Under the pieces are notes generated by a model that did no database searches, was not told the origin of the DNA, and was given only the letters and a program-made list of their open reading frames with translations. The position numbers and the translations under genes are program-made. Shown piece by piece: positions 1-46,761 of a stretch of DNA of 46,761 nt (position 1 is the first letter of the stretch; each line of letters starts with the position of its first letter). The stretch comes from Planctomycetota bacterium. GTDB taxonomy: Bacteria; Planctomycetota; GCA-002687715; DRQF01. The DNA lies in assembly GCA_027001995.1 (NCBI GenBank), contig JALTLO010000123.1, forward strand, positions 1 to 46,761. Direction: 5' to 3'.

Positions 1-132
1 ACATCAAGTCCTCCCCTGTAGAGTAATTCCCGAGCGTTAGATATGGGAGACAAAGTCCCTCAACGTTGGACGCCTACTGAAGAATAACTCGGTAGCTAAG
101 CCTATGTCAAACGAAAATCGGCGACATATTTG

Positions 133-660
133 TCAAGGAGGGCCGAGCCAGCTCCAGTCATAATAGTGGGACACGCAACGGAACGGAAACTGCCGATCCC
201 CGATCTTGGAACCGTCCGGTCCACCTTGTATCTGACAGAGAAACCACAAACCGCCACAATCCACGTCCCATGACAGCAACAGGTTCGCTACCAGTTCAGA
301 AGTTGAACCGCATCGCTCGGGGCAAAGAACATTGGAGCGGGTCAACCTCGAAGATCTACCCGATGAGTCGGGCCCAACTGGCTCTTGATTTCTTCTCGCC
401 TATTGAGAGATCGTCGAGATCATCATTGCAGGCCAAGTCCACTGACGAAGATTCGGCGTAGTCCTTACGGACCCGATTGGCGTAGACGCCGTAATAGCGC
501 ACCATGTGCATCCTTGGATCAGGGATTTGGTTGCCACCTGATGGATGAAGTCCACGGGCTCCAGCAAAAGGGAGGTTTTGCCCGTCTTGTGATCTCGTGG
601 CGTCACCACCAAGACCTTACCCCTCGGCAAGATCTCAATGGCACTTAACCGAATGGGTGC
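133..660 (-). pseudogene. IS91-family (rolling-circle, Y2) transposase, degenerate C-terminal fragment
   Basis: Joining minus-strand frames gives APIRLSAI...LLLEPVDFIHQVA / QIPDPRMHMVRYYGVYANR...SWARLIG*IFEVDPLQC / ...CGS...LGPP*. These match typical IS91-type C-terminal motifs (YYG.YAN, WA.LI..IFE.DPL.C, terminal xPP). There are at least two frameshifts and an in-frame TAG, and the 5' part is replaced by the mosaic duplicate. Confidence 0.75.
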
Positions 661-1258
661 CAAGCGTATGCCCCATCCCCGTGGGAGGGACTGGAGTGAC
701 CTACTCAACCCAGAATTACCCGGCCACCGAGGTGCATCCAGTGCTGCCCCTTTTGGATTCTTCAGTATGTATTTGGGTCGTCGGCAAGACAGAACAGACA
801 AATGGATTCACAACGTCCGCGTGTTCGCCACTGGCGGTCATTTCGACATGCAAGCCGCTTACAACCTCGCTGACCCGACGCTCCAATTGGTCTACGGCAT
901 CTTCGGACAACCATCCATCTTTGACACCTACGTCTTGCCAGGCACCATGGGGGACATGGCATTCACACCCTGCCCGGCTGCTCCGTTGTTGTCATCCATT
1001 TCTTTCATCTATGCCGGAAGCTTTCCCTTGGGTACTTGCGGTCCTCTCATCCCAACAAGCCTAGCACCTTGGTTCTCCGGCCCTGGCCCTGCCATCTTCT
1101 TTCCTCTCACGGTCACCTTCCAAGGGGTTGTGGAAGAAACGTTGGATCTTGAGAGTCCTGCACTCCAGCAGGACTCTCTCACATGGCCTTCTCTACCTTA
1201 CCTTCGCCAAGAGAGCGCATGTGTCTCCTTCCTCCAAATAATTCGAAGAGCTTGTTGA
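638..1258 (+). pseudogene. Chimeric 206-aa ORF: fragment of the 1395-2834 gene fused in frame to the C-terminal domain of the 2844-4697 gene; probably non-functional
   Basis: Translation reads ...ASSAAPFGFFSMYLG...LQLVYGI|FGQPSIFDTYVLPG...FQGVVEET|LDLESP. It has no signal peptide, and its N-terminus comes from transposase antisense sequence. Confidence 0.6.
663..1218 (+). repeat. Mosaic direct-repeat copy of 2406-2645 + 4403-4648 + 4701-4785
   Basis: Alignment by eye: 663-901 vs 2406-2645 (10 substitutions, one 1-bp deletion), 895-1140 vs 4403-4648 (6 substitutions), 1134-1218 vs 4701-4785 (6 substitutions). Junctions fall at the shared 7-mers CGGCATC and AAGAAAC. Confidence 0.95.
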
Positions 1259-1336
1259 CAAACCATCTTCAATCCGAAATGATCAGACAATCAGGACTAG
1301 ATTTCGCGCATTTCACATTGAAAAAAAGGATCGATC

Positions 1337-2834
1337 ATGATTCAAGCTCTCAAGCTCTCAAGCTCTCAAGCTCTCAAGTAATCTAGCAGTTCTCGTGCTG
1401 CTATTTTCCTGCTCTATTGCACTCGGCCAGAACACACAGTGCCCTCCTCAGGTCGATGATGGCATGGATTCAAACCCACCCCATCGTTTCGAATGCCTTG
1501 GCAGTGCCAGTCCCATTGCGCCAGTGATCCCAGTGGCAGGAAACGGCATAGCCGATATGCCGCCGGTCATCATCACAACTTCAACCTATGCTGTGTTTAA
1601 CGAATGCTCAGTGCAGTCATCCGAAGCCCTTGGTGTCACGACAGTCACCACGACTGAAGTCAGTCCCGCGCTCTTATGCGCGGAAGAGAAGAATGTGACC
1701 ATCGCAACGACAAACGTGATATTCATAGGCACAGCCAAACTTTCTCGTACATGGATGAACAGCTCAGGGACTAGGCAAACTTGGCGCTTTCTCTACCATT
1801 CAATGTCCATGTGGCTCACTAACCCCACTTCACTACCCAACATCTTGGCTCTCGTACCTCCCTGTCGCTTCTACCAACCTCTCACCAACTGTGCAAACCC
1901 AGGTCTTAACCCGTATCCGGCTTTTGGTGACCCACCGTTCTTCAAAGGTCACATCGACTATTCCTGTTCGCTGGTAAACGGAGTGCCAGAATGGAAAGTC
2001 AGAGTTAGCCTCAGTCACCACAACGGTTGTACGAGCCACATTGACCAGCCGTTCTTCAACGGCCAAGCAATCCCTGATTTAACTTGCAACGCCACCGCAA
2101 GACACAACAACCAGAGTTTTCATTTCGCCGCTCCCGATTCCTTTTCTTGGCTCAACAACATTGCTGTTGATGCTGTGCCCACACACTTTTCGACTGCCGG
2201 TGTATCGAACCACGAAATCCGTAGCACCGCATTTGGACCTTTTTCTTCAGCAAATTGCAGGCCTCGATGGGGATTCAAAGAAGCGTTCAACTACATGGGC
2301 AGCAACTGCCTTTGCGCGCAGTTCCCAGCCTTAACCCCAGCGATTTATGGGCACGAGAGGTTTACATCCATGGCCGCTCCAGCCTCTGGTGTCATTGGGG
2401 TTCCGAGCGTATGCCCCATCCCCGTGGGAGGGACTGGAGTGACCTACTCAACCCAAAATTACCCGGTCGCCGAGGTTGCATCCAGTGCTGCCCCTTTCGG
2501 ATTCTTCAGTATGTATTTGGGTCGTTGGCAAGACACAACAGACAAATGGATTCACAACGTACGCGTGTTTGCGACTGGCGGTCATTTCGACATGCAAGAC
2601 GCTTACAACCTCGCTGACCCGACGCTCCAATTGGTCTACGGCATCACAACGAATCACGACCTCCAAAACGCCGTCGAAACGCCCGTCGACTTTTCCCAAC
2701 CCACTGTGCCTTTGAGCATTCTCCAAGATTATGGCAACCAAATCGTGCATCGCAGTCATCCAACAGCCGTTACGATTATCCCCAAGATTGGGATCCAAGT
2801 CATGACCACAATGATCTTCACGGCAAGCAAATAG
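1337..2834 (+). CDS. Secreted Cys/Pro-rich hypothetical protein; natural start ATG1337 is frameshifted by the 8-bp repeat (open frame 1395-2834)
   Basis: 479-aa ORF from GTG1395. RBS plus ATG1337 reads MIQALKLSSSQALK*. With two fewer units it reads MIQALKLSSNLAVLVLLFSCSIALG-QNTQC, a plausible Sec signal peptide. Confidence 0.7.
1342..1378 (+). repeat. Simple sequence repeat (TCAAGCTC)x4 + TCAAG
   Basis: Perfect 8-bp tandem units read directly from the sequence, 2 bp after the ATG at 1337-1339, which is preceded by AAAGGA. Confidence 0.95.
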
Positions 2835-2843
2835 GAGTACACC

Positions 2844-4697
2844 ATGAACAAACTATCAAACTGGCTTATAGCCATAGTCCTCGGGACACCACTGAGCCTC
2901 ATCGCCCAAACGACATTCAATGTTCCCAGTGCCGCTTTTGCCACCATTCAATCTGCCGTCGACGCTTCAGTGGATGGAGATACGATTATCGTGGCTGCGG
3001 GCACTTATTTTGAAAACCTCCTCATCGGAACCAAGGCTATTACTATCCAAGGCGCAGGCATTGGCCAAAGCCGAATTGACGGCGGAGGGGTGGGCTCCGT
3101 TTTGAGCATCGGTGAAACCCAAGGTTTTGTCTTGGATGGTTTCACTATCGAAAATGGCTATGGAACCAACTGGGACGCATCAGGCTTTCTTGCTCCAGGG
3201 TGGCCCTTAGGGGGCGGGATTCAGGCTTTGGCCGGGACATCCACGCCACCATCCAACGCTGTCATTTTAGTAAGAAACTGTCACTTTGATGCCAACGTCG
3301 CTTCCAGCGGCGGAGCCATCTTTGCGCTTAACGCCGTAAGCCTAACGGTCGAAGACTGCCTGTTCACCAATAACACCACGGTCGGAACGCCTAGTGGGGG
3401 CCCAGGGCGGGTTCCCGCGATTCATGTAGAGCAGAATAGTTTCCTGACGATCCGCAGAAGCGAAATCGCAAACAACACCTCTGACTTCTTGACCAAGGGC
3501 GGAACGATCACAATCAATGGTGCTGGAATCATTGCTGAAGATACTTCAATCCACCACAACACCTGTTGGGCAATTCTCGTCCATGGCTTCTGCGACCTCA
3601 ATCGTGTGCAACTTCACCACAACGACATTGGTGGAGTTGTTCTGACCAGCAACGGCCCCCAACAAAGGCATTTCATCCGTAACTCAGTGATCCACTCCAA
3701 TGGCGGCCCCAATGCTGAGGCTGGAATCTTAACCCACGGCAACACCACCATCGAAGGATGTACCATCGCCAAGAATGTAGGAGCCACCACCCTCAACAGC
3801 CTGAACAACTCAATGGCAATGACGGGTGGGGGGGTCGTAGGCCGCGGCCAATTCGTAGCCGGAGTCGCCAACGTCATCATCAAGAACTCCATCGTTTATG
3901 GTAACTCTCCGGCAGACACCGTTCGTTTCCTCCGTTTGCCAGGGCTCCCGCAAACCATCCCACCCATCGGCTTGGTCCTCATGAGCATTGACAATTCCTG
4001 TACCAGCCCTAGCCAGGCAAGTTTTTTGGGAACAGGTAACATCAATGCCAGTCCTATGTTTTTGGACTCGATGAACGGTGACTTTCGTTTAGACCCGCTT
4101 TCTCCCTGTGTCGATGCGGGAGATCAATCATCTGTTGATATTGATCTCATCGACTTCTTGGGAAACCCGAGAGTCATCTCAACTGAGACTGACATGGGGG
4201 CTATTGAAAACACCCATCCAAGCTTGGGAATGGCCTTAGACAGCAACGTGGGGACAGGTTTGGGCGGGCCCTATGATCTGCTAAAGATCAACGGCAGTAC
4301 GGGTGATGGGGCAAGGCGGGTCACTGTCCCCTTGGGCACATCCTCGACCATGACCTTGGATCAACCGCCCACCAACCCATTCGCCGCAGACTTCCTGATC
4401 TTCGGCATCTTCGGACAACCATCCATCTTTGACACCTACGTCTTGCCAGGCACCATGGGGGACATGGCGTTCACACCCTGCCCGGCTGCTCCGTTGTTGT
4501 CATCCGTTTCTTTCATCTATGCCGGAAGCTTTCCCTTTGGAACTTGCGGTCCTCTCATCCCAACAAGCCTAACACCTTGGTTCTCCGGCCCTGGCCCTGC
4601 CATCTTCTTTCCTCTCACGGCCACCTTCCAAGGGGTTGTGGAAGAAACCATCGGAGACTTCAAAGTCACCAACGGCATCATTTGGGAAGTCAAGTAG
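2844..4697 (+). CDS. Secreted right-handed parallel beta-helix (pectin-lyase-like) protein with a choice-of-anchor-Q-like segment and a C-terminal beta domain
   Basis: AGGAG RBS, signal peptide, TIQSAVDAS.DGDTIIVAAGTYFEN, repeated N...GGAI motifs, and GNINASPMF...GDFRLDPLSPCVDAG...D..GNPR....DMGAIE. Confidence 0.8.
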   Translation: MNKLSNWLIAIVLGTPLSLIAQTTFNVPSAAFATIQSAVDASVDGDTIIVAAGTYFENLLIGTKAITIQGAGIGQSRIDGGGVGSVLSIGETQGFVLDGFTIENGYGTNWDASGFLAPGWPLGGGIQALAGTSTPPSNAVILVRNCHFDANVASSGGAIFALNAVSLTVEDCLFTNNTTVGTPSGGPGRVPAIHVEQNSFLTIRRSEIANNTSDFLTKGGTITINGAGIIAEDTSIHHNTCWAILVHGFCDLNRVQLHHNDIGGVVLTSNGPQQRHFIRNSVIHSNGGPNAEAGILTHGNTTIEGCTIAKNVGATTLNSLNNSMAMTGGGVVGRGQFVAGVANVIIKNSIVYGNSPADTVRFLRLPGLPQTIPPIGLVLMSIDNSCTSPSQASFLGTGNINASPMFLDSMNGDFRLDPLSPCVDAGDQSSVDIDLIDFLGNPRVISTETDMGAIENTHPSLGMALDSNVGTGLGGPYDLLKINGSTGDGARRVTVPLGTSSTMTLDQPPTNPFAADFLIFGIFGQPSIFDTYVLPGTMGDMAFTPCPAAPLLSSVSFIYAGSFPFGTCGPLIPTSLTPWFSGPGPAIFFPLTATFQGVVEETIGDFKVTNGIIWEVK

Positions 4698-4717
4698 GGC
4701 AAGAAACGTTGGATTTT

Positions 4718-4745
4718 GAGAGTCCTGCACTCCAGCAGGACTCTC
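4718..4745. terminator. Perfect 11-bp stem hairpin between convergent genes (copy at 1151-1178)
   Basis: GAGAGTCCTGC-ACTCCA-GCAGGACTCTC; no clear U-tract on either strand. Confidence 0.55.
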
Positions 4746-7700
4746 TCACATGGCGGTCTCTGTCTTACCTTCGCCAAGAGATCGCTTTCCTGTGAGGAGA
4801 CGAGCCACGTCTTCAAAGACACAATAGGTCGCCGGCAAGATGAGCAAAGTCAAAGCGGTGGCGAAAAAAAGTCCGTAGACAATGGAAACAGCCATGGGGA
4901 TGAGAAACTGAGCTTGAAAACTCTTCTCTAACATCAGCGGACTCAAACCAGCGATGGTCGTGATGCTCGTGAGGATGATGGCACGAAGACGGCTGCGGCC
5001 TCCGTGCACAACAGCTTCAAAAGCCGAGACACCGCGCAAACGCTCACGGTTAATGAAATCGACCAAGATGAGAGAATCATTGACGACAATGCCCGTCAGA
5101 GCCACCCCGCCAATCATCGAAAGGATCGTGAAGGGATAGCCAGTAATCCAATGCCCCACCACAGCGCCAACAAAGGCGTAGGGAATGGCAAGCATCACGA
5201 TAAGAGGTTGACCATAAGATCTGAATAGAATGGCGATGATCACATAGATCAAGAATAAAGCCACGATGAATCCGATCTTGAGGGAGCCCAAAGACTCAGC
5301 CGTTTGTTTCTTGTTGCCTTCAAAGGCCAAGCTCACCCCAGGAAACATACTGCTGATGTTGGCAAAGTCCTTCTCTAAGCCCGCGTTGATCTTGGTTGTG
5401 TCCCCACCTTTTTCCGTGTCAACTTGGGCCTTCACCGTGAAAGCGCGTTTTCCGTCAACACGGGCCAAAGTGGCATAACCTCGAGACGTCTTCATGTGGG
5501 CGACTTCTTGCAATGGCACCCGACCGCCTTGAGGGGTTTCGATTCGGATGGCCGCCAAGTCACCGATGGACCTGCGAGAATCTTCAGGCAACAAAACTCT
5601 TACCTTGACCTCTTCGTTTTCCCCTTGAAGCTCTTGGATTTCGAAGCCAAAAAGAGCATGGCGAATTTGGAGAGCGATATCTTGAGTCGTGAGCCCCAGC
5701 TCTCGGGCATCATCCCGTAGAGTGAGTTGGACCTCCAACTTCCCCAGGTTCAGGTCATCTTCAAGTTCTTCCACACCGGCATAGCTACTTACCACTGTTT
5801 CGATGTGGTCGATGGCCCGCCGCAGTTGAACCAGATTGTCGCCGCGGACCTGAATTTGAATATCCGACCCCTGAATACCGCCGCTTTTGGCCTCAAACGT
5901 GATCTTTTTGGCCCCGGCGATCCCGGCAACAGCCTCACGCCAATCAGCCAAAATAGAGGGAGAGGCTCGAAGCCCCATGTTTTCGCGATTCTCTGCGGAG
6001 ATAAGCTCAATGGAGACTTGGCCCACAGTAGCTGGGTCAGCATTGGCCTGCCGACCACGATCAGAAAAAGTCACCCCTACAACACTGAACGTCTTGTCCA
6101 CTTCTGGTGTATTCAAACAAACACGCTCAATTTGATCTAAGACCTCTAATGTCCTTTGTTCAGAGGTGCCAGCCACCATTTCAACTTGAACAAAAACAGT
6201 TTCCGCATCTGTATTCTGAATAAACACGAAGGGGATGACTCCTCCGACAACCAGTCCCACAATAAGCAAACTGACAGAAGCCGTTCCGGCCAGAAAAACG
6301 TAACGCCAGTGAAGAACAAACCGAAGCAAGCGCTCATAGAGATCGGGCATCTTGCCTTCAAAGAGCCAAGCCCGCATGGATGTTACCTTGGCAGAGAAAG
6401 CTTCGAAACGCTTTTTCTCCGGCTTACGGCGATGGGCCAAGTGCGCTGGCAGAATAATAAACGCTTCGACCAAAGAGACAGCCAAGGCCGAGATCACCAC
6501 AATGGGAAGTTGTTTGAGAAAGGTTCCGATGGTGCCATCGATGTAGGCCAAAGGTAAGAATGCCACCATGGTGGTTAGCACCGCAGAGGTGACCGGAATG
6601 GCAACTTCATTCACACCCTCAATGGCTGCCTGGTGAGAAGGCATACCATTGCGAATCTTTGTGAAAACATTCTCACCGATGACGATAGCGTCATCCACGA
6701 TCATCCCTAAGACTACAATCAAGGCGAAAAGCGAGATGAGGTTGATACTTCCCCCCATCAAGTGCATCAAAATAAACGTCCCGAGGAAGGAAATGGGCAA
6801 TCCTAAAGCAACCCAGAAGGCGACCCTTAGTTCAAGGAACAAGGCCAGAGCAATAGCTACCAAGATCAATCCGGTCTTGGCGTTGCGGATCATCAGGTCA
6901 AGACGTTCTGAGATCAAACGAGTCAAGTCACTCATGGGGGTCAATGTGAGCGCCCCCGACAATCTCGTTGGATGCTCCTGAACATAATTCTTCACCGCAT
7001 CAGCGATGGCAATAGCATCCTCTTCTGGTGTCTTGGTGATAGTAATCATCACCGCTGGTTTGCCAGCAAAACGTGCTTGCTCAACTTTGTCTTCGAAGGC
7101 GTCACGAGCGCGGGAAATATCCCGCAAACGAATGACACTGCCGTCTGGAAGACTCTTGATCACATGATCTTCCCACGCCAGAGCGTGAGAGCGCTCGCCC
7201 AAGGTCCTCACGCCGACATTTCCCTGGGAACTCTTGAGTTGCCCCCCAGGTGCGTCCTGATTGAGAGCCTGCAAGACACGGCCGACCTCATCGAAAGTAA
7301 GACCAAACTCCTCTAACTTCTCGGGCAAGATCTCAGCCTGAATCTCTGGGGCTCGAACGCCCACCAGATTCGCACGACTAATTTCAGGGAGGTCAAGCAA
7401 TTCGTCTCGAAGGTCCCGAGCAGCTTCTCGTAACTGAGTTTCGCTCACATCCCCGTGAACCACCACAGAGATAACGGGAAAGAAGGGCCTCACTTGGCTG
7501 AGCTCTGGCTCTTCAGCATCGCTTGGCAACTTGGCAGCCACCTTGTCGAGTTCTGCACGAATATCGCTTAAGACCTCCGCCCGATCGACGCCGTCTTCCA
7601 GCTCAATGGTTGTCGTCGTCAGGCCCTCGAAAATCCGTGTCCGGATTTCTTCCACACCTTCAACATCTTCCACTTCTCTTTCCAAACGACGAGCAATACT

Positions 7701-7883
7701 CTTTTCGACAACTTCAGGAGATGCTCCGGGATAAACCACAGAGACAGCGACCAATTCTGGATCGGACGTTGGGAAGAGTTCCCGGACCAAGGTCACGGCA
7801 TAATAAGAACCGGCAAGGATAATGCCCCACATGAGCAAGTTAACTGCCACGGGGTTATTGACGGAGAACTTAGGAAGATTCAC
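4746..7883 (-). CDS. Efflux RND transporter permease (AcrB/AcrD/AcrF family)
   Basis: 1045 aa with RND motifs SVNNPVAVNLLM, LGMIVDDAIVIGEN, GIVVNDSLILVDFIN and RLRAIILTSITTIAGLSPL. Confidence 0.95.
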   Translation of the reverse strand: MNLPKFSVNNPVAVNLLMWGIILAGSYYAVTLVRELFPTSDPELVAVSVVYPGASPEVVEKSIARRLEREVEDVEGVEEIRTRIFEGLTTTTIELEDGVDRAEVLSDIRAELDKVAAKLPSDAEEPELSQVRPFFPVISVVVHGDVSETQLREAARDLRDELLDLPEISRANLVGVRAPEIQAEILPEKLEEFGLTFDEVGRVLQALNQDAPGGQLKSSQGNVGVRTLGERSHALAWEDHVIKSLPDGSVIRLRDISRARDAFEDKVEQARFAGKPAVMITITKTPEEDAIAIADAVKNYVQEHPTRLSGALTLTPMSDLTRLISERLDLMIRNAKTGLILVAIALALFLELRVAFWVALGLPISFLGTFILMHLMGGSINLISLFALIVVLGMIVDDAIVIGENVFTKIRNGMPSHQAAIEGVNEVAIPVTSAVLTTMVAFLPLAYIDGTIGTFLKQLPIVVISALAVSLVEAFIILPAHLAHRRKPEKKRFEAFSAKVTSMRAWLFEGKMPDLYERLLRFVLHWRYVFLAGTASVSLLIVGLVVGGVIPFVFIQNTDAETVFVQVEMVAGTSEQRTLEVLDQIERVCLNTPEVDKTFSVVGVTFSDRGRQANADPATVGQVSIELISAENRENMGLRASPSILADWREAVAGIAGAKKITFEAKSGGIQGSDIQIQVRGDNLVQLRRAIDHIETVVSSYAGVEELEDDLNLGKLEVQLTLRDDARELGLTTQDIALQIRHALFGFEIQELQGENEEVKVRVLLPEDSRRSIGDLAAIRIETPQGGRVPLQEVAHMKTSRGYATLARVDGKRAFTVKAQVDTEKGGDTTKINAGLEKDFANISSMFPGVSLAFEGNKKQTAESLGSLKIGFIVALFLIYVIIAILFRSYGQPLIVMLAIPYAFVGAVVGHWITGYPFTILSMIGGVALTGIVVNDSLILVDFINRERLRGVSAFEAVVHGGRSRLRAIILTSITTIAGLSPLMLEKSFQAQFLIPMAVSIVYGLFFATALTLLILPATYCVFEDVARLLTGKRSLGEGKTETAM

Positions 7884-9166
7884 TTGCTCGTCCTCGATGG
7901 TTCAGACTTCTGAACTTCCACCAGCGAACCAGCAGCAACTTGCTCCAGATTGTCGAGAATCACTTCTCGCCCCTTTGCCTCCGGGTCTCGACTGAGAATG
8001 ACATCGGGGAGAAGGTGGGCGATTTTGACTCTAAGTTCTTCGACCTTCACACTTTTCTCCCCGTGTCCTGGGGCTAGGGCCAAAACTCCACCATCGAGAA
8101 ATGAAGTCCTGGGCAACACGAGAACGTCCTTGCGAATCGGCCCCTTGATCTTGGCGATCAAGAACGCACCCAAAGGCGGTGCCGGGGAGTCCTCTGTTTC
8201 TTCAATCACGATGAAAACATGGTAGGTACGATCTTCCACTTGGAGTGCCGGGGAGACCCGTGTCACTTGGGCCTGCCAGGAACAACCTGGACGATTCGTT
8301 CTGGTCAAATTGACTTCAGCCCCAACCTTCACATCGCCAAAGCTCGATGCTGGTAGAGCAATGGGGACTTCCACGCGATGCGGATCGACTATTCGAAACA
8401 ATTCTGTGCCAGCGGCAATTCGAATGCCCGGTTGGACACTCTTGCTTTCGATGACGCCGGTGAAAGGAGCCTTGAGAACGCAACGATCCATGTCTCTTTG
8501 TGCTCGGCTAATATCGAGATGCGTCGATTTCATGATCGACTCGAGGCGCTTGGCATTGATCCGGGCCAGGCGCAGATTGTTTTCGATTCGCAAAGTCGAC
8601 AGTTCAACAGTTGTTGTGGCCCGACGTTGGCGGTCAACTTCATCCACAGAAGTGACGTTGTTTTCAAACATCTGAATGCGCCGAGCCAATTCGTCGGATG
8701 AAAGTTTGAATTCGCGCTTGGAAACTCTCTGCTGGTCTTCCAAGCTCTTGATCTCGGCATTCTGGCGACTGAGCTCGATGGTGTTTTGCTCAAGGGAAGC
8801 CAGATGGCGCCCCTTCGCTTCTTGGTAATCCGCATCGCCAATCTGTACTAAGACCGTCCCCTTTTCGACATGGGCGCCGATCTCCAATTGGGGACTGACA
8901 TTCTGGACAACCCCTTGAACCTCGGCAGAAACCACGGTTTGCAACATGGCCCGCACACGGCCATAGCCCGACAGAGTTTCCTGGTAATCTTGTGGAACAA
9001 GCCTAAGGACATGCACTTGAGTCAAAGGAGGCGACAGATCGCCCTTCTCTGCGGGAGTCGACAACGCCTTGAGTCGCTTGAATCCTAAGATCCCTACCAG
9101 CAAGAGAACGATCACAAGGATGACCGATTTCAGGGCCCTTACCCAAGTTGAAGAATGAGTTTTCAT
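7880..9166 (-). CDS. Efflux RND transporter periplasmic adaptor (MFP) subunit
   Basis: N-terminal TM, VSAEVQGVV...G..VEKG..LVQI, coiled coil and LKAPFTGVI; 4-bp overlap with the permease gene. Confidence 0.9.
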   Translation of the reverse strand: MKTHSSTWVRALKSVILVIVLLLVGILGFKRLKALSTPAEKGDLSPPLTQVHVLRLVPQDYQETLSGYGRVRAMLQTVVSAEVQGVVQNVSPQLEIGAHVEKGTVLVQIGDADYQEAKGRHLASLEQNTIELSRQNAEIKSLEDQQRVSKREFKLSSDELARRIQMFENNVTSVDEVDRQRRATTTVELSTLRIENNLRLARINAKRLESIMKSTHLDISRAQRDMDRCVLKAPFTGVIESKSVQPGIRIAAGTELFRIVDPHRVEVPIALPASSFGDVKVGAEVNLTRTNRPGCSWQAQVTRVSPALQVEDRTYHVFIVIEETEDSPAPPLGAFLIAKIKGPIRKDVLVLPRTSFLDGGVLALAPGHGEKSVKVEELRVKIAHLLPDVILSRDPEAKGREVILDNLEQVAAGSLVEVQKSEPSRTSK

Positions 9167-9210
9167 ACGACTAATCCTTGGACTGGACTCAATACTGATA
9201 AATCCTGGAG

Positions 9211-11043
9211 TTAGCGAGTCTCCATTGCTTTCTGCATGAGCTTAAGTCGCTCATCGTATGCTCTTGACAATGCACGACGGCGAAGCATTCCCAGCAATTT
9301 GTGCTTATCATCTGGATCAACCACAGGAAGCTCATCGATATTCTTCAGGTTGAATCTTTGAAGAGCGACATGCAAATCGTCTTTGGGCGTGATTGAAATC
9401 ACACTTGTGGTCATGAAGTCTGCAGCCACAGCAAGCTCATGGAGAGTATCGTCATAGGTAAAGGAACGAATATCATGAGCTGAGAAAATGCCGACGAAGC
9501 GCCCGTCGTTGTCGAGTACCGGAAAATAGTCTGCGTGGGTATCTCCCACCAAATGGACGATATCCTTAAGAGGCGTGCCAATTCTCACATTCTGAAAAGC
9601 CCGGTCTTCCATAACATCGGCAACGACAATGTCTTGCAAAAGAGGAACCATGAATTCGCCTTTGTGGGCTGGAGAATGGGCCCGATTCAGCACTTGCTTG
9701 CGGTAAAGTGTCCAAGGAGTACAAATGACAAAAGTGATGGCGCAAACCCACATGGCAGGCATGAGTAGTTCATAGGAACCGGTCATTTCACTTACCATGA
9801 TAATCGTCGAGATGGGGGTACGTGCTGAACCAGCAAAGAAACCACACATGCCCACCACCACAAAGCTGGCGGGGTGTTCGATGAGACCCATTTGCTGGAA
9901 GATAAGACCGACGGCACCGCCGATCCCGCCACCAACCACCATAGCTGGACCAAAAACACCACCACTGCCCCCCGAGGAAATCGTGAGTGCTGTGGTCAGA
10001 ATCTTGAAGACAGCTACGAGAATCAAGATCTGAATTCCCGCCCAACCCACAAGGGAGCCATCCAATGCCTGCTGCAAGATGCCATAGCCAAAAGCCAGAA
10101 CCGACAGGCTATTTTCATCGCCGGTGGCTTTCCACAATCCTAAGGCCACTAACCCAGTGAGTAGCCCCCCCAAAGCTGGAGCAAGGGCTTTTGGACCTTT
10201 CATCCGATCGAACAAACTCTCGGTCCCATAGAAAACTTTGATATTGAGCCAGATAACGGGCACCAAGATCAAGGCCAGAACCGTGTAGGGTCCTAGGTCC
10301 ATGAGGTTGTTGAATGTTAAGTTGGAAGGCACCAAGAACAGGTGAGTGAAACTTCCGAACCAGCCACAGAGAACACAGTAAGCCACAGCCGAAGAGAGGA
10401 AGGAGGGAAGAAGGACGTCCGACTCGAACTCTGCTTCACGGTACATAACTTCGCTAGCAAAAAGTGCTCCAGCGAGGGGGGCACGAAAAATGGCTCCGAC
10501 CCCAGCTCCCATCCCCGCCGCCAAAAGGATGCGTCGTTGACGATCATCGAGATGAAGTTGGGTCGCCAAGAAGGAACCGAAACCCGCCCCGATTTGAGCG
10601 ATGGGGCCTTCCCGACCACCGCTGCCCCCTGTACCCAGTGAAATCGCCGTGGTGATCGATTTAAGCAGAGGCACGCGATAGCGAATGCGCCCCCCATGGT
10701 GGTGGTAGGCCTCAATAGCTGCATCTGTTCCGTGGCCCTTGGCTTCTGGGGCATAGCGAAAACAGAGGAAACCACTGAGGAGCCCGCCGATGGCAGGGGC
10801 AAAGACAATCCCCAACATGACAACTTCCGCTGGACCATGAGAGGGAAAAAGATGCGATTCGCCACTGGGACCAGAGGGGGAATAGCCACAAAGACCTTCC
10901 ATGATCAAGTGGAAAGCCCCCTGGCTAAGATACTCGAAAGCCACAGCACCGGAGCCAGCAACGAAGCCAACAACGAGGGCCAGTCCGGCCATAGCGCCAG
11001 CCCCTTTCCATACGGAGCGCTTGGAACCTGGGTGACTGGACAT
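9211..11043 (-). CDS. ClC family chloride channel / H+/Cl- antiporter with C-terminal CBS pair
   Basis: Motifs GHGTD, GGSGGREGP, GAIFRAPLAGALF..E and GGSGGVFGP; two CBS domains at the C-terminus. Confidence 0.92.
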   Translation of the reverse strand: MSSHPGSKRSVWKGAGAMAGLALVVGFVAGSGAVAFEYLSQGAFHLIMEGLCGYSPSGPSGESHLFPSHGPAEVVMLGIVFAPAIGGLLSGFLCFRYAPEAKGHGTDAAIEAYHHHGGRIRYRVPLLKSITTAISLGTGGSGGREGPIAQIGAGFGSFLATQLHLDDRQRRILLAAGMGAGVGAIFRAPLAGALFASEVMYREAEFESDVLLPSFLSSAVAYCVLCGWFGSFTHLFLVPSNLTFNNLMDLGPYTVLALILVPVIWLNIKVFYGTESLFDRMKGPKALAPALGGLLTGLVALGLWKATGDENSLSVLAFGYGILQQALDGSLVGWAGIQILILVAVFKILTTALTISSGGSGGVFGPAMVVGGGIGGAVGLIFQQMGLIEHPASFVVVGMCGFFAGSARTPISTIIMVSEMTGSYELLMPAMWVCAITFVICTPWTLYRKQVLNRAHSPAHKGEFMVPLLQDIVVADVMEDRAFQNVRIGTPLKDIVHLVGDTHADYFPVLDNDGRFVGIFSAHDIRSFTYDDTLHELAVAADFMTTSVISITPKDDLHVALQRFNLKNIDELPVVDPDDKHKLLGMLRRRALSRAYDERLKLMQKAMETR

Positions 11044-11088
11044 GATTTGGAGGAACTCTCTGGGCGTGGGCGAAAAAAAAGGCGAAGA

Positions 11089-11328
11089 CTACTCGGGGGC
11101 GTCTTCCCCAGGAAGTGGAGTTCCGAATCGGCCGCGCATGTCTTCGACCATGGCGTCCACATCAGCCTGGACCCCAGTCACTTTGATAATGCTGGCGTCC
11201 TCAAAAATCTGAAACTTGTCACTGCGCTCAGTCGCCCATTGGCGGCAGGCGTCAACAACCTCTTTGCGGCACTCATCTGAGTATTTCTTGAAGCTCTTGG
11301 TGTGCTTCACAACGGGGGCATCTGACAT
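11089..11328 (-). CDS. Small hypothetical protein (79 aa)
   Basis: AAGGAG RBS before the ATG; fills the intergenic gap in the same direction as its neighbours. Confidence 0.6.
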   Translation of the reverse strand: MSDAPVVKHTKSFKKYSDECRKEVVDACRQWATERSDKFQIFEDASIIKVTGVQADVDAMVEDMRGRFGTPLPGEDAPE

Positions 11329-11429
11329 GGAATTCTCCTTGAGAAGATTTATAGCCCTCAGTCCTCAGATCGACAAGCATTGATAAGACAAAGGCGTCTA
11401 AAATAGCCCAAAGGGTGTCAAACCCGCCA

Positions 11430-11753
11430 TTAGTCCCAAAATGGATTCCGCGGATCATCCCCCAGATCGTCCGCATCTTTGGCTTCTTCAATCTTTTTCT
11501 GCATATCGCCAAAAAGCTCATCAAGCCGTTTTTCGCTGTCTTCCACTGACTTCTTGGCAATGTCAAAGAGGTCGTTTCGCTGCTGTTGCTTGGACTTCAC
11601 CCTCTCAAAGACCTCATCGAACATCTCAGCCTTGTCTTTTTCGGGATTTTCTAAGTCAACTTTGTGCTTGTGAGAAATGACCTTTTGCCTTGAAACATCG
11701 ATTTCAAGGGATCCTCCGCACTCTGGGCATTCAACTGTGATAATTGATCTCAT
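11430..11753 (-). CDS. Hypothetical protein with N-terminal CxxC knuckle and coiled coil
   Basis: VECPECGGSLEID followed by a charged helical region, ending NPFWD. Confidence 0.7.
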   Translation of the reverse strand: MRSIITVECPECGGSLEIDVSRQKVISHKHKVDLENPEKDKAEMFDEVFERVKSKQQQRNDLFDIAKKSVEDSEKRLDELFGDMQKKIEEAKDADDLGDDPRNPFWD

Positions 11754-11894
11754 AGCCTATTCTACACCACTTCGGAGCCAGATCAGCCCCCAAATTGTCT
11801 TCAGGCTCAGCTTTCCCCTGCCAGAATTGGCGACATGGGTTAGAACGTGGAAGAATTGACGCTCCGCCCCGTCTTTGTCCTTTTTGAGACAACC

Positions 11895-13424
11895 ATGAAA
11901 CAACAGCCCTCAAGCTATCTCCCGTATTTCCTCGTTGTCCTGGGGGCGGTCTTTGTATTGCCCTTGGCTATGGTCTTCTCCCAGGCCTTTGGCATGAACC
12001 AAGTGGGGTCGACGGCCGTGATGGTTTTGAGCCTCGTGGTGCTCATGTGGGTCTGCTTTGTGACCAAAGCAGAAGCAATCGCCACTCTCAAGATTCCCAC
12101 GAGCATATTGCTGAGTGCTGGGCTCATCGCTTTTGCCGCTGGCCTGGCCTTGGGGGGCGTTGGACTCTTCGTGGCCAATGTTGAGCAAAAGGGCTATGTC
12201 TGGCATCACCAGCAAGATTTCGGCGTCAAACACAACTGCTTTACATGCTACACGATGGCAGCTTATTGCGACCGGGATCATGTGGGCAACGTCTATGACC
12301 GGAAAACCCTATCGAAGCCGAAAAGTGCCCCACTCCTCAAGACACTCAACGGTCAATTTCCCGTCGATGCCTACCCTTACCCACCACCGTTTCTCCTAGT
12401 GCATCGAGCACTCATCACCATCAGTGAGGACTTCTTTGTACTCCGGCGAATCTGGTACCTGATCGTTGTGGTTTTCTGCCTCTGGGGCGCTTCGTCCCTG
12501 GTCACATGGGCTGGGGGAACAACCTTCAATCCCGGATTGCTCTTTTTGCCTGTCCTCTTACTGGCACCATCGACCTTAACCGCAATCCAAATTCAAAACG
12601 TCCATCCCCTGGTCCTCATCTCCTCCTTGGTCGGGATGATGGCATTCAGCAGGAATCGCAATCTCTTGGGGTCTCTGTGCTTGGCATTTGCAATCACCTG
12701 CAAAATTTGGCCCTTAGTTCTTCTTGTTCCCCTGGTTCTTGCCCGCAAATGGCGATCTATCATCAGCACGATCTTAGGGCTGATCACGTTAGGAATTCTA
12801 TCTCGACTCACCTTCGGAACCGGGATATTCCACGATTTCATTCATTACCAATTGCCCAGACTGGCAAGCGGTGAAGCATTCAGTTTCATGACCAAGCATG
12901 CCGGGGCGATGACAGCGAACACCTCGATCTTTGGATTCTGGCACAAACTCTATGAGGTTGGCGTGTTCTCAGGCACCCCCCCAGAACTGCTCAACCCGAT
13001 TCTGTCTTGGGGATATTTACTAGTTGCCGCTGCGGTCATTCTCTGGGCTTCTTGGGCAAGCAAGCGACTATTCCGCCTCGCCTTCAAAGATCATGAAGAA
13101 GGTCGAATCGCCCGCTTAAAGCTATTGACGATATGGTTGGCCATCTTGACGTTGGTTCAGTTACGCAGTCCCTTCCTTCCATGGCCCTACGGCGTCCTGA
13201 CCACCCAATGGCTATTCATCATCTTAGCCGTTGAAGGGCAAGGAAAAACACGATGGCTCTTCATCCTGGGCTGGATCTACTATGCGGTTTACATTCCCTT
13301 TCCTGGAGGGCATGCCACACTCAACTTCATCTACGGCATGGTCGGAACAGCGCTCATGTTTGCAATCTCGGTTTTCGCCCTCTGGCGTTGCACTCGCAGA
13401 AACGGAACGATCACGGTCCCATAG
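11895..13424 (+). CDS. Glycosyltransferase family 87 (DUF2029-like, GT-C) membrane protein
   Basis: Multi-TM protein with YPYPPPFLL, IQIQNV.PL and LAFAITCKIWP motifs. ATG1 at 11895 preferred over GTG at 11847. Confidence 0.75.
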   Translation: MKQQPSSYLPYFLVVLGAVFVLPLAMVFSQAFGMNQVGSTAVMVLSLVVLMWVCFVTKAEAIATLKIPTSILLSAGLIAFAAGLALGGVGLFVANVEQKGYVWHHQQDFGVKHNCFTCYTMAAYCDRDHVGNVYDRKTLSKPKSAPLLKTLNGQFPVDAYPYPPPFLLVHRALITISEDFFVLRRIWYLIVVVFCLWGASSLVTWAGGTTFNPGLLFLPVLLLAPSTLTAIQIQNVHPLVLISSLVGMMAFSRNRNLLGSLCLAFAITCKIWPLVLLVPLVLARKWRSIISTILGLITLGILSRLTFGTGIFHDFIHYQLPRLASGEAFSFMTKHAGAMTANTSIFGFWHKLYEVGVFSGTPPELLNPILSWGYLLVAAAVILWASWASKRLFRLAFKDHEEGRIARLKLLTIWLAILTLVQLRSPFLPWPYGVLTTQWLFIILAVEGQGKTRWLFILGWIYYAVYIPFPGGHATLNFIYGMVGTALMFAISVFALWRCTRRNGTITVP

Positions 13425-14499
13425 GGACAAGCTGTTTCTCCCCATTGGGGGTGTATCCTTCCTCCACCAACTGTTCATAAGCAGTCAGTAAAGGTTCGCT
13501 ACAATCATGAAGGAGAGCTTGGGTGTCAATAAGAGGAACAGCCTGCTCCTCAATCTGAACTGTGCCTGAGTAGAATCGTCGATGAATGGGGATACTAGAA
13601 TCATGGAGATCGATTTCTTCCCCTTCGAACCGAAACCGACCAACAATCTCCTGCACGCGAAATCCTGACGGCCCGCCCTCATCGTGCAAGAGCAATAGGG
13701 AAGTCCGTGTCCTGGTCTCGCGCTGCTCGTCTTTCATGCCGAGATACACACCCAAGTCAAGAATCGGATAACAATTCCCCCGTAAAGGAAGAACGCCGAT
13801 AAAATTGGGTTGCGTGTCTGGCAGTGAGAGAACCCCCTCGTCAGGCAAAACCTCAATAACATCAGCGCTAGGAAACCCGAAGATAGCATCCCTGGCCCGA
13901 ACCAAGAGATAGGTTCCTGATAGCCGCTTTTGGTCACCACTGAGCTCCAGTGGATCTCTTTGTCTCTTCTGCTTGAGTCCTCCGAGAGATCGGATTGCCT
14001 CCCTTGATCCTCGCCACAACCCCACTGCCTCTCGGTCTTTTTCACTCACTAAAAGGACGGGATCGAAAACCTCATAAGTCTCATCAGAAAATTGAGCAAA
14101 CCCCATACACCCAGGCATGGCATCCCCGCCCTCCAACACACCTGTCTTGGTGATATTGCTCATGTCCATGGTAAAGACAGCGCCGATAGCATCGACAAGA
14201 AGTGCGAAGGGCCGTGATTCAAATTCGACCACGACAAGACAAGCGGAACTTGCAATGGGTTCAACTCGCCCAGGGCCAAATCGGCTAGCCAAGTCGATCA
14301 CCGGATAAACGTCGTCACCAATCGATTTACTGGCGAAGAATCCATCGAGGGGCAGATCGTCATAATCGAGGTCCACAGCCGGTACGATCTTCTTCACCCC
14401 TACCAAAGATAATAAGAAACGTTGGGATTGGACATGAACAGTTAACAGCTTGCCAAGCCTCTGAGCCTGAACTTCATCGAAGCCAAGAAGATCACTCAT
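13411..14499 (-). CDS. Chemotaxis protein with two CheW-like domains
   Basis: VYPVIDLA...FALLVDAIG and FIGVLPLRGNCYPILDLG...GFRVQEIVG. Confidence 0.85.
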   Translation of the reverse strand: MSDLLGFDEVQAQRLGKLLTVHVQSQRFLLSLVGVKKIVPAVDLDYDDLPLDGFFASKSIGDDVYPVIDLASRFGPGRVEPIASSACLVVVEFESRPFALLVDAIGAVFTMDMSNITKTGVLEGGDAMPGCMGFAQFSDETYEVFDPVLLVSEKDREAVGLWRGSREAIRSLGGLKQKRQRDPLELSGDQKRLSGTYLLVRARDAIFGFPSADVIEVLPDEGVLSLPDTQPNFIGVLPLRGNCYPILDLGVYLGMKDEQRETRTRTSLLLLHDEGGPSGFRVQEIVGRFRFEGEEIDLHDSSIPIHRRFYSGTVQIEEQAVPLIDTQALLHDCSEPLLTAYEQLVEEGYTPNGEKQLVPMGP

Positions 14500-14969
14500 G
14501 GGATTGCCACCTCCACGACGTCCACACCACTCCTGGCATCGATCCTTTTACCGATTGCCGAACCCTGAAGAACAAAGTTAACGCCATTTTCTTCCACCAA
14601 GACGCTCTTAACGTAGTCAACCTGAATTGTGCCCCCAACGGATGGAGGTGGAAGAAGGTCCGCATCTTCAAACTTTGAGAGACCTTCAATGTGGTCAACC
14701 AGAAGAGCCACGACGGGATCCAAGTCCTCAAGGCGAACCAGCACGAAGCAGGTCTTCGGGGTAATGGGCGACGGATCACCCTGCCATAGCAAGACATGAA
14801 GATCGATTGCCGTGATTGTTTCCGACCGGAGATTGAGAACGCCCAAAACAGACGGATTAGGATGGTTAATTGGAGTTACGTCTGTGTAGGAAATCACTTC
14901 CTGAACCTGTTTCGATTCCAGTGCGAATCGGCGGCCGGCAACGTCGAAGATGAGCAACCTAACCATCAA
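14496..14969 (-). CDS. cheW: Chemotaxis coupling protein CheW
   Basis: [14 protein letters not shown]...VQEVI...[17 protein letters not shown]...ALLVDHI. Confidence 0.88.
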
Positions 14970-16501
14970 AAAAGCTCGTCAATTGGTACTTCATCATTGG
15001 GGCCGCATCCGGGTGAAGAGACCACTTGCCGTTGGGTCTTTGGGTTATTGCCCCTATGGGTGAAGCGACTTCCGGCCATACTGCCCTTACCCTCCAAGAT
15101 CCCTCGCAAGTCAACCACAACGCGCTCAAGCTCATCCGCTTGTTCGCCCAACATGTGAGCCGAAGCTGCGCTTTCCTCAGAAACCGCTGCATTTGATTGG
15201 ACCACGGCATCGATCTGGGCCAAAGCCGCGTTGATCTCACCAATCGCAGTGGACTGACTCTTGCTCATTTCGTTGATTGCTCCAATCTTGGAAGTCACCG
15301 TTGTGACGGAAGATGTGATCTTTTTGAGCATCGATGCGGTTGAACCACAATGAGAGCTACCATCCTTGGCCGAATTGAGGGCAATTCGAATGCTCTCCGC
15401 TGTCTCGCTTGCGGCTTTGCCACTGCGTTCGGCCAAGTTTCGAACCTCTTCTGCGACCACGGCGAAGCGACGACCATGCTCACCGGCTCCTTCAGCTTCA
15501 ATGGCCGCATTGAGCGCCAAGAGATTGGTCTGAAATGCGATATCCTCAATCGCCTTCAAGACGTTGGCCACGCTTGTGGTGCTCTCCTCGATTTCTTGCA
15601 TGGCCGCCTGCATGCTATTCATGGTCTGGTCACCATCGCTGACGATTTCTTGGGCGCCATTGGCGAGTTCTGCCACTTCGGCGGCGCATTCCGCGTTAGC
15701 CCGTGCGGACCCAGCAACATCATCAATCGTCGCCGTTGTCTCTACCAATGATGCGGCGTTACTCTGCACACCTTCCGCCACATCTTGAGACGCTTGGGCA
15801 ATCTCCTTCGATGCCGTGGCAATCGATTCCGACCCGGCGGCAAGCTTGTTGAGAGCTTCAGCCAAGGGTTTGGTAATTGATCGTCCAACGAAGAATCCAA
15901 GAATCCCAAGGCCAATAACCAAAGCCACTGCAATATTCTGAGCAGCATAAAGCGTCCCCAATTTGGCGTCCGAAGCCGATTGAAAAGCACCGGTGGCTGA
16001 ATTCATCAGTTTCAGCAAAGAGACATTGTTCTCGACCAAGAACTGAAGAGCCTCAGACCGAAGCTGCGGAGATTTTTGACTTTCGGGGCTGGTCAAAACA
16101 CCAATGCGTTTCTTGAATTCGACCCAAAGTTCTTTCCCCTTGGCGAGGGCGTCGATCACACCTTCATCTTCTGCTGGAGGCAAGGTACAAGTTTCCATCT
16201 TGCCGTTGAGAGTTTCACCTCCTTCAACAAGAGCCAGAAGAGTCCGATCGAATAGGGCTTCTGTTTTCATCAAAGCGTCACGCCATTGGGCATGCTTTTC
16301 TGGTGACTGGGCCCCGGCCAGAAGAACAGCCTCCTTGGTCATCCGCTGACTCAACATCCTCTGACGTCCGGTCAGATTGATTTGCAATCCATCGGCCTTC
16401 TTCTGATTCAACAAAGACGATGTCACGAGGACAAGAACAACAGGAAGGGCGACAAAAGTAATGACCAAGCTATTCAATTTAACATTGAGGCTGAGACGCA
16501 T
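14966..16501 (-). CDS. Methyl-accepting chemotaxis protein with NarX/PilJ-type periplasmic sensor (probable nitrate receptor)
   Basis: Two TMs flank a sensor starting [17 protein letters not shown]. Signalling tip reads [37 protein letters not shown]. The start may be 16501 or 16540. Confidence 0.92.
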
Positions 16502-16560
16502 AAGTCGGATCCAGATTAAGAGAACAAAGTAGACGCCCATGCGCCATTGCCTTCATCGCA

Positions 16561-16588
16561 TCTTCGTCTCTTGCTTTTCTCTTCTTGA
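16561..16588 (-). promoter_or_regulatory. Candidate sigma28 (FliA)-type promoter for the MCP-cheW-cheW operon
   Basis: Minus strand TCAAG-N15-GACGAAGA, compared with consensus TAAA/TCAAG-N14-15-GCCGATAA. Confidence 0.35.
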
Positions 16589-16861
16589 CGGTTTCTGGCC
16601 TGATGAGCAAGCCCAGCAAAAGTCCAATCTACAGATTCTGTGGACTACCAAGACCTTAAGCCCTCTCTGCGGCTGAGTGTCGCAGCCAGACAAATTGAGT
16701 TCAGATCTCCCATAGAAACGATGGACATAGCTGACCAATCCACCTTGCTCTCAAGAATCGAAGGATAAAGGAGTCACTGTCGTATTCTCGAACACCCAGT
16801 CTCCGTCAACGCAAAAATCTGTCGCTAAATACAACAGTAGACACTATTTCCACTATTTCTC

Positions 16862-16888
16862 TCAGTTTTTCTCCACCTTGGCCGAAGA
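16862..16888 (+). promoter_or_regulatory. Candidate sigma28 (FliA)-type promoter for the methyltransferase gene
   Basis: TCAG-N15-GCCGAAGA shortly upstream of the start codon. Confidence 0.45.
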
Positions 16889-16920
16889 GTAAACATGCAA
16901 TCGTGAAAGAGGGATGCAGT

Positions 16921-17865
16921 ATGCTCAGAATCTCAAGTGAAAAGTCTCAAGGCAGCAACGAAACAAACAGCCAAGAGAACACCGTCCATGTCGCCAACGG
17001 CCCTGTCGCCAGTGGAGGAAGCGATTCCACCGCACCAAACGTCGACATGAGTCAGACGAAAGAACCAAGGAGCACACAGCAAGAAATTGAAGGCAACCAC
17101 GCCGCCCATGTCTTGCCTTGGCTCACAGAAGAAATTCGATTCCACGCCGCTCTCGACATGGGTTGCGCCGATGGCAGCGCTGTCAAATTGCTGCAGGAAG
17201 CTGGGTATGACGGCCATGGCATTGACCTGAATCCCAGCGCTCAAGGGATCAACAACATCCAAACCGGTGACTTCTTTAAGTCGTCCTACGAAGATGGGTG
17301 TTTCGATGTGGTCATCTGTTGTAATGTCCTGCAAGACATTCCCAACTACCGTATTTCGGAGTTGCTGGCAGAAGTCAACAGAATCTCAAACTCCTACATC
17401 ATGATCACAACGCCCTCAACCGAGTGCGATAATCCCACGGGTGAAACCCGTGAAGTTTCTTGGTGGTGCGAGCGCATCCGTGACTTCGGCTGGAAATTCC
17501 GCATTCTGCGGGAAGACCCAGAAACGGGACACATGGTCATCCTCGCCGAGAAACCAAACAGCTTGGCCGCCCAAATCCTGCCCCTCATTGATGCAGGAGA
17601 ATTGGATGGCAGTGCCGATCAAAATCCCACCTCGCGGGTCATCGCCAAGATCGACGAAGCTGTTGACACACTCAACTCTGGGAATCACGAGGCCGGTTTC
17701 ACCATGATTTCCGAGTTGGCAGACATCCTGCTTTCCGCTGACATGAACTTGGCAAACGTCCAACCGTTGTTCGCTGAGATCATCAAAGCCATGGAGGCAC
17801 AAGACATAAAGAACATCATCAGTCTCTTGCATAACGAGCTGAGATCTGCACTGCAGAATCCATAG
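16921..17865 (+). CDS. Class I SAM-dependent methyltransferase with C-terminal helical extension
   Basis: ALDMGCADG (motif I), GIDL, GDF and FDVVICCNVLQDI. GAGGGA precedes ATG16921; alternative start 16903. Confidence 0.8.
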   Translation: MLRISSEKSQGSNETNSQENTVHVANGPVASGGSDSTAPNVDMSQTKEPRSTQQEIEGNHAAHVLPWLTEEIRFHAALDMGCADGSAVKLLQEAGYDGHGIDLNPSAQGINNIQTGDFFKSSYEDGCFDVVICCNVLQDIPNYRISELLAEVNRISNSYIMITTPSTECDNPTGETREVSWWCERIRDFGWKFRILREDPETGHMVILAEKPNSLAAQILPLIDAGELDGSADQNPTSRVIAKIDEAVDTLNSGNHEAGFTMISELADILLSADMNLANVQPLFAEIIKAMEAQDIKNIISLLHNELRSALQNP

Positions 17866-17920
17866 ACGAACAAGAATGGGGACCAGAAGTCTCTTCAGGT
17901 AGAGCCTTGGGAAGGGTAAA

Positions 17921-17950
17921 GCGTCGGGCAATCAGCTCGACGTTTTTTTT
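17921..17950 (+). terminator. Rho-independent terminator
   Basis: GCGTCGGGC-AATCA-GCTCGACGT stem (2 G-U pairs) followed by T7. Confidence 0.75.
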
Positions 17951-17995
17951 GCCCACCTTGCTAAAGAGAAGAGCCTAGGGAAATTGAATCACAGC

Positions 17996-18106
17996 CCCGA
18001 CGATTTCATGAGATTGCGGTCGTTGAGTAAAGGACTCGCCCCCAAGAGAGCTTAGAACAACGATTCCTGAGACTCCTTTCCAAAACACAACATCGCCAAG
18101 GGTGGC
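17996..18106 (+). repeat. Degenerate second copy of the MITE-like element at 18405-18514
   Basis: 17996-18025 matches 18408-18437 at 24/30, and 18083-18106 matches 18468-18491 at 21/24. Confidence 0.6.
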
Positions 18107-18404
18107 GTTAGTTCCGGTCTTGAGTGCAAACCACAGGATGCACCCAGGATGACTGAAGCGACAATGTCGTGGAGATAGACTCAGATTTCCTGCCTCACTT
18201 GGGGAAATTCCACTCATGCCGAGTTCAATGAACTCTTTGTGGCAAAGCCGCGAAACCCCAAAACAGGCCCTCATCAGACATTCTGACGCTGTTTGTGCTC
18301 ATCCTGAGACACGAACTCACGGAATCGAAACGTGGATGTCCCCATCCTAAAAACTCTCTGCCCATCCTGGCATTCTGGCTCACGATTCGCAGTTTTCGCC
18401 ACCA

Positions 18405-18514
18405 TAACCCGACTCATTCATGGGATCGTGGTCGTTGTGTGAGGAAAGGCCCCGCGAAAAAGGCCCGAAACACAGCATCGCCAAGAGCGGCCGCGAGATC
18501 GTGAATTATTCGGG
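18405..18514. mobile_element. MITE-like / palindromic repeat element (~110 bp, degenerate terminal inverted repeats)
   Basis: The left end TAACCCGACTCATTCATG.. resembles the reverse complement of the right end ..CGTGAATTATTCGGG(TTA). The right end recurs at 42451-42478 (27/28). Confidence 0.55.
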
Positions 18515-18552
18515 ACAATGCTTCGCCCTATTGCATCATGGGAGCCCAAAAG

Positions 18553-20355
18553 ATGGAAGTCCGAAACAAAGCCACTCGAATCGACCTTTTTAGCCTAAGC
18601 ACGCCGCAAATGCGGGCATTCCATATGTCATGGTTTGCCTTCTTCTTGTGTTTCTTTGCTTGGTTTGGAATTGCCCCCCTCTTGCCCATCGTCAAAGAAG
18701 AACTGGGATTAAGTAAGGAACAGCTTGGCAATACGCTCATTGCCTCTGTGTCCATTACCATCATTGCCCGTCTCTTCATCGGTTGGCTTTGCGACCACAT
18801 TGGTCCGCGGAAGAGTTATACCTTCCTACTGATTTTCGGATCAATTCCGGTGATGTCCATTGGCTTGGCAAACACCTACGAATCTTTCCTCCTCTTCCGC
18901 TTGGGAATTGGCGTCATCGGCGCTTCCTTTGTCATTACCCAGTACCATACATCTGTGATGTTTGCCCCAAATTGCGTCGGAACAGCAAACGCGACTTCCG
19001 CTGGTTGGGGTAACTTAGGTGGCGGTGTCACCCAGATGGTGATGCCCCTGGTCATGGCAGCTTTTGTTGGTTTAGGTTACTCCGACGCCATCAGTTGGCG
19101 CGCTTCGATGGTTGTAGCTGGCGCCGTCTGCTTCCTCACTGGTATCGCTTACTACAAGTTTACCACCGACCTCCCGAACGGTAACTTCGAAGACCTACGA
19201 GAATCTGGCGAGCACCGATCCAAAGCTAAGACCAAAGGGGCCTTTGGCGAGGCTCTCCGTGACAAACGGGTATGGGCGCTGTTTTTCATTTACGCCGCTT
19301 GTTTCGGCATTGAGCTCACTATCAACGGTATTGCCGCCGTCTACTACCGAGAATCATTCGGCCTGGGTCTCAAAGCTGCCGGTTTAGCCGCTGGACTATT
19401 CGGGCTGATGAACATCTTCGCGCGGACTTTGGGGGGATACATCAGTGACAAATTCGTCAAGAACGGCGGTTTGAGTGGCCGAGTGCGTTGGCTCTTCATC
19501 GCCCTTCTCATCGAAGGCATCGCCTTGGTTTTCTTCTCGAGAATGACGGTCTTGCATTTGGCCATTCCGATGATGATTGTCTTCAGCCTCTTCGTTCAGA
19601 TGTCAGAAGGTGCCACCTACTCGGTCGTGCCTTTCATCAACAAGAAGGCTCTTGGTGCCGTCTCCGGCATCGTTGGTGCTGGCGGAAACATGGGGGCCGT
19701 GGCTGCGGGATTCTTGATGCGCTCCGAAGATCTGAGCTATGCTGACGCATTCATGATTCTTGGCTTCTGCGTCGCTGCTGCAAGCTTCTTAACCTTCTTC
19801 GTACGTTTCTCACCTTCCATGGAAAGTGCGGCGAAGGAAGAGCAGAAAATTGCCATGGCCGAACGCGCTGCCATTGAGGCTTCACGACCCAAGAAAGCAC
19901 CCCTTTTCCCTGCTATCCGGCGCGCATTCAAGAACATCCGCCCCATGGATGGCCTCCGCGTCTACATCGGATTAGCCCTCATGGTGAAAGGGATTTACTT
20001 CATCACCGATACAGCATCATTAGAAACCAAACTCACTGGGCCCGCGGCGGAGTGGGACACCTTCTTGGCATGGATCATTGTATTCTGCCACGTTATTGGC
20101 GGTGCCAGTTTGGCTTTGGGTTTCATCAGTCGCGTAGCAGCCGGTGTGAATGCATTCATTGTCTTGGGAGCCGTTGGAGTCTACCTCTTTGGTGAAGGAG
20201 ACTACGGCGGCATGTTGTCCACCAATGAAGGATTCCAGTTCACCTTCCTTGTCTTCGTCACATTGGTCCTTTTGGTCTGGCGGGGGTCAGGTCCAATGTC
20301 CTTAGACCGCATGCTGTCTGACAAACCTGACTGTTTCGTTGACGACGACAAATAA
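18553..20355 (+). CDS. narK: NarK/NRT2-type nitrate/nitrite MFS transporter fused to a C-terminal DoxX-like domain
   Basis: MRAFHMSWFAFFLCFFAWF, nitrate signature GTANATSAGWGNLGGG and GIVGAGGNMG. After a charged linker comes a multi-TM domain with GLRVYIGL...LGFISRVA...GSGPMSLDR. GGAG RBS favours ATG18553 over 18538. Confidence 0.9.
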   Translation: MEVRNKATRIDLFSLSTPQMRAFHMSWFAFFLCFFAWFGIAPLLPIVKEELGLSKEQLGNTLIASVSITIIARLFIGWLCDHIGPRKSYTFLLIFGSIPVMSIGLANTYESFLLFRLGIGVIGASFVITQYHTSVMFAPNCVGTANATSAGWGNLGGGVTQMVMPLVMAAFVGLGYSDAISWRASMVVAGAVCFLTGIAYYKFTTDLPNGNFEDLRESGEHRSKAKTKGAFGEALRDKRVWALFFIYAACFGIELTINGIAAVYYRESFGLGLKAAGLAAGLFGLMNIFARTLGGYISDKFVKNGGLSGRVRWLFIALLIEGIALVFFSRMTVLHLAIPMMIVFSLFVQMSEGATYSVVPFINKKALGAVSGIVGAGGNMGAVAAGFLMRSEDLSYADAFMILGFCVAAASFLTFFVRFSPSMESAAKEEQKIAMAERAAIEASRPKKAPLFPAIRRAFKNIRPMDGLRVYIGLALMVKGIYFITDTASLETKLTGPAAEWDTFLAWIIVFCHVIGGASLALGFISRVAAGVNAFIVLGAVGVYLFGEGDYGGMLSTNEGFQFTFLVFVTLVLLVWRGSGPMSLDRMLSDKPDCFVDDDK

Positions 20356-20500
20356 TCTATATTCGGTACCCGGTCAGATTCGCCAGTTTTATAGATGACG
20401 TCAGATCTATCAATGAGATCAATTGCTTGGCAGAAACTGCTGGGCGCGGAACGATCCAAGAAACTGGAAAATCTGACCGTCGGTGCCGTATGCACTTGAT

Positions 20501-22819
20501 CTATTTCTCTTGAGCTCGGAAAACCTGGCCAGGAGATTCAGGCGAAAATGTATCAGATGACGGGATGATGAAGTCGCGGGATCCTCGTAGTCGTGGCACC
20601 GAGACCACGCGAATACGAAAGACCCCGTCCCGGTCTACAGTGCGTTCGAACTTTCCCGAGCGATTCGTTTTGCAAACAACGAAAGAAAGGTCCTTCCAAG
20701 TGCCGTCAGGAAGAAGACGCTCAAAAGAAACAAAAGCGCTACGAATGGGCTGGTCTTCTTGATCGAGAATCTGCCCAACCAGAGAATGAGCCTTCACGAG
20801 CTTGATCACCTTCTGATGGTCTTGAGGCTCCACGCCGACATCAAAAAAGAGACTACTTTCTTCTGAGGTCGTGAGTCCAGAACTATCCAGGTCAAGAAAA
20901 CGGATAAAATGCCTTCCAGCAGTCAGGCGATTGGAGACAGCTTCCCCAGCAACATCCGTTTGCAGTTCGTCAAGCTGAATCGTCGAACGATTGATACCCG
21001 TACCTTGGTGCAGAACGCGGAACATGAGCCCACTCACGGGTTGCCCAAACTCATCGATGACAGAGAATCGTTGAGGAATAGCAGCAGGAATGATCACCTC
21101 GACAGCCTTCGTTTCTTCCCCTGAGACAACGGCGAAGGGAGAGCTTTGGGCCCCCGGTGCATGAGGGGGGTCGCAAAGGACTTTCCATTCTCCAGGAGGA
21201 ACGCCCTTAAAGAAAAAAGTGCCATCATCACCAGTAGTCACCTTGTGTTTAGTTGATTTCGAAGCTTGAAGAGCATTCAGCCCAAAGACTGAGTCAGATT
21301 TGACCATAAGAACCGTCAGGCTGGCGACATCCATCCCCATAGCCCCCACGACCTTTCCTGACACCGAACCCGACTCCATTGTCTTGATAATGAGATTCTC
21401 TTGCCAATTGGTATCGCTCACATAGACCATAACCCTGCGAAACTGGGGCTCGATCCGAATCCTGTGGAGCTTTCCCGACAATCCCCTTGGCGTTGAATCT
21501 GCCGCCAATCGCGCGAACGGCCCCAAGGTCGGTTGATGATCTTTCAGCATCTCCATGACATCGAGGGTCAGATCCCCTTGATTGATCACCAGAGAATTCC
21601 ATCCACCATCGATGTGAGCAAAACGGAACTCACCGTTCTTGTTGGATACAGTTGAGCGCCGATTGGAATAGCCCGCGATACCACTTCCGTAGCAATCCAA
21701 ACGTACCCCAGGCATCGGTACACCAGATCGCCCATCGATCAAAACGCCAGCAATCTCGCTACCTTTGGAAACCGGAATAACCACCAGACGTTCCCCACGC
21801 TCAAGAATGGGAAAGCGGCGCCTTCTGTAGCCAGCAGCATTAGGGTTGTCGATCGTAGACAGATGCCAGACCTTTGACAACAATTCGATCCGAATCTCTG
21901 GTACATCAGGATAATGAGCTACCGTGGCCTCCCCCTTTGAGCCAGACTCACCAAGACTAATGAACTTGCTTGCCGGACTGACAACTGCAAATCGAATTTC
22001 GGGGATGCCCTCTCCATTCTGGGTGCTTACGAAACTGAGTTTCAAAGGGCTTCCATCCGGGACAGAAAAAATGAGCCTCCCCTGAGCATCCATGTCGTTG
22101 TCGAAGAAATTTCGGTCAGCAAACGTTCCGAAGCTTGGATGAGTGAATTCGATGCCAGCAAGCGACCGCCTCTTGGTAAAGCAATAGAACTCCCGATCAT
22201 CTTGGGTAGGCTCTTGGAACCGAAGAACTCTCGAGTTCCGATCCGCACCAACATGCAAGGTCCGCATGACTCTCGGCTGGCGAAACTCCTCGCCATTGGC
22301 ACCCAGGACAATCCCCCTGACCGAAGGATTCTTGAAGCGCAATCGAAACTCAGATGGACTGCCACCATGGGAGCGAACAAAGAGAAGAAACTCAGGATCG
22401 TAGTCTGGATGAACAAACAGGAAGTAAAGAGGCGTGGCGGAATCGACTATTGCAAGCCCCATGTCGAAACGCCCCTGAAGATCACTTCGTGTCTCTAAGA
22501 GGATTGGGGACGCTTCTGCAACCTTTGAATCAACGCTCTCAATCAAAGACACTTGAGCCCCGGAAACAGCTCGTCCAAGAGGATCAAGGACAAGGCCCCA
22601 TCTCTTGCTGTGGACTTGATTCACTTCCTGAGGATTCGAAGGATCTTCAGGTAACTTCGACAAAGAGGAAACGGACGGCTCCTCCGGTTCGCCATCTACC
22701 AGAGGACTCCCCGTGAAAAGTGATCCTTTCCCTTCTCCCCCCTGGTCAGAAAGCCAAAATATCACAGCCAGACACAGAACAGCTACGATCACAACAGCGA
22801 GCTTCGTCCGATCGCCCAT
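20501..22819 (-). CDS. Membrane-anchored protein with repeated carboxypeptidase-regulatory-like (transthyretin-like) domains
   Basis: N-terminal TM and repeated G.V.D..G.PV.GA.V ... T...G.F units. Confidence 0.75.
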   Translation of the reverse strand: MGDRTKLAVVIVAVLCLAVIFWLSDQGGEGKGSLFTGSPLVDGEPEEPSVSSLSKLPEDPSNPQEVNQVHSKRWGLVLDPLGRAVSGAQVSLIESVDSKVAEASPILLETRSDLQGRFDMGLAIVDSATPLYFLFVHPDYDPEFLLFVRSHGGSPSEFRLRFKNPSVRGIVLGANGEEFRQPRVMRTLHVGADRNSRVLRFQEPTQDDREFYCFTKRRSLAGIEFTHPSFGTFADRNFFDNDMDAQGRLIFSVPDGSPLKLSFVSTQNGEGIPEIRFAVVSPASKFISLGESGSKGEATVAHYPDVPEIRIELLSKVWHLSTIDNPNAAGYRRRRFPILERGERLVVIPVSKGSEIAGVLIDGRSGVPMPGVRLDCYGSGIAGYSNRRSTVSNKNGEFRFAHIDGGWNSLVINQGDLTLDVMEMLKDHQPTLGPFARLAADSTPRGLSGKLHRIRIEPQFRRVMVYVSDTNWQENLIIKTMESGSVSGKVVGAMGMDVASLTVLMVKSDSVFGLNALQASKSTKHKVTTGDDGTFFFKGVPPGEWKVLCDPPHAPGAQSSPFAVVSGEETKAVEVIIPAAIPQRFSVIDEFGQPVSGLMFRVLHQGTGINRSTIQLDELQTDVAGEAVSNRLTAGRHFIRFLDLDSSGLTTSEESSLFFDVGVEPQDHQKVIKLVKAHSLVGQILDQEDQPIRSAFVSFERLLPDGTWKDLSFVVCKTNRSGKFERTVDRDGVFRIRVVSVPRLRGSRDFIIPSSDTFSPESPGQVFRAQEK

Positions 22820-22930
22820 GATTCATGACTCCCCACAAACACATCTATAGCCCATGGAGAGTGAAAGAGCATCCCGGTCTTCGTCACAATTCTTCTTGGA
22901 ATTCTCCGATCGGATACCGTATACGGAGAA

Positions 22931-22960
22931 GGGCGAAGATATGTTGCCATATCTTCGCCC
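22931..22960 (-). terminator. Hairpin ending the nar-act operon
   Basis: GGGCGAAGATATG-TTGC-CATATCTTCGCCC, a perfect 13-bp stem 24 bp after the actF stop, extendable by CGGAGA/TCTCCG; weak U-tract. Confidence 0.7.
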
Positions 22961-22984
22961 CAAAATCTCCGGTTTCGTCTATTC

Positions 22985-24067
22985 TCAGGTTGCTAAACTT
23001 AGCTTGGGTAGTTTCTTGGACATCATCCAGAAGAAAGCTGAGAGAACTGCCAACGGAGGACCGATCTCCCACAGACCTAAGGGAGGTAGATCTGGAAACG
23101 CTGTTGGCGTGATGATGATGTAAAGATCTAACCAACGACCCACCAAAAGAATCAAGGCCACCCGTCCCAAGATCGCGGGGTTCGCTTTCCACGGTGCTGG
23201 TAGAAGAATAAGGAAAGGAGCCACGAAGTTGAGGATCAAGCTTAAATAGCTCAATGTCGCCCAGCTCCCCGTCATGCGCGTGGCAAACCAAGATGTTTCT
23301 TCTGGCATGTCTGTGTACCAGATCAGCATATACTGGCAATACCAGATATAGCCCCAAAAGAAACTGAATGCGAACATCAACTTACCCAAGTCATGTGCCA
23401 AGTTTGGTGACAGCGGCTTCATTGCTCCTAAGTGGATACCACGCAATACAACTAAGGTTATGGCGGCAGCTCCAGATAGAAACAGTCCGGCAAAGCAGTA
23501 GACGCCGAACATGGTGCTAAACCATGTAGGCTCCAAAGACATGAGCCAATCGAATGAGAAAATGGAGAAGCTGAATCCGAATAGAACCATGAACACCCCG
23601 GCTCTGCCACGCCCACTCTTCTTGTGCATCCATTTAGCACCGAAAGCCCAAACGACGAAACAAAGAATTGATCTCAGAATGAATGAATTGAGATTGAGCC
23701 ACCCCAACTTATGCGCCATGTGTGAAGAAACATTCTCTGGCGTCATGTGGAACCAGTCATAGAGAGTCGAGGCACCAAAGACACAGAGAATAGCCAAACC
23801 AGCACTGAGAGGTAAGAGGCTCGTTGTCTTCTTAGCAATTGGAACAATCCGGTCAGCCCAGTTAGCTGCACACAAGCGCACGATGGCGATTAGAACGGGT
23901 CCGGACATAGCCAGACCAATGAGCATACAAACGGAAACCAACCAGGACGACCAAATTCGCTCTGGAGCGGCAAAAAGTCCAACAGCAAACACAAGGAAAC
24001 CTGTGGCCATGATGCCTTGGTAGCTCTTGCTCAGAGGTTCCGCAGTTGATTGATTCTTGGTGGTCAT
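22985..24067 (-). CDS. actF: Alternative complex III subunit ActF (NrfD-like membrane subunit)
   Basis: ~10 TM; FDWLMSLEPTWFSTMFG, HDLGKLMFAFSFFWGYIWYCQYMLIWY..PEE..WF..R; ATGA overlap with actE. Confidence 0.88.
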   Translation of the reverse strand: MTTKNQSTAEPLSKSYQGIMATGFLVFAVGLFAAPERIWSSWLVSVCMLIGLAMSGPVLIAIVRLCAANWADRIVPIAKKTTSLLPLSAGLAILCVFGASTLYDWFHMTPENVSSHMAHKLGWLNLNSFILRSILCFVVWAFGAKWMHKKSGRGRAGVFMVLFGFSFSIFSFDWLMSLEPTWFSTMFGVYCFAGLFLSGAAAITLVVLRGIHLGAMKPLSPNLAHDLGKLMFAFSFFWGYIWYCQYMLIWYTDMPEETSWFATRMTGSWATLSYLSLILNFVAPFLILLPAPWKANPAILGRVALILLVGRWLDLYIIITPTAFPDLPPLGLWEIGPPLAVLSAFFWMMSKKLPKLSLAT

Positions 24068-24636
24068 TTGAGAACCCCCTGTAGCTTTCTCACGTAGAGA
24101 ATTGTCTTCCATCGGTCGTCTCGCCCAATCTGGGCCCCATGACTTGGCATGTTGTTTCGGCCAAGGGTTATGGCGTGATAAATCTCGCCATCGGGCATTT
24201 TCTTGGCATTCTCTAACAGCAAAGAAGGGGGAGGCGGAACGCCCCTTTTGGTCACAGTCCCATCACCCTTGCCCCCTTCACCATGGCATACAGCGCAATA
24301 AATCTTGAAGTTGCGAGCACCTCTTTCCAGATTCGCTGGATCAGGCTTGAAGGGATTCACCAGTTCCTGACCAGCACGTTTCGCCTCTTCCAGGCCATCA
24401 CCATAGGGAAATGGCATGAATCCGCGAACGATCGTTCCAGGCACGGGAAGCCTAAGATTGCGCCCATCGTCAAAGACAGGGTTTGATTCCTGAGACTGAT
24501 AAGCTGCGGAGGTATTCATGTCCATCAAGAATTCTGGCGTGCGTACCGACAAATCTCGCTCACAACCGTGTTGGAGAAGAAGAAAGAGCAAACACCAAAA
24601 AATCATCAACGAAACTAAGAGGTTGCGAGCGGTCAT
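24064..24636 (-). CDS. actE: Alternative complex III subunit ActE (monoheme cytochrome c lipoprotein)
   Basis: Lipoprotein-like ..QHGCER, MDM..S.AY..QE..P.F.DG...R.PV.GTI.RG, a single CAVCH and NNMPSH; ATGA overlap with actD. Confidence 0.88.
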   Translation of the reverse strand: MTARNLLVSLMIFWCLLFLLLQHGCERDLSVRTPEFLMDMNTSAAYQSQESNPVFDDGRNLRLPVPGTIVRGFMPFPYGDGLEEAKRAGQELVNPFKPDPANLERGARNFKIYCAVCHGEGGKGDGTVTKRGVPPPPSLLLENAKKMPDGEIYHAITLGRNNMPSHGAQIGRDDRWKTILYVRKLQGVLK

Positions 24637-25181
24637 GATTTCACCTCCTCCATCTGGTCCCAAGAGCGAATGGCTCCATGACGATCCCAAAGGTCTGACA
24701 AGTCAGTTTGTGTCAAGCCTGCCCCTTTATCGCGAATCACGACCACAAATTCATCGTCCGTAACCGATGCCTCTGGGAGTCGCGGTTTCTTGCCGAAAAA
24801 GAGACGATTCGAGATGAAGAACGTGGCGACAACGCCCAAACTGGCAAACAGAACAGTGAGTTCGAAAGCCACGGGAACAAACGCCGGCCACGATTCGAAT
24901 GGCTTGCCACCGACGTTGAGTGGCCAATCGTCACGAGACGTGAAATATTGCAACCAACGAGCCAAAGCCAGCCCTGACAAACCAAAGAAGAAACAAGCCC
25001 AAGTCAGTTTCGACCGTTTCATACCCATAGCTTCTTCGATGCCATGAATAGGATAGGGGCCATGGACATCGACCACATCAAATCCGGCTTCGCGGCATTC
25101 TTTCGCCGCGGAACAAGCATCATGGTCATCGGTAAAAGCGCCAAAATGGAGCCACCTCAATTCTCTTTGTTTGAAAACCAT
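24633..25181 (-). CDS. actD: Alternative complex III subunit ActD (DUF3341)
   Basis: DVHGPYPIHGIEEAMG and DWPLNVGGKP..SWPAFVPVAFELTVLF. Confidence 0.9.
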   Translation of the reverse strand: MVFKQRELRWLHFGAFTDDHDACSAAKECREAGFDVVDVHGPYPIHGIEEAMGMKRSKLTWACFFFGLSGLALARWLQYFTSRDDWPLNVGGKPFESWPAFVPVAFELTVLFASLGVVATFFISNRLFFGKKPRLPEASVTDDEFVVVIRDKGAGLTQTDLSDLWDRHGAIRSWDQMEEVKS

Positions 25182-26542
25182 TAGGCGTGCCCTCCCTTCT
25201 TCTCTAAGACTCCCTTAACTTCTGACATCGCCAGGAATGGGAAGAAGCGACAGAACAAAAGAAACAAGGTGAAGAACAAACCGAAGCTGCCAACAAAGGT
25301 GGCCACCTCAATCGCCGTTGGACAATAGCTGGCCCAACTTGACGGTAAGAAGTCCCGATGGATGGACGTCACAATGATAACGAAACGCTCGAACCACATA
25401 CCGATGTTGACAAAAATGGTGACGATAAAGACCAGGAGCAAGTTCTTGCGCACTTTGCCAAACCAAAGCAACTGGGGGATGATCACGTTACAAGAAACCA
25501 TGATCCAGTAGGCCCATCCCATGGGTCCTCGAATGCGATTGAGGAAGGCAAACTGCTCATATTCGCTGCCAGAATACCAGGCGATAAATAGCTCTGTTGT
25601 ATAGGCGAATCCAACGACGCAGCTACCAAAGACAATGACGCGACAAGCGGCGTTAATGTGTCGCTGTGTTATGTAGTTCTCAAAGTTGAGGACTTTACGA
25701 GCGATGAGCATGAGTGTCATCACCATGGCAAAGCCTGAGAAAATGGCTCCAATCACAAAGTAGGGTGGAAAGACCGTCGTATGCCAACCCGGAATCACTG
25801 CTGTCGCGAAGTCGAAACTCACCACACTGTGCACAGAGACCACCAAAGGTGTCGCCAAACCGGCGAGCAAGAGATAGACAACTTCGTAGCGCATCCAAGA
25901 GCGCTGGGATCCACTCCAACCCATGGAGAAGAAACCGAATATTGCCTTCTTGATCTTGGATTTTGTCCGGTCACGCAAGGTGGCCAAGTCAGGTATGAGC
26001 CCGAAGTACCAGAAGACGGCTGAAACCGTGAAATAGGTACCAATGGCAAAGACGTCCCAAAGGAGAGGTGATCGAAAGTTCACCCAAAGGGGACCGCGAA
26101 AGTTGGGATAAGGAAAGACCCAATGGGCTAACCAAGGGCGGCCCATGTGAATGACCGGAAATAGACCGGCGCACATGACGGCAATGATAGTCATGGCCTC
26201 AGCTGCACGATTCATCGACGTCCGCCACTTCTGTCTCATCAAGAAGAGAATGGCAGAGATCAATGTTCCAGCATGGCCGATTCCAACCCAAAAAACGAAG
26301 TTGGTGATGTCAAAGGCCCAACCGACCGTCTTGTTAAGGCCCCAGGTGCCGATACCTGTGGCGATCTGATACCAGACGGCGGCAAACCCGACACCCAACA
26401 AACTGAGAGCAACAATAAACGCTACCCACCAGGACTTACTGGCGCCCCTTTCGATGGGAGCTGCCACGTCGGCGGTCACATCCTTTGGCGTTCTGTCTCC
26501 GAGAATAAGTGGAGGGATGTCCACACAAGCTTCATCAGCCAT
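25181..26542 (-). CDS. actC: Alternative complex III subunit ActC (NrfD/PsrC family quinol-binding subunit)
   Basis: WAFDITNFVFWVGIGHAGTLISAIL, HMGRPW, NFRSPLLWDVFAI and SVHSVVSFDFA. ATG26542 preferred (alternative 26566). Confidence 0.93.
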   Translation of the reverse strand: MADEACVDIPPLILGDRTPKDVTADVAAPIERGASKSWWVAFIVALSLLGVGFAAVWYQIATGIGTWGLNKTVGWAFDITNFVFWVGIGHAGTLISAILFLMRQKWRTSMNRAAEAMTIIAVMCAGLFPVIHMGRPWLAHWVFPYPNFRGPLWVNFRSPLLWDVFAIGTYFTVSAVFWYFGLIPDLATLRDRTKSKIKKAIFGFFSMGWSGSQRSWMRYEVVYLLLAGLATPLVVSVHSVVSFDFATAVIPGWHTTVFPPYFVIGAIFSGFAMVMTLMLIARKVLNFENYITQRHINAACRVIVFGSCVVGFAYTTELFIAWYSGSEYEQFAFLNRIRGPMGWAYWIMVSCNVIIPQLLWFGKVRKNLLLVFIVTIFVNIGMWFERFVIIVTSIHRDFLPSSWASYCPTAIEVATFVGSFGLFFTLFLLFCRFFPFLAMSEVKGVLEKKGGHA

Positions 26543-29500
26543 GTCGTCCTCCTTCCTCTTCGTCATGATTGCGCACGATTGTGCGATAGGCGACTGTTGG
26601 TTTCACGTTTAGTTCCTCTAACACTAGAAACTCCAAAGGATCAGCCATCGCTTCTGCGACTTGGCTCTTGTGGTCTTTGGTATTGCCAAAAACGATAGCG
26701 GTCGTTGGGCATGTCTGCATGCAAGCCGGTTCGATCTCTCCATCTGCCAGAGGGCGACCTTCTCGCTTGGCATCAGCCTTCGCAGACTGAATCCTCTGCA
26801 CGCAGAAACTGCACTTCTCCATCACCCCGCGGGAGCGAGTCACAACGTCTGGATTCAAGGCCATGTTCTGCAAACGATCTTCGTGGGAGTAGTCGAACCA
26901 ATTGAATCGCCGAACCTTGTAAGGACAGTTGTTGGCACAATAGCGAGTGCCGATGCAGCGATTATAAACCTGTTGGTTCAAGCCCTCTTCACTGTGGACC
27001 GTTGCCAGCACGGGGCATACAGTTTCGCAGGGTGCATTGTCACATTGCTGACACATCATCGGCTGATGAACCGTATCAATTTCTTCTGGCTCATGGATCG
27101 GGCCACTGAAGTAGCGATCGATCCGCAGCCAGTGCATTTCACGCCGACGCTCAACCTCATCTCGACCAACCACAGGAATGTTGTTCTCTACTTGGCAAGC
27201 CAAGACACAGGCAGAACATCCGGTACACTTGGTCAGATCAATGGCCATGCCCCAATGGGGTTTATCATTGGCATGATCATTGTCCCACAGATCAAGATCG
27301 CGACTGCTGTGATGCCCTCCCTTGTGATCTGAGGCATGTTTCCCCAAGGCCACCAAAGTCGTTTCCTTGACAATATCCCGATGCTCATGGCCTGGAGGCG
27401 CCGTCTTTTCTGGTAGATCCAGAGAACCATAGGTCTGGGCCAGAGCCAAACCTGGTTTCGCGCCTGTTTTCTTGATCGTGACAATGGCATGATTCTGCAC
27501 GCGGCCGTCAACGATGGGGTTCATAGGAGCAACGTTGACGCCAATCACGTCACCGGATTTCACTGTCAGGTCACCTTCGAGCCATTGTGGGCCTACCTTT
27601 GAAAACCGATCGGTTCCGGCACGGCCATAACCCATCGGGATGACCACAGCGTCTGCGTGCTGACCAGGCTGAATACGAACTGGTAGCTTGACCTTAAAGT
27701 CTTGGGCCATCACTTCGATTTCGTCGCCATCGCTCAGATTAAGCTGTTGGGCTGTACCTGGCGAAAGGGATGCGGCGTTGCCCCAACTCATCTTGGTGAT
27801 GGGATCGGGCAGTTCTTGCAACCATGCATTGTGGCCGAATCGCCCATCCCACATACCGGTGTCCCCATGAATGGAGACTTCTAGAGCATTGGGAAACTCA
27901 CTGGCTGTTTGGAAGACAAGCTTGTCGAAAGCGTTCTTCTGCCAAGGGCTGTGGGCCACTGATGGCATGTCAAGAGCCACTGCACCATCGTGCTGAGTTT
28001 GATCCCAGAAGGCAGTAAAACTCTTGGCTCCTGTCTTTTTCCATGGCAACGAATCTTTGAACAACTTCTTGCGGAAAGCACGATCGTCCGTTGTGTCACC
28101 CGTCCATGCTGCGAGAGAATCGCGAAAATGTCTGGTGTCAAACAAGGGGCGGATAGCGGGCTGGGTCAAAGAAAGGACACCATGAACTGAAACCGCATCA
28201 TCCCAGGATTCCAAGAAATGAGGCTGAGGGCAGATGTAGTGCGCTTTCGCCGTGGTCTCCGTGGGTGATCCGTCCACGCAGATAACACAATCAACTTTGT
28301 TAAGGCCATCAGCGAAGGCTTGAGCATCCGGGCGATCAAAGACAGGGTTCACCCCTTGAATGATGACGGCAGAAACTCTGCCAGCATTCATGTCCGCAAC
28401 CAGAGCTCCTACATCTTGATCCCGTCCTTTGCGTTGAAAGCTCGGGCTGGAGATGTCCAGTGTCTTACCGTAGTTACCCAGAAGATCATTGATGCGCGCC
28501 ACCAGCATCTGGGCTTCTAAGCGGTTGCTGCCAGAAACCAGAAGACTCTTACCCTTCGCCTCCCAAAGACGATCCGCAAGGAGCTTGACATCATCTGGAC
28601 GCTTGGACTTGCCAGAGTCCAAGCCAACGATTGCCTTGCCCGACCTCTTGCTAATCTCAAAGGCCAGATCCTTGAGAATCTCAAAGGCTTGAACATGGGT
28701 GGCCACCAAACGACGGTCGGCCTTTGACCCCGTGAGTGACATCCCCGACTCGACTTGGGCATGCCAAGACATATGAAGGTCTTTCGCCGAAGGATTCCGA
28801 CCCTTGGCATAGCCGTCCGAGAACTCCACCGGTGAAATCCAAGTCCCGAGGAAGTCTGCGTCGAAGCTGACAATAACTTGGGCCTTGTCAAAGGCGAAAC
28901 GAGGCAGAACGCGGCTGCCAAAGGCCAACTCATGAGCATCAAGGAGAGCGCTGGAAGACATGGCATCATATTGAATGTGCCGACGATTCGCTCCCTTCTC
29001 AAGAAAGGCGTCAATTCTCGCCTGGGTACTGGGGCTGGTAATAGTCGACGTCAAAACAACAACAGCACCTTGAGCGGCGTCGAGCTTCGCCTTCACTTCC
29101 GCGTCCAGGGCATTCCACGTCAATGTGTTGTTTCGGTTCTTCGGTGCAGGGAATCTCTTCGAGTCATAAAGTCCCAAAAGCCCCGCTTGCCCAGCGGCGC
29201 AAAGACCACCCCCGGATATCGGGTGGGCGCGGTCAATAGGTCCATTGCCACCGCGAAATCCTTCAAGCTTGATGGGGCGACCATCACGATTCTTCGCCAT
29301 GAGCCCGCAGCCAGCTGTGCAACTACCACAGGTAGAAGCATAGAAATATGCTTTCCCCGGAACGATCTCTTCAGGGGGAACCAAATAGGGTATCGCTTTC
29401 TTGACAGGTCCCGGGCTGCAGGCTGCCAAGAACGCTCCCATGGCACTAAATCCTGTGGCCTTGAGGAAAGTTCGCCTCCCCCAAGCCCCAGTCTCTCGTA

Positions 29501-29594
29501 CCGCCTCTTCTCCTACCTCTTTCGGTGCAGGGAGAGGAGGCGCAAGCTCAGCAGGAGACATCCAATACTTAGGTTTGTTCGATGATGAAGTCAT
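26535..29594 (-). CDS. actB: Alternative complex III subunit ActB (TAT-exported molybdopterin-oxidoreductase-like domain + Fe-S domain)
   Basis: YWMS..EL, GRRTFLK...LAAC Tat/lipoprotein leader and [9 protein letters not shown]. C-terminal [45 protein letters not shown] and [14 protein letters not shown]. Confidence 0.93.
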   Translation of the reverse strand: [1019 protein letters not shown]

Positions 29595-29608
29595 GGATCA
29601 TCAACTCC

Positions 29609-30262
29609 TCAATAGTGACAACCAACGCAATCAGTTGATGCATTGAGTGCGTGGTTGCCATGTAGGCCGTTTTCGTTCACATCTCGGTGACAATTCACAC
29701 AAGACCCCATAGACAAGTCACCAAACTGGCGCACGCGCTCCATCGTCTCCACCGGCCCGTGACACTTCTGACAATCGACGCCAGCGTTGATGTGCCGAGA
29801 ATGATCAAAGAAAACAAAGTCGGGTAAATCATGGACTTTCACCCATTCAATCCCCTTCGCTTTCTTGGTTGGATCGGGTTTCAAGTTGTCATCCAAGCCA
29901 AGGCCGTCATAGATCTTTTGAATCTCAGGTGACTGAACCAACTTGGGAGACCTTCCTTTCGACTTTGCCAAGGCCGCTTCGGCCCTGACATCAGCGAAAG
30001 GAGCCCGCACGGTCTTGTGACAGTTCATGCAAGTGCCCAGCGCAGGAATCCCGGCGTGACGACTTCTGTCTGCTCCAGAATGGCAATATTGACAGTCGAT
30101 CTTCATCTCACCAGCATGAAGCCGATGAGAAAAACTGATGGGCTGCTCCGGGGCGTAACCCTGGTCGTTGCCGGGTAAATTAACATCGGCTGATGCCCAA
30201 ATGGCGGCACCCCCGAAGATGCACATGAGAACAAATAGAATCCATGTAGTTTGATTGGTCAT
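29609..30262 (-). CDS. actA: Alternative complex III subunit ActA (pentaheme cytochrome c)
   Basis: N-terminal TM, GYAPEQPISFSHRLHAG, five CxxCH (CQYCH, CMNCH, CQKCH, CVNCH, CVGCH) and LPDFVFFDHSRH. Confidence 0.93.
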   Translation of the reverse strand: MTNQTTWILFVLMCIFGGAAIWASADVNLPGNDQGYAPEQPISFSHRLHAGEMKIDCQYCHSGADRSRHAGIPALGTCMNCHKTVRAPFADVRAEAALAKSKGRSPKLVQSPEIQKIYDGLGLDDNLKPDPTKKAKGIEWVKVHDLPDFVFFDHSRHINAGVDCQKCHGPVETMERVRQFGDLSMGSCVNCHRDVNENGLHGNHALNASTDCVGCHY

Positions 30263-30275
30263 GATTCAATTCCGA

Positions 30276-31940
30276 TCAACACTTAATCTCAGCATTCTTA
30301 CGGCCATAGAACCACCAGTTGACTGCCAAGCAGGTGGCGTAGTAACCGGCGAATCCATAAAGAGCATTCTCTGGAGTTCCGGCTTTGATCTGGGTTGCAA
30401 AAATCTTCGGAATCAAGAAGGCGCCGTAGGCGGCGATAGCCGACGTCCAACCGAGGACAGGACCAGCTTGCTCCTTCGAGAAAATGATAGGGATCATTCG
30501 GAACGTCGATCCATTGCCAATTCCCGTTGTTGCAAAGAGAACAACAAAGAGAATCAAGAAGGGCATGAAGTACTCTTCCGGTGTCGGGGAGTTGCTGGCT
30601 AAGGAAACATAGTAGCCCGCACCAATGGTCGAAGCGATCATAATGATCGTATCCCAATGGGTCACCCTCGCGCCACCGAACTTGTCCGCCAACCAACCAC
30701 CGATTGGACGAATCAAGGCACCGACGCCAGCGCCGATCCAAATATAGTTGGAAGCAATTGGTGCGTTCGGGTTGGCGATACTTTCAAGTAAAGGTAAGCC
30801 ATCAGCACCAACGCGAATGACCCCAAAGACATCGGGAATCAACTTGGGAAAGGCGTTGGCATATCCAATGAAAGAACCAAAGGTCATGGTGTAGAGCCAA
30901 GTCATGATCCAGTTGTGTTTGTTATCGAAGATCTTGAATTGATTTTCGAGGTTCTCACGCACTTCTGGTTTGGTGAATTTCTTCATCATGAACAGAGTCA
31001 GAAGGACTGCGATCAAGACGATGACGAAGATTTTCAATAGGACGGGGAATCCACCCCAAGGAATAATGAGGAGTCCAACTGCTGCACCTGCGCCAATGAA
31101 ACCAATCGCCATGAGCCAAAGATACTTGCCCACAGCAGACGCCGTCGAACCACACTTGTGTTGAGGCATATTGTGCATCATGAAGAACGCCATGATGCAA
31201 AGAGTTGCCAGGATGGGAATCCACACGAGGGCGGCATTCTGAATCCAAAGATCTTTATCACCAACACGATAAGGATCGCCACCGATGCTGCCAAATGCAC
31301 CAAAAGTGATAATCCAAGGCAAAAGGAACTGCATGGTACTCACACCCGCATTTCCGATACCAGCGTTGAGGCCAAGTGAAAGCCCTTGCATCTTCTTGGG
31401 AAAGAAGAAGCTAATGTTCGACATGGACGAGGAGAATGCGCCACCACCAACGCCAGACAAAGTTGCCAAAAGAACAAAAGTACCAAAGCTCGTATCTGGG
31501 TTCTGTAAGGCAAAACCAGCGCCGATAGCAGGGAGAAGAAGCATCAATGTCGTCATGAACTTGACGTTTCGGCCGCCGCAAACCGCTATCATGAAAGAGT
31601 TGGGAATGCGAAGTGTGGCACCCGCCAAACCAGCGGCAGCTGGCAGAGTATACATGAGTGCCCGATAGGCATCAGGCGAAAAGAACTCACCGTCATTCAT
31701 GAAAGTGAAGTTGAAGAGAGACAAGTCAGAGAAGTGAGCCTTCTGAATCATCTTCGCCACCATGCCCCAGTAGAGCCAGACGGCGAAACCACAGAGCAGG
31801 TTCGGGATGGAGACCCAGAGATTCTGATAGGCAATCTTCTTGCCTTTTGATTTCCAGAATCCCTCATCTTCAGGATCCCATTTCAAAAGTGTCCGACCAT
31901 CCGCAATTTTTTCGTTGCGATCGGGACCAGATCCGCTCAT
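30276..31940 (-). CDS. narK: NarK family nitrate/nitrite transporter (NarK2-like)
   Basis: WDPEDEGFW, NLWVSIPNLLCGFAVW, SSMSNISFFFPK..QG..LGLNAGIGNAG, TGIGNGSTFRMIP and WTSAIAAYGAF. AAGGAG RBS before ATG31940. Confidence 0.92.
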   Translation of the reverse strand: MSGSGPDRNEKIADGRTLLKWDPEDEGFWKSKGKKIAYQNLWVSIPNLLCGFAVWLYWGMVAKMIQKAHFSDLSLFNFTFMNDGEFFSPDAYRALMYTLPAAAGLAGATLRIPNSFMIAVCGGRNVKFMTTLMLLLPAIGAGFALQNPDTSFGTFVLLATLSGVGGGAFSSSMSNISFFFPKKMQGLSLGLNAGIGNAGVSTMQFLLPWIITFGAFGSIGGDPYRVGDKDLWIQNAALVWIPILATLCIMAFFMMHNMPQHKCGSTASAVGKYLWLMAIGFIGAGAAVGLLIIPWGGFPVLLKIFVIVLIAVLLTLFMMKKFTKPEVRENLENQFKIFDNKHNWIMTWLYTMTFGSFIGYANAFPKLIPDVFGVIRVGADGLPLLESIANPNAPIASNYIWIGAGVGALIRPIGGWLADKFGGARVTHWDTIIMIASTIGAGYYVSLASNSPTPEEYFMPFLILFVVLFATTGIGNGSTFRMIPIIFSKEQAGPVLGWTSAIAAYGAFLIPKIFATQIKAGTPENALYGFAGYYATCLAVNWWFYGRKNAEIKC

Positions 31941-32000
31941 GACTTTTCTCCTTGGTTTATCAGGGCCCAATGGAGGCCCCGTTGTTCGACTTGATAAGGT

Positions 32001-32711
32001 CTAATGTCCAATTCTCTTACGCCTTGGCCCGACCCAACGGACTACCTGTGTTCGCCTCCAGAAGTAAGGATTTGGAATAACCAAAATGTGAACCAATCTG
32101 GTGAAGGGGAATAAAGCGATGAGGGCAAAAGCAGACACCATGTGAAGTTTGACCATGGCTGGCAGAGCAACAATGAAGGACGTGTCCGGCGACAGCTTGA
32201 GCAAAGACCACAAGTAAGGTGCAGCGTTGGACGCATACCATGAGGAGCCCCAGCGCTCGAAGACGGCGATGTAGACACCTGACAGGAATTGAAGCAACAA
32301 GATTGCGTAGAGAATCCAATCGGCAGTTGTCGTCACCGTCATGATCTTCTTGCTTCTGAAACGGCGCACAATAACGTTGACAAAGCCTACGACGGTCAGA
32401 ATGCCGCAGACCAGAGCGCTAATCTCTAAGATGTAGAGGCGCAGGGGCTGGGAATTCCAAGCAATGACACTGCCGGGGATGAGGAAGCCCACTACATGAC
32501 CAACGATGATGGCCAGAACACCATAGTGAAAAGGGACCATGCCCCAAAAATGATGTTTGTTCTCTAAGAACTGAGACGAAAGACTGGAATAGGTAAACGT
32601 CTGAGTGCGATATCTTTGGATTGTCATCAGCAAGAAGACAACGAACGAAAGATAGGGAAGGACAACAAACATGAGATTGTTGAAGTCACCCAGGAACTCG
32701 TCGCTAAACAT
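32001..32711 (-). CDS. narI: Respiratory nitrate reductase gamma subunit (cytochrome b)
   Basis: SSLSSQFLE and four heme-ligand His: FHYG, VGHVVG, KLHM, FPFTRLVH. Confidence 0.93.
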   Translation of the reverse strand: MFSDEFLGDFNNLMFVVLPYLSFVVFLLMTIQRYRTQTFTYSSLSSQFLENKHHFWGMVPFHYGVLAIIVGHVVGFLIPGSVIAWNSQPLRLYILEISALVCGILTVVGFVNVIVRRFRSKKIMTVTTTADWILYAILLLQFLSGVYIAVFERWGSSWYASNAAPYLWSLLKLSPDTSFIVALPAMVKLHMVSAFALIALFPFTRLVHILVIPNPYFWRRTQVVRWVGPRRKRIGH

Positions 32712-33246
32712 GGCATTCCTCCGCGGTTATCTGACTCGCAATCTCAATAACCACGGCATTCGCGGCCTTCATGAGATGCAGGTAAGGACTTTTTGACTGA
32801 GAGAAACCGGAGATCATCTTGGTGATTCCTGGCTCAAGAAACCCGATGGCCAAATCGCGCATGCGCTTGGGATCAACCCGGGCAAAGAGCCGAATCATCT
32901 GAGGCAAATGGTCAGGAAGCTCGGTGGTTGCTTCGATCCCTTGCTCGTTGAGGGCGGCCTTCATCTTCACCAAGAACGCCCCGCGGTCGTAAGACTCCCC
33001 ATAGATTTGCCAACCGATCTCTAAGCTGCACTGTGGATTGATGTCGAAAGTTCGGGTATAGAGTTCTTCCTGCTGCGTGGCAGAAAGCGGAGCCATGCCT
33101 GCGCGAAAGGCCTCGAAACTCTCCCGCGCTTGAAGGGGCGCTCCAGCGAAAAGTGTGCACAGCTGCTCGACTTGCGGCCGCACATCCCCCCGGGGATACT
33201 CAAGCATAGAGGCCAAGGCGTAGAGTGATTCTCTGATGTTCGACAT
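32704..33246 (-). CDS. narJ: Nitrate reductase molybdenum cofactor assembly chaperone
   Basis: LEYP, EELYTRTFD, GESYDRG and ELPDHLP. Confidence 0.92.
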   Translation of the reverse strand: MSNIRESLYALASMLEYPRGDVRPQVEQLCTLFAGAPLQARESFEAFRAGMAPLSATQQEELYTRTFDINPQCSLEIGWQIYGESYDRGAFLVKMKAALNEQGIEATTELPDHLPQMIRLFARVDPKRMRDLAIGFLEPGITKMISGFSQSKSPYLHLMKAANAVVIEIASQITAEECHV

Positions 33247-33248
33247 GA

Positions 33249-34742
33249 TTAGAGCCCCCGCTTAGGACCGGTCCGGAATCCGAAACCAGCCTCTTGTTTG
33301 TGCTCATGGGGCTCTTTCAACATCTCAAGAGCTTCTTCGCGGTGCATAGGTGGAATAACGAAGCGATCGTCGAAGGTACAGAGTGCGGTCATCTTGTAGA
33401 TGGCATCGGCTTCGTCCTTGCTGCAGCCACTTTCAGCCAACATCTGTTCGGCCACCTTCATCTCGATATCACCGACAGTGATAGCCCGTCTGTACATGCG
33501 AATGGCCATCTGTTTGCGCAAACCTGTTCGCAAGAAACTCTGGTCGCCAGCCCCGAAGATGCTGGCCAAGAATTCCATAGGAACTCGGGCTTCATCAATA
33601 CTGTGGAATAGTTTCTCAGAGGTATTCTGAGTCAGACCATCCGTATGGGTTGACATGACAGGCAGAAGTGGCGGCACATAGAAGAGCATCGGCAAGGTGC
33701 GGTACTCGATGTGTGGCGGCAAAGCGATGCCCCATTCTTTGACGAATTTGTAGACTGGCGACTTTTGTGCGCTTTCAATGACAGAATCGTGTACGCCGGA
33801 CTTCCGAGCAGCAGCGATCACCTCCGGGTCATGGGGGTTGAGGATCATGTCACGCTGCCCTTGAATCAATTGATCCTGAGGCAAATTGGCAACTTCTTCC
33901 AATTTGTCTGCGTCGTAAAGCAAGACTCCCAGGTAGCGAATGCGACCAACACAAGAATGGAAGCAAGCAGGAGCTTGGCCAGTTTCCAAACGGGGGAAGC
34001 AGAGAATGCACTTCTCCGACTTGCCTGTGTGCCAGTTATAGTAGGTCTTCTTGTAAGGGCAGGCGGAGATGCAGGCACGCCAAGCACGGCAGCGGTTCTG
34101 GTCCACCAAGACAATACCGTCCTCACCTCGTTTGTAGAGAGCACCTGATGGGCAGGAAGCAACGCAAGACGGATTCAAACAGTGATTACAGATTCGTGGG
34201 AAGTAAAACATCACCATGCGTTCGATGGCGAATAGTTGCTCCCGTTGCTCCGGCGTCAAGGACTCCAGGTTAGGATCGTTTTCTGCATAGACAGGCGAAC
34301 CAGAAAGGTCGTCATCCCAGTTCGGACCAGCTTTGATGTCCATGTAGTCGCCGGTAATCATGGAGATTGGGCGAGCGGTGGGCTGATCATCTCCCTCAGG
34401 AGCATTGAACAACTCGTCATACTTGTAAGTCCAAGGCTCATAGTAGTCGTCGATACTTGGCTGAGACGGGTTGTGGAACATGTTAAAGAGAGTCCTCTTC
34501 TTGTCCATAGCCCGAAGCTTGAGTTTACCGTTCTCGTCTTTCAACCAGCCGCCGCGGTATGTTTCCTGGTCTTCCCAACGTGTCGGAAATCCAGTTCCTG
34601 GCTTCGTCTCTACGTTGTTCCACCACATGTACTCTGACCCCTTGCGGTCAGTCCAAATGTTCTTGCAAGCGATGCTACAAGTGTGGCAGCCAATACATTT
34701 GTCGAGGTGAAACACCATCGATATTTGTGATCTAACGTCCAT
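33249..34742 (-). CDS. narH: Respiratory nitrate reductase beta subunit
   Basis: LDKCIGCHTCSIACKNIWT, PRICNHCLNPSCVASCPSGA, CRAWRACISACPYKK and EKCILCFPR. Confidence 0.97.
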   Translation of the reverse strand: MDVRSQISMVFHLDKCIGCHTCSIACKNIWTDRKGSEYMWWNNVETKPGTGFPTRWEDQETYRGGWLKDENGKLKLRAMDKKRTLFNMFHNPSQPSIDDYYEPWTYKYDELFNAPEGDDQPTARPISMITGDYMDIKAGPNWDDDLSGSPVYAENDPNLESLTPEQREQLFAIERMVMFYFPRICNHCLNPSCVASCPSGALYKRGEDGIVLVDQNRCRAWRACISACPYKKTYYNWHTGKSEKCILCFPRLETGQAPACFHSCVGRIRYLGVLLYDADKLEEVANLPQDQLIQGQRDMILNPHDPEVIAAARKSGVHDSVIESAQKSPVYKFVKEWGIALPPHIEYRTLPMLFYVPPLLPVMSTHTDGLTQNTSEKLFHSIDEARVPMEFLASIFGAGDQSFLRTGLRKQMAIRMYRRAITVGDIEMKVAEQMLAESGCSKDEADAIYKMTALCTFDDRFVIPPMHREEALEMLKEPHEHKQEAGFGFRTGPKRGL

Positions 34743-34759
34743 GGGATGTGTCCTCTCGT

Positions 34760-37700
34760 CTACCAGACCAGTTGTGGGAGTTTGCGTACAAAAATGTGGG
34801 TATCACGGTTACATCCCGTCGGTCCCCAGTAGTTGAAGTGGTAGGTGAACTGTCCGTACCCGCCGATCATCAGGTTTGGCTTGAGCCTTGTCCGCACCAA
34901 ACTGTTGTGACCGCCTGCACGCTTGTAACCACGAATTGGCGATTTCGGGATTCCCAAGGTGCGCTCAGGCGAGTGATAGATGATGCAAACACCACGAGGA
35001 ATGCGGCAAGAGACAACAGCGCGTGTCACAACCACACCATGGTCATTGTGAACTTCGACCCAGTCGTTGTCTGCGATGTCCAAAGTTTCAGCATCTTTTT
35101 CATTGATCCAGAATGGCTCGCAACCCCGAGACAAAGTCGTCATGCGAGCGTTATCACCATAGGTCGAATGAATGTGCCACTTGCCATGAGGAGTGAGGTA
35201 GTTCAGCATCAAAGTCTGACCTTCATCCTTACTCACTTTGAGGTCGCCATATTGCTCAGGGGTTGGCCTTGGTTTGTACGTCGGCACATTCTCACCAAAC
35301 TGAATGTAGGTGTCATGATCGAGATACAAGTGCTGGCGGCCTGTGAGAGTTCGGAATGGGACCAGTCGTTCAACGTTATAGGTGAACGGCGCGTAGGCGC
35401 GCCCATTGTCCAGGAGGCCAGACCACATGGGACTGTTGATTAGTCTTTGAGGTTGAGCTTCCAAGTTTGCAAAATTAACCCGCCGATCACGATTGTTGGC
35501 AGCTAAATCGGCCAAAGTGAGGCCGACCTTCTCTTCCATATTCTTGTAGGAACGATAGGCCAGTTCACCGTTGGTCACAGTGGCAAAGCGCAGGACGATC
35601 TCCGCCGCCTCTTTTGCTTGCGTGAGACTAGGGTAGGTTTCTCCACCCCACTTGACAACGGGAGAGTCGACTTTGACTTCTTCATAGACGTCGTCCACGG
35701 CATAGTGGGTGCCATGGGCTCCCAGCCCATTCTTGGGCACGTTTGGTCCGTAGGAAATAAACTGGTTGTAGAGGTTGGTGTAGTCGCGGGAAACCACGGC
35801 CACATTCGGCATGGTCTTCCCAGGAATTGCCTTATCCTTGCCATTGACCCAATCTGGGATGTGCTCTTGAGCAATCTCTGCTGGGGTGTCGTGGGGCAAA
35901 GGAGTCACAACCACGTCACGAACCGGATTGGGATAGTGCTTCGCGGATAGTTCAGAGAACTTCTTGGCGATGGAACGGAAGATGTCCCAATCGCTCTTAG
36001 CTTCCCAGCAAGGAGGAACGGCTTCATTCAGCGGGTGAATAAAACTGTGCATGTCGGTGGAGTTGAGATCTGTCTTCTCATACCACGTGGCCGCCGGCAG
36101 GACGATGTCAGAATAGAGAGCGGATGTATCCATTCTGAAGTTGAGGTCGACGACTAAGTCCATCTTGCCTTCTGGAGCCACATCCCGCCATTGCACTTCG
36201 GAGACAGCGTCTTTCGCCACGTCTTCCGCAATGGCATTGTTGTGGGTACCCAAGTAATGCTTCAAGAAGTACTCATGCCCCTTGGCCGAGGACATCAGGG
36301 CGTTGCCACGCCAGATAAAGAACACCCGAGGCCAATTCTCTGGTGCATCCGGGTCTTCCACGGCGAATTTGAGATCGCGAGACTTCATGCCATCCACGAC
36401 CCACTGACGCACCTCAGCATCCGTCTTGGCGCCGGCAGCCTCAGCTTCCTTCACCAATTCAAAGGAGTTCTTGTTGAATTGAGGATAGAAGGGCAGCCAA
36501 CCATTCTGAACGGCTCGAACTTGAGCGTCCATGGTGTGCTCCACGGGCATCTCCCCTTCGCGCACATCGGCGGCGACTACTTGGTACTCGCGATAACTCT
36601 TTTCATAGCGCCATTGATCACTGTGGACATAGTGCCAACTCGGGGCATTCTGCAGACGGGACGGACCATACCAGTCCTTCGCCAAAGCCACAGAGGCCCA
36701 TGATTCCATGGGAGCGAGTTTTTCCTGGCCCACATAGTGAGCCAAGCCGCCGCCATTCTTGCCGACACAACCACAAAAGACCAAAGCATGGATCGCAGCC
36801 CGATACATGAGATTAGCGTGGTACCAGTGATTGATACCGGCCCCAATGATGACGGTGCACTTGCCGCCGGTGTGCTTGGCTGTTGTGCCCCACTCTCTGG
36901 CAAACTTGATGAGATCTCGGCGATCAATCCCGGTATAGATCTCCGACCATGCAGGCGTATAAGGCATGCTGTCATCGTCGTAATCTTTGGGGTAAGCACC
37001 CTCAAGACCACGGGGAACACCATACTGAGCCATCATCACATCGTAGACCGTAGCCACTTTGACCTTGCCGTCGATGGTTTTGATTTCGCGGATGGGGACA
37101 TGCCGAGCGAGTTCACTTCCACCGCCAAAATCATCGAAGTAGAGGCCAATAGTCCCGTCGTTCTTGTTCAAGAATGTCAGCTCTGGGTTGAGAGCGCCAC
37201 CGTCGACAGCGTCTTCCAGCTTCAGGTTCCATTTGCCCTTTTCTTCTCCCCAACGGCTTCCGATCGTACCCAGAGGAACCCTGGGCCGGGACTCATTCTC
37301 GTCCCAAATCAAGAACTTCCAATTGCTGTTTTCTTGATCGCCGAATCGTTCAAGCCGATTGGCGCGCAGCATCTTGCCAGCCCGCATCTTGCCGCCATCC
37401 TCGACGATTTCAACCAAGAAAGGAGAATCGGAATACTGCTTGACGTACTGGAGGAAGTCTGGGGTCTGTTGTTCGTGATGAAATTCCTTCAACAGCACAT
37501 GATTCACTGCCATCCACCAAGCGCCGTCTTGTCCAGCGTTGATCGAGATCCAGTCGTCAGCGAATTTTGCCACTTGACTGAAGTCAGGGGAGAACACCAC
37601 CATCTTGGAGCCATTATGCCGCGCTTCTGCAACAAAGTGACAATCCGGTGTCCGTGTCATGTTCAAGTTGGCGCCCATGACGGCCAACATTTTAGCGTTG

Positions 37701-38419
37701 TACCAGTCAGCCGACTCATTAACGTCGGTCTGCTCGCCCCAAGTCTCCGGGGAAGCGTTCGGCAAGTCGCAATACCAATCGTAGAACGACAATGAGATAC
37801 CGCCCATAAGCTGCATCATTCGGCTGCCAGCAGCGTAGCTGAGCATACTCATGGCAGGAATGGGTGAGAATCCAGCAATCCGGTCTGGACCATGCTCCTT
37901 AGCTGTATGGATATTGGCGGAGGCCACAATCTCCAATGCCGTATCCCAGTCTGCACGCCTGAAGCCGCCCTTGCCTCGAGCTCTTTGCCAGCGTTTACGG
38001 GCCTCTTCATTATCTACCAGAGATTTCCAAGCAGCGACGGGATCGTCATGCTCAGAACGAGCCTTCTTCCAAAGATCAAGGAGTGCACCGCGGATGTAAG
38101 GGTACTTCACCCGCAAAGGGCTGTAGAGATACCAGGAATAGGAGATACCTCTTTGGCAACCCCTTGGCTCGTACGGTGGAATTTCGCCTTCGAGCTCAGG
38201 ATAATCAAGAGCCTGCATTTCCCAGGTTACGATGCCTTCTTTGACATGAATTTGCCAAGAGCAACTACCTGTGCAGTTCACACCATGGGTCGAGCGCACA
38301 ACTTTGTCGTACTGATGACGGTTGCGATAGAACTCTTCCCAGGAACGCTGTGTCGGATCGTAGATGTCCTTGATCCATGAGTTGTCGTGTTCGCTTGAAC
38401 CAGATCCATGCTTGATCAT
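34760..38419 (-). CDS. narG: Respiratory nitrate reductase (or NXR-like) alpha subunit, cytoplasm-facing
   Basis: 1219 aa; [15 protein letters not shown]...PRGCQRG (FS0), FYDWYCDLP (Mo-ligand Asp), HYVGQEK and [13 protein letters not shown]; no twin-arginine leader. Confidence 0.97.
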
Positions 38420-39258
38420 TTTTGACCCCTAACCAATTTGCCGCGAACGCCAGTGAAGCGTCGCCGCCAAACAAAATCACAGAGCAGCAACGCTGCGACC
38501 GCACCCACGACACCAAAAATCAGAAATTCAATGCCCGGCCCTGGGGCCTCGCCTTCTTTCTTCGCTGCCTCTTTCATGTAGGCCAACAAAGGAAGAATCT
38601 CATCTGTGTGTATGGGTGATACTTTGAAGACAGGCGCCATCGTTTCTGTAGCTGGAGAGCTCAACCATGCCCCCAAGACCTTGCGCCCGTTGAGACGGGC
38701 ATAGGCGTCCGTCAAATCAGGACCAAGAAGGCCGCCACCGAGACCACTTTGGCCAGCAATGGTATGACAGGAAGCACATGCAGGAGCGCCACTTTGCATG
38801 CGAGTTGCGCCGCTGAAGAGAGCCTCACCCAACTCAACATCTTCAGCAGTGAAGGGGCGATCAGAGAGACTGAGGCCAGCGAACTTCGATCGCTCCAGCT
38901 TCGATTCGGCCTTGATGAGATCAAGAAGTCTCCGGGCCCGGTCCTTTGTCATTCCCGCCACCTTGGGCATAGGAACGTTACGAGCCTCTGCCAACAATTT
39001 CTTGGCGTAAGCGTCGCCGCTGGCAATCACTGCCCCAGGATCGACAATGAAATTGATGAGCCAATCTCTGTCCTTTCGATCTTCGACGTTCTTTAAGTCC
39101 GGCCCAGTCAGAGGGCCACCACCGATCGTGTGACAGCTCGCGCAGTTCGCTTGGAAGTATTCAGATGTTTCCTGAGCGCTGAGTGATCCGACCAAGAGCA
39201 ACAATGCTCCCAGCACCGCCAACCCACTTCGACCAGCTTTCGTAAATGAGAGCTCCAT
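38416..39258 (-). CDS. Periplasmic diheme cytochrome c with C-terminal membrane anchor (NarC-like)
   Basis: Signal peptide, two CASCH motifs each followed by GPDL, and a C-terminal TM. GAGGA RBS before ATG39258; ATGA overlap with narG. Confidence 0.88.
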
Positions 39259-39295
39259 GGCATTCCTCGTTTCGTGAATGAGACGACGGAAATAC

Positions 39296-39312
39296 CGCAC
39301 GGTTTATGCCAA
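39296..39312 (-). promoter_or_regulatory. Candidate sigma54 (-24/-12) promoter of the cytc-nar-act operon
   Basis: Minus strand TTGGCATAAACCGTGCG has GG-N10-GC spacing and lies 37 bp upstream of the start codon. Confidence 0.6.
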
Positions 39313-39337
39313 CCAGAACTGCTCACCCGTGGATTGT

Positions 39338-39468
39338 TAAACTACAAGTGGATAAAGACTTACGGCACTTGGATTGGGGGAGTCACAGAGGGAAATAGGG
39401 TTGACTGCATGCCTCAGAAGGCAACAAACCAACACGCAAACTCTAAACCTTTTGCTATCAAAGACTTA
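39338..39468 (+). promoter_or_regulatory. Two copies of TAAAC-N11-AAAGACTTA (39338-39362, 39444-39468); IHF-like sites
   Basis: Identical arms and spacing. 39456-39468 (TATCAAAGACTTA) is an exact match to the IHF consensus WATCAANNNNTTR. Confidence 0.55.
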
Positions 39469-39580
39469 AGGGTGCATTCTTCGTCATGCACCCAGGTGTC
39501 ATCAGGATGCAGTGGAGACGGCGGCGCCTTAGCCCCATCTCGCTGACGCCCAACAAGAACACCGCCAGCACTCGCAGCCA

Positions 39581-41701
39581 TCAATAGAGCACCAGCCTTC
39601 TTCCCTGCTCATAGAGAGTCTCCCGTGCTCGAAACGTCTTTGGCCAATGGGACGCCCCTGTTCGCTCGGCAATCTGACGACCTCGTTGAACCAGAAGAAG
39701 TGCTGCTTCGAATTCTCCACTTGCCGCATAAACAGAGGCCAAGGCGTCCAATGCCAGCAAATCACCGAGCTTAACCCGATTGAGAAAACTCTCACCAAGA
39801 GCCACTGCAGACTTAAGTTTGCCCCCGTCAACACCGCTCTTCACCCCTGCCAAAAAAACCTCAATCGTGTCGATGGTCGGACCAGCAAGGCCAAGAGAAC
39901 GCAACTGGGCCACCATGGTCTCTGCTCGAAGAAACTCTCTGGTCTTGAAATAACCCAACATCAAGGCTTCCAAGGCCGGTTGATGCTCGGGATCGATCGC
40001 AATGGCGTTCTCCAGGCATACTCGCCGTTTCTGAGGCTGTTCGGTGGCTTTATAAAGACCGGCAAGATTGACCCAATCCGCAGCAGACCCCTGGGAATCT
40101 TCGGCGGCCCTGCGAAGCATCTCTTCGGCTTCCTGAAACTGTTTGTTCTTAAGGAGCGCAACTCCTAAGGCCGATTTTGCCGCTTGAGAGCCTTGTTCAA
40201 GAGAAAGAGCAGCCCTCAACTCAACAATCGCCCCGGGGTATTTTCCACGACGCGTAAGGGCAATGCCAAGATTGAAGCGGGCCCTTGGATCATCTTTGCC
40301 CAACCGAGCGGCTTCTTCAAAATCGGACAGGGCTTCCACCATCTTGCCCTTGCGCTCATGCACCAAGGCCCGCGTAGTCCAAAGCTCCGCCAAATCCGAC
40401 CGGATACTGAGAGCAGAAGAAACTTGAAAGGCTGCGGCCTCAACATCACCGCGATTCAGAGCATCGTTCGCCAGATTATTATGAGCCATCCAAGAATTGG
40501 GATTGACGTCAATAGCCCTCTTCCAAAGAGCTTCGCTGGAATTGAAGGTGGGGGCGTACCCCATAGTCAAAAAAGTCAGACATAGAACAATGATCAAGCA
40601 GAACCCCTGAAAAAGCTTCTTTCGCTTCGAGAAAAATGAAGCGGAGCAAGAAGCAAAAAGAGCAAAGACGGCAGCAGTGGCATGATATTGGAAATGGTCA
40701 GCAACAAAGCTGTAGCGCATGGGATAGACGTCAATGAGCCCAAGTGCCGGAAATAACATCCCAAGAAAAATAAGAGTGCAGGCCAATGGGCCTCGTCCAA
40801 CCGAAGAACGAAAGGCCGCGAGCAAACCAACAATCAGCAGTAGGGAAAAGAAAAAGGCCCAATCTGCCAAGCCGCCACTCAGCTCCCAACGGGGATAGTT
40901 GAAGCACAGGTTGATTGGCAACAGCAATTTCTGCAGATAGAAAAAGGGAATTCTCGATCCGATCTGAATGCGCTCTATGAATGGCTTTTGCCACTCTGCG
41001 CCCGATGCTCCCACGGAGGTCGCTTCGATATGCGATGTCATGGCCGCCCCCAAGAGTGCAACAAGAAAGAACGGGATAGCGAAGTAGAAAGCTCGTTTGA
41101 GAGACCCTTTCCCCCGAAACCAACAAACGACCAGGAAGACCGCTGGCAAAGTTGCCGTGACCGTCTTGGACGCCATGGCGAAGAGAAAGAACGCAAAGGC
41201 CCACAAATATTGGGCATCAATCTTCCTAGCGCCCTTCATCTCCCATTTCAGCAACCTGCTCAATGAAAGTAAGAAAAAAAGCATCGACAGAACGTTCTTG
41301 CGCTCCGTGATCCACGCGACGCTTTCAACCTGCACCGGATGCAACGCAAAGAGAAATGCTGCGAACCAAGCTCCCTTGAGATCGAGCTGACGTAGCAGCC
41401 GAAAAAGAACAAGAGCACTGCAGAAATGAAGCAGGAGGTTGACGGCGCGAAAGACCTGAGGATTCTCCCCAGCAAGTTGATGCTCAATCCAAAAGCTTGT
41501 GTGGGTTAGGGGATAATATTGTGGGGTGGCGCTTGGATCAGCCCAGATACGTCCCAACCCCCCGAGAGTCTCCAGCTCTACATTCTTAGTAACGTAGAAA
41601 TCATCATCCCAGATGAACCCTCCTTCGGACACCGAATTAAAGTAGGCCACCACCAAGAGCGCAAGCATAAGAATGGTGTTAGGGAGATCGCTCTTGTTCA
41701 T
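39581..41701 (-). CDS. TMTC-like membrane glycosyltransferase (GT-C) with C-terminal TPR repeats
   Basis: FIWDD...N, YYPL...SF, LFALHPVQVESVAWITERK and ADHFQY, followed by TPRs (AHNNLA, ARFNLGIAL). Confidence 0.85.
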   Translation of the reverse strand: MNKSDLPNTILMLALLVVAYFNSVSEGGFIWDDDFYVTKNVELETLGGLGRIWADPSATPQYYPLTHTSFWIEHQLAGENPQVFRAVNLLLHFCSALVLFRLLRQLDLKGAWFAAFLFALHPVQVESVAWITERKNVLSMLFFLLSLSRLLKWEMKGARKIDAQYLWAFAFFLFAMASKTVTATLPAVFLVVCWFRGKGSLKRAFYFAIPFFLVALLGAAMTSHIEATSVGASGAEWQKPFIERIQIGSRIPFFYLQKLLLPINLCFNYPRWELSGGLADWAFFFSLLLIVGLLAAFRSSVGRGPLACTLIFLGMLFPALGLIDVYPMRYSFVADHFQYHATAAVFALFASCSASFFSKRKKLFQGFCLIIVLCLTFLTMGYAPTFNSSEALWKRAIDVNPNSWMAHNNLANDALNRGDVEAAAFQVSSALSIRSDLAELWTTRALVHERKGKMVEALSDFEEAARLGKDDPRARFNLGIALTRRGKYPGAIVELRAALSLEQGSQAAKSALGVALLKNKQFQEAEEMLRRAAEDSQGSAADWVNLAGLYKATEQPQKRRVCLENAIAIDPEHQPALEALMLGYFKTREFLRAETMVAQLRSLGLAGPTIDTIEVFLAGVKSGVDGGKLKSAVALGESFLNRVKLGDLLALDALASVYAASGEFEAALLLVQRGRQIAERTGASHWPKTFRARETLYEQGRRLVLY

Positions 41702-41810
41702 GCTGAATCACTCAATCACGGTACCTTGGCTAGGCAACTCAATTCGAATCGGTGAACCATGGCATGAGTTGCCCCCACGAGAATTTTTCCGAGCCACCCA
41801 TCAGGTCAAT

Positions 41811-42445
41811 TCATTGCAAGACTTCATCCACAGACTCAGTCTCCAAGGCCCGATCGAGGAAGACGTCCAACTGTTCTGCGTCGGCACCATCAATGATTCG
41901 GCATTGTTCCTCTGTCATCTTGGGAAAGCGAGATGCCAAGATGAGTTTCACGGCTTTCAGAAGCGCTTGGCGCTCCTTGGCTCGGCCTTCTTGCAAACCT
42001 TCCTGTAAGCCTTTTTGCACGCCTTCCTATAAACCTTTTTGCAAGCCCTTTTGCAAGCCCTCTTCTCGGCCTTACAGCAAGCCTTCTTCCCGGCCTTCTT
42101 CTCTGAGCTTTTGGCCTGTTGTCTTGATCATAGATTCCATCTCTGGTTCCGTTTGCGGAACGATGCTCGCAATGAGGTCTTGGTGGGCCGCATTCGTTGT
42201 TTGCAGAATATACCATATGGCCGCCCGCACAAAGTTCTCTCCTCTCCTTTCTCGAAAAGCCTGCCCGAAGAAAGACGCCCACTTCCTCAGCAATTCACCA
42301 AAACACGTGTCGCGGAAGTGTTTAAGCAGGAGTAGAGCCAGAACCGCCCCACTGGTGGTGATTTGACGCCGCTGCTGAATTTGGGCATCGGGGATGGTGG
42401 ATAAATCGATCAATTTGTAGCCAAGATCGATGGGAGCTATGCCGC
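41811..42445 (-). pseudogene. Rpn/YhgA-family recombination-promoting nuclease/putative transposase, 5'-truncated, two in-frame stops
   Basis: Y.LIDLSTIPD..I, LLLLKHFRD and M..T....LREEGREEG with EG/KG repeats. TAA at 42072-42074 and TAG at 42027-42029 lie in one frame. C-terminus reads LASRFP...IDGADAEQLD.FLDRAL. Confidence 0.8.
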
Positions 42446-42450
42446 CCCTG

Positions 42451-42482
42451 GCGGCCGCGAGGTCGTGAATTATTCGGGTTAG
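42451..42482 (+). repeat. Isolated right end of the MITE-like element family
   Basis: GCGGCCGCGAGGTCGTGAATTATTCGGG(TTAG), 27/28 identical to 18487-18514; abuts the truncated Rpn gene. Confidence 0.75.
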
Positions 42483-42524
42483 CCCGATAGAAACTTTCCA
42501 TGAGCAAATCCTTTTCTCGATGAC

Positions 42525-44771
42525 CTACCATTGAAGTAACTCCACAGCATTGCTGATGGCGAAGTAGGGGGCTGTGGGGATTCCCATGACAGCTTGGAAG
42601 GTGGCGAAGGGGATGCGGTGAACAAATGGCTGTGGGAACGTTGAGATGAAAGGCATGGTGGCCTGCAAGGAGAGCGCTCCTGTAGCATCCGTGTAGAACA
42701 GATAGTCATGCCCGGCGGTTGGCGTGAAACCATTGCCCCAAATGGTGAGGGCCCCGGGGATGCCTGTCACTGGATCAATGGGACCTCCCATATCCATCTG
42801 GCCGATACCGGGAAAGGTCGCGTTCCTCAGATTGCGGTCACCAGAGAGAAGCATGACTGGCTGCAGAGGCAAACCTTGAAACTCGTAATTCAGGTCCGTG
42901 GGAGAAAAGTTCACGGTCTGATAGATACCATTTTCGCCAGAAGCAACCTCTTGCACGTTGGCATTGGTGGCGCCATTGATGTCAAGGGTGGCCAAACCTG
43001 GTTGAGGGGCTTGCCCATTGAGGGTCGTTGATTCGTCAATGATGGTGACATCATCGATGCTCATGGTGTTGCTATTGCCCCCGATCCCTTCAAAGTAAAT
43101 CACAATCACTTGGTCAATCCAGGGGGAAAGGTCAACTCTGATGAGCCTCCAAACATCTGGACCGGCGTTGAGAAACTGTGTGAATACGGTAGTTGTTAGG
43201 CCTGTAGTCATGGAGTGAACCTTCACACGGAGTTGGGCAGAAGCCAAAGATACCGAACCCCATCTCTCTCGATTGTAATAGAAAGCCAAAGTCGGATTGT
43301 TGAGGCCAAGGAGTTCGATACAAGGACTTTCTAAGCTTCGTTGGGGAGCTCCGATATCCATGGTGGCGAAACGTCCCGAATTGGAAACAGAAGTATGATC
43401 TGTATCTGGAAAATAGCCCGAAAATCCGCCAAATTGCGGTGCCCGGACAAAATACCATTCTTCTTCAAGTCCCAGTGGATTCAGTTCTCCTTGTCTTTGG
43501 TGCCAACCAAAAGGTGGCACAGTCGTGACGGCAGGAGTCGACGTTGGGTAGACCTCATCGTCGAAATCTTCCAGCCAGGGAAACTCAGCTACCACCCCTG
43601 GGCCACCGCCGCGAAAATCGAGTTCTAAGACATCGTTGTCGGGCTGGGTGTCCCCAGGAAAATTCGTCGTCACCCGTACTGTGTGAACTCCAGCTTGTTT
43701 GAGATCGATGGTGTTTGCAAAAGTGAAAGGCAAACTCTCACCAGGATTCAGATTGTTCGCTAACACAAGAGACTCCGTCATCACCACAGAGCCGTCGACA
43801 GACACAGTCATAGGAATGGCTGAGCCCGCTGCGATGGGCGTCAACCCCGGATTGCAAACAACCACCGAAAGCACTTCCGCCGACGAGTAGTATTGACAGC
43901 GTCCCAAGCGTCTAGCTGGCGATCTGATCTCCCCCGCTCCCACATCAATGACACCATTGGCCAACTCAACTTTAGAAGTCATACGAATCAAAGCGGGACT
44001 TCGGGCCACATTCCAAACTCGAAATTCATCGATGCTGCCGTTCCAGGTGTTAACCATAGTGCCAAGACGTCTGCCGATTTGCCACATACTACTATTGCCC
44101 AAGCTAAGACCAGGTACCCCGCTGATACTGATGGGAAAAGCAACGTCAACCAAGGTCGCATCAAAGTACAGAAAGAGAAGGTTGAGAGGAGCATCATAAA
44201 CAAGAGAAACATGTGTCCACGAAAGAAGAGGAATTGGAGGACCAAGACCAGTTACACTCGCTCCTACGCCCCCAATCCTAAAACGGAACCCACCAACAGC
44301 GTCTTCCGGAAAAGACATACTCATACCGACACCGTCTGTGAGGATATCGAACCCTCCTATCGTTGGGAAAGGCTCAGGTTTCAACGCAAACTCAAAAGTG
44401 AACGACCCCGTTGTCGTGAAGAATGAGCCCACATTAACAACATCCAAGCCACCGAATGTCGACGCCGGTTTCCATGATGCATTCCCCAAATAAGGATCAA
44501 TGATGTCCCAACTACTCGGATTCGTTAACGTCGCATTGGTGCTCGGCAGCCCGGGAACTGCCAAGTCTGCTGTTGCAGCCCCAGATCCTTCATTGAAAGG
44601 CAAATACAAAACTTGAGGCAGTTGTCCGTAAGCCGTTGCGGCACTCAGAACAACAACGACAGAGAAAACCAAAAGGAAAGACAGTCGGGATCGGCGACAG
44701 GCGGTCATGAAACTGACTTGGAACCAACACCGTCCTAATTGAATTTGAGGGGACATATTCATGAACTCCAT
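42525..44771 (-). CDS. Secreted protein: LamG/concanavalin-like domain, Ig/CARDB-like domain, MAM-like domain, C-terminal beta domain
   Basis: Signal-like hydrophobic stretch, LPFNEGSG, WTHVSLVYD, WNGSIDEFRVWNVARS, DTQPDND and P.TDHT...G.F..LESP. The start codon is uncertain (44771/44762/44708). Confidence 0.78.
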   Translation of the reverse strand: MEFMNMSPQIQLGRCWFQVSFMTACRRSRLSFLLVFSVVVVLSAATAYGQLPQVLYLPFNEGSGAATADLAVPGLPSTNATLTNPSSWDIIDPYLGNASWKPASTFGGLDVVNVGSFFTTTGSFTFEFALKPEPFPTIGGFDILTDGVGMSMSFPEDAVGGFRFRIGGVGASVTGLGPPIPLLSWTHVSLVYDAPLNLLFLYFDATLVDVAFPISISGVPGLSLGNSSMWQIGRRLGTMVNTWNGSIDEFRVWNVARSPALIRMTSKVELANGVIDVGAGEIRSPARRLGRCQYYSSAEVLSVVVCNPGLTPIAAGSAIPMTVSVDGSVVMTESLVLANNLNPGESLPFTFANTIDLKQAGVHTVRVTTNFPGDTQPDNDVLELDFRGGGPGVVAEFPWLEDFDDEVYPTSTPAVTTVPPFGWHQRQGELNPLGLEEEWYFVRAPQFGGFSGYFPDTDHTSVSNSGRFATMDIGAPQRSLESPCIELLGLNNPTLAFYYNRERWGSVSLASAQLRVKVHSMTTGLTTTVFTQFLNAGPDVWRLIRVDLSPWIDQVIVIYFEGIGGNSNTMSIDDVTIIDESTTLNGQAPQPGLATLDINGATNANVQEVASGENGIYQTVNFSPTDLNYEFQGLPLQPVMLLSGDRNLRNATFPGIGQMDMGGPIDPVTGIPGALTIWGNGFTPTAGHDYLFYTDATGALSLQATMPFISTFPQPFVHRIPFATFQAVMGIPTAPYFAISNAVELLQW

Positions 44772-44786
44772 TGGGTGTCCTTGCGA

Positions 44787-46760
44787 TTAAAGGACATTCT
44801 GTACACGCACAAGAACACTACCACCTTCAAACATCACGTCGACACCGGAAGGGAAGCCGGTGGGAATAAACCAGGCCCCTGCGGGCAGAGAGATTCCGTC
44901 ATAGGGGCCACCAGACCCATAGTTAATCAGAGCGATCCGAAGATAGAGATAATTCCGGTCCCCGGTGTTGCTACCAGGAACAAAATGCCACGCCAAACCA
45001 TAGGGTGCCGCATTAGCTATCCCACCAGTGGCAGTCGGGGCCGTTATCGGGGGCGTCATGTGATCGCCCAACAAGTAATGCTGCCCCGTCAAGTCCATGT
45101 CTGGAGAAATAGCATTCGAATTGGTGGCGATGGGCAGTTGGCGAGGGAGTTTGCAATATTCGATGGGAGGGGTGGCCGTGGGATCGCGAAAGTTGCCCAA
45201 GACCTGTTGCTTCTTGCTAGGATCACATTGGCCTGAGTAATCCAAGCAGTCCATCCTCTGATGAAGGAAGAAGCGAAGAACTTCTTGGGTACTCTCTTCG
45301 TCAGTCGGATCATAAGCTGGAATACTTGACCCCACAATCCCCATAGGAATCTTCAACGTCAACCAATCCCCAGGACGACAAAACCGCATGATGATATCGA
45401 AGTTCTCAAAATCAATAGGGGTGCCTGGGCCAGCGGTTGGGGTCGGAGGCGTCACCTCATAAACTTCCCCCTGCTTCACGTTAAAAGGATAGTTGTTGGC
45501 AAAGAATTCGGAACCATCAAAGATGTGGTGACTTTCGATAGACGGCCCTGTTCCGCCTCCAGAGATAACCCGAGTCAAACGCATGAAGGCAGGGATTCCA
45601 GCGGTATCGAAAAAGTGCGTCTTGTTTTGATCTCGAAACAACATTTGGACGATTCCTCGTCCAGTTTCGGTGGCACTCCTGGGAAGATCCGGAACCATCC
45701 AAGCATTCCATGCGGCATTCCAAATAGCGTCGTCGACTCCCGGTGTTCCTGTCTTGCTGGCGCCAGTATGAAGCAAGGCCGGTTGGTCACCTGTGATATA
45801 TCCGGCGGGACCACTTTGACCGGGGGTTCCAAAACCTGTGATGGAGCCATCAGGATTCCAAAGGACAATGTGATTGTTGGCGTTCCCCAAAACAGATGCA
45901 GTACGAAAGAAAAGGCGGTTATTCGTCGGCACATTGGTAAACGTTGCACCGATCATCATGTTCCGAGGGTCGGCGTTGTAGCCAACATCTGAGATGAGGT
46001 TGATGATGGCCGTTGCCATCCGCGTCCCGCCGGAGCCTGTGGGCACATTGTTAAAATTGACAAACTCAATGTCGTCAACAATGGCTAAACCATCATAGAG
46101 TTCAAAGCCCCAGAGCGCACGATTAGGAGCGAGCTTGAATTGGGGCAAAGGTAAACTACGCCCAACAAGAGCCTCCTCCGTGCTCCAACTAGCTGCAGTT
46201 CCGGTGTTGACAGAATCACCAATGACAAGGGTGTTTTTGAAAGTGGTAATAGCTTCGCCATCACTACCCGGAAAGGCCGTGCTCGCAGTGTAAAGTGCCC
46301 CTTGGCAATCCGCGATTCTCGAATTTTCCCAAAGGACATGACCAAAATTGCGGCTAAAGATGCCGTATTGCCCACATTTGTAGGCGGTGAAACCATCAAC
46401 CTTGAGAGCATGGTTGCTCGCGTCGCCCCATAAAATAACAGCGTCATCGGCGTAGTAGCCATTCGTCCCAGACGAGTGAGCTAAGTTCCCATTGAAAGAC
46501 CAAACTGCCGGGGTGGAGAGCGCTGTCGGGACAGGCACTGGGCTTGGGAAACCACCCTGGGTGCCTGCTGGATTGGTTACGTCAGGAACGATGGTTTGGT
46601 AAGTGAACACTTCATGGGGATTATCAACCCAAAAGCCTGCGCCCTCTGACCCTGCGGAGATGTTGTTGTTGACCGTGCAATCCATGGTCTTGATCCAGAA
46701 TGTCGCTGGTACATCGTCCTCCTCATCAAGCCTCAGCAATATTTTCTGCCCAGTTGGATC
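44787..46760 (-). CDS. CEMIP/TMEM2 (G8-associated) type beta-helix protein, partial (5' end outside window)
   Basis: PATFWI......NNISAGSEGAGFW, F.GNLAHS, DGFTAYK, LVIGDSVNTG...GRSLP...GFELYDG resemble the CEMIP/TMEM2 beta-helix. The frame is open to the window edge. Confidence 0.7.
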   Translation of the reverse strand, partial: DPTGQKILLRLDEEDDVPATFWIKTMDCTVNNNISAGSEGAGFWVDNPHEVFTYQTIVPDVTNPAGTQGGFPSPVPVPTALSTPAVWSFNGNLAHSSGTNGYYADDAVILWGDASNHALKVDGFTAYKCGQYGIFSRNFGHVLWENSRIADCQGALYTASTAFPGSDGEAITTFKNTLVIGDSVNTGTAASWSTEEALVGRSLPLPQFKLAPNRALWGFELYDGLAIVDDIEFVNFNNVPTGSGGTRMATAIINLISDVGYNADPRNMMIGATFTNVPTNNRLFFRTASVLGNANNHIVLWNPDGSITGFGTPGQSGPAGYITGDQPALLHTGASKTGTPGVDDAIWNAAWNAWMVPDLPRSATETGRGIVQMLFRDQNKTHFFDTAGIPAFMRLTRVISGGGTGPSIESHHIFDGSEFFANNYPFNVKQGEVYEVTPPTPTAGPGTPIDFENFDIIMRFCRPGDWLTLKIPMGIVGSSIPAYDPTDEESTQEVLRFFLHQRMDCLDYSGQCDPSKKQQVLGNFRDPTATPPIEYCKLPRQLPIATNSNAISPDMDLTGQHYLLGDHMTPPITAPTATGGIANAAPYGLAWHFVPGSNTGDRNYLYLRIALINYGSGGPYDGISLPAGAWFIPTGFPSGVDVMFEGGSVLVRVQNVL

Positions 46761-46761
46761 C

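Follow-up and report, generated by a model that had tools for sequence, protein, structure and literature searches.

The genes for a respiratory nitrate reductase are followed here, without a break, by a complete set of genes for an alternative complex III (ACIII). The twelve genes narC-narGHJI-narK-actABCDEF all lie on the minus strand at positions 22985..39312 of the window, by which we mean the whole 46,761-nt stretch of planctomycete DNA that was analysed. They may well form a single operon for nitrate respiration with a complex III of its own. Their sequences predict a NarGHI that faces the cytoplasm, a dihaem NarC in the periplasm, an intact ACIII and a transporter for nitrate and nitrite, all inherited together. 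In textbook membrane nitrate reductases, electrons come straight from quinol. For the present locus we favour, at about even chances, a path from menaquinol through ACIII, NarC and NarI to nitrate.

Organization of the locus

The initial annotation described twelve co-directional genes with overlaps or gaps of about 60 bp or less, and this was borne out. With the starts called by the ORF finder, the successive gaps from narC to actF are -4, 17, 2, -8, 30, 13, 14, -32, -1, -58 and -49 nt. The ATG starts that we prefer for narK, actC, actE and actF (Table 1) give gaps of 60 nt between narI and narK, -8 between actB and actC, and -4 at both actD-actE and actE-actF, so that the largest gap under either set is 60 nt. 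The operon was also said to lack oxidase genes, and no haem-copper oxidase gene occurs among the 30 window ORFs scanned, although oxidases are encoded elsewhere in the host genome, outside the window. One of these, an aa3 oxidase cluster on contig C141, is paired with a Rieske/cytochrome b complex. There were no Rfam matches in the window.

The single candidate promoter originally proposed was not recovered. The promoter scan found no sigma-70-like site 5' of narC, and the eight such sites in 22500-39700 fall below the 11.0 expected by chance. Two chance-level sites lie within narK, 5' of actA, and there may be an internal promoter ahead of actA. FNR-like consensus boxes were not enriched 5' of narC (5/55 regions versus 4.0 in shuffles). 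The proposed closing hairpin stood as a fold (-33.8 kcal/mol, z -7.57, 0/200 shuffles as good) but less clearly as a terminator, as its U tail is weak and the terminator scan made no call.

Table 1. Features of the narC-nar-narK-act locus, in the direction of transcription
Feature	Position	Strand	Evidence or remark
Intergenic region 5' of narC	39301..39580	-	No promoter identified
narC-type dihaem cytochrome c	38416..39258	-	Likely ATG 39258; ORF finder GTG 39300
narG, catalytic Mo subunit	34760..38419	-	TIGR01580, 1485 bits, above cut-off
narH, Fe-S subunit	33249..34742	-	TIGR01660, above cut-off
narJ, chaperone	32704..33246	-	TIGR00684, above cut-off
narI, dihaem cytochrome b, Thermus type	32001..32711	-	NCBIfam, above cut-off
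narK-family nitrate/nitrite transporter	30276..31940	-	ATG 31940; ORF finder TTG 31970
actA, pentahaem cytochrome c	29609..30262	-	Five CxxCH; best PDB match a solved ACIII subunit
actB, Tat lipoprotein, molybdoenzyme-like and Fe-S domains	26535..29594	-	Best PDB match a solved ACIII subunit
FS0-type four-Cys motif in ActB (C89, C92, C96, C132)	29199..29330	-	
actC, quinol-site subunit	25181..26542	-	ATG 26542; ORF finder 26566; PF03916; best PDB match ACIII
actD	24633..25181	-	PF11821, E 4.6e-51
actE, monohaem cytochrome c, N-terminal anchor	24064..24636	-	ATG 24636; ORF finder TTG 24690
actF, membrane subunit	22985..24067	-	ATG 24067; ORF finder 24112; 6f0k_F, E 7.9e-37
GC-rich hairpin, probable transcript end	22925..22971	-	3' of actF

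The nitrate reductase and NarC

The nitrate reductase is of the respiratory NarGHI type: all four Nar proteins scored above their family cut-offs, NarG aligns over its full length with E. coli NarG and has no Tat signal, which places it on the cytoplasmic side, and NarI keeps the haem ligands His62, His72, His190 and His208. The transporter is an MFS protein by Pfam and scores 255 bits with TIGR00886, under the cut-off of 312. At the position of Lys86, a quinol-site residue of E. coli NarI, there is an arginine (Arg91), and Glu96 is conserved; the arginine occurs in NarI of 56/56 act-linked loci and is identical to that of Thermus NarI. Loss of the NarI quinol site is thus unsupported, since the haem histidines are all present and a basic residue occupies the site, and NarI may oxidize quinol directly.

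As in Thermus-type NarCGHI clusters, narC lies immediately 5' of narG, and its product has a signal peptide, two CxxCH motifs, invariant Met residues and a membrane helix at the C-terminus. The narCGHJIK(T) cluster of Thermus thermophilus shares the gene order, an anchored dihaem NarC (28% identity, E 8e-17) and the NarI type. In the Thermus-type enzyme NarC also binds NarI and is required for maturation. However, the Thermus region examined contains no act genes and the N-terminal domain of its NarC is of another type. Here that domain is homologous to the mono-haem exit domain of six-haem ActA. A profile of the N-domain, built from ACIII-linked NarCs, gave 88, 67, 55 and 33 bits against ActA-fused monohaem domains, compared with at most 19 bits for other cytochromes of the host genome and 9-21 for Thermus-like NarCs. 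Flavobacterium fuses the mobile haem domain to ActA, whereas its homologue here sits on NarC; the sixth-haem domain of ActA has been proposed to act as a mobile shuttle (PMC8552683).

The ACIII-type N-domain is present on NarC in all 50 act-adjacent loci that have upstream DNA. The same NarC type occurs at 13 loci where act is not adjacent, and ACIII was found elsewhere in 17/17 tested genomes that have the domain but no visible adjacent act. Bacteroidota whose NarC lacks the domain had no actD in four of four cases, all four belonging to one clade. Because a single branch separates all NarCs with the domain from the rest, we count its association with ACIII as one event. A complex prediction for NarC with ActA and ActE gave a score of 0.00, which speaks neither for nor against a contact.

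The alternative complex III

The claim that the ACIII is complete held up well. All six subunits, ActA to ActF, are encoded in order, with five haems in ActA and one in ActE. In the PDB, ActA, ActB, ActC and ActF each match a solved ACIII subunit best; ActE was assigned by its single haem motif, a Pfam cytochrome c match and gene position. Judged by these comparisons, the six act genes encode true ACIII subunits, for which quinol:cytochrome c activity is predicted. ActA carries no CxxCK, the motif of the lysine-ligated active-site haem of NrfA, and the sixth-haem domain is not fused to it. All 21 of the R. marinus quinol-pocket and channel residues checked are present in ActC, including His139, Asp169 and Asp253; 19 of these pocket and half-channel residues are invariant in 54 relatives and the other two are kept in 53/54. 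The ACIIIs of Flavobacterium johnsoniae (6BTM), Rhodothermus marinus (6F0K), Roseiflexus (6LOD) and Chloroflexus (8K9E) share the six subunits, the five haems of ActA, the Tat-lipoprotein ActB and the residues of the quinol pocket and channel. The present operon differs from them in having no adjacent oxidase genes and in retaining the FS0 cysteines.

ActB tracks the solved, cofactor-less ActBs over its full length, yet it retains FS0 and a conserved Ser213, which aligns with the cysteine that ligates Mo in a PhsA-like enzyme. None of the four solved ActB sequences has the FS0 cysteines, and 46/51 act-adjacent loci retain them. As a signature of nar-linked ACIII these cysteines fail, as they also occur in oxidase-linked ActB (L067, L222, L223) and are missing from five nar-linked planctomycetes. 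The same two facts weigh against a donor-side, Qrc-like function, in which a periplasmic donor would pass electrons through the ActB Fe-S wire (with FS0) or the haems to menaquinone, and NarI would re-oxidize the menaquinol in a redox loop. The retention of FS0 would suit such a route, the R. marinus ActB wire has been hypothesized as an input, and Qrc is electrogenic in the menaquinone-reducing direction. QrcABCD of sulfate reducers is also alike in having a multihaem cytochrome, a cofactor-less Mo-like subunit, an Fe-S subunit and an NrfD-type membrane subunit. However, the menaquinone-reducing Qrc has no ActD, ActE or ActF and its channel residues are unlike those of ActC, which carries the complete R. 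marinus residue set, different from that of QrcD, and the operon encodes no donor enzyme. We therefore regard this direction as improbable.

The initial annotation put the module forward as a candidate for an undescribed one, but the layout is already in print, with another interpretation and no experiment. Suarez 2023 reported 13 nar-linked six-gene clusters in MAGs of Planctomycetota and KSB1, could match them to none of the complexes described so far, and suggested that they encode either a respiratory protein or a nitrite reductase resembling NrfAH (PMC10732223). The genes are given in the same order: Nar, pentahaem cytochrome, Mo-like/4Fe-4S, NrfD, actD, monohaem cytochrome and quinone-binding subunit 2. 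NarC is not mentioned in the section consulted, and we identify the six genes as ACIII subunits. It was the one description of the nar-act arrangement that we found in the literature, where earlier papers may mention the layout, and no experimental study came to light.

It seems highly improbable to us that act encodes a terminal reductase of Nar-made nitrite, either NrfAH-like or through a Mo-binding ActB. The failure to find NirS and NirK in carrier genomes speaks for this reading, as does the retention of FS0 and Ser213. Nevertheless, CxxCK occurs in 0/56 ActA spans, the PDB matches of ActA are all ActA, the equivalent Ser is present in the ActB of F. johnsoniae, a protein devoid of Mo cofactor, and eight carriers have a true NrfA in addition. 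Correcting the published nitrite-reductase suggestion bears on the annotation of nitrogen-cycle genes in metagenomes.

Electron acceptors in carrier genomes

Searches of 32 carrier genomes found NirS in none (the positive control worked), NirK in none, NosZ in five and NrfA in eight; a cbb3-like oxidase was detected in 19 at a loose threshold, four of them above the cut-off. None of nirS, nirK, nosZ, nrfA and ccoN was found in 9/32, a count that concerns incomplete genomes and leaves cNOR, Nap and octahaem enzymes outside it. The NirS, NirK and NosZ counts weaken the earlier suggestion that ACIII feeds periplasmic denitrification. In Thermus strains NarC feeds NirS/Nor, and as carriers yielded neither NirS nor NirK, a Thermus-type role for NarC would here be without its usual acceptor.

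The same data bear on the view that the genes are only co-regulated, with Nar oxidizing menaquinol itself as the E. coli enzyme does, ACIII serving as the low-oxygen complex III that supplies, by way of periplasmic carriers, cbb3 oxidase, cNOR, Nap/octahaem enzymes or Nos, and NarC having a role in assembly or, as in Thermus, in leading electrons out. The Thermus-type quinol-site region of NarI accords with this view, and Thermus NarC is thought to carry electrons out of Nar (PMC7694296). Moreover, the host genome has cbb3-like and Nap/octahaem clusters as well as a cNOR-like pair, cbb3-like oxidases recur among the carriers, and delivery from ACIII to periplasmic multihaem acceptors has already been proposed for Caldithrix. 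On the other hand, no acceptor among those searched for (NirS, NirK, NosZ, NrfA and CcoN) turned up in all of the carrier genomes, which are incomplete, and both the ACIII-type domain of NarC and a NarI-Rieske fusion (see below) are left unaccounted for. We consider co-regulation alone somewhat unlikely.

Reversal of the pathway had also been raised. Nar would then be a Nitrobacter-type nitrite oxidoreductase, with ACIII running backwards to reduce quinone; a comparable cytochrome c-Nar cluster in Nitrobacter does oxidize nitrite, and direction cannot be assigned by sequence. For a nitrifier, however, the case is weakened: RuBisCO and acetyl-CoA synthase were found in 0/5 incomplete genomes (positive controls were detected), as was ATP-citrate lyase in a search run without a positive control. 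Together with the lack of NirK among the 32 carriers and the spread of the operon across many presumably heterotrophic lineages, this makes nitrite oxidation a very remote prospect.

Distribution and co-inheritance

We examined 83 narG loci from Planctomycetota, Acidobacteriota and Bacteroidota (short-contig matches G940 and G945 were left out), of which 12 were too short to score. Among the 71 assessable loci, act lies directly 3' of nar in 51, spread over all three phyla (34/38, 10/12 and 7/21, respectively); the synteny is therefore not unique to one genome. In 47/56 loci, actA begins within roughly 50 nt of the end of nar. Most of the assessable planctomycete and acidobacterial narG loci sampled thus carry their own ACIII, and a common form of environmental nitrate respiration may have different wiring and a different growth yield.

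Trees of ActC and NarH (54 rows; four long-branch rows and three duplicates were left out of the ActC tree) share 26 of the 31 supported ActC splits. Host descent by itself could yield such agreement. Whether nar-linked copies form a clade had been posed as a question, and a clean clade is ruled out, as the supported ActC branch includes five non-nar copies. A check for a second complex III was positive: another one, either a second ACIII or a Rieske/cytochrome b complex, is present in 31/32 carriers. At least two copies of actD occur in 20/32, and the 11 carriers with a single actD all have a Rieske-type cytochrome b.

Proposed electron path

In the path that we favour, ActC would oxidize menaquinol, and ActB followed by the haems of ActA and ActE would relay the electrons to the first NarC haem, which would stand in for the mobile domain that holds the sixth haem in Flavobacterium ActA. 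From the second NarC haem they would reach NarI, cross the membrane and continue through NarH and NarG to nitrate. The nitrate reductase would then be the terminal enzyme, in parallel to the pairing of ACIII with an oxidase. The original idea that ACIII is wired to Nar through the dihaem cytochrome c gains indirect support from the synteny, the co-inheritance, the extra ACIII and the homology of the NarC domain. Locus L143 adds to this: NarI there carries a fused Rieske domain, with cytochrome b following, which puts a bc-type module into the slot where act normally sits. The haem ligands and the basic quinol-site residue retained by NarI count against it. The haems of E. coli NarI are low-potential, and their potentials would have to be shifted for a cytochrome c to deliver electrons to NarI.

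Whether there is an extra energy-conserving step depends on proton pumping by ACIII, which lacks experimental confirmation (PMC13059093). With pumping, more charge would be moved per nitrate than by the plain Nar loop; without it there would be no gain. As a system in which ACIII would have a partner other than an oxidase, the operon could be used to probe both this pumping and the role of the ActB Fe-S wire. Only tentatively do we extend the scheme to a widespread ACIII-nitrate reductase supercomplex, in which ACIII would pump and yield more energy per nitrate, the first NarC domain and the sixth-haem domain of Flavobacterium ActA would be one docking module serving different terminal enzymes, and bc-type complexes and ACIII would have been recruited independently to NarC-type nitrate reductases. 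A complex III-type module is likewise combined with Nar in the haloarchaeal pNar, a periplasm-facing nitrate reductase linked to Rieske/cytochrome b and a Q-cycle, whereas here Nar faces the cytoplasm and NarI is kept.

Organization of the nar-act operon

The nar-act operon, in which narC-narGHJI-narK precede the genes for an alternative complex III (ACIII), is real, widespread and assembled from known parts. The window is one entire contig of a 5.2 Mb genome that is 92% complete, and the twelve close-set, co-directional genes of the initial annotation were borne out, with intergenic gaps of 60 nt or less and several start codons overlapping the preceding stop. The closing hairpin was also recovered, 3' of actF (z -7.6). 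The single candidate promoter was not, since a promoter search of the operon region identified none for the operon; an internal promoter may be present. GC content is flat along the window at 50-54%, and thus gives no sign that the operon block is foreign.

Coordinates of the operon and of other features discussed
Locus	Coordinates	Strand	Content
Window	39300 to 22985	minus	Twelve ORFs: dihaem cytochrome c (narC), narG, narH, narJ, narI, narK, actA to actF
Window	14966-16540	minus	Chemoreceptor with PilJ-type sensor domain, beside cheW genes, ~6 kb from the operon
Window	4746-11043	minus	RND efflux pair and CLC channel with CBS domains
L143 (G093:C5)	8771-18397		narC-narGHJ, 439-aa NarI-Rieske fusion, cytochrome b, monohaem protein, narK
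L044	8984-20531		Planctomycete ACIII cluster; six-haem ActA, seven-haem ActE ~800 aa
L046	9410-19109		Planctomycete ACIII cluster; six-haem ActA, seven-haem ActE ~800 aa; after NapA-like Mo enzyme
L107 (G000:C141)	9641-15503		Rieske, split cytochrome b and 1076-aa eight-haem cytochrome adjoining aa3-type oxidase genes
L113 (G000:C19)	2108-10362		Tetrahaem cytochrome, NrfC/NrfD-like pair, octahaem HAO-like protein, NapA-like enzyme, further tetrahaem cytochrome
L109	7483-9873		With L111 and L112: two qNOR genes and a cNOR-like pair
L111	5972-8359		See L109
L112	5999-8196		See L109

Distribution and phylogeny

The nearest relatives of ActA are in records with Planctomycetota in the title; narG is present in 12 of 41 relatives, and the fetched loci keep the gene order wherever the contig is long enough, except in genome G026. 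Among 80 loci kept from the ActA search the closest matches are nar-linked, and record titles of nar-linked matches name Planctomycetota, Bacteroidota, Ignavibacteria, Acidobacteriota, Zixibacteria, Calditrichota, Gemmatimonadota, Latescibacterota and Chlorobiota. To avoid selection by ActA match, narG was used to survey three phyla (151, 401 and 401 genomes, of which 13, 25 and 55 matched); 83 new loci were fetched, 12 of them too short and 71 assessed. The act genes directly follow nar in 51 of the 71 (Planctomycetota 34/38, Acidobacteriota 10/12, Bacteroidota 7/21), so the order first noticed here is not peculiar to the window's genome.

The module, initially put forward as a candidate for an undescribed one, has a layout with a single published mention, under another reading: the available portion of PMC10732223 describes the same six-gene cluster lying downstream of Nar genes in 13 instances, and takes it as a possible NrfAH-like enzyme or respiratory protein. 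That the act cluster is a nitrite or Mo-dependent reductase seems to us very unlikely. The operon is not described in the available portions of PMC6995999, PMC9270275, PMC3903129, PMC3971608, PMC10609526, PMC5317091, PMC9386147, PMC6303296, PMC13608581 or PMC8076601, and no experimental test of it was found in this mostly non-subscription literature.

The ActC tree comprises 66 rows; all 24 that are nar-linked fall within a single branch (SH-aLRT 100), which also takes in 6 contig-cut rows and 5 non-nar rows. The ActC and NarH trees have 26 of 31 supported ActC splits in common, comparable to NarH and NarI (21/27), an agreement that could arise from host descent alone. The ACIIIs of L044 and L046 also lie in the nar-linked branch, and neither nar nor coxI was matched in their fetched DNA. 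Loci L226 (G906) and L227 (G835) carry an ACIII with the ActB motif FS0 and a weakly NarC-like dihaem cytochrome upstream, L227 also having a weakly NarI-like gene; narG was absent from both fetched stretches.

Proposed electron route and subunit integrity

We give roughly even chances to a route in which menaquinol would be oxidised by ACIII, electrons would pass to NarC, and NarC would hand them to NarI and then NarHG. The sequences establish the gene content, the intact sites, the inheritance of the genes together and the domain homology, from which we infer both the direction of flow and the physical contact. Menaquinol stands at about -75 mV and nitrate at about +430 mV, a span that would leave room for two pumped protons besides the two charges that NarI moves, provided that NarC lies at ~+100 to +250 mV. 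Proton pumping by ACIII is itself proposed and unconfirmed (PMC13059093, available portion). An MqnC-like gene, scoring slightly below the family cut-off, suggests that the host uses menaquinone.

The operon's encoded parts look intact. NarG aligns with E. coli NarG over its full length, and a Tat signal looked for on it was absent. NarI keeps its four haem histidines, and where E. coli has Lys86 it carries Arg with a conserved Glu after it, the pattern also seen in Thermus NarI. ActA has five CxxCH motifs and no CxxCK, and ActB is a Tat lipoprotein by sequence. In ActC all 21 of the checked quinol-pocket and channel residues, a set named for R. marinus (PMC5928083, available portion), are present. 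ActB also keeps the four cysteines of the Fe-S-type motif FS0, which are missing from the four solved ActB sequences; FS0 occurs in 46 of 51 act-adjacent loci and in oxidase-linked copies too, and is therefore not specific to nar-linked ACIII. Five related planctomycete nar-ACIII operons (L179, L183, L189, L190 and L198) have lost all four cysteines, and are natural controls for the role of this site.

NarC is homologous to Thermus NarC, whose role (PMC7694296, available portion) is the model for the main rival, a possible but doubtful one. Under it the nar and act genes would be regulated together, Nar would draw on quinol itself, and NarC would behave like its Thermus counterpart. The second half of NarC matches actinobacterial QcrC. 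For the first haem domain of NarC (N-domain) the match is to the monohaem domain at the N terminus of F. johnsoniae ActA (E 5.9e-7), a proposed shuttle from ACIII to oxidase (PMC8552683, available portion). An N-domain profile scored ActA-fused monohaem domains at 88, 67, 55 and 33 bits, against controls of at most 19 bits (other cytochromes of the window's genome) and 9-21 bits (Thermus-like NarCs). The domain is present in 50/50 act-adjacent loci having upstream DNA; actD lies elsewhere in 17/17 genomes with the domain and no visible adjacent act, and is absent from 4/4 Bacteroidota without the domain. The NarH tree gives this NarC type a single origin, with about three losses of act adjacency, which means that the counts above are not independent of one another. 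At L143, a different, predicted bc-type complex III is in the slot held elsewhere by act; the same genome also carries a nar-ACIII operon (L152).

Other respiratory genes

Among 32 genomes carrying the operon, 20 have two or three actD copies and 11 a single copy, while in the remaining genome none lies on the cut contig; a Rieske-type cytochrome b occurs in all 11 single-copy genomes, and the nar-linked ACIII is therefore an extra complex III. Neither NirS, which the same search recovers from Thermus, nor NirK was detected in any of the 32, while NosZ occurs in 5, NrfA in 8 and, at a loose threshold, a cbb3-like subunit in 19; none of these five was seen in 9 carriers. Most of the genomes are incomplete MAGs, and the survey extends to these five markers and not to cNOR, Nap or octahaem enzymes. 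As alternatives to the route through NarC, a Qrc-like donor role of ACIII is unlikely, and a Nar-ACIII system working in nitrite oxidation is the least probable reading.

In the window's genome the nar-linked act cluster is the only one, and the second, oxidase-linked cluster considered initially did not appear; the aa3-type oxidase on contig C141 shares a gene cluster with a Rieske/cytochrome b complex. The genome also encodes a cbb3-like oxidase, two qNOR, a cNOR-like pair and a Nap/NrfCD-like/octahaem cluster (L113), a second nitrate-reducing system that perhaps serves for nitrite too. Neither NirS nor NirK was found in this genome alongside its NOR genes. A PDB search with the sensor part of the window's chemoreceptor gave no match; its INxxGxxRM stretch resembles the nitrate-binding box of NarX/McpN, making it a candidate nitrate chemoreceptor. 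The efflux and channel genes are ordinary and unrelated to the operon.
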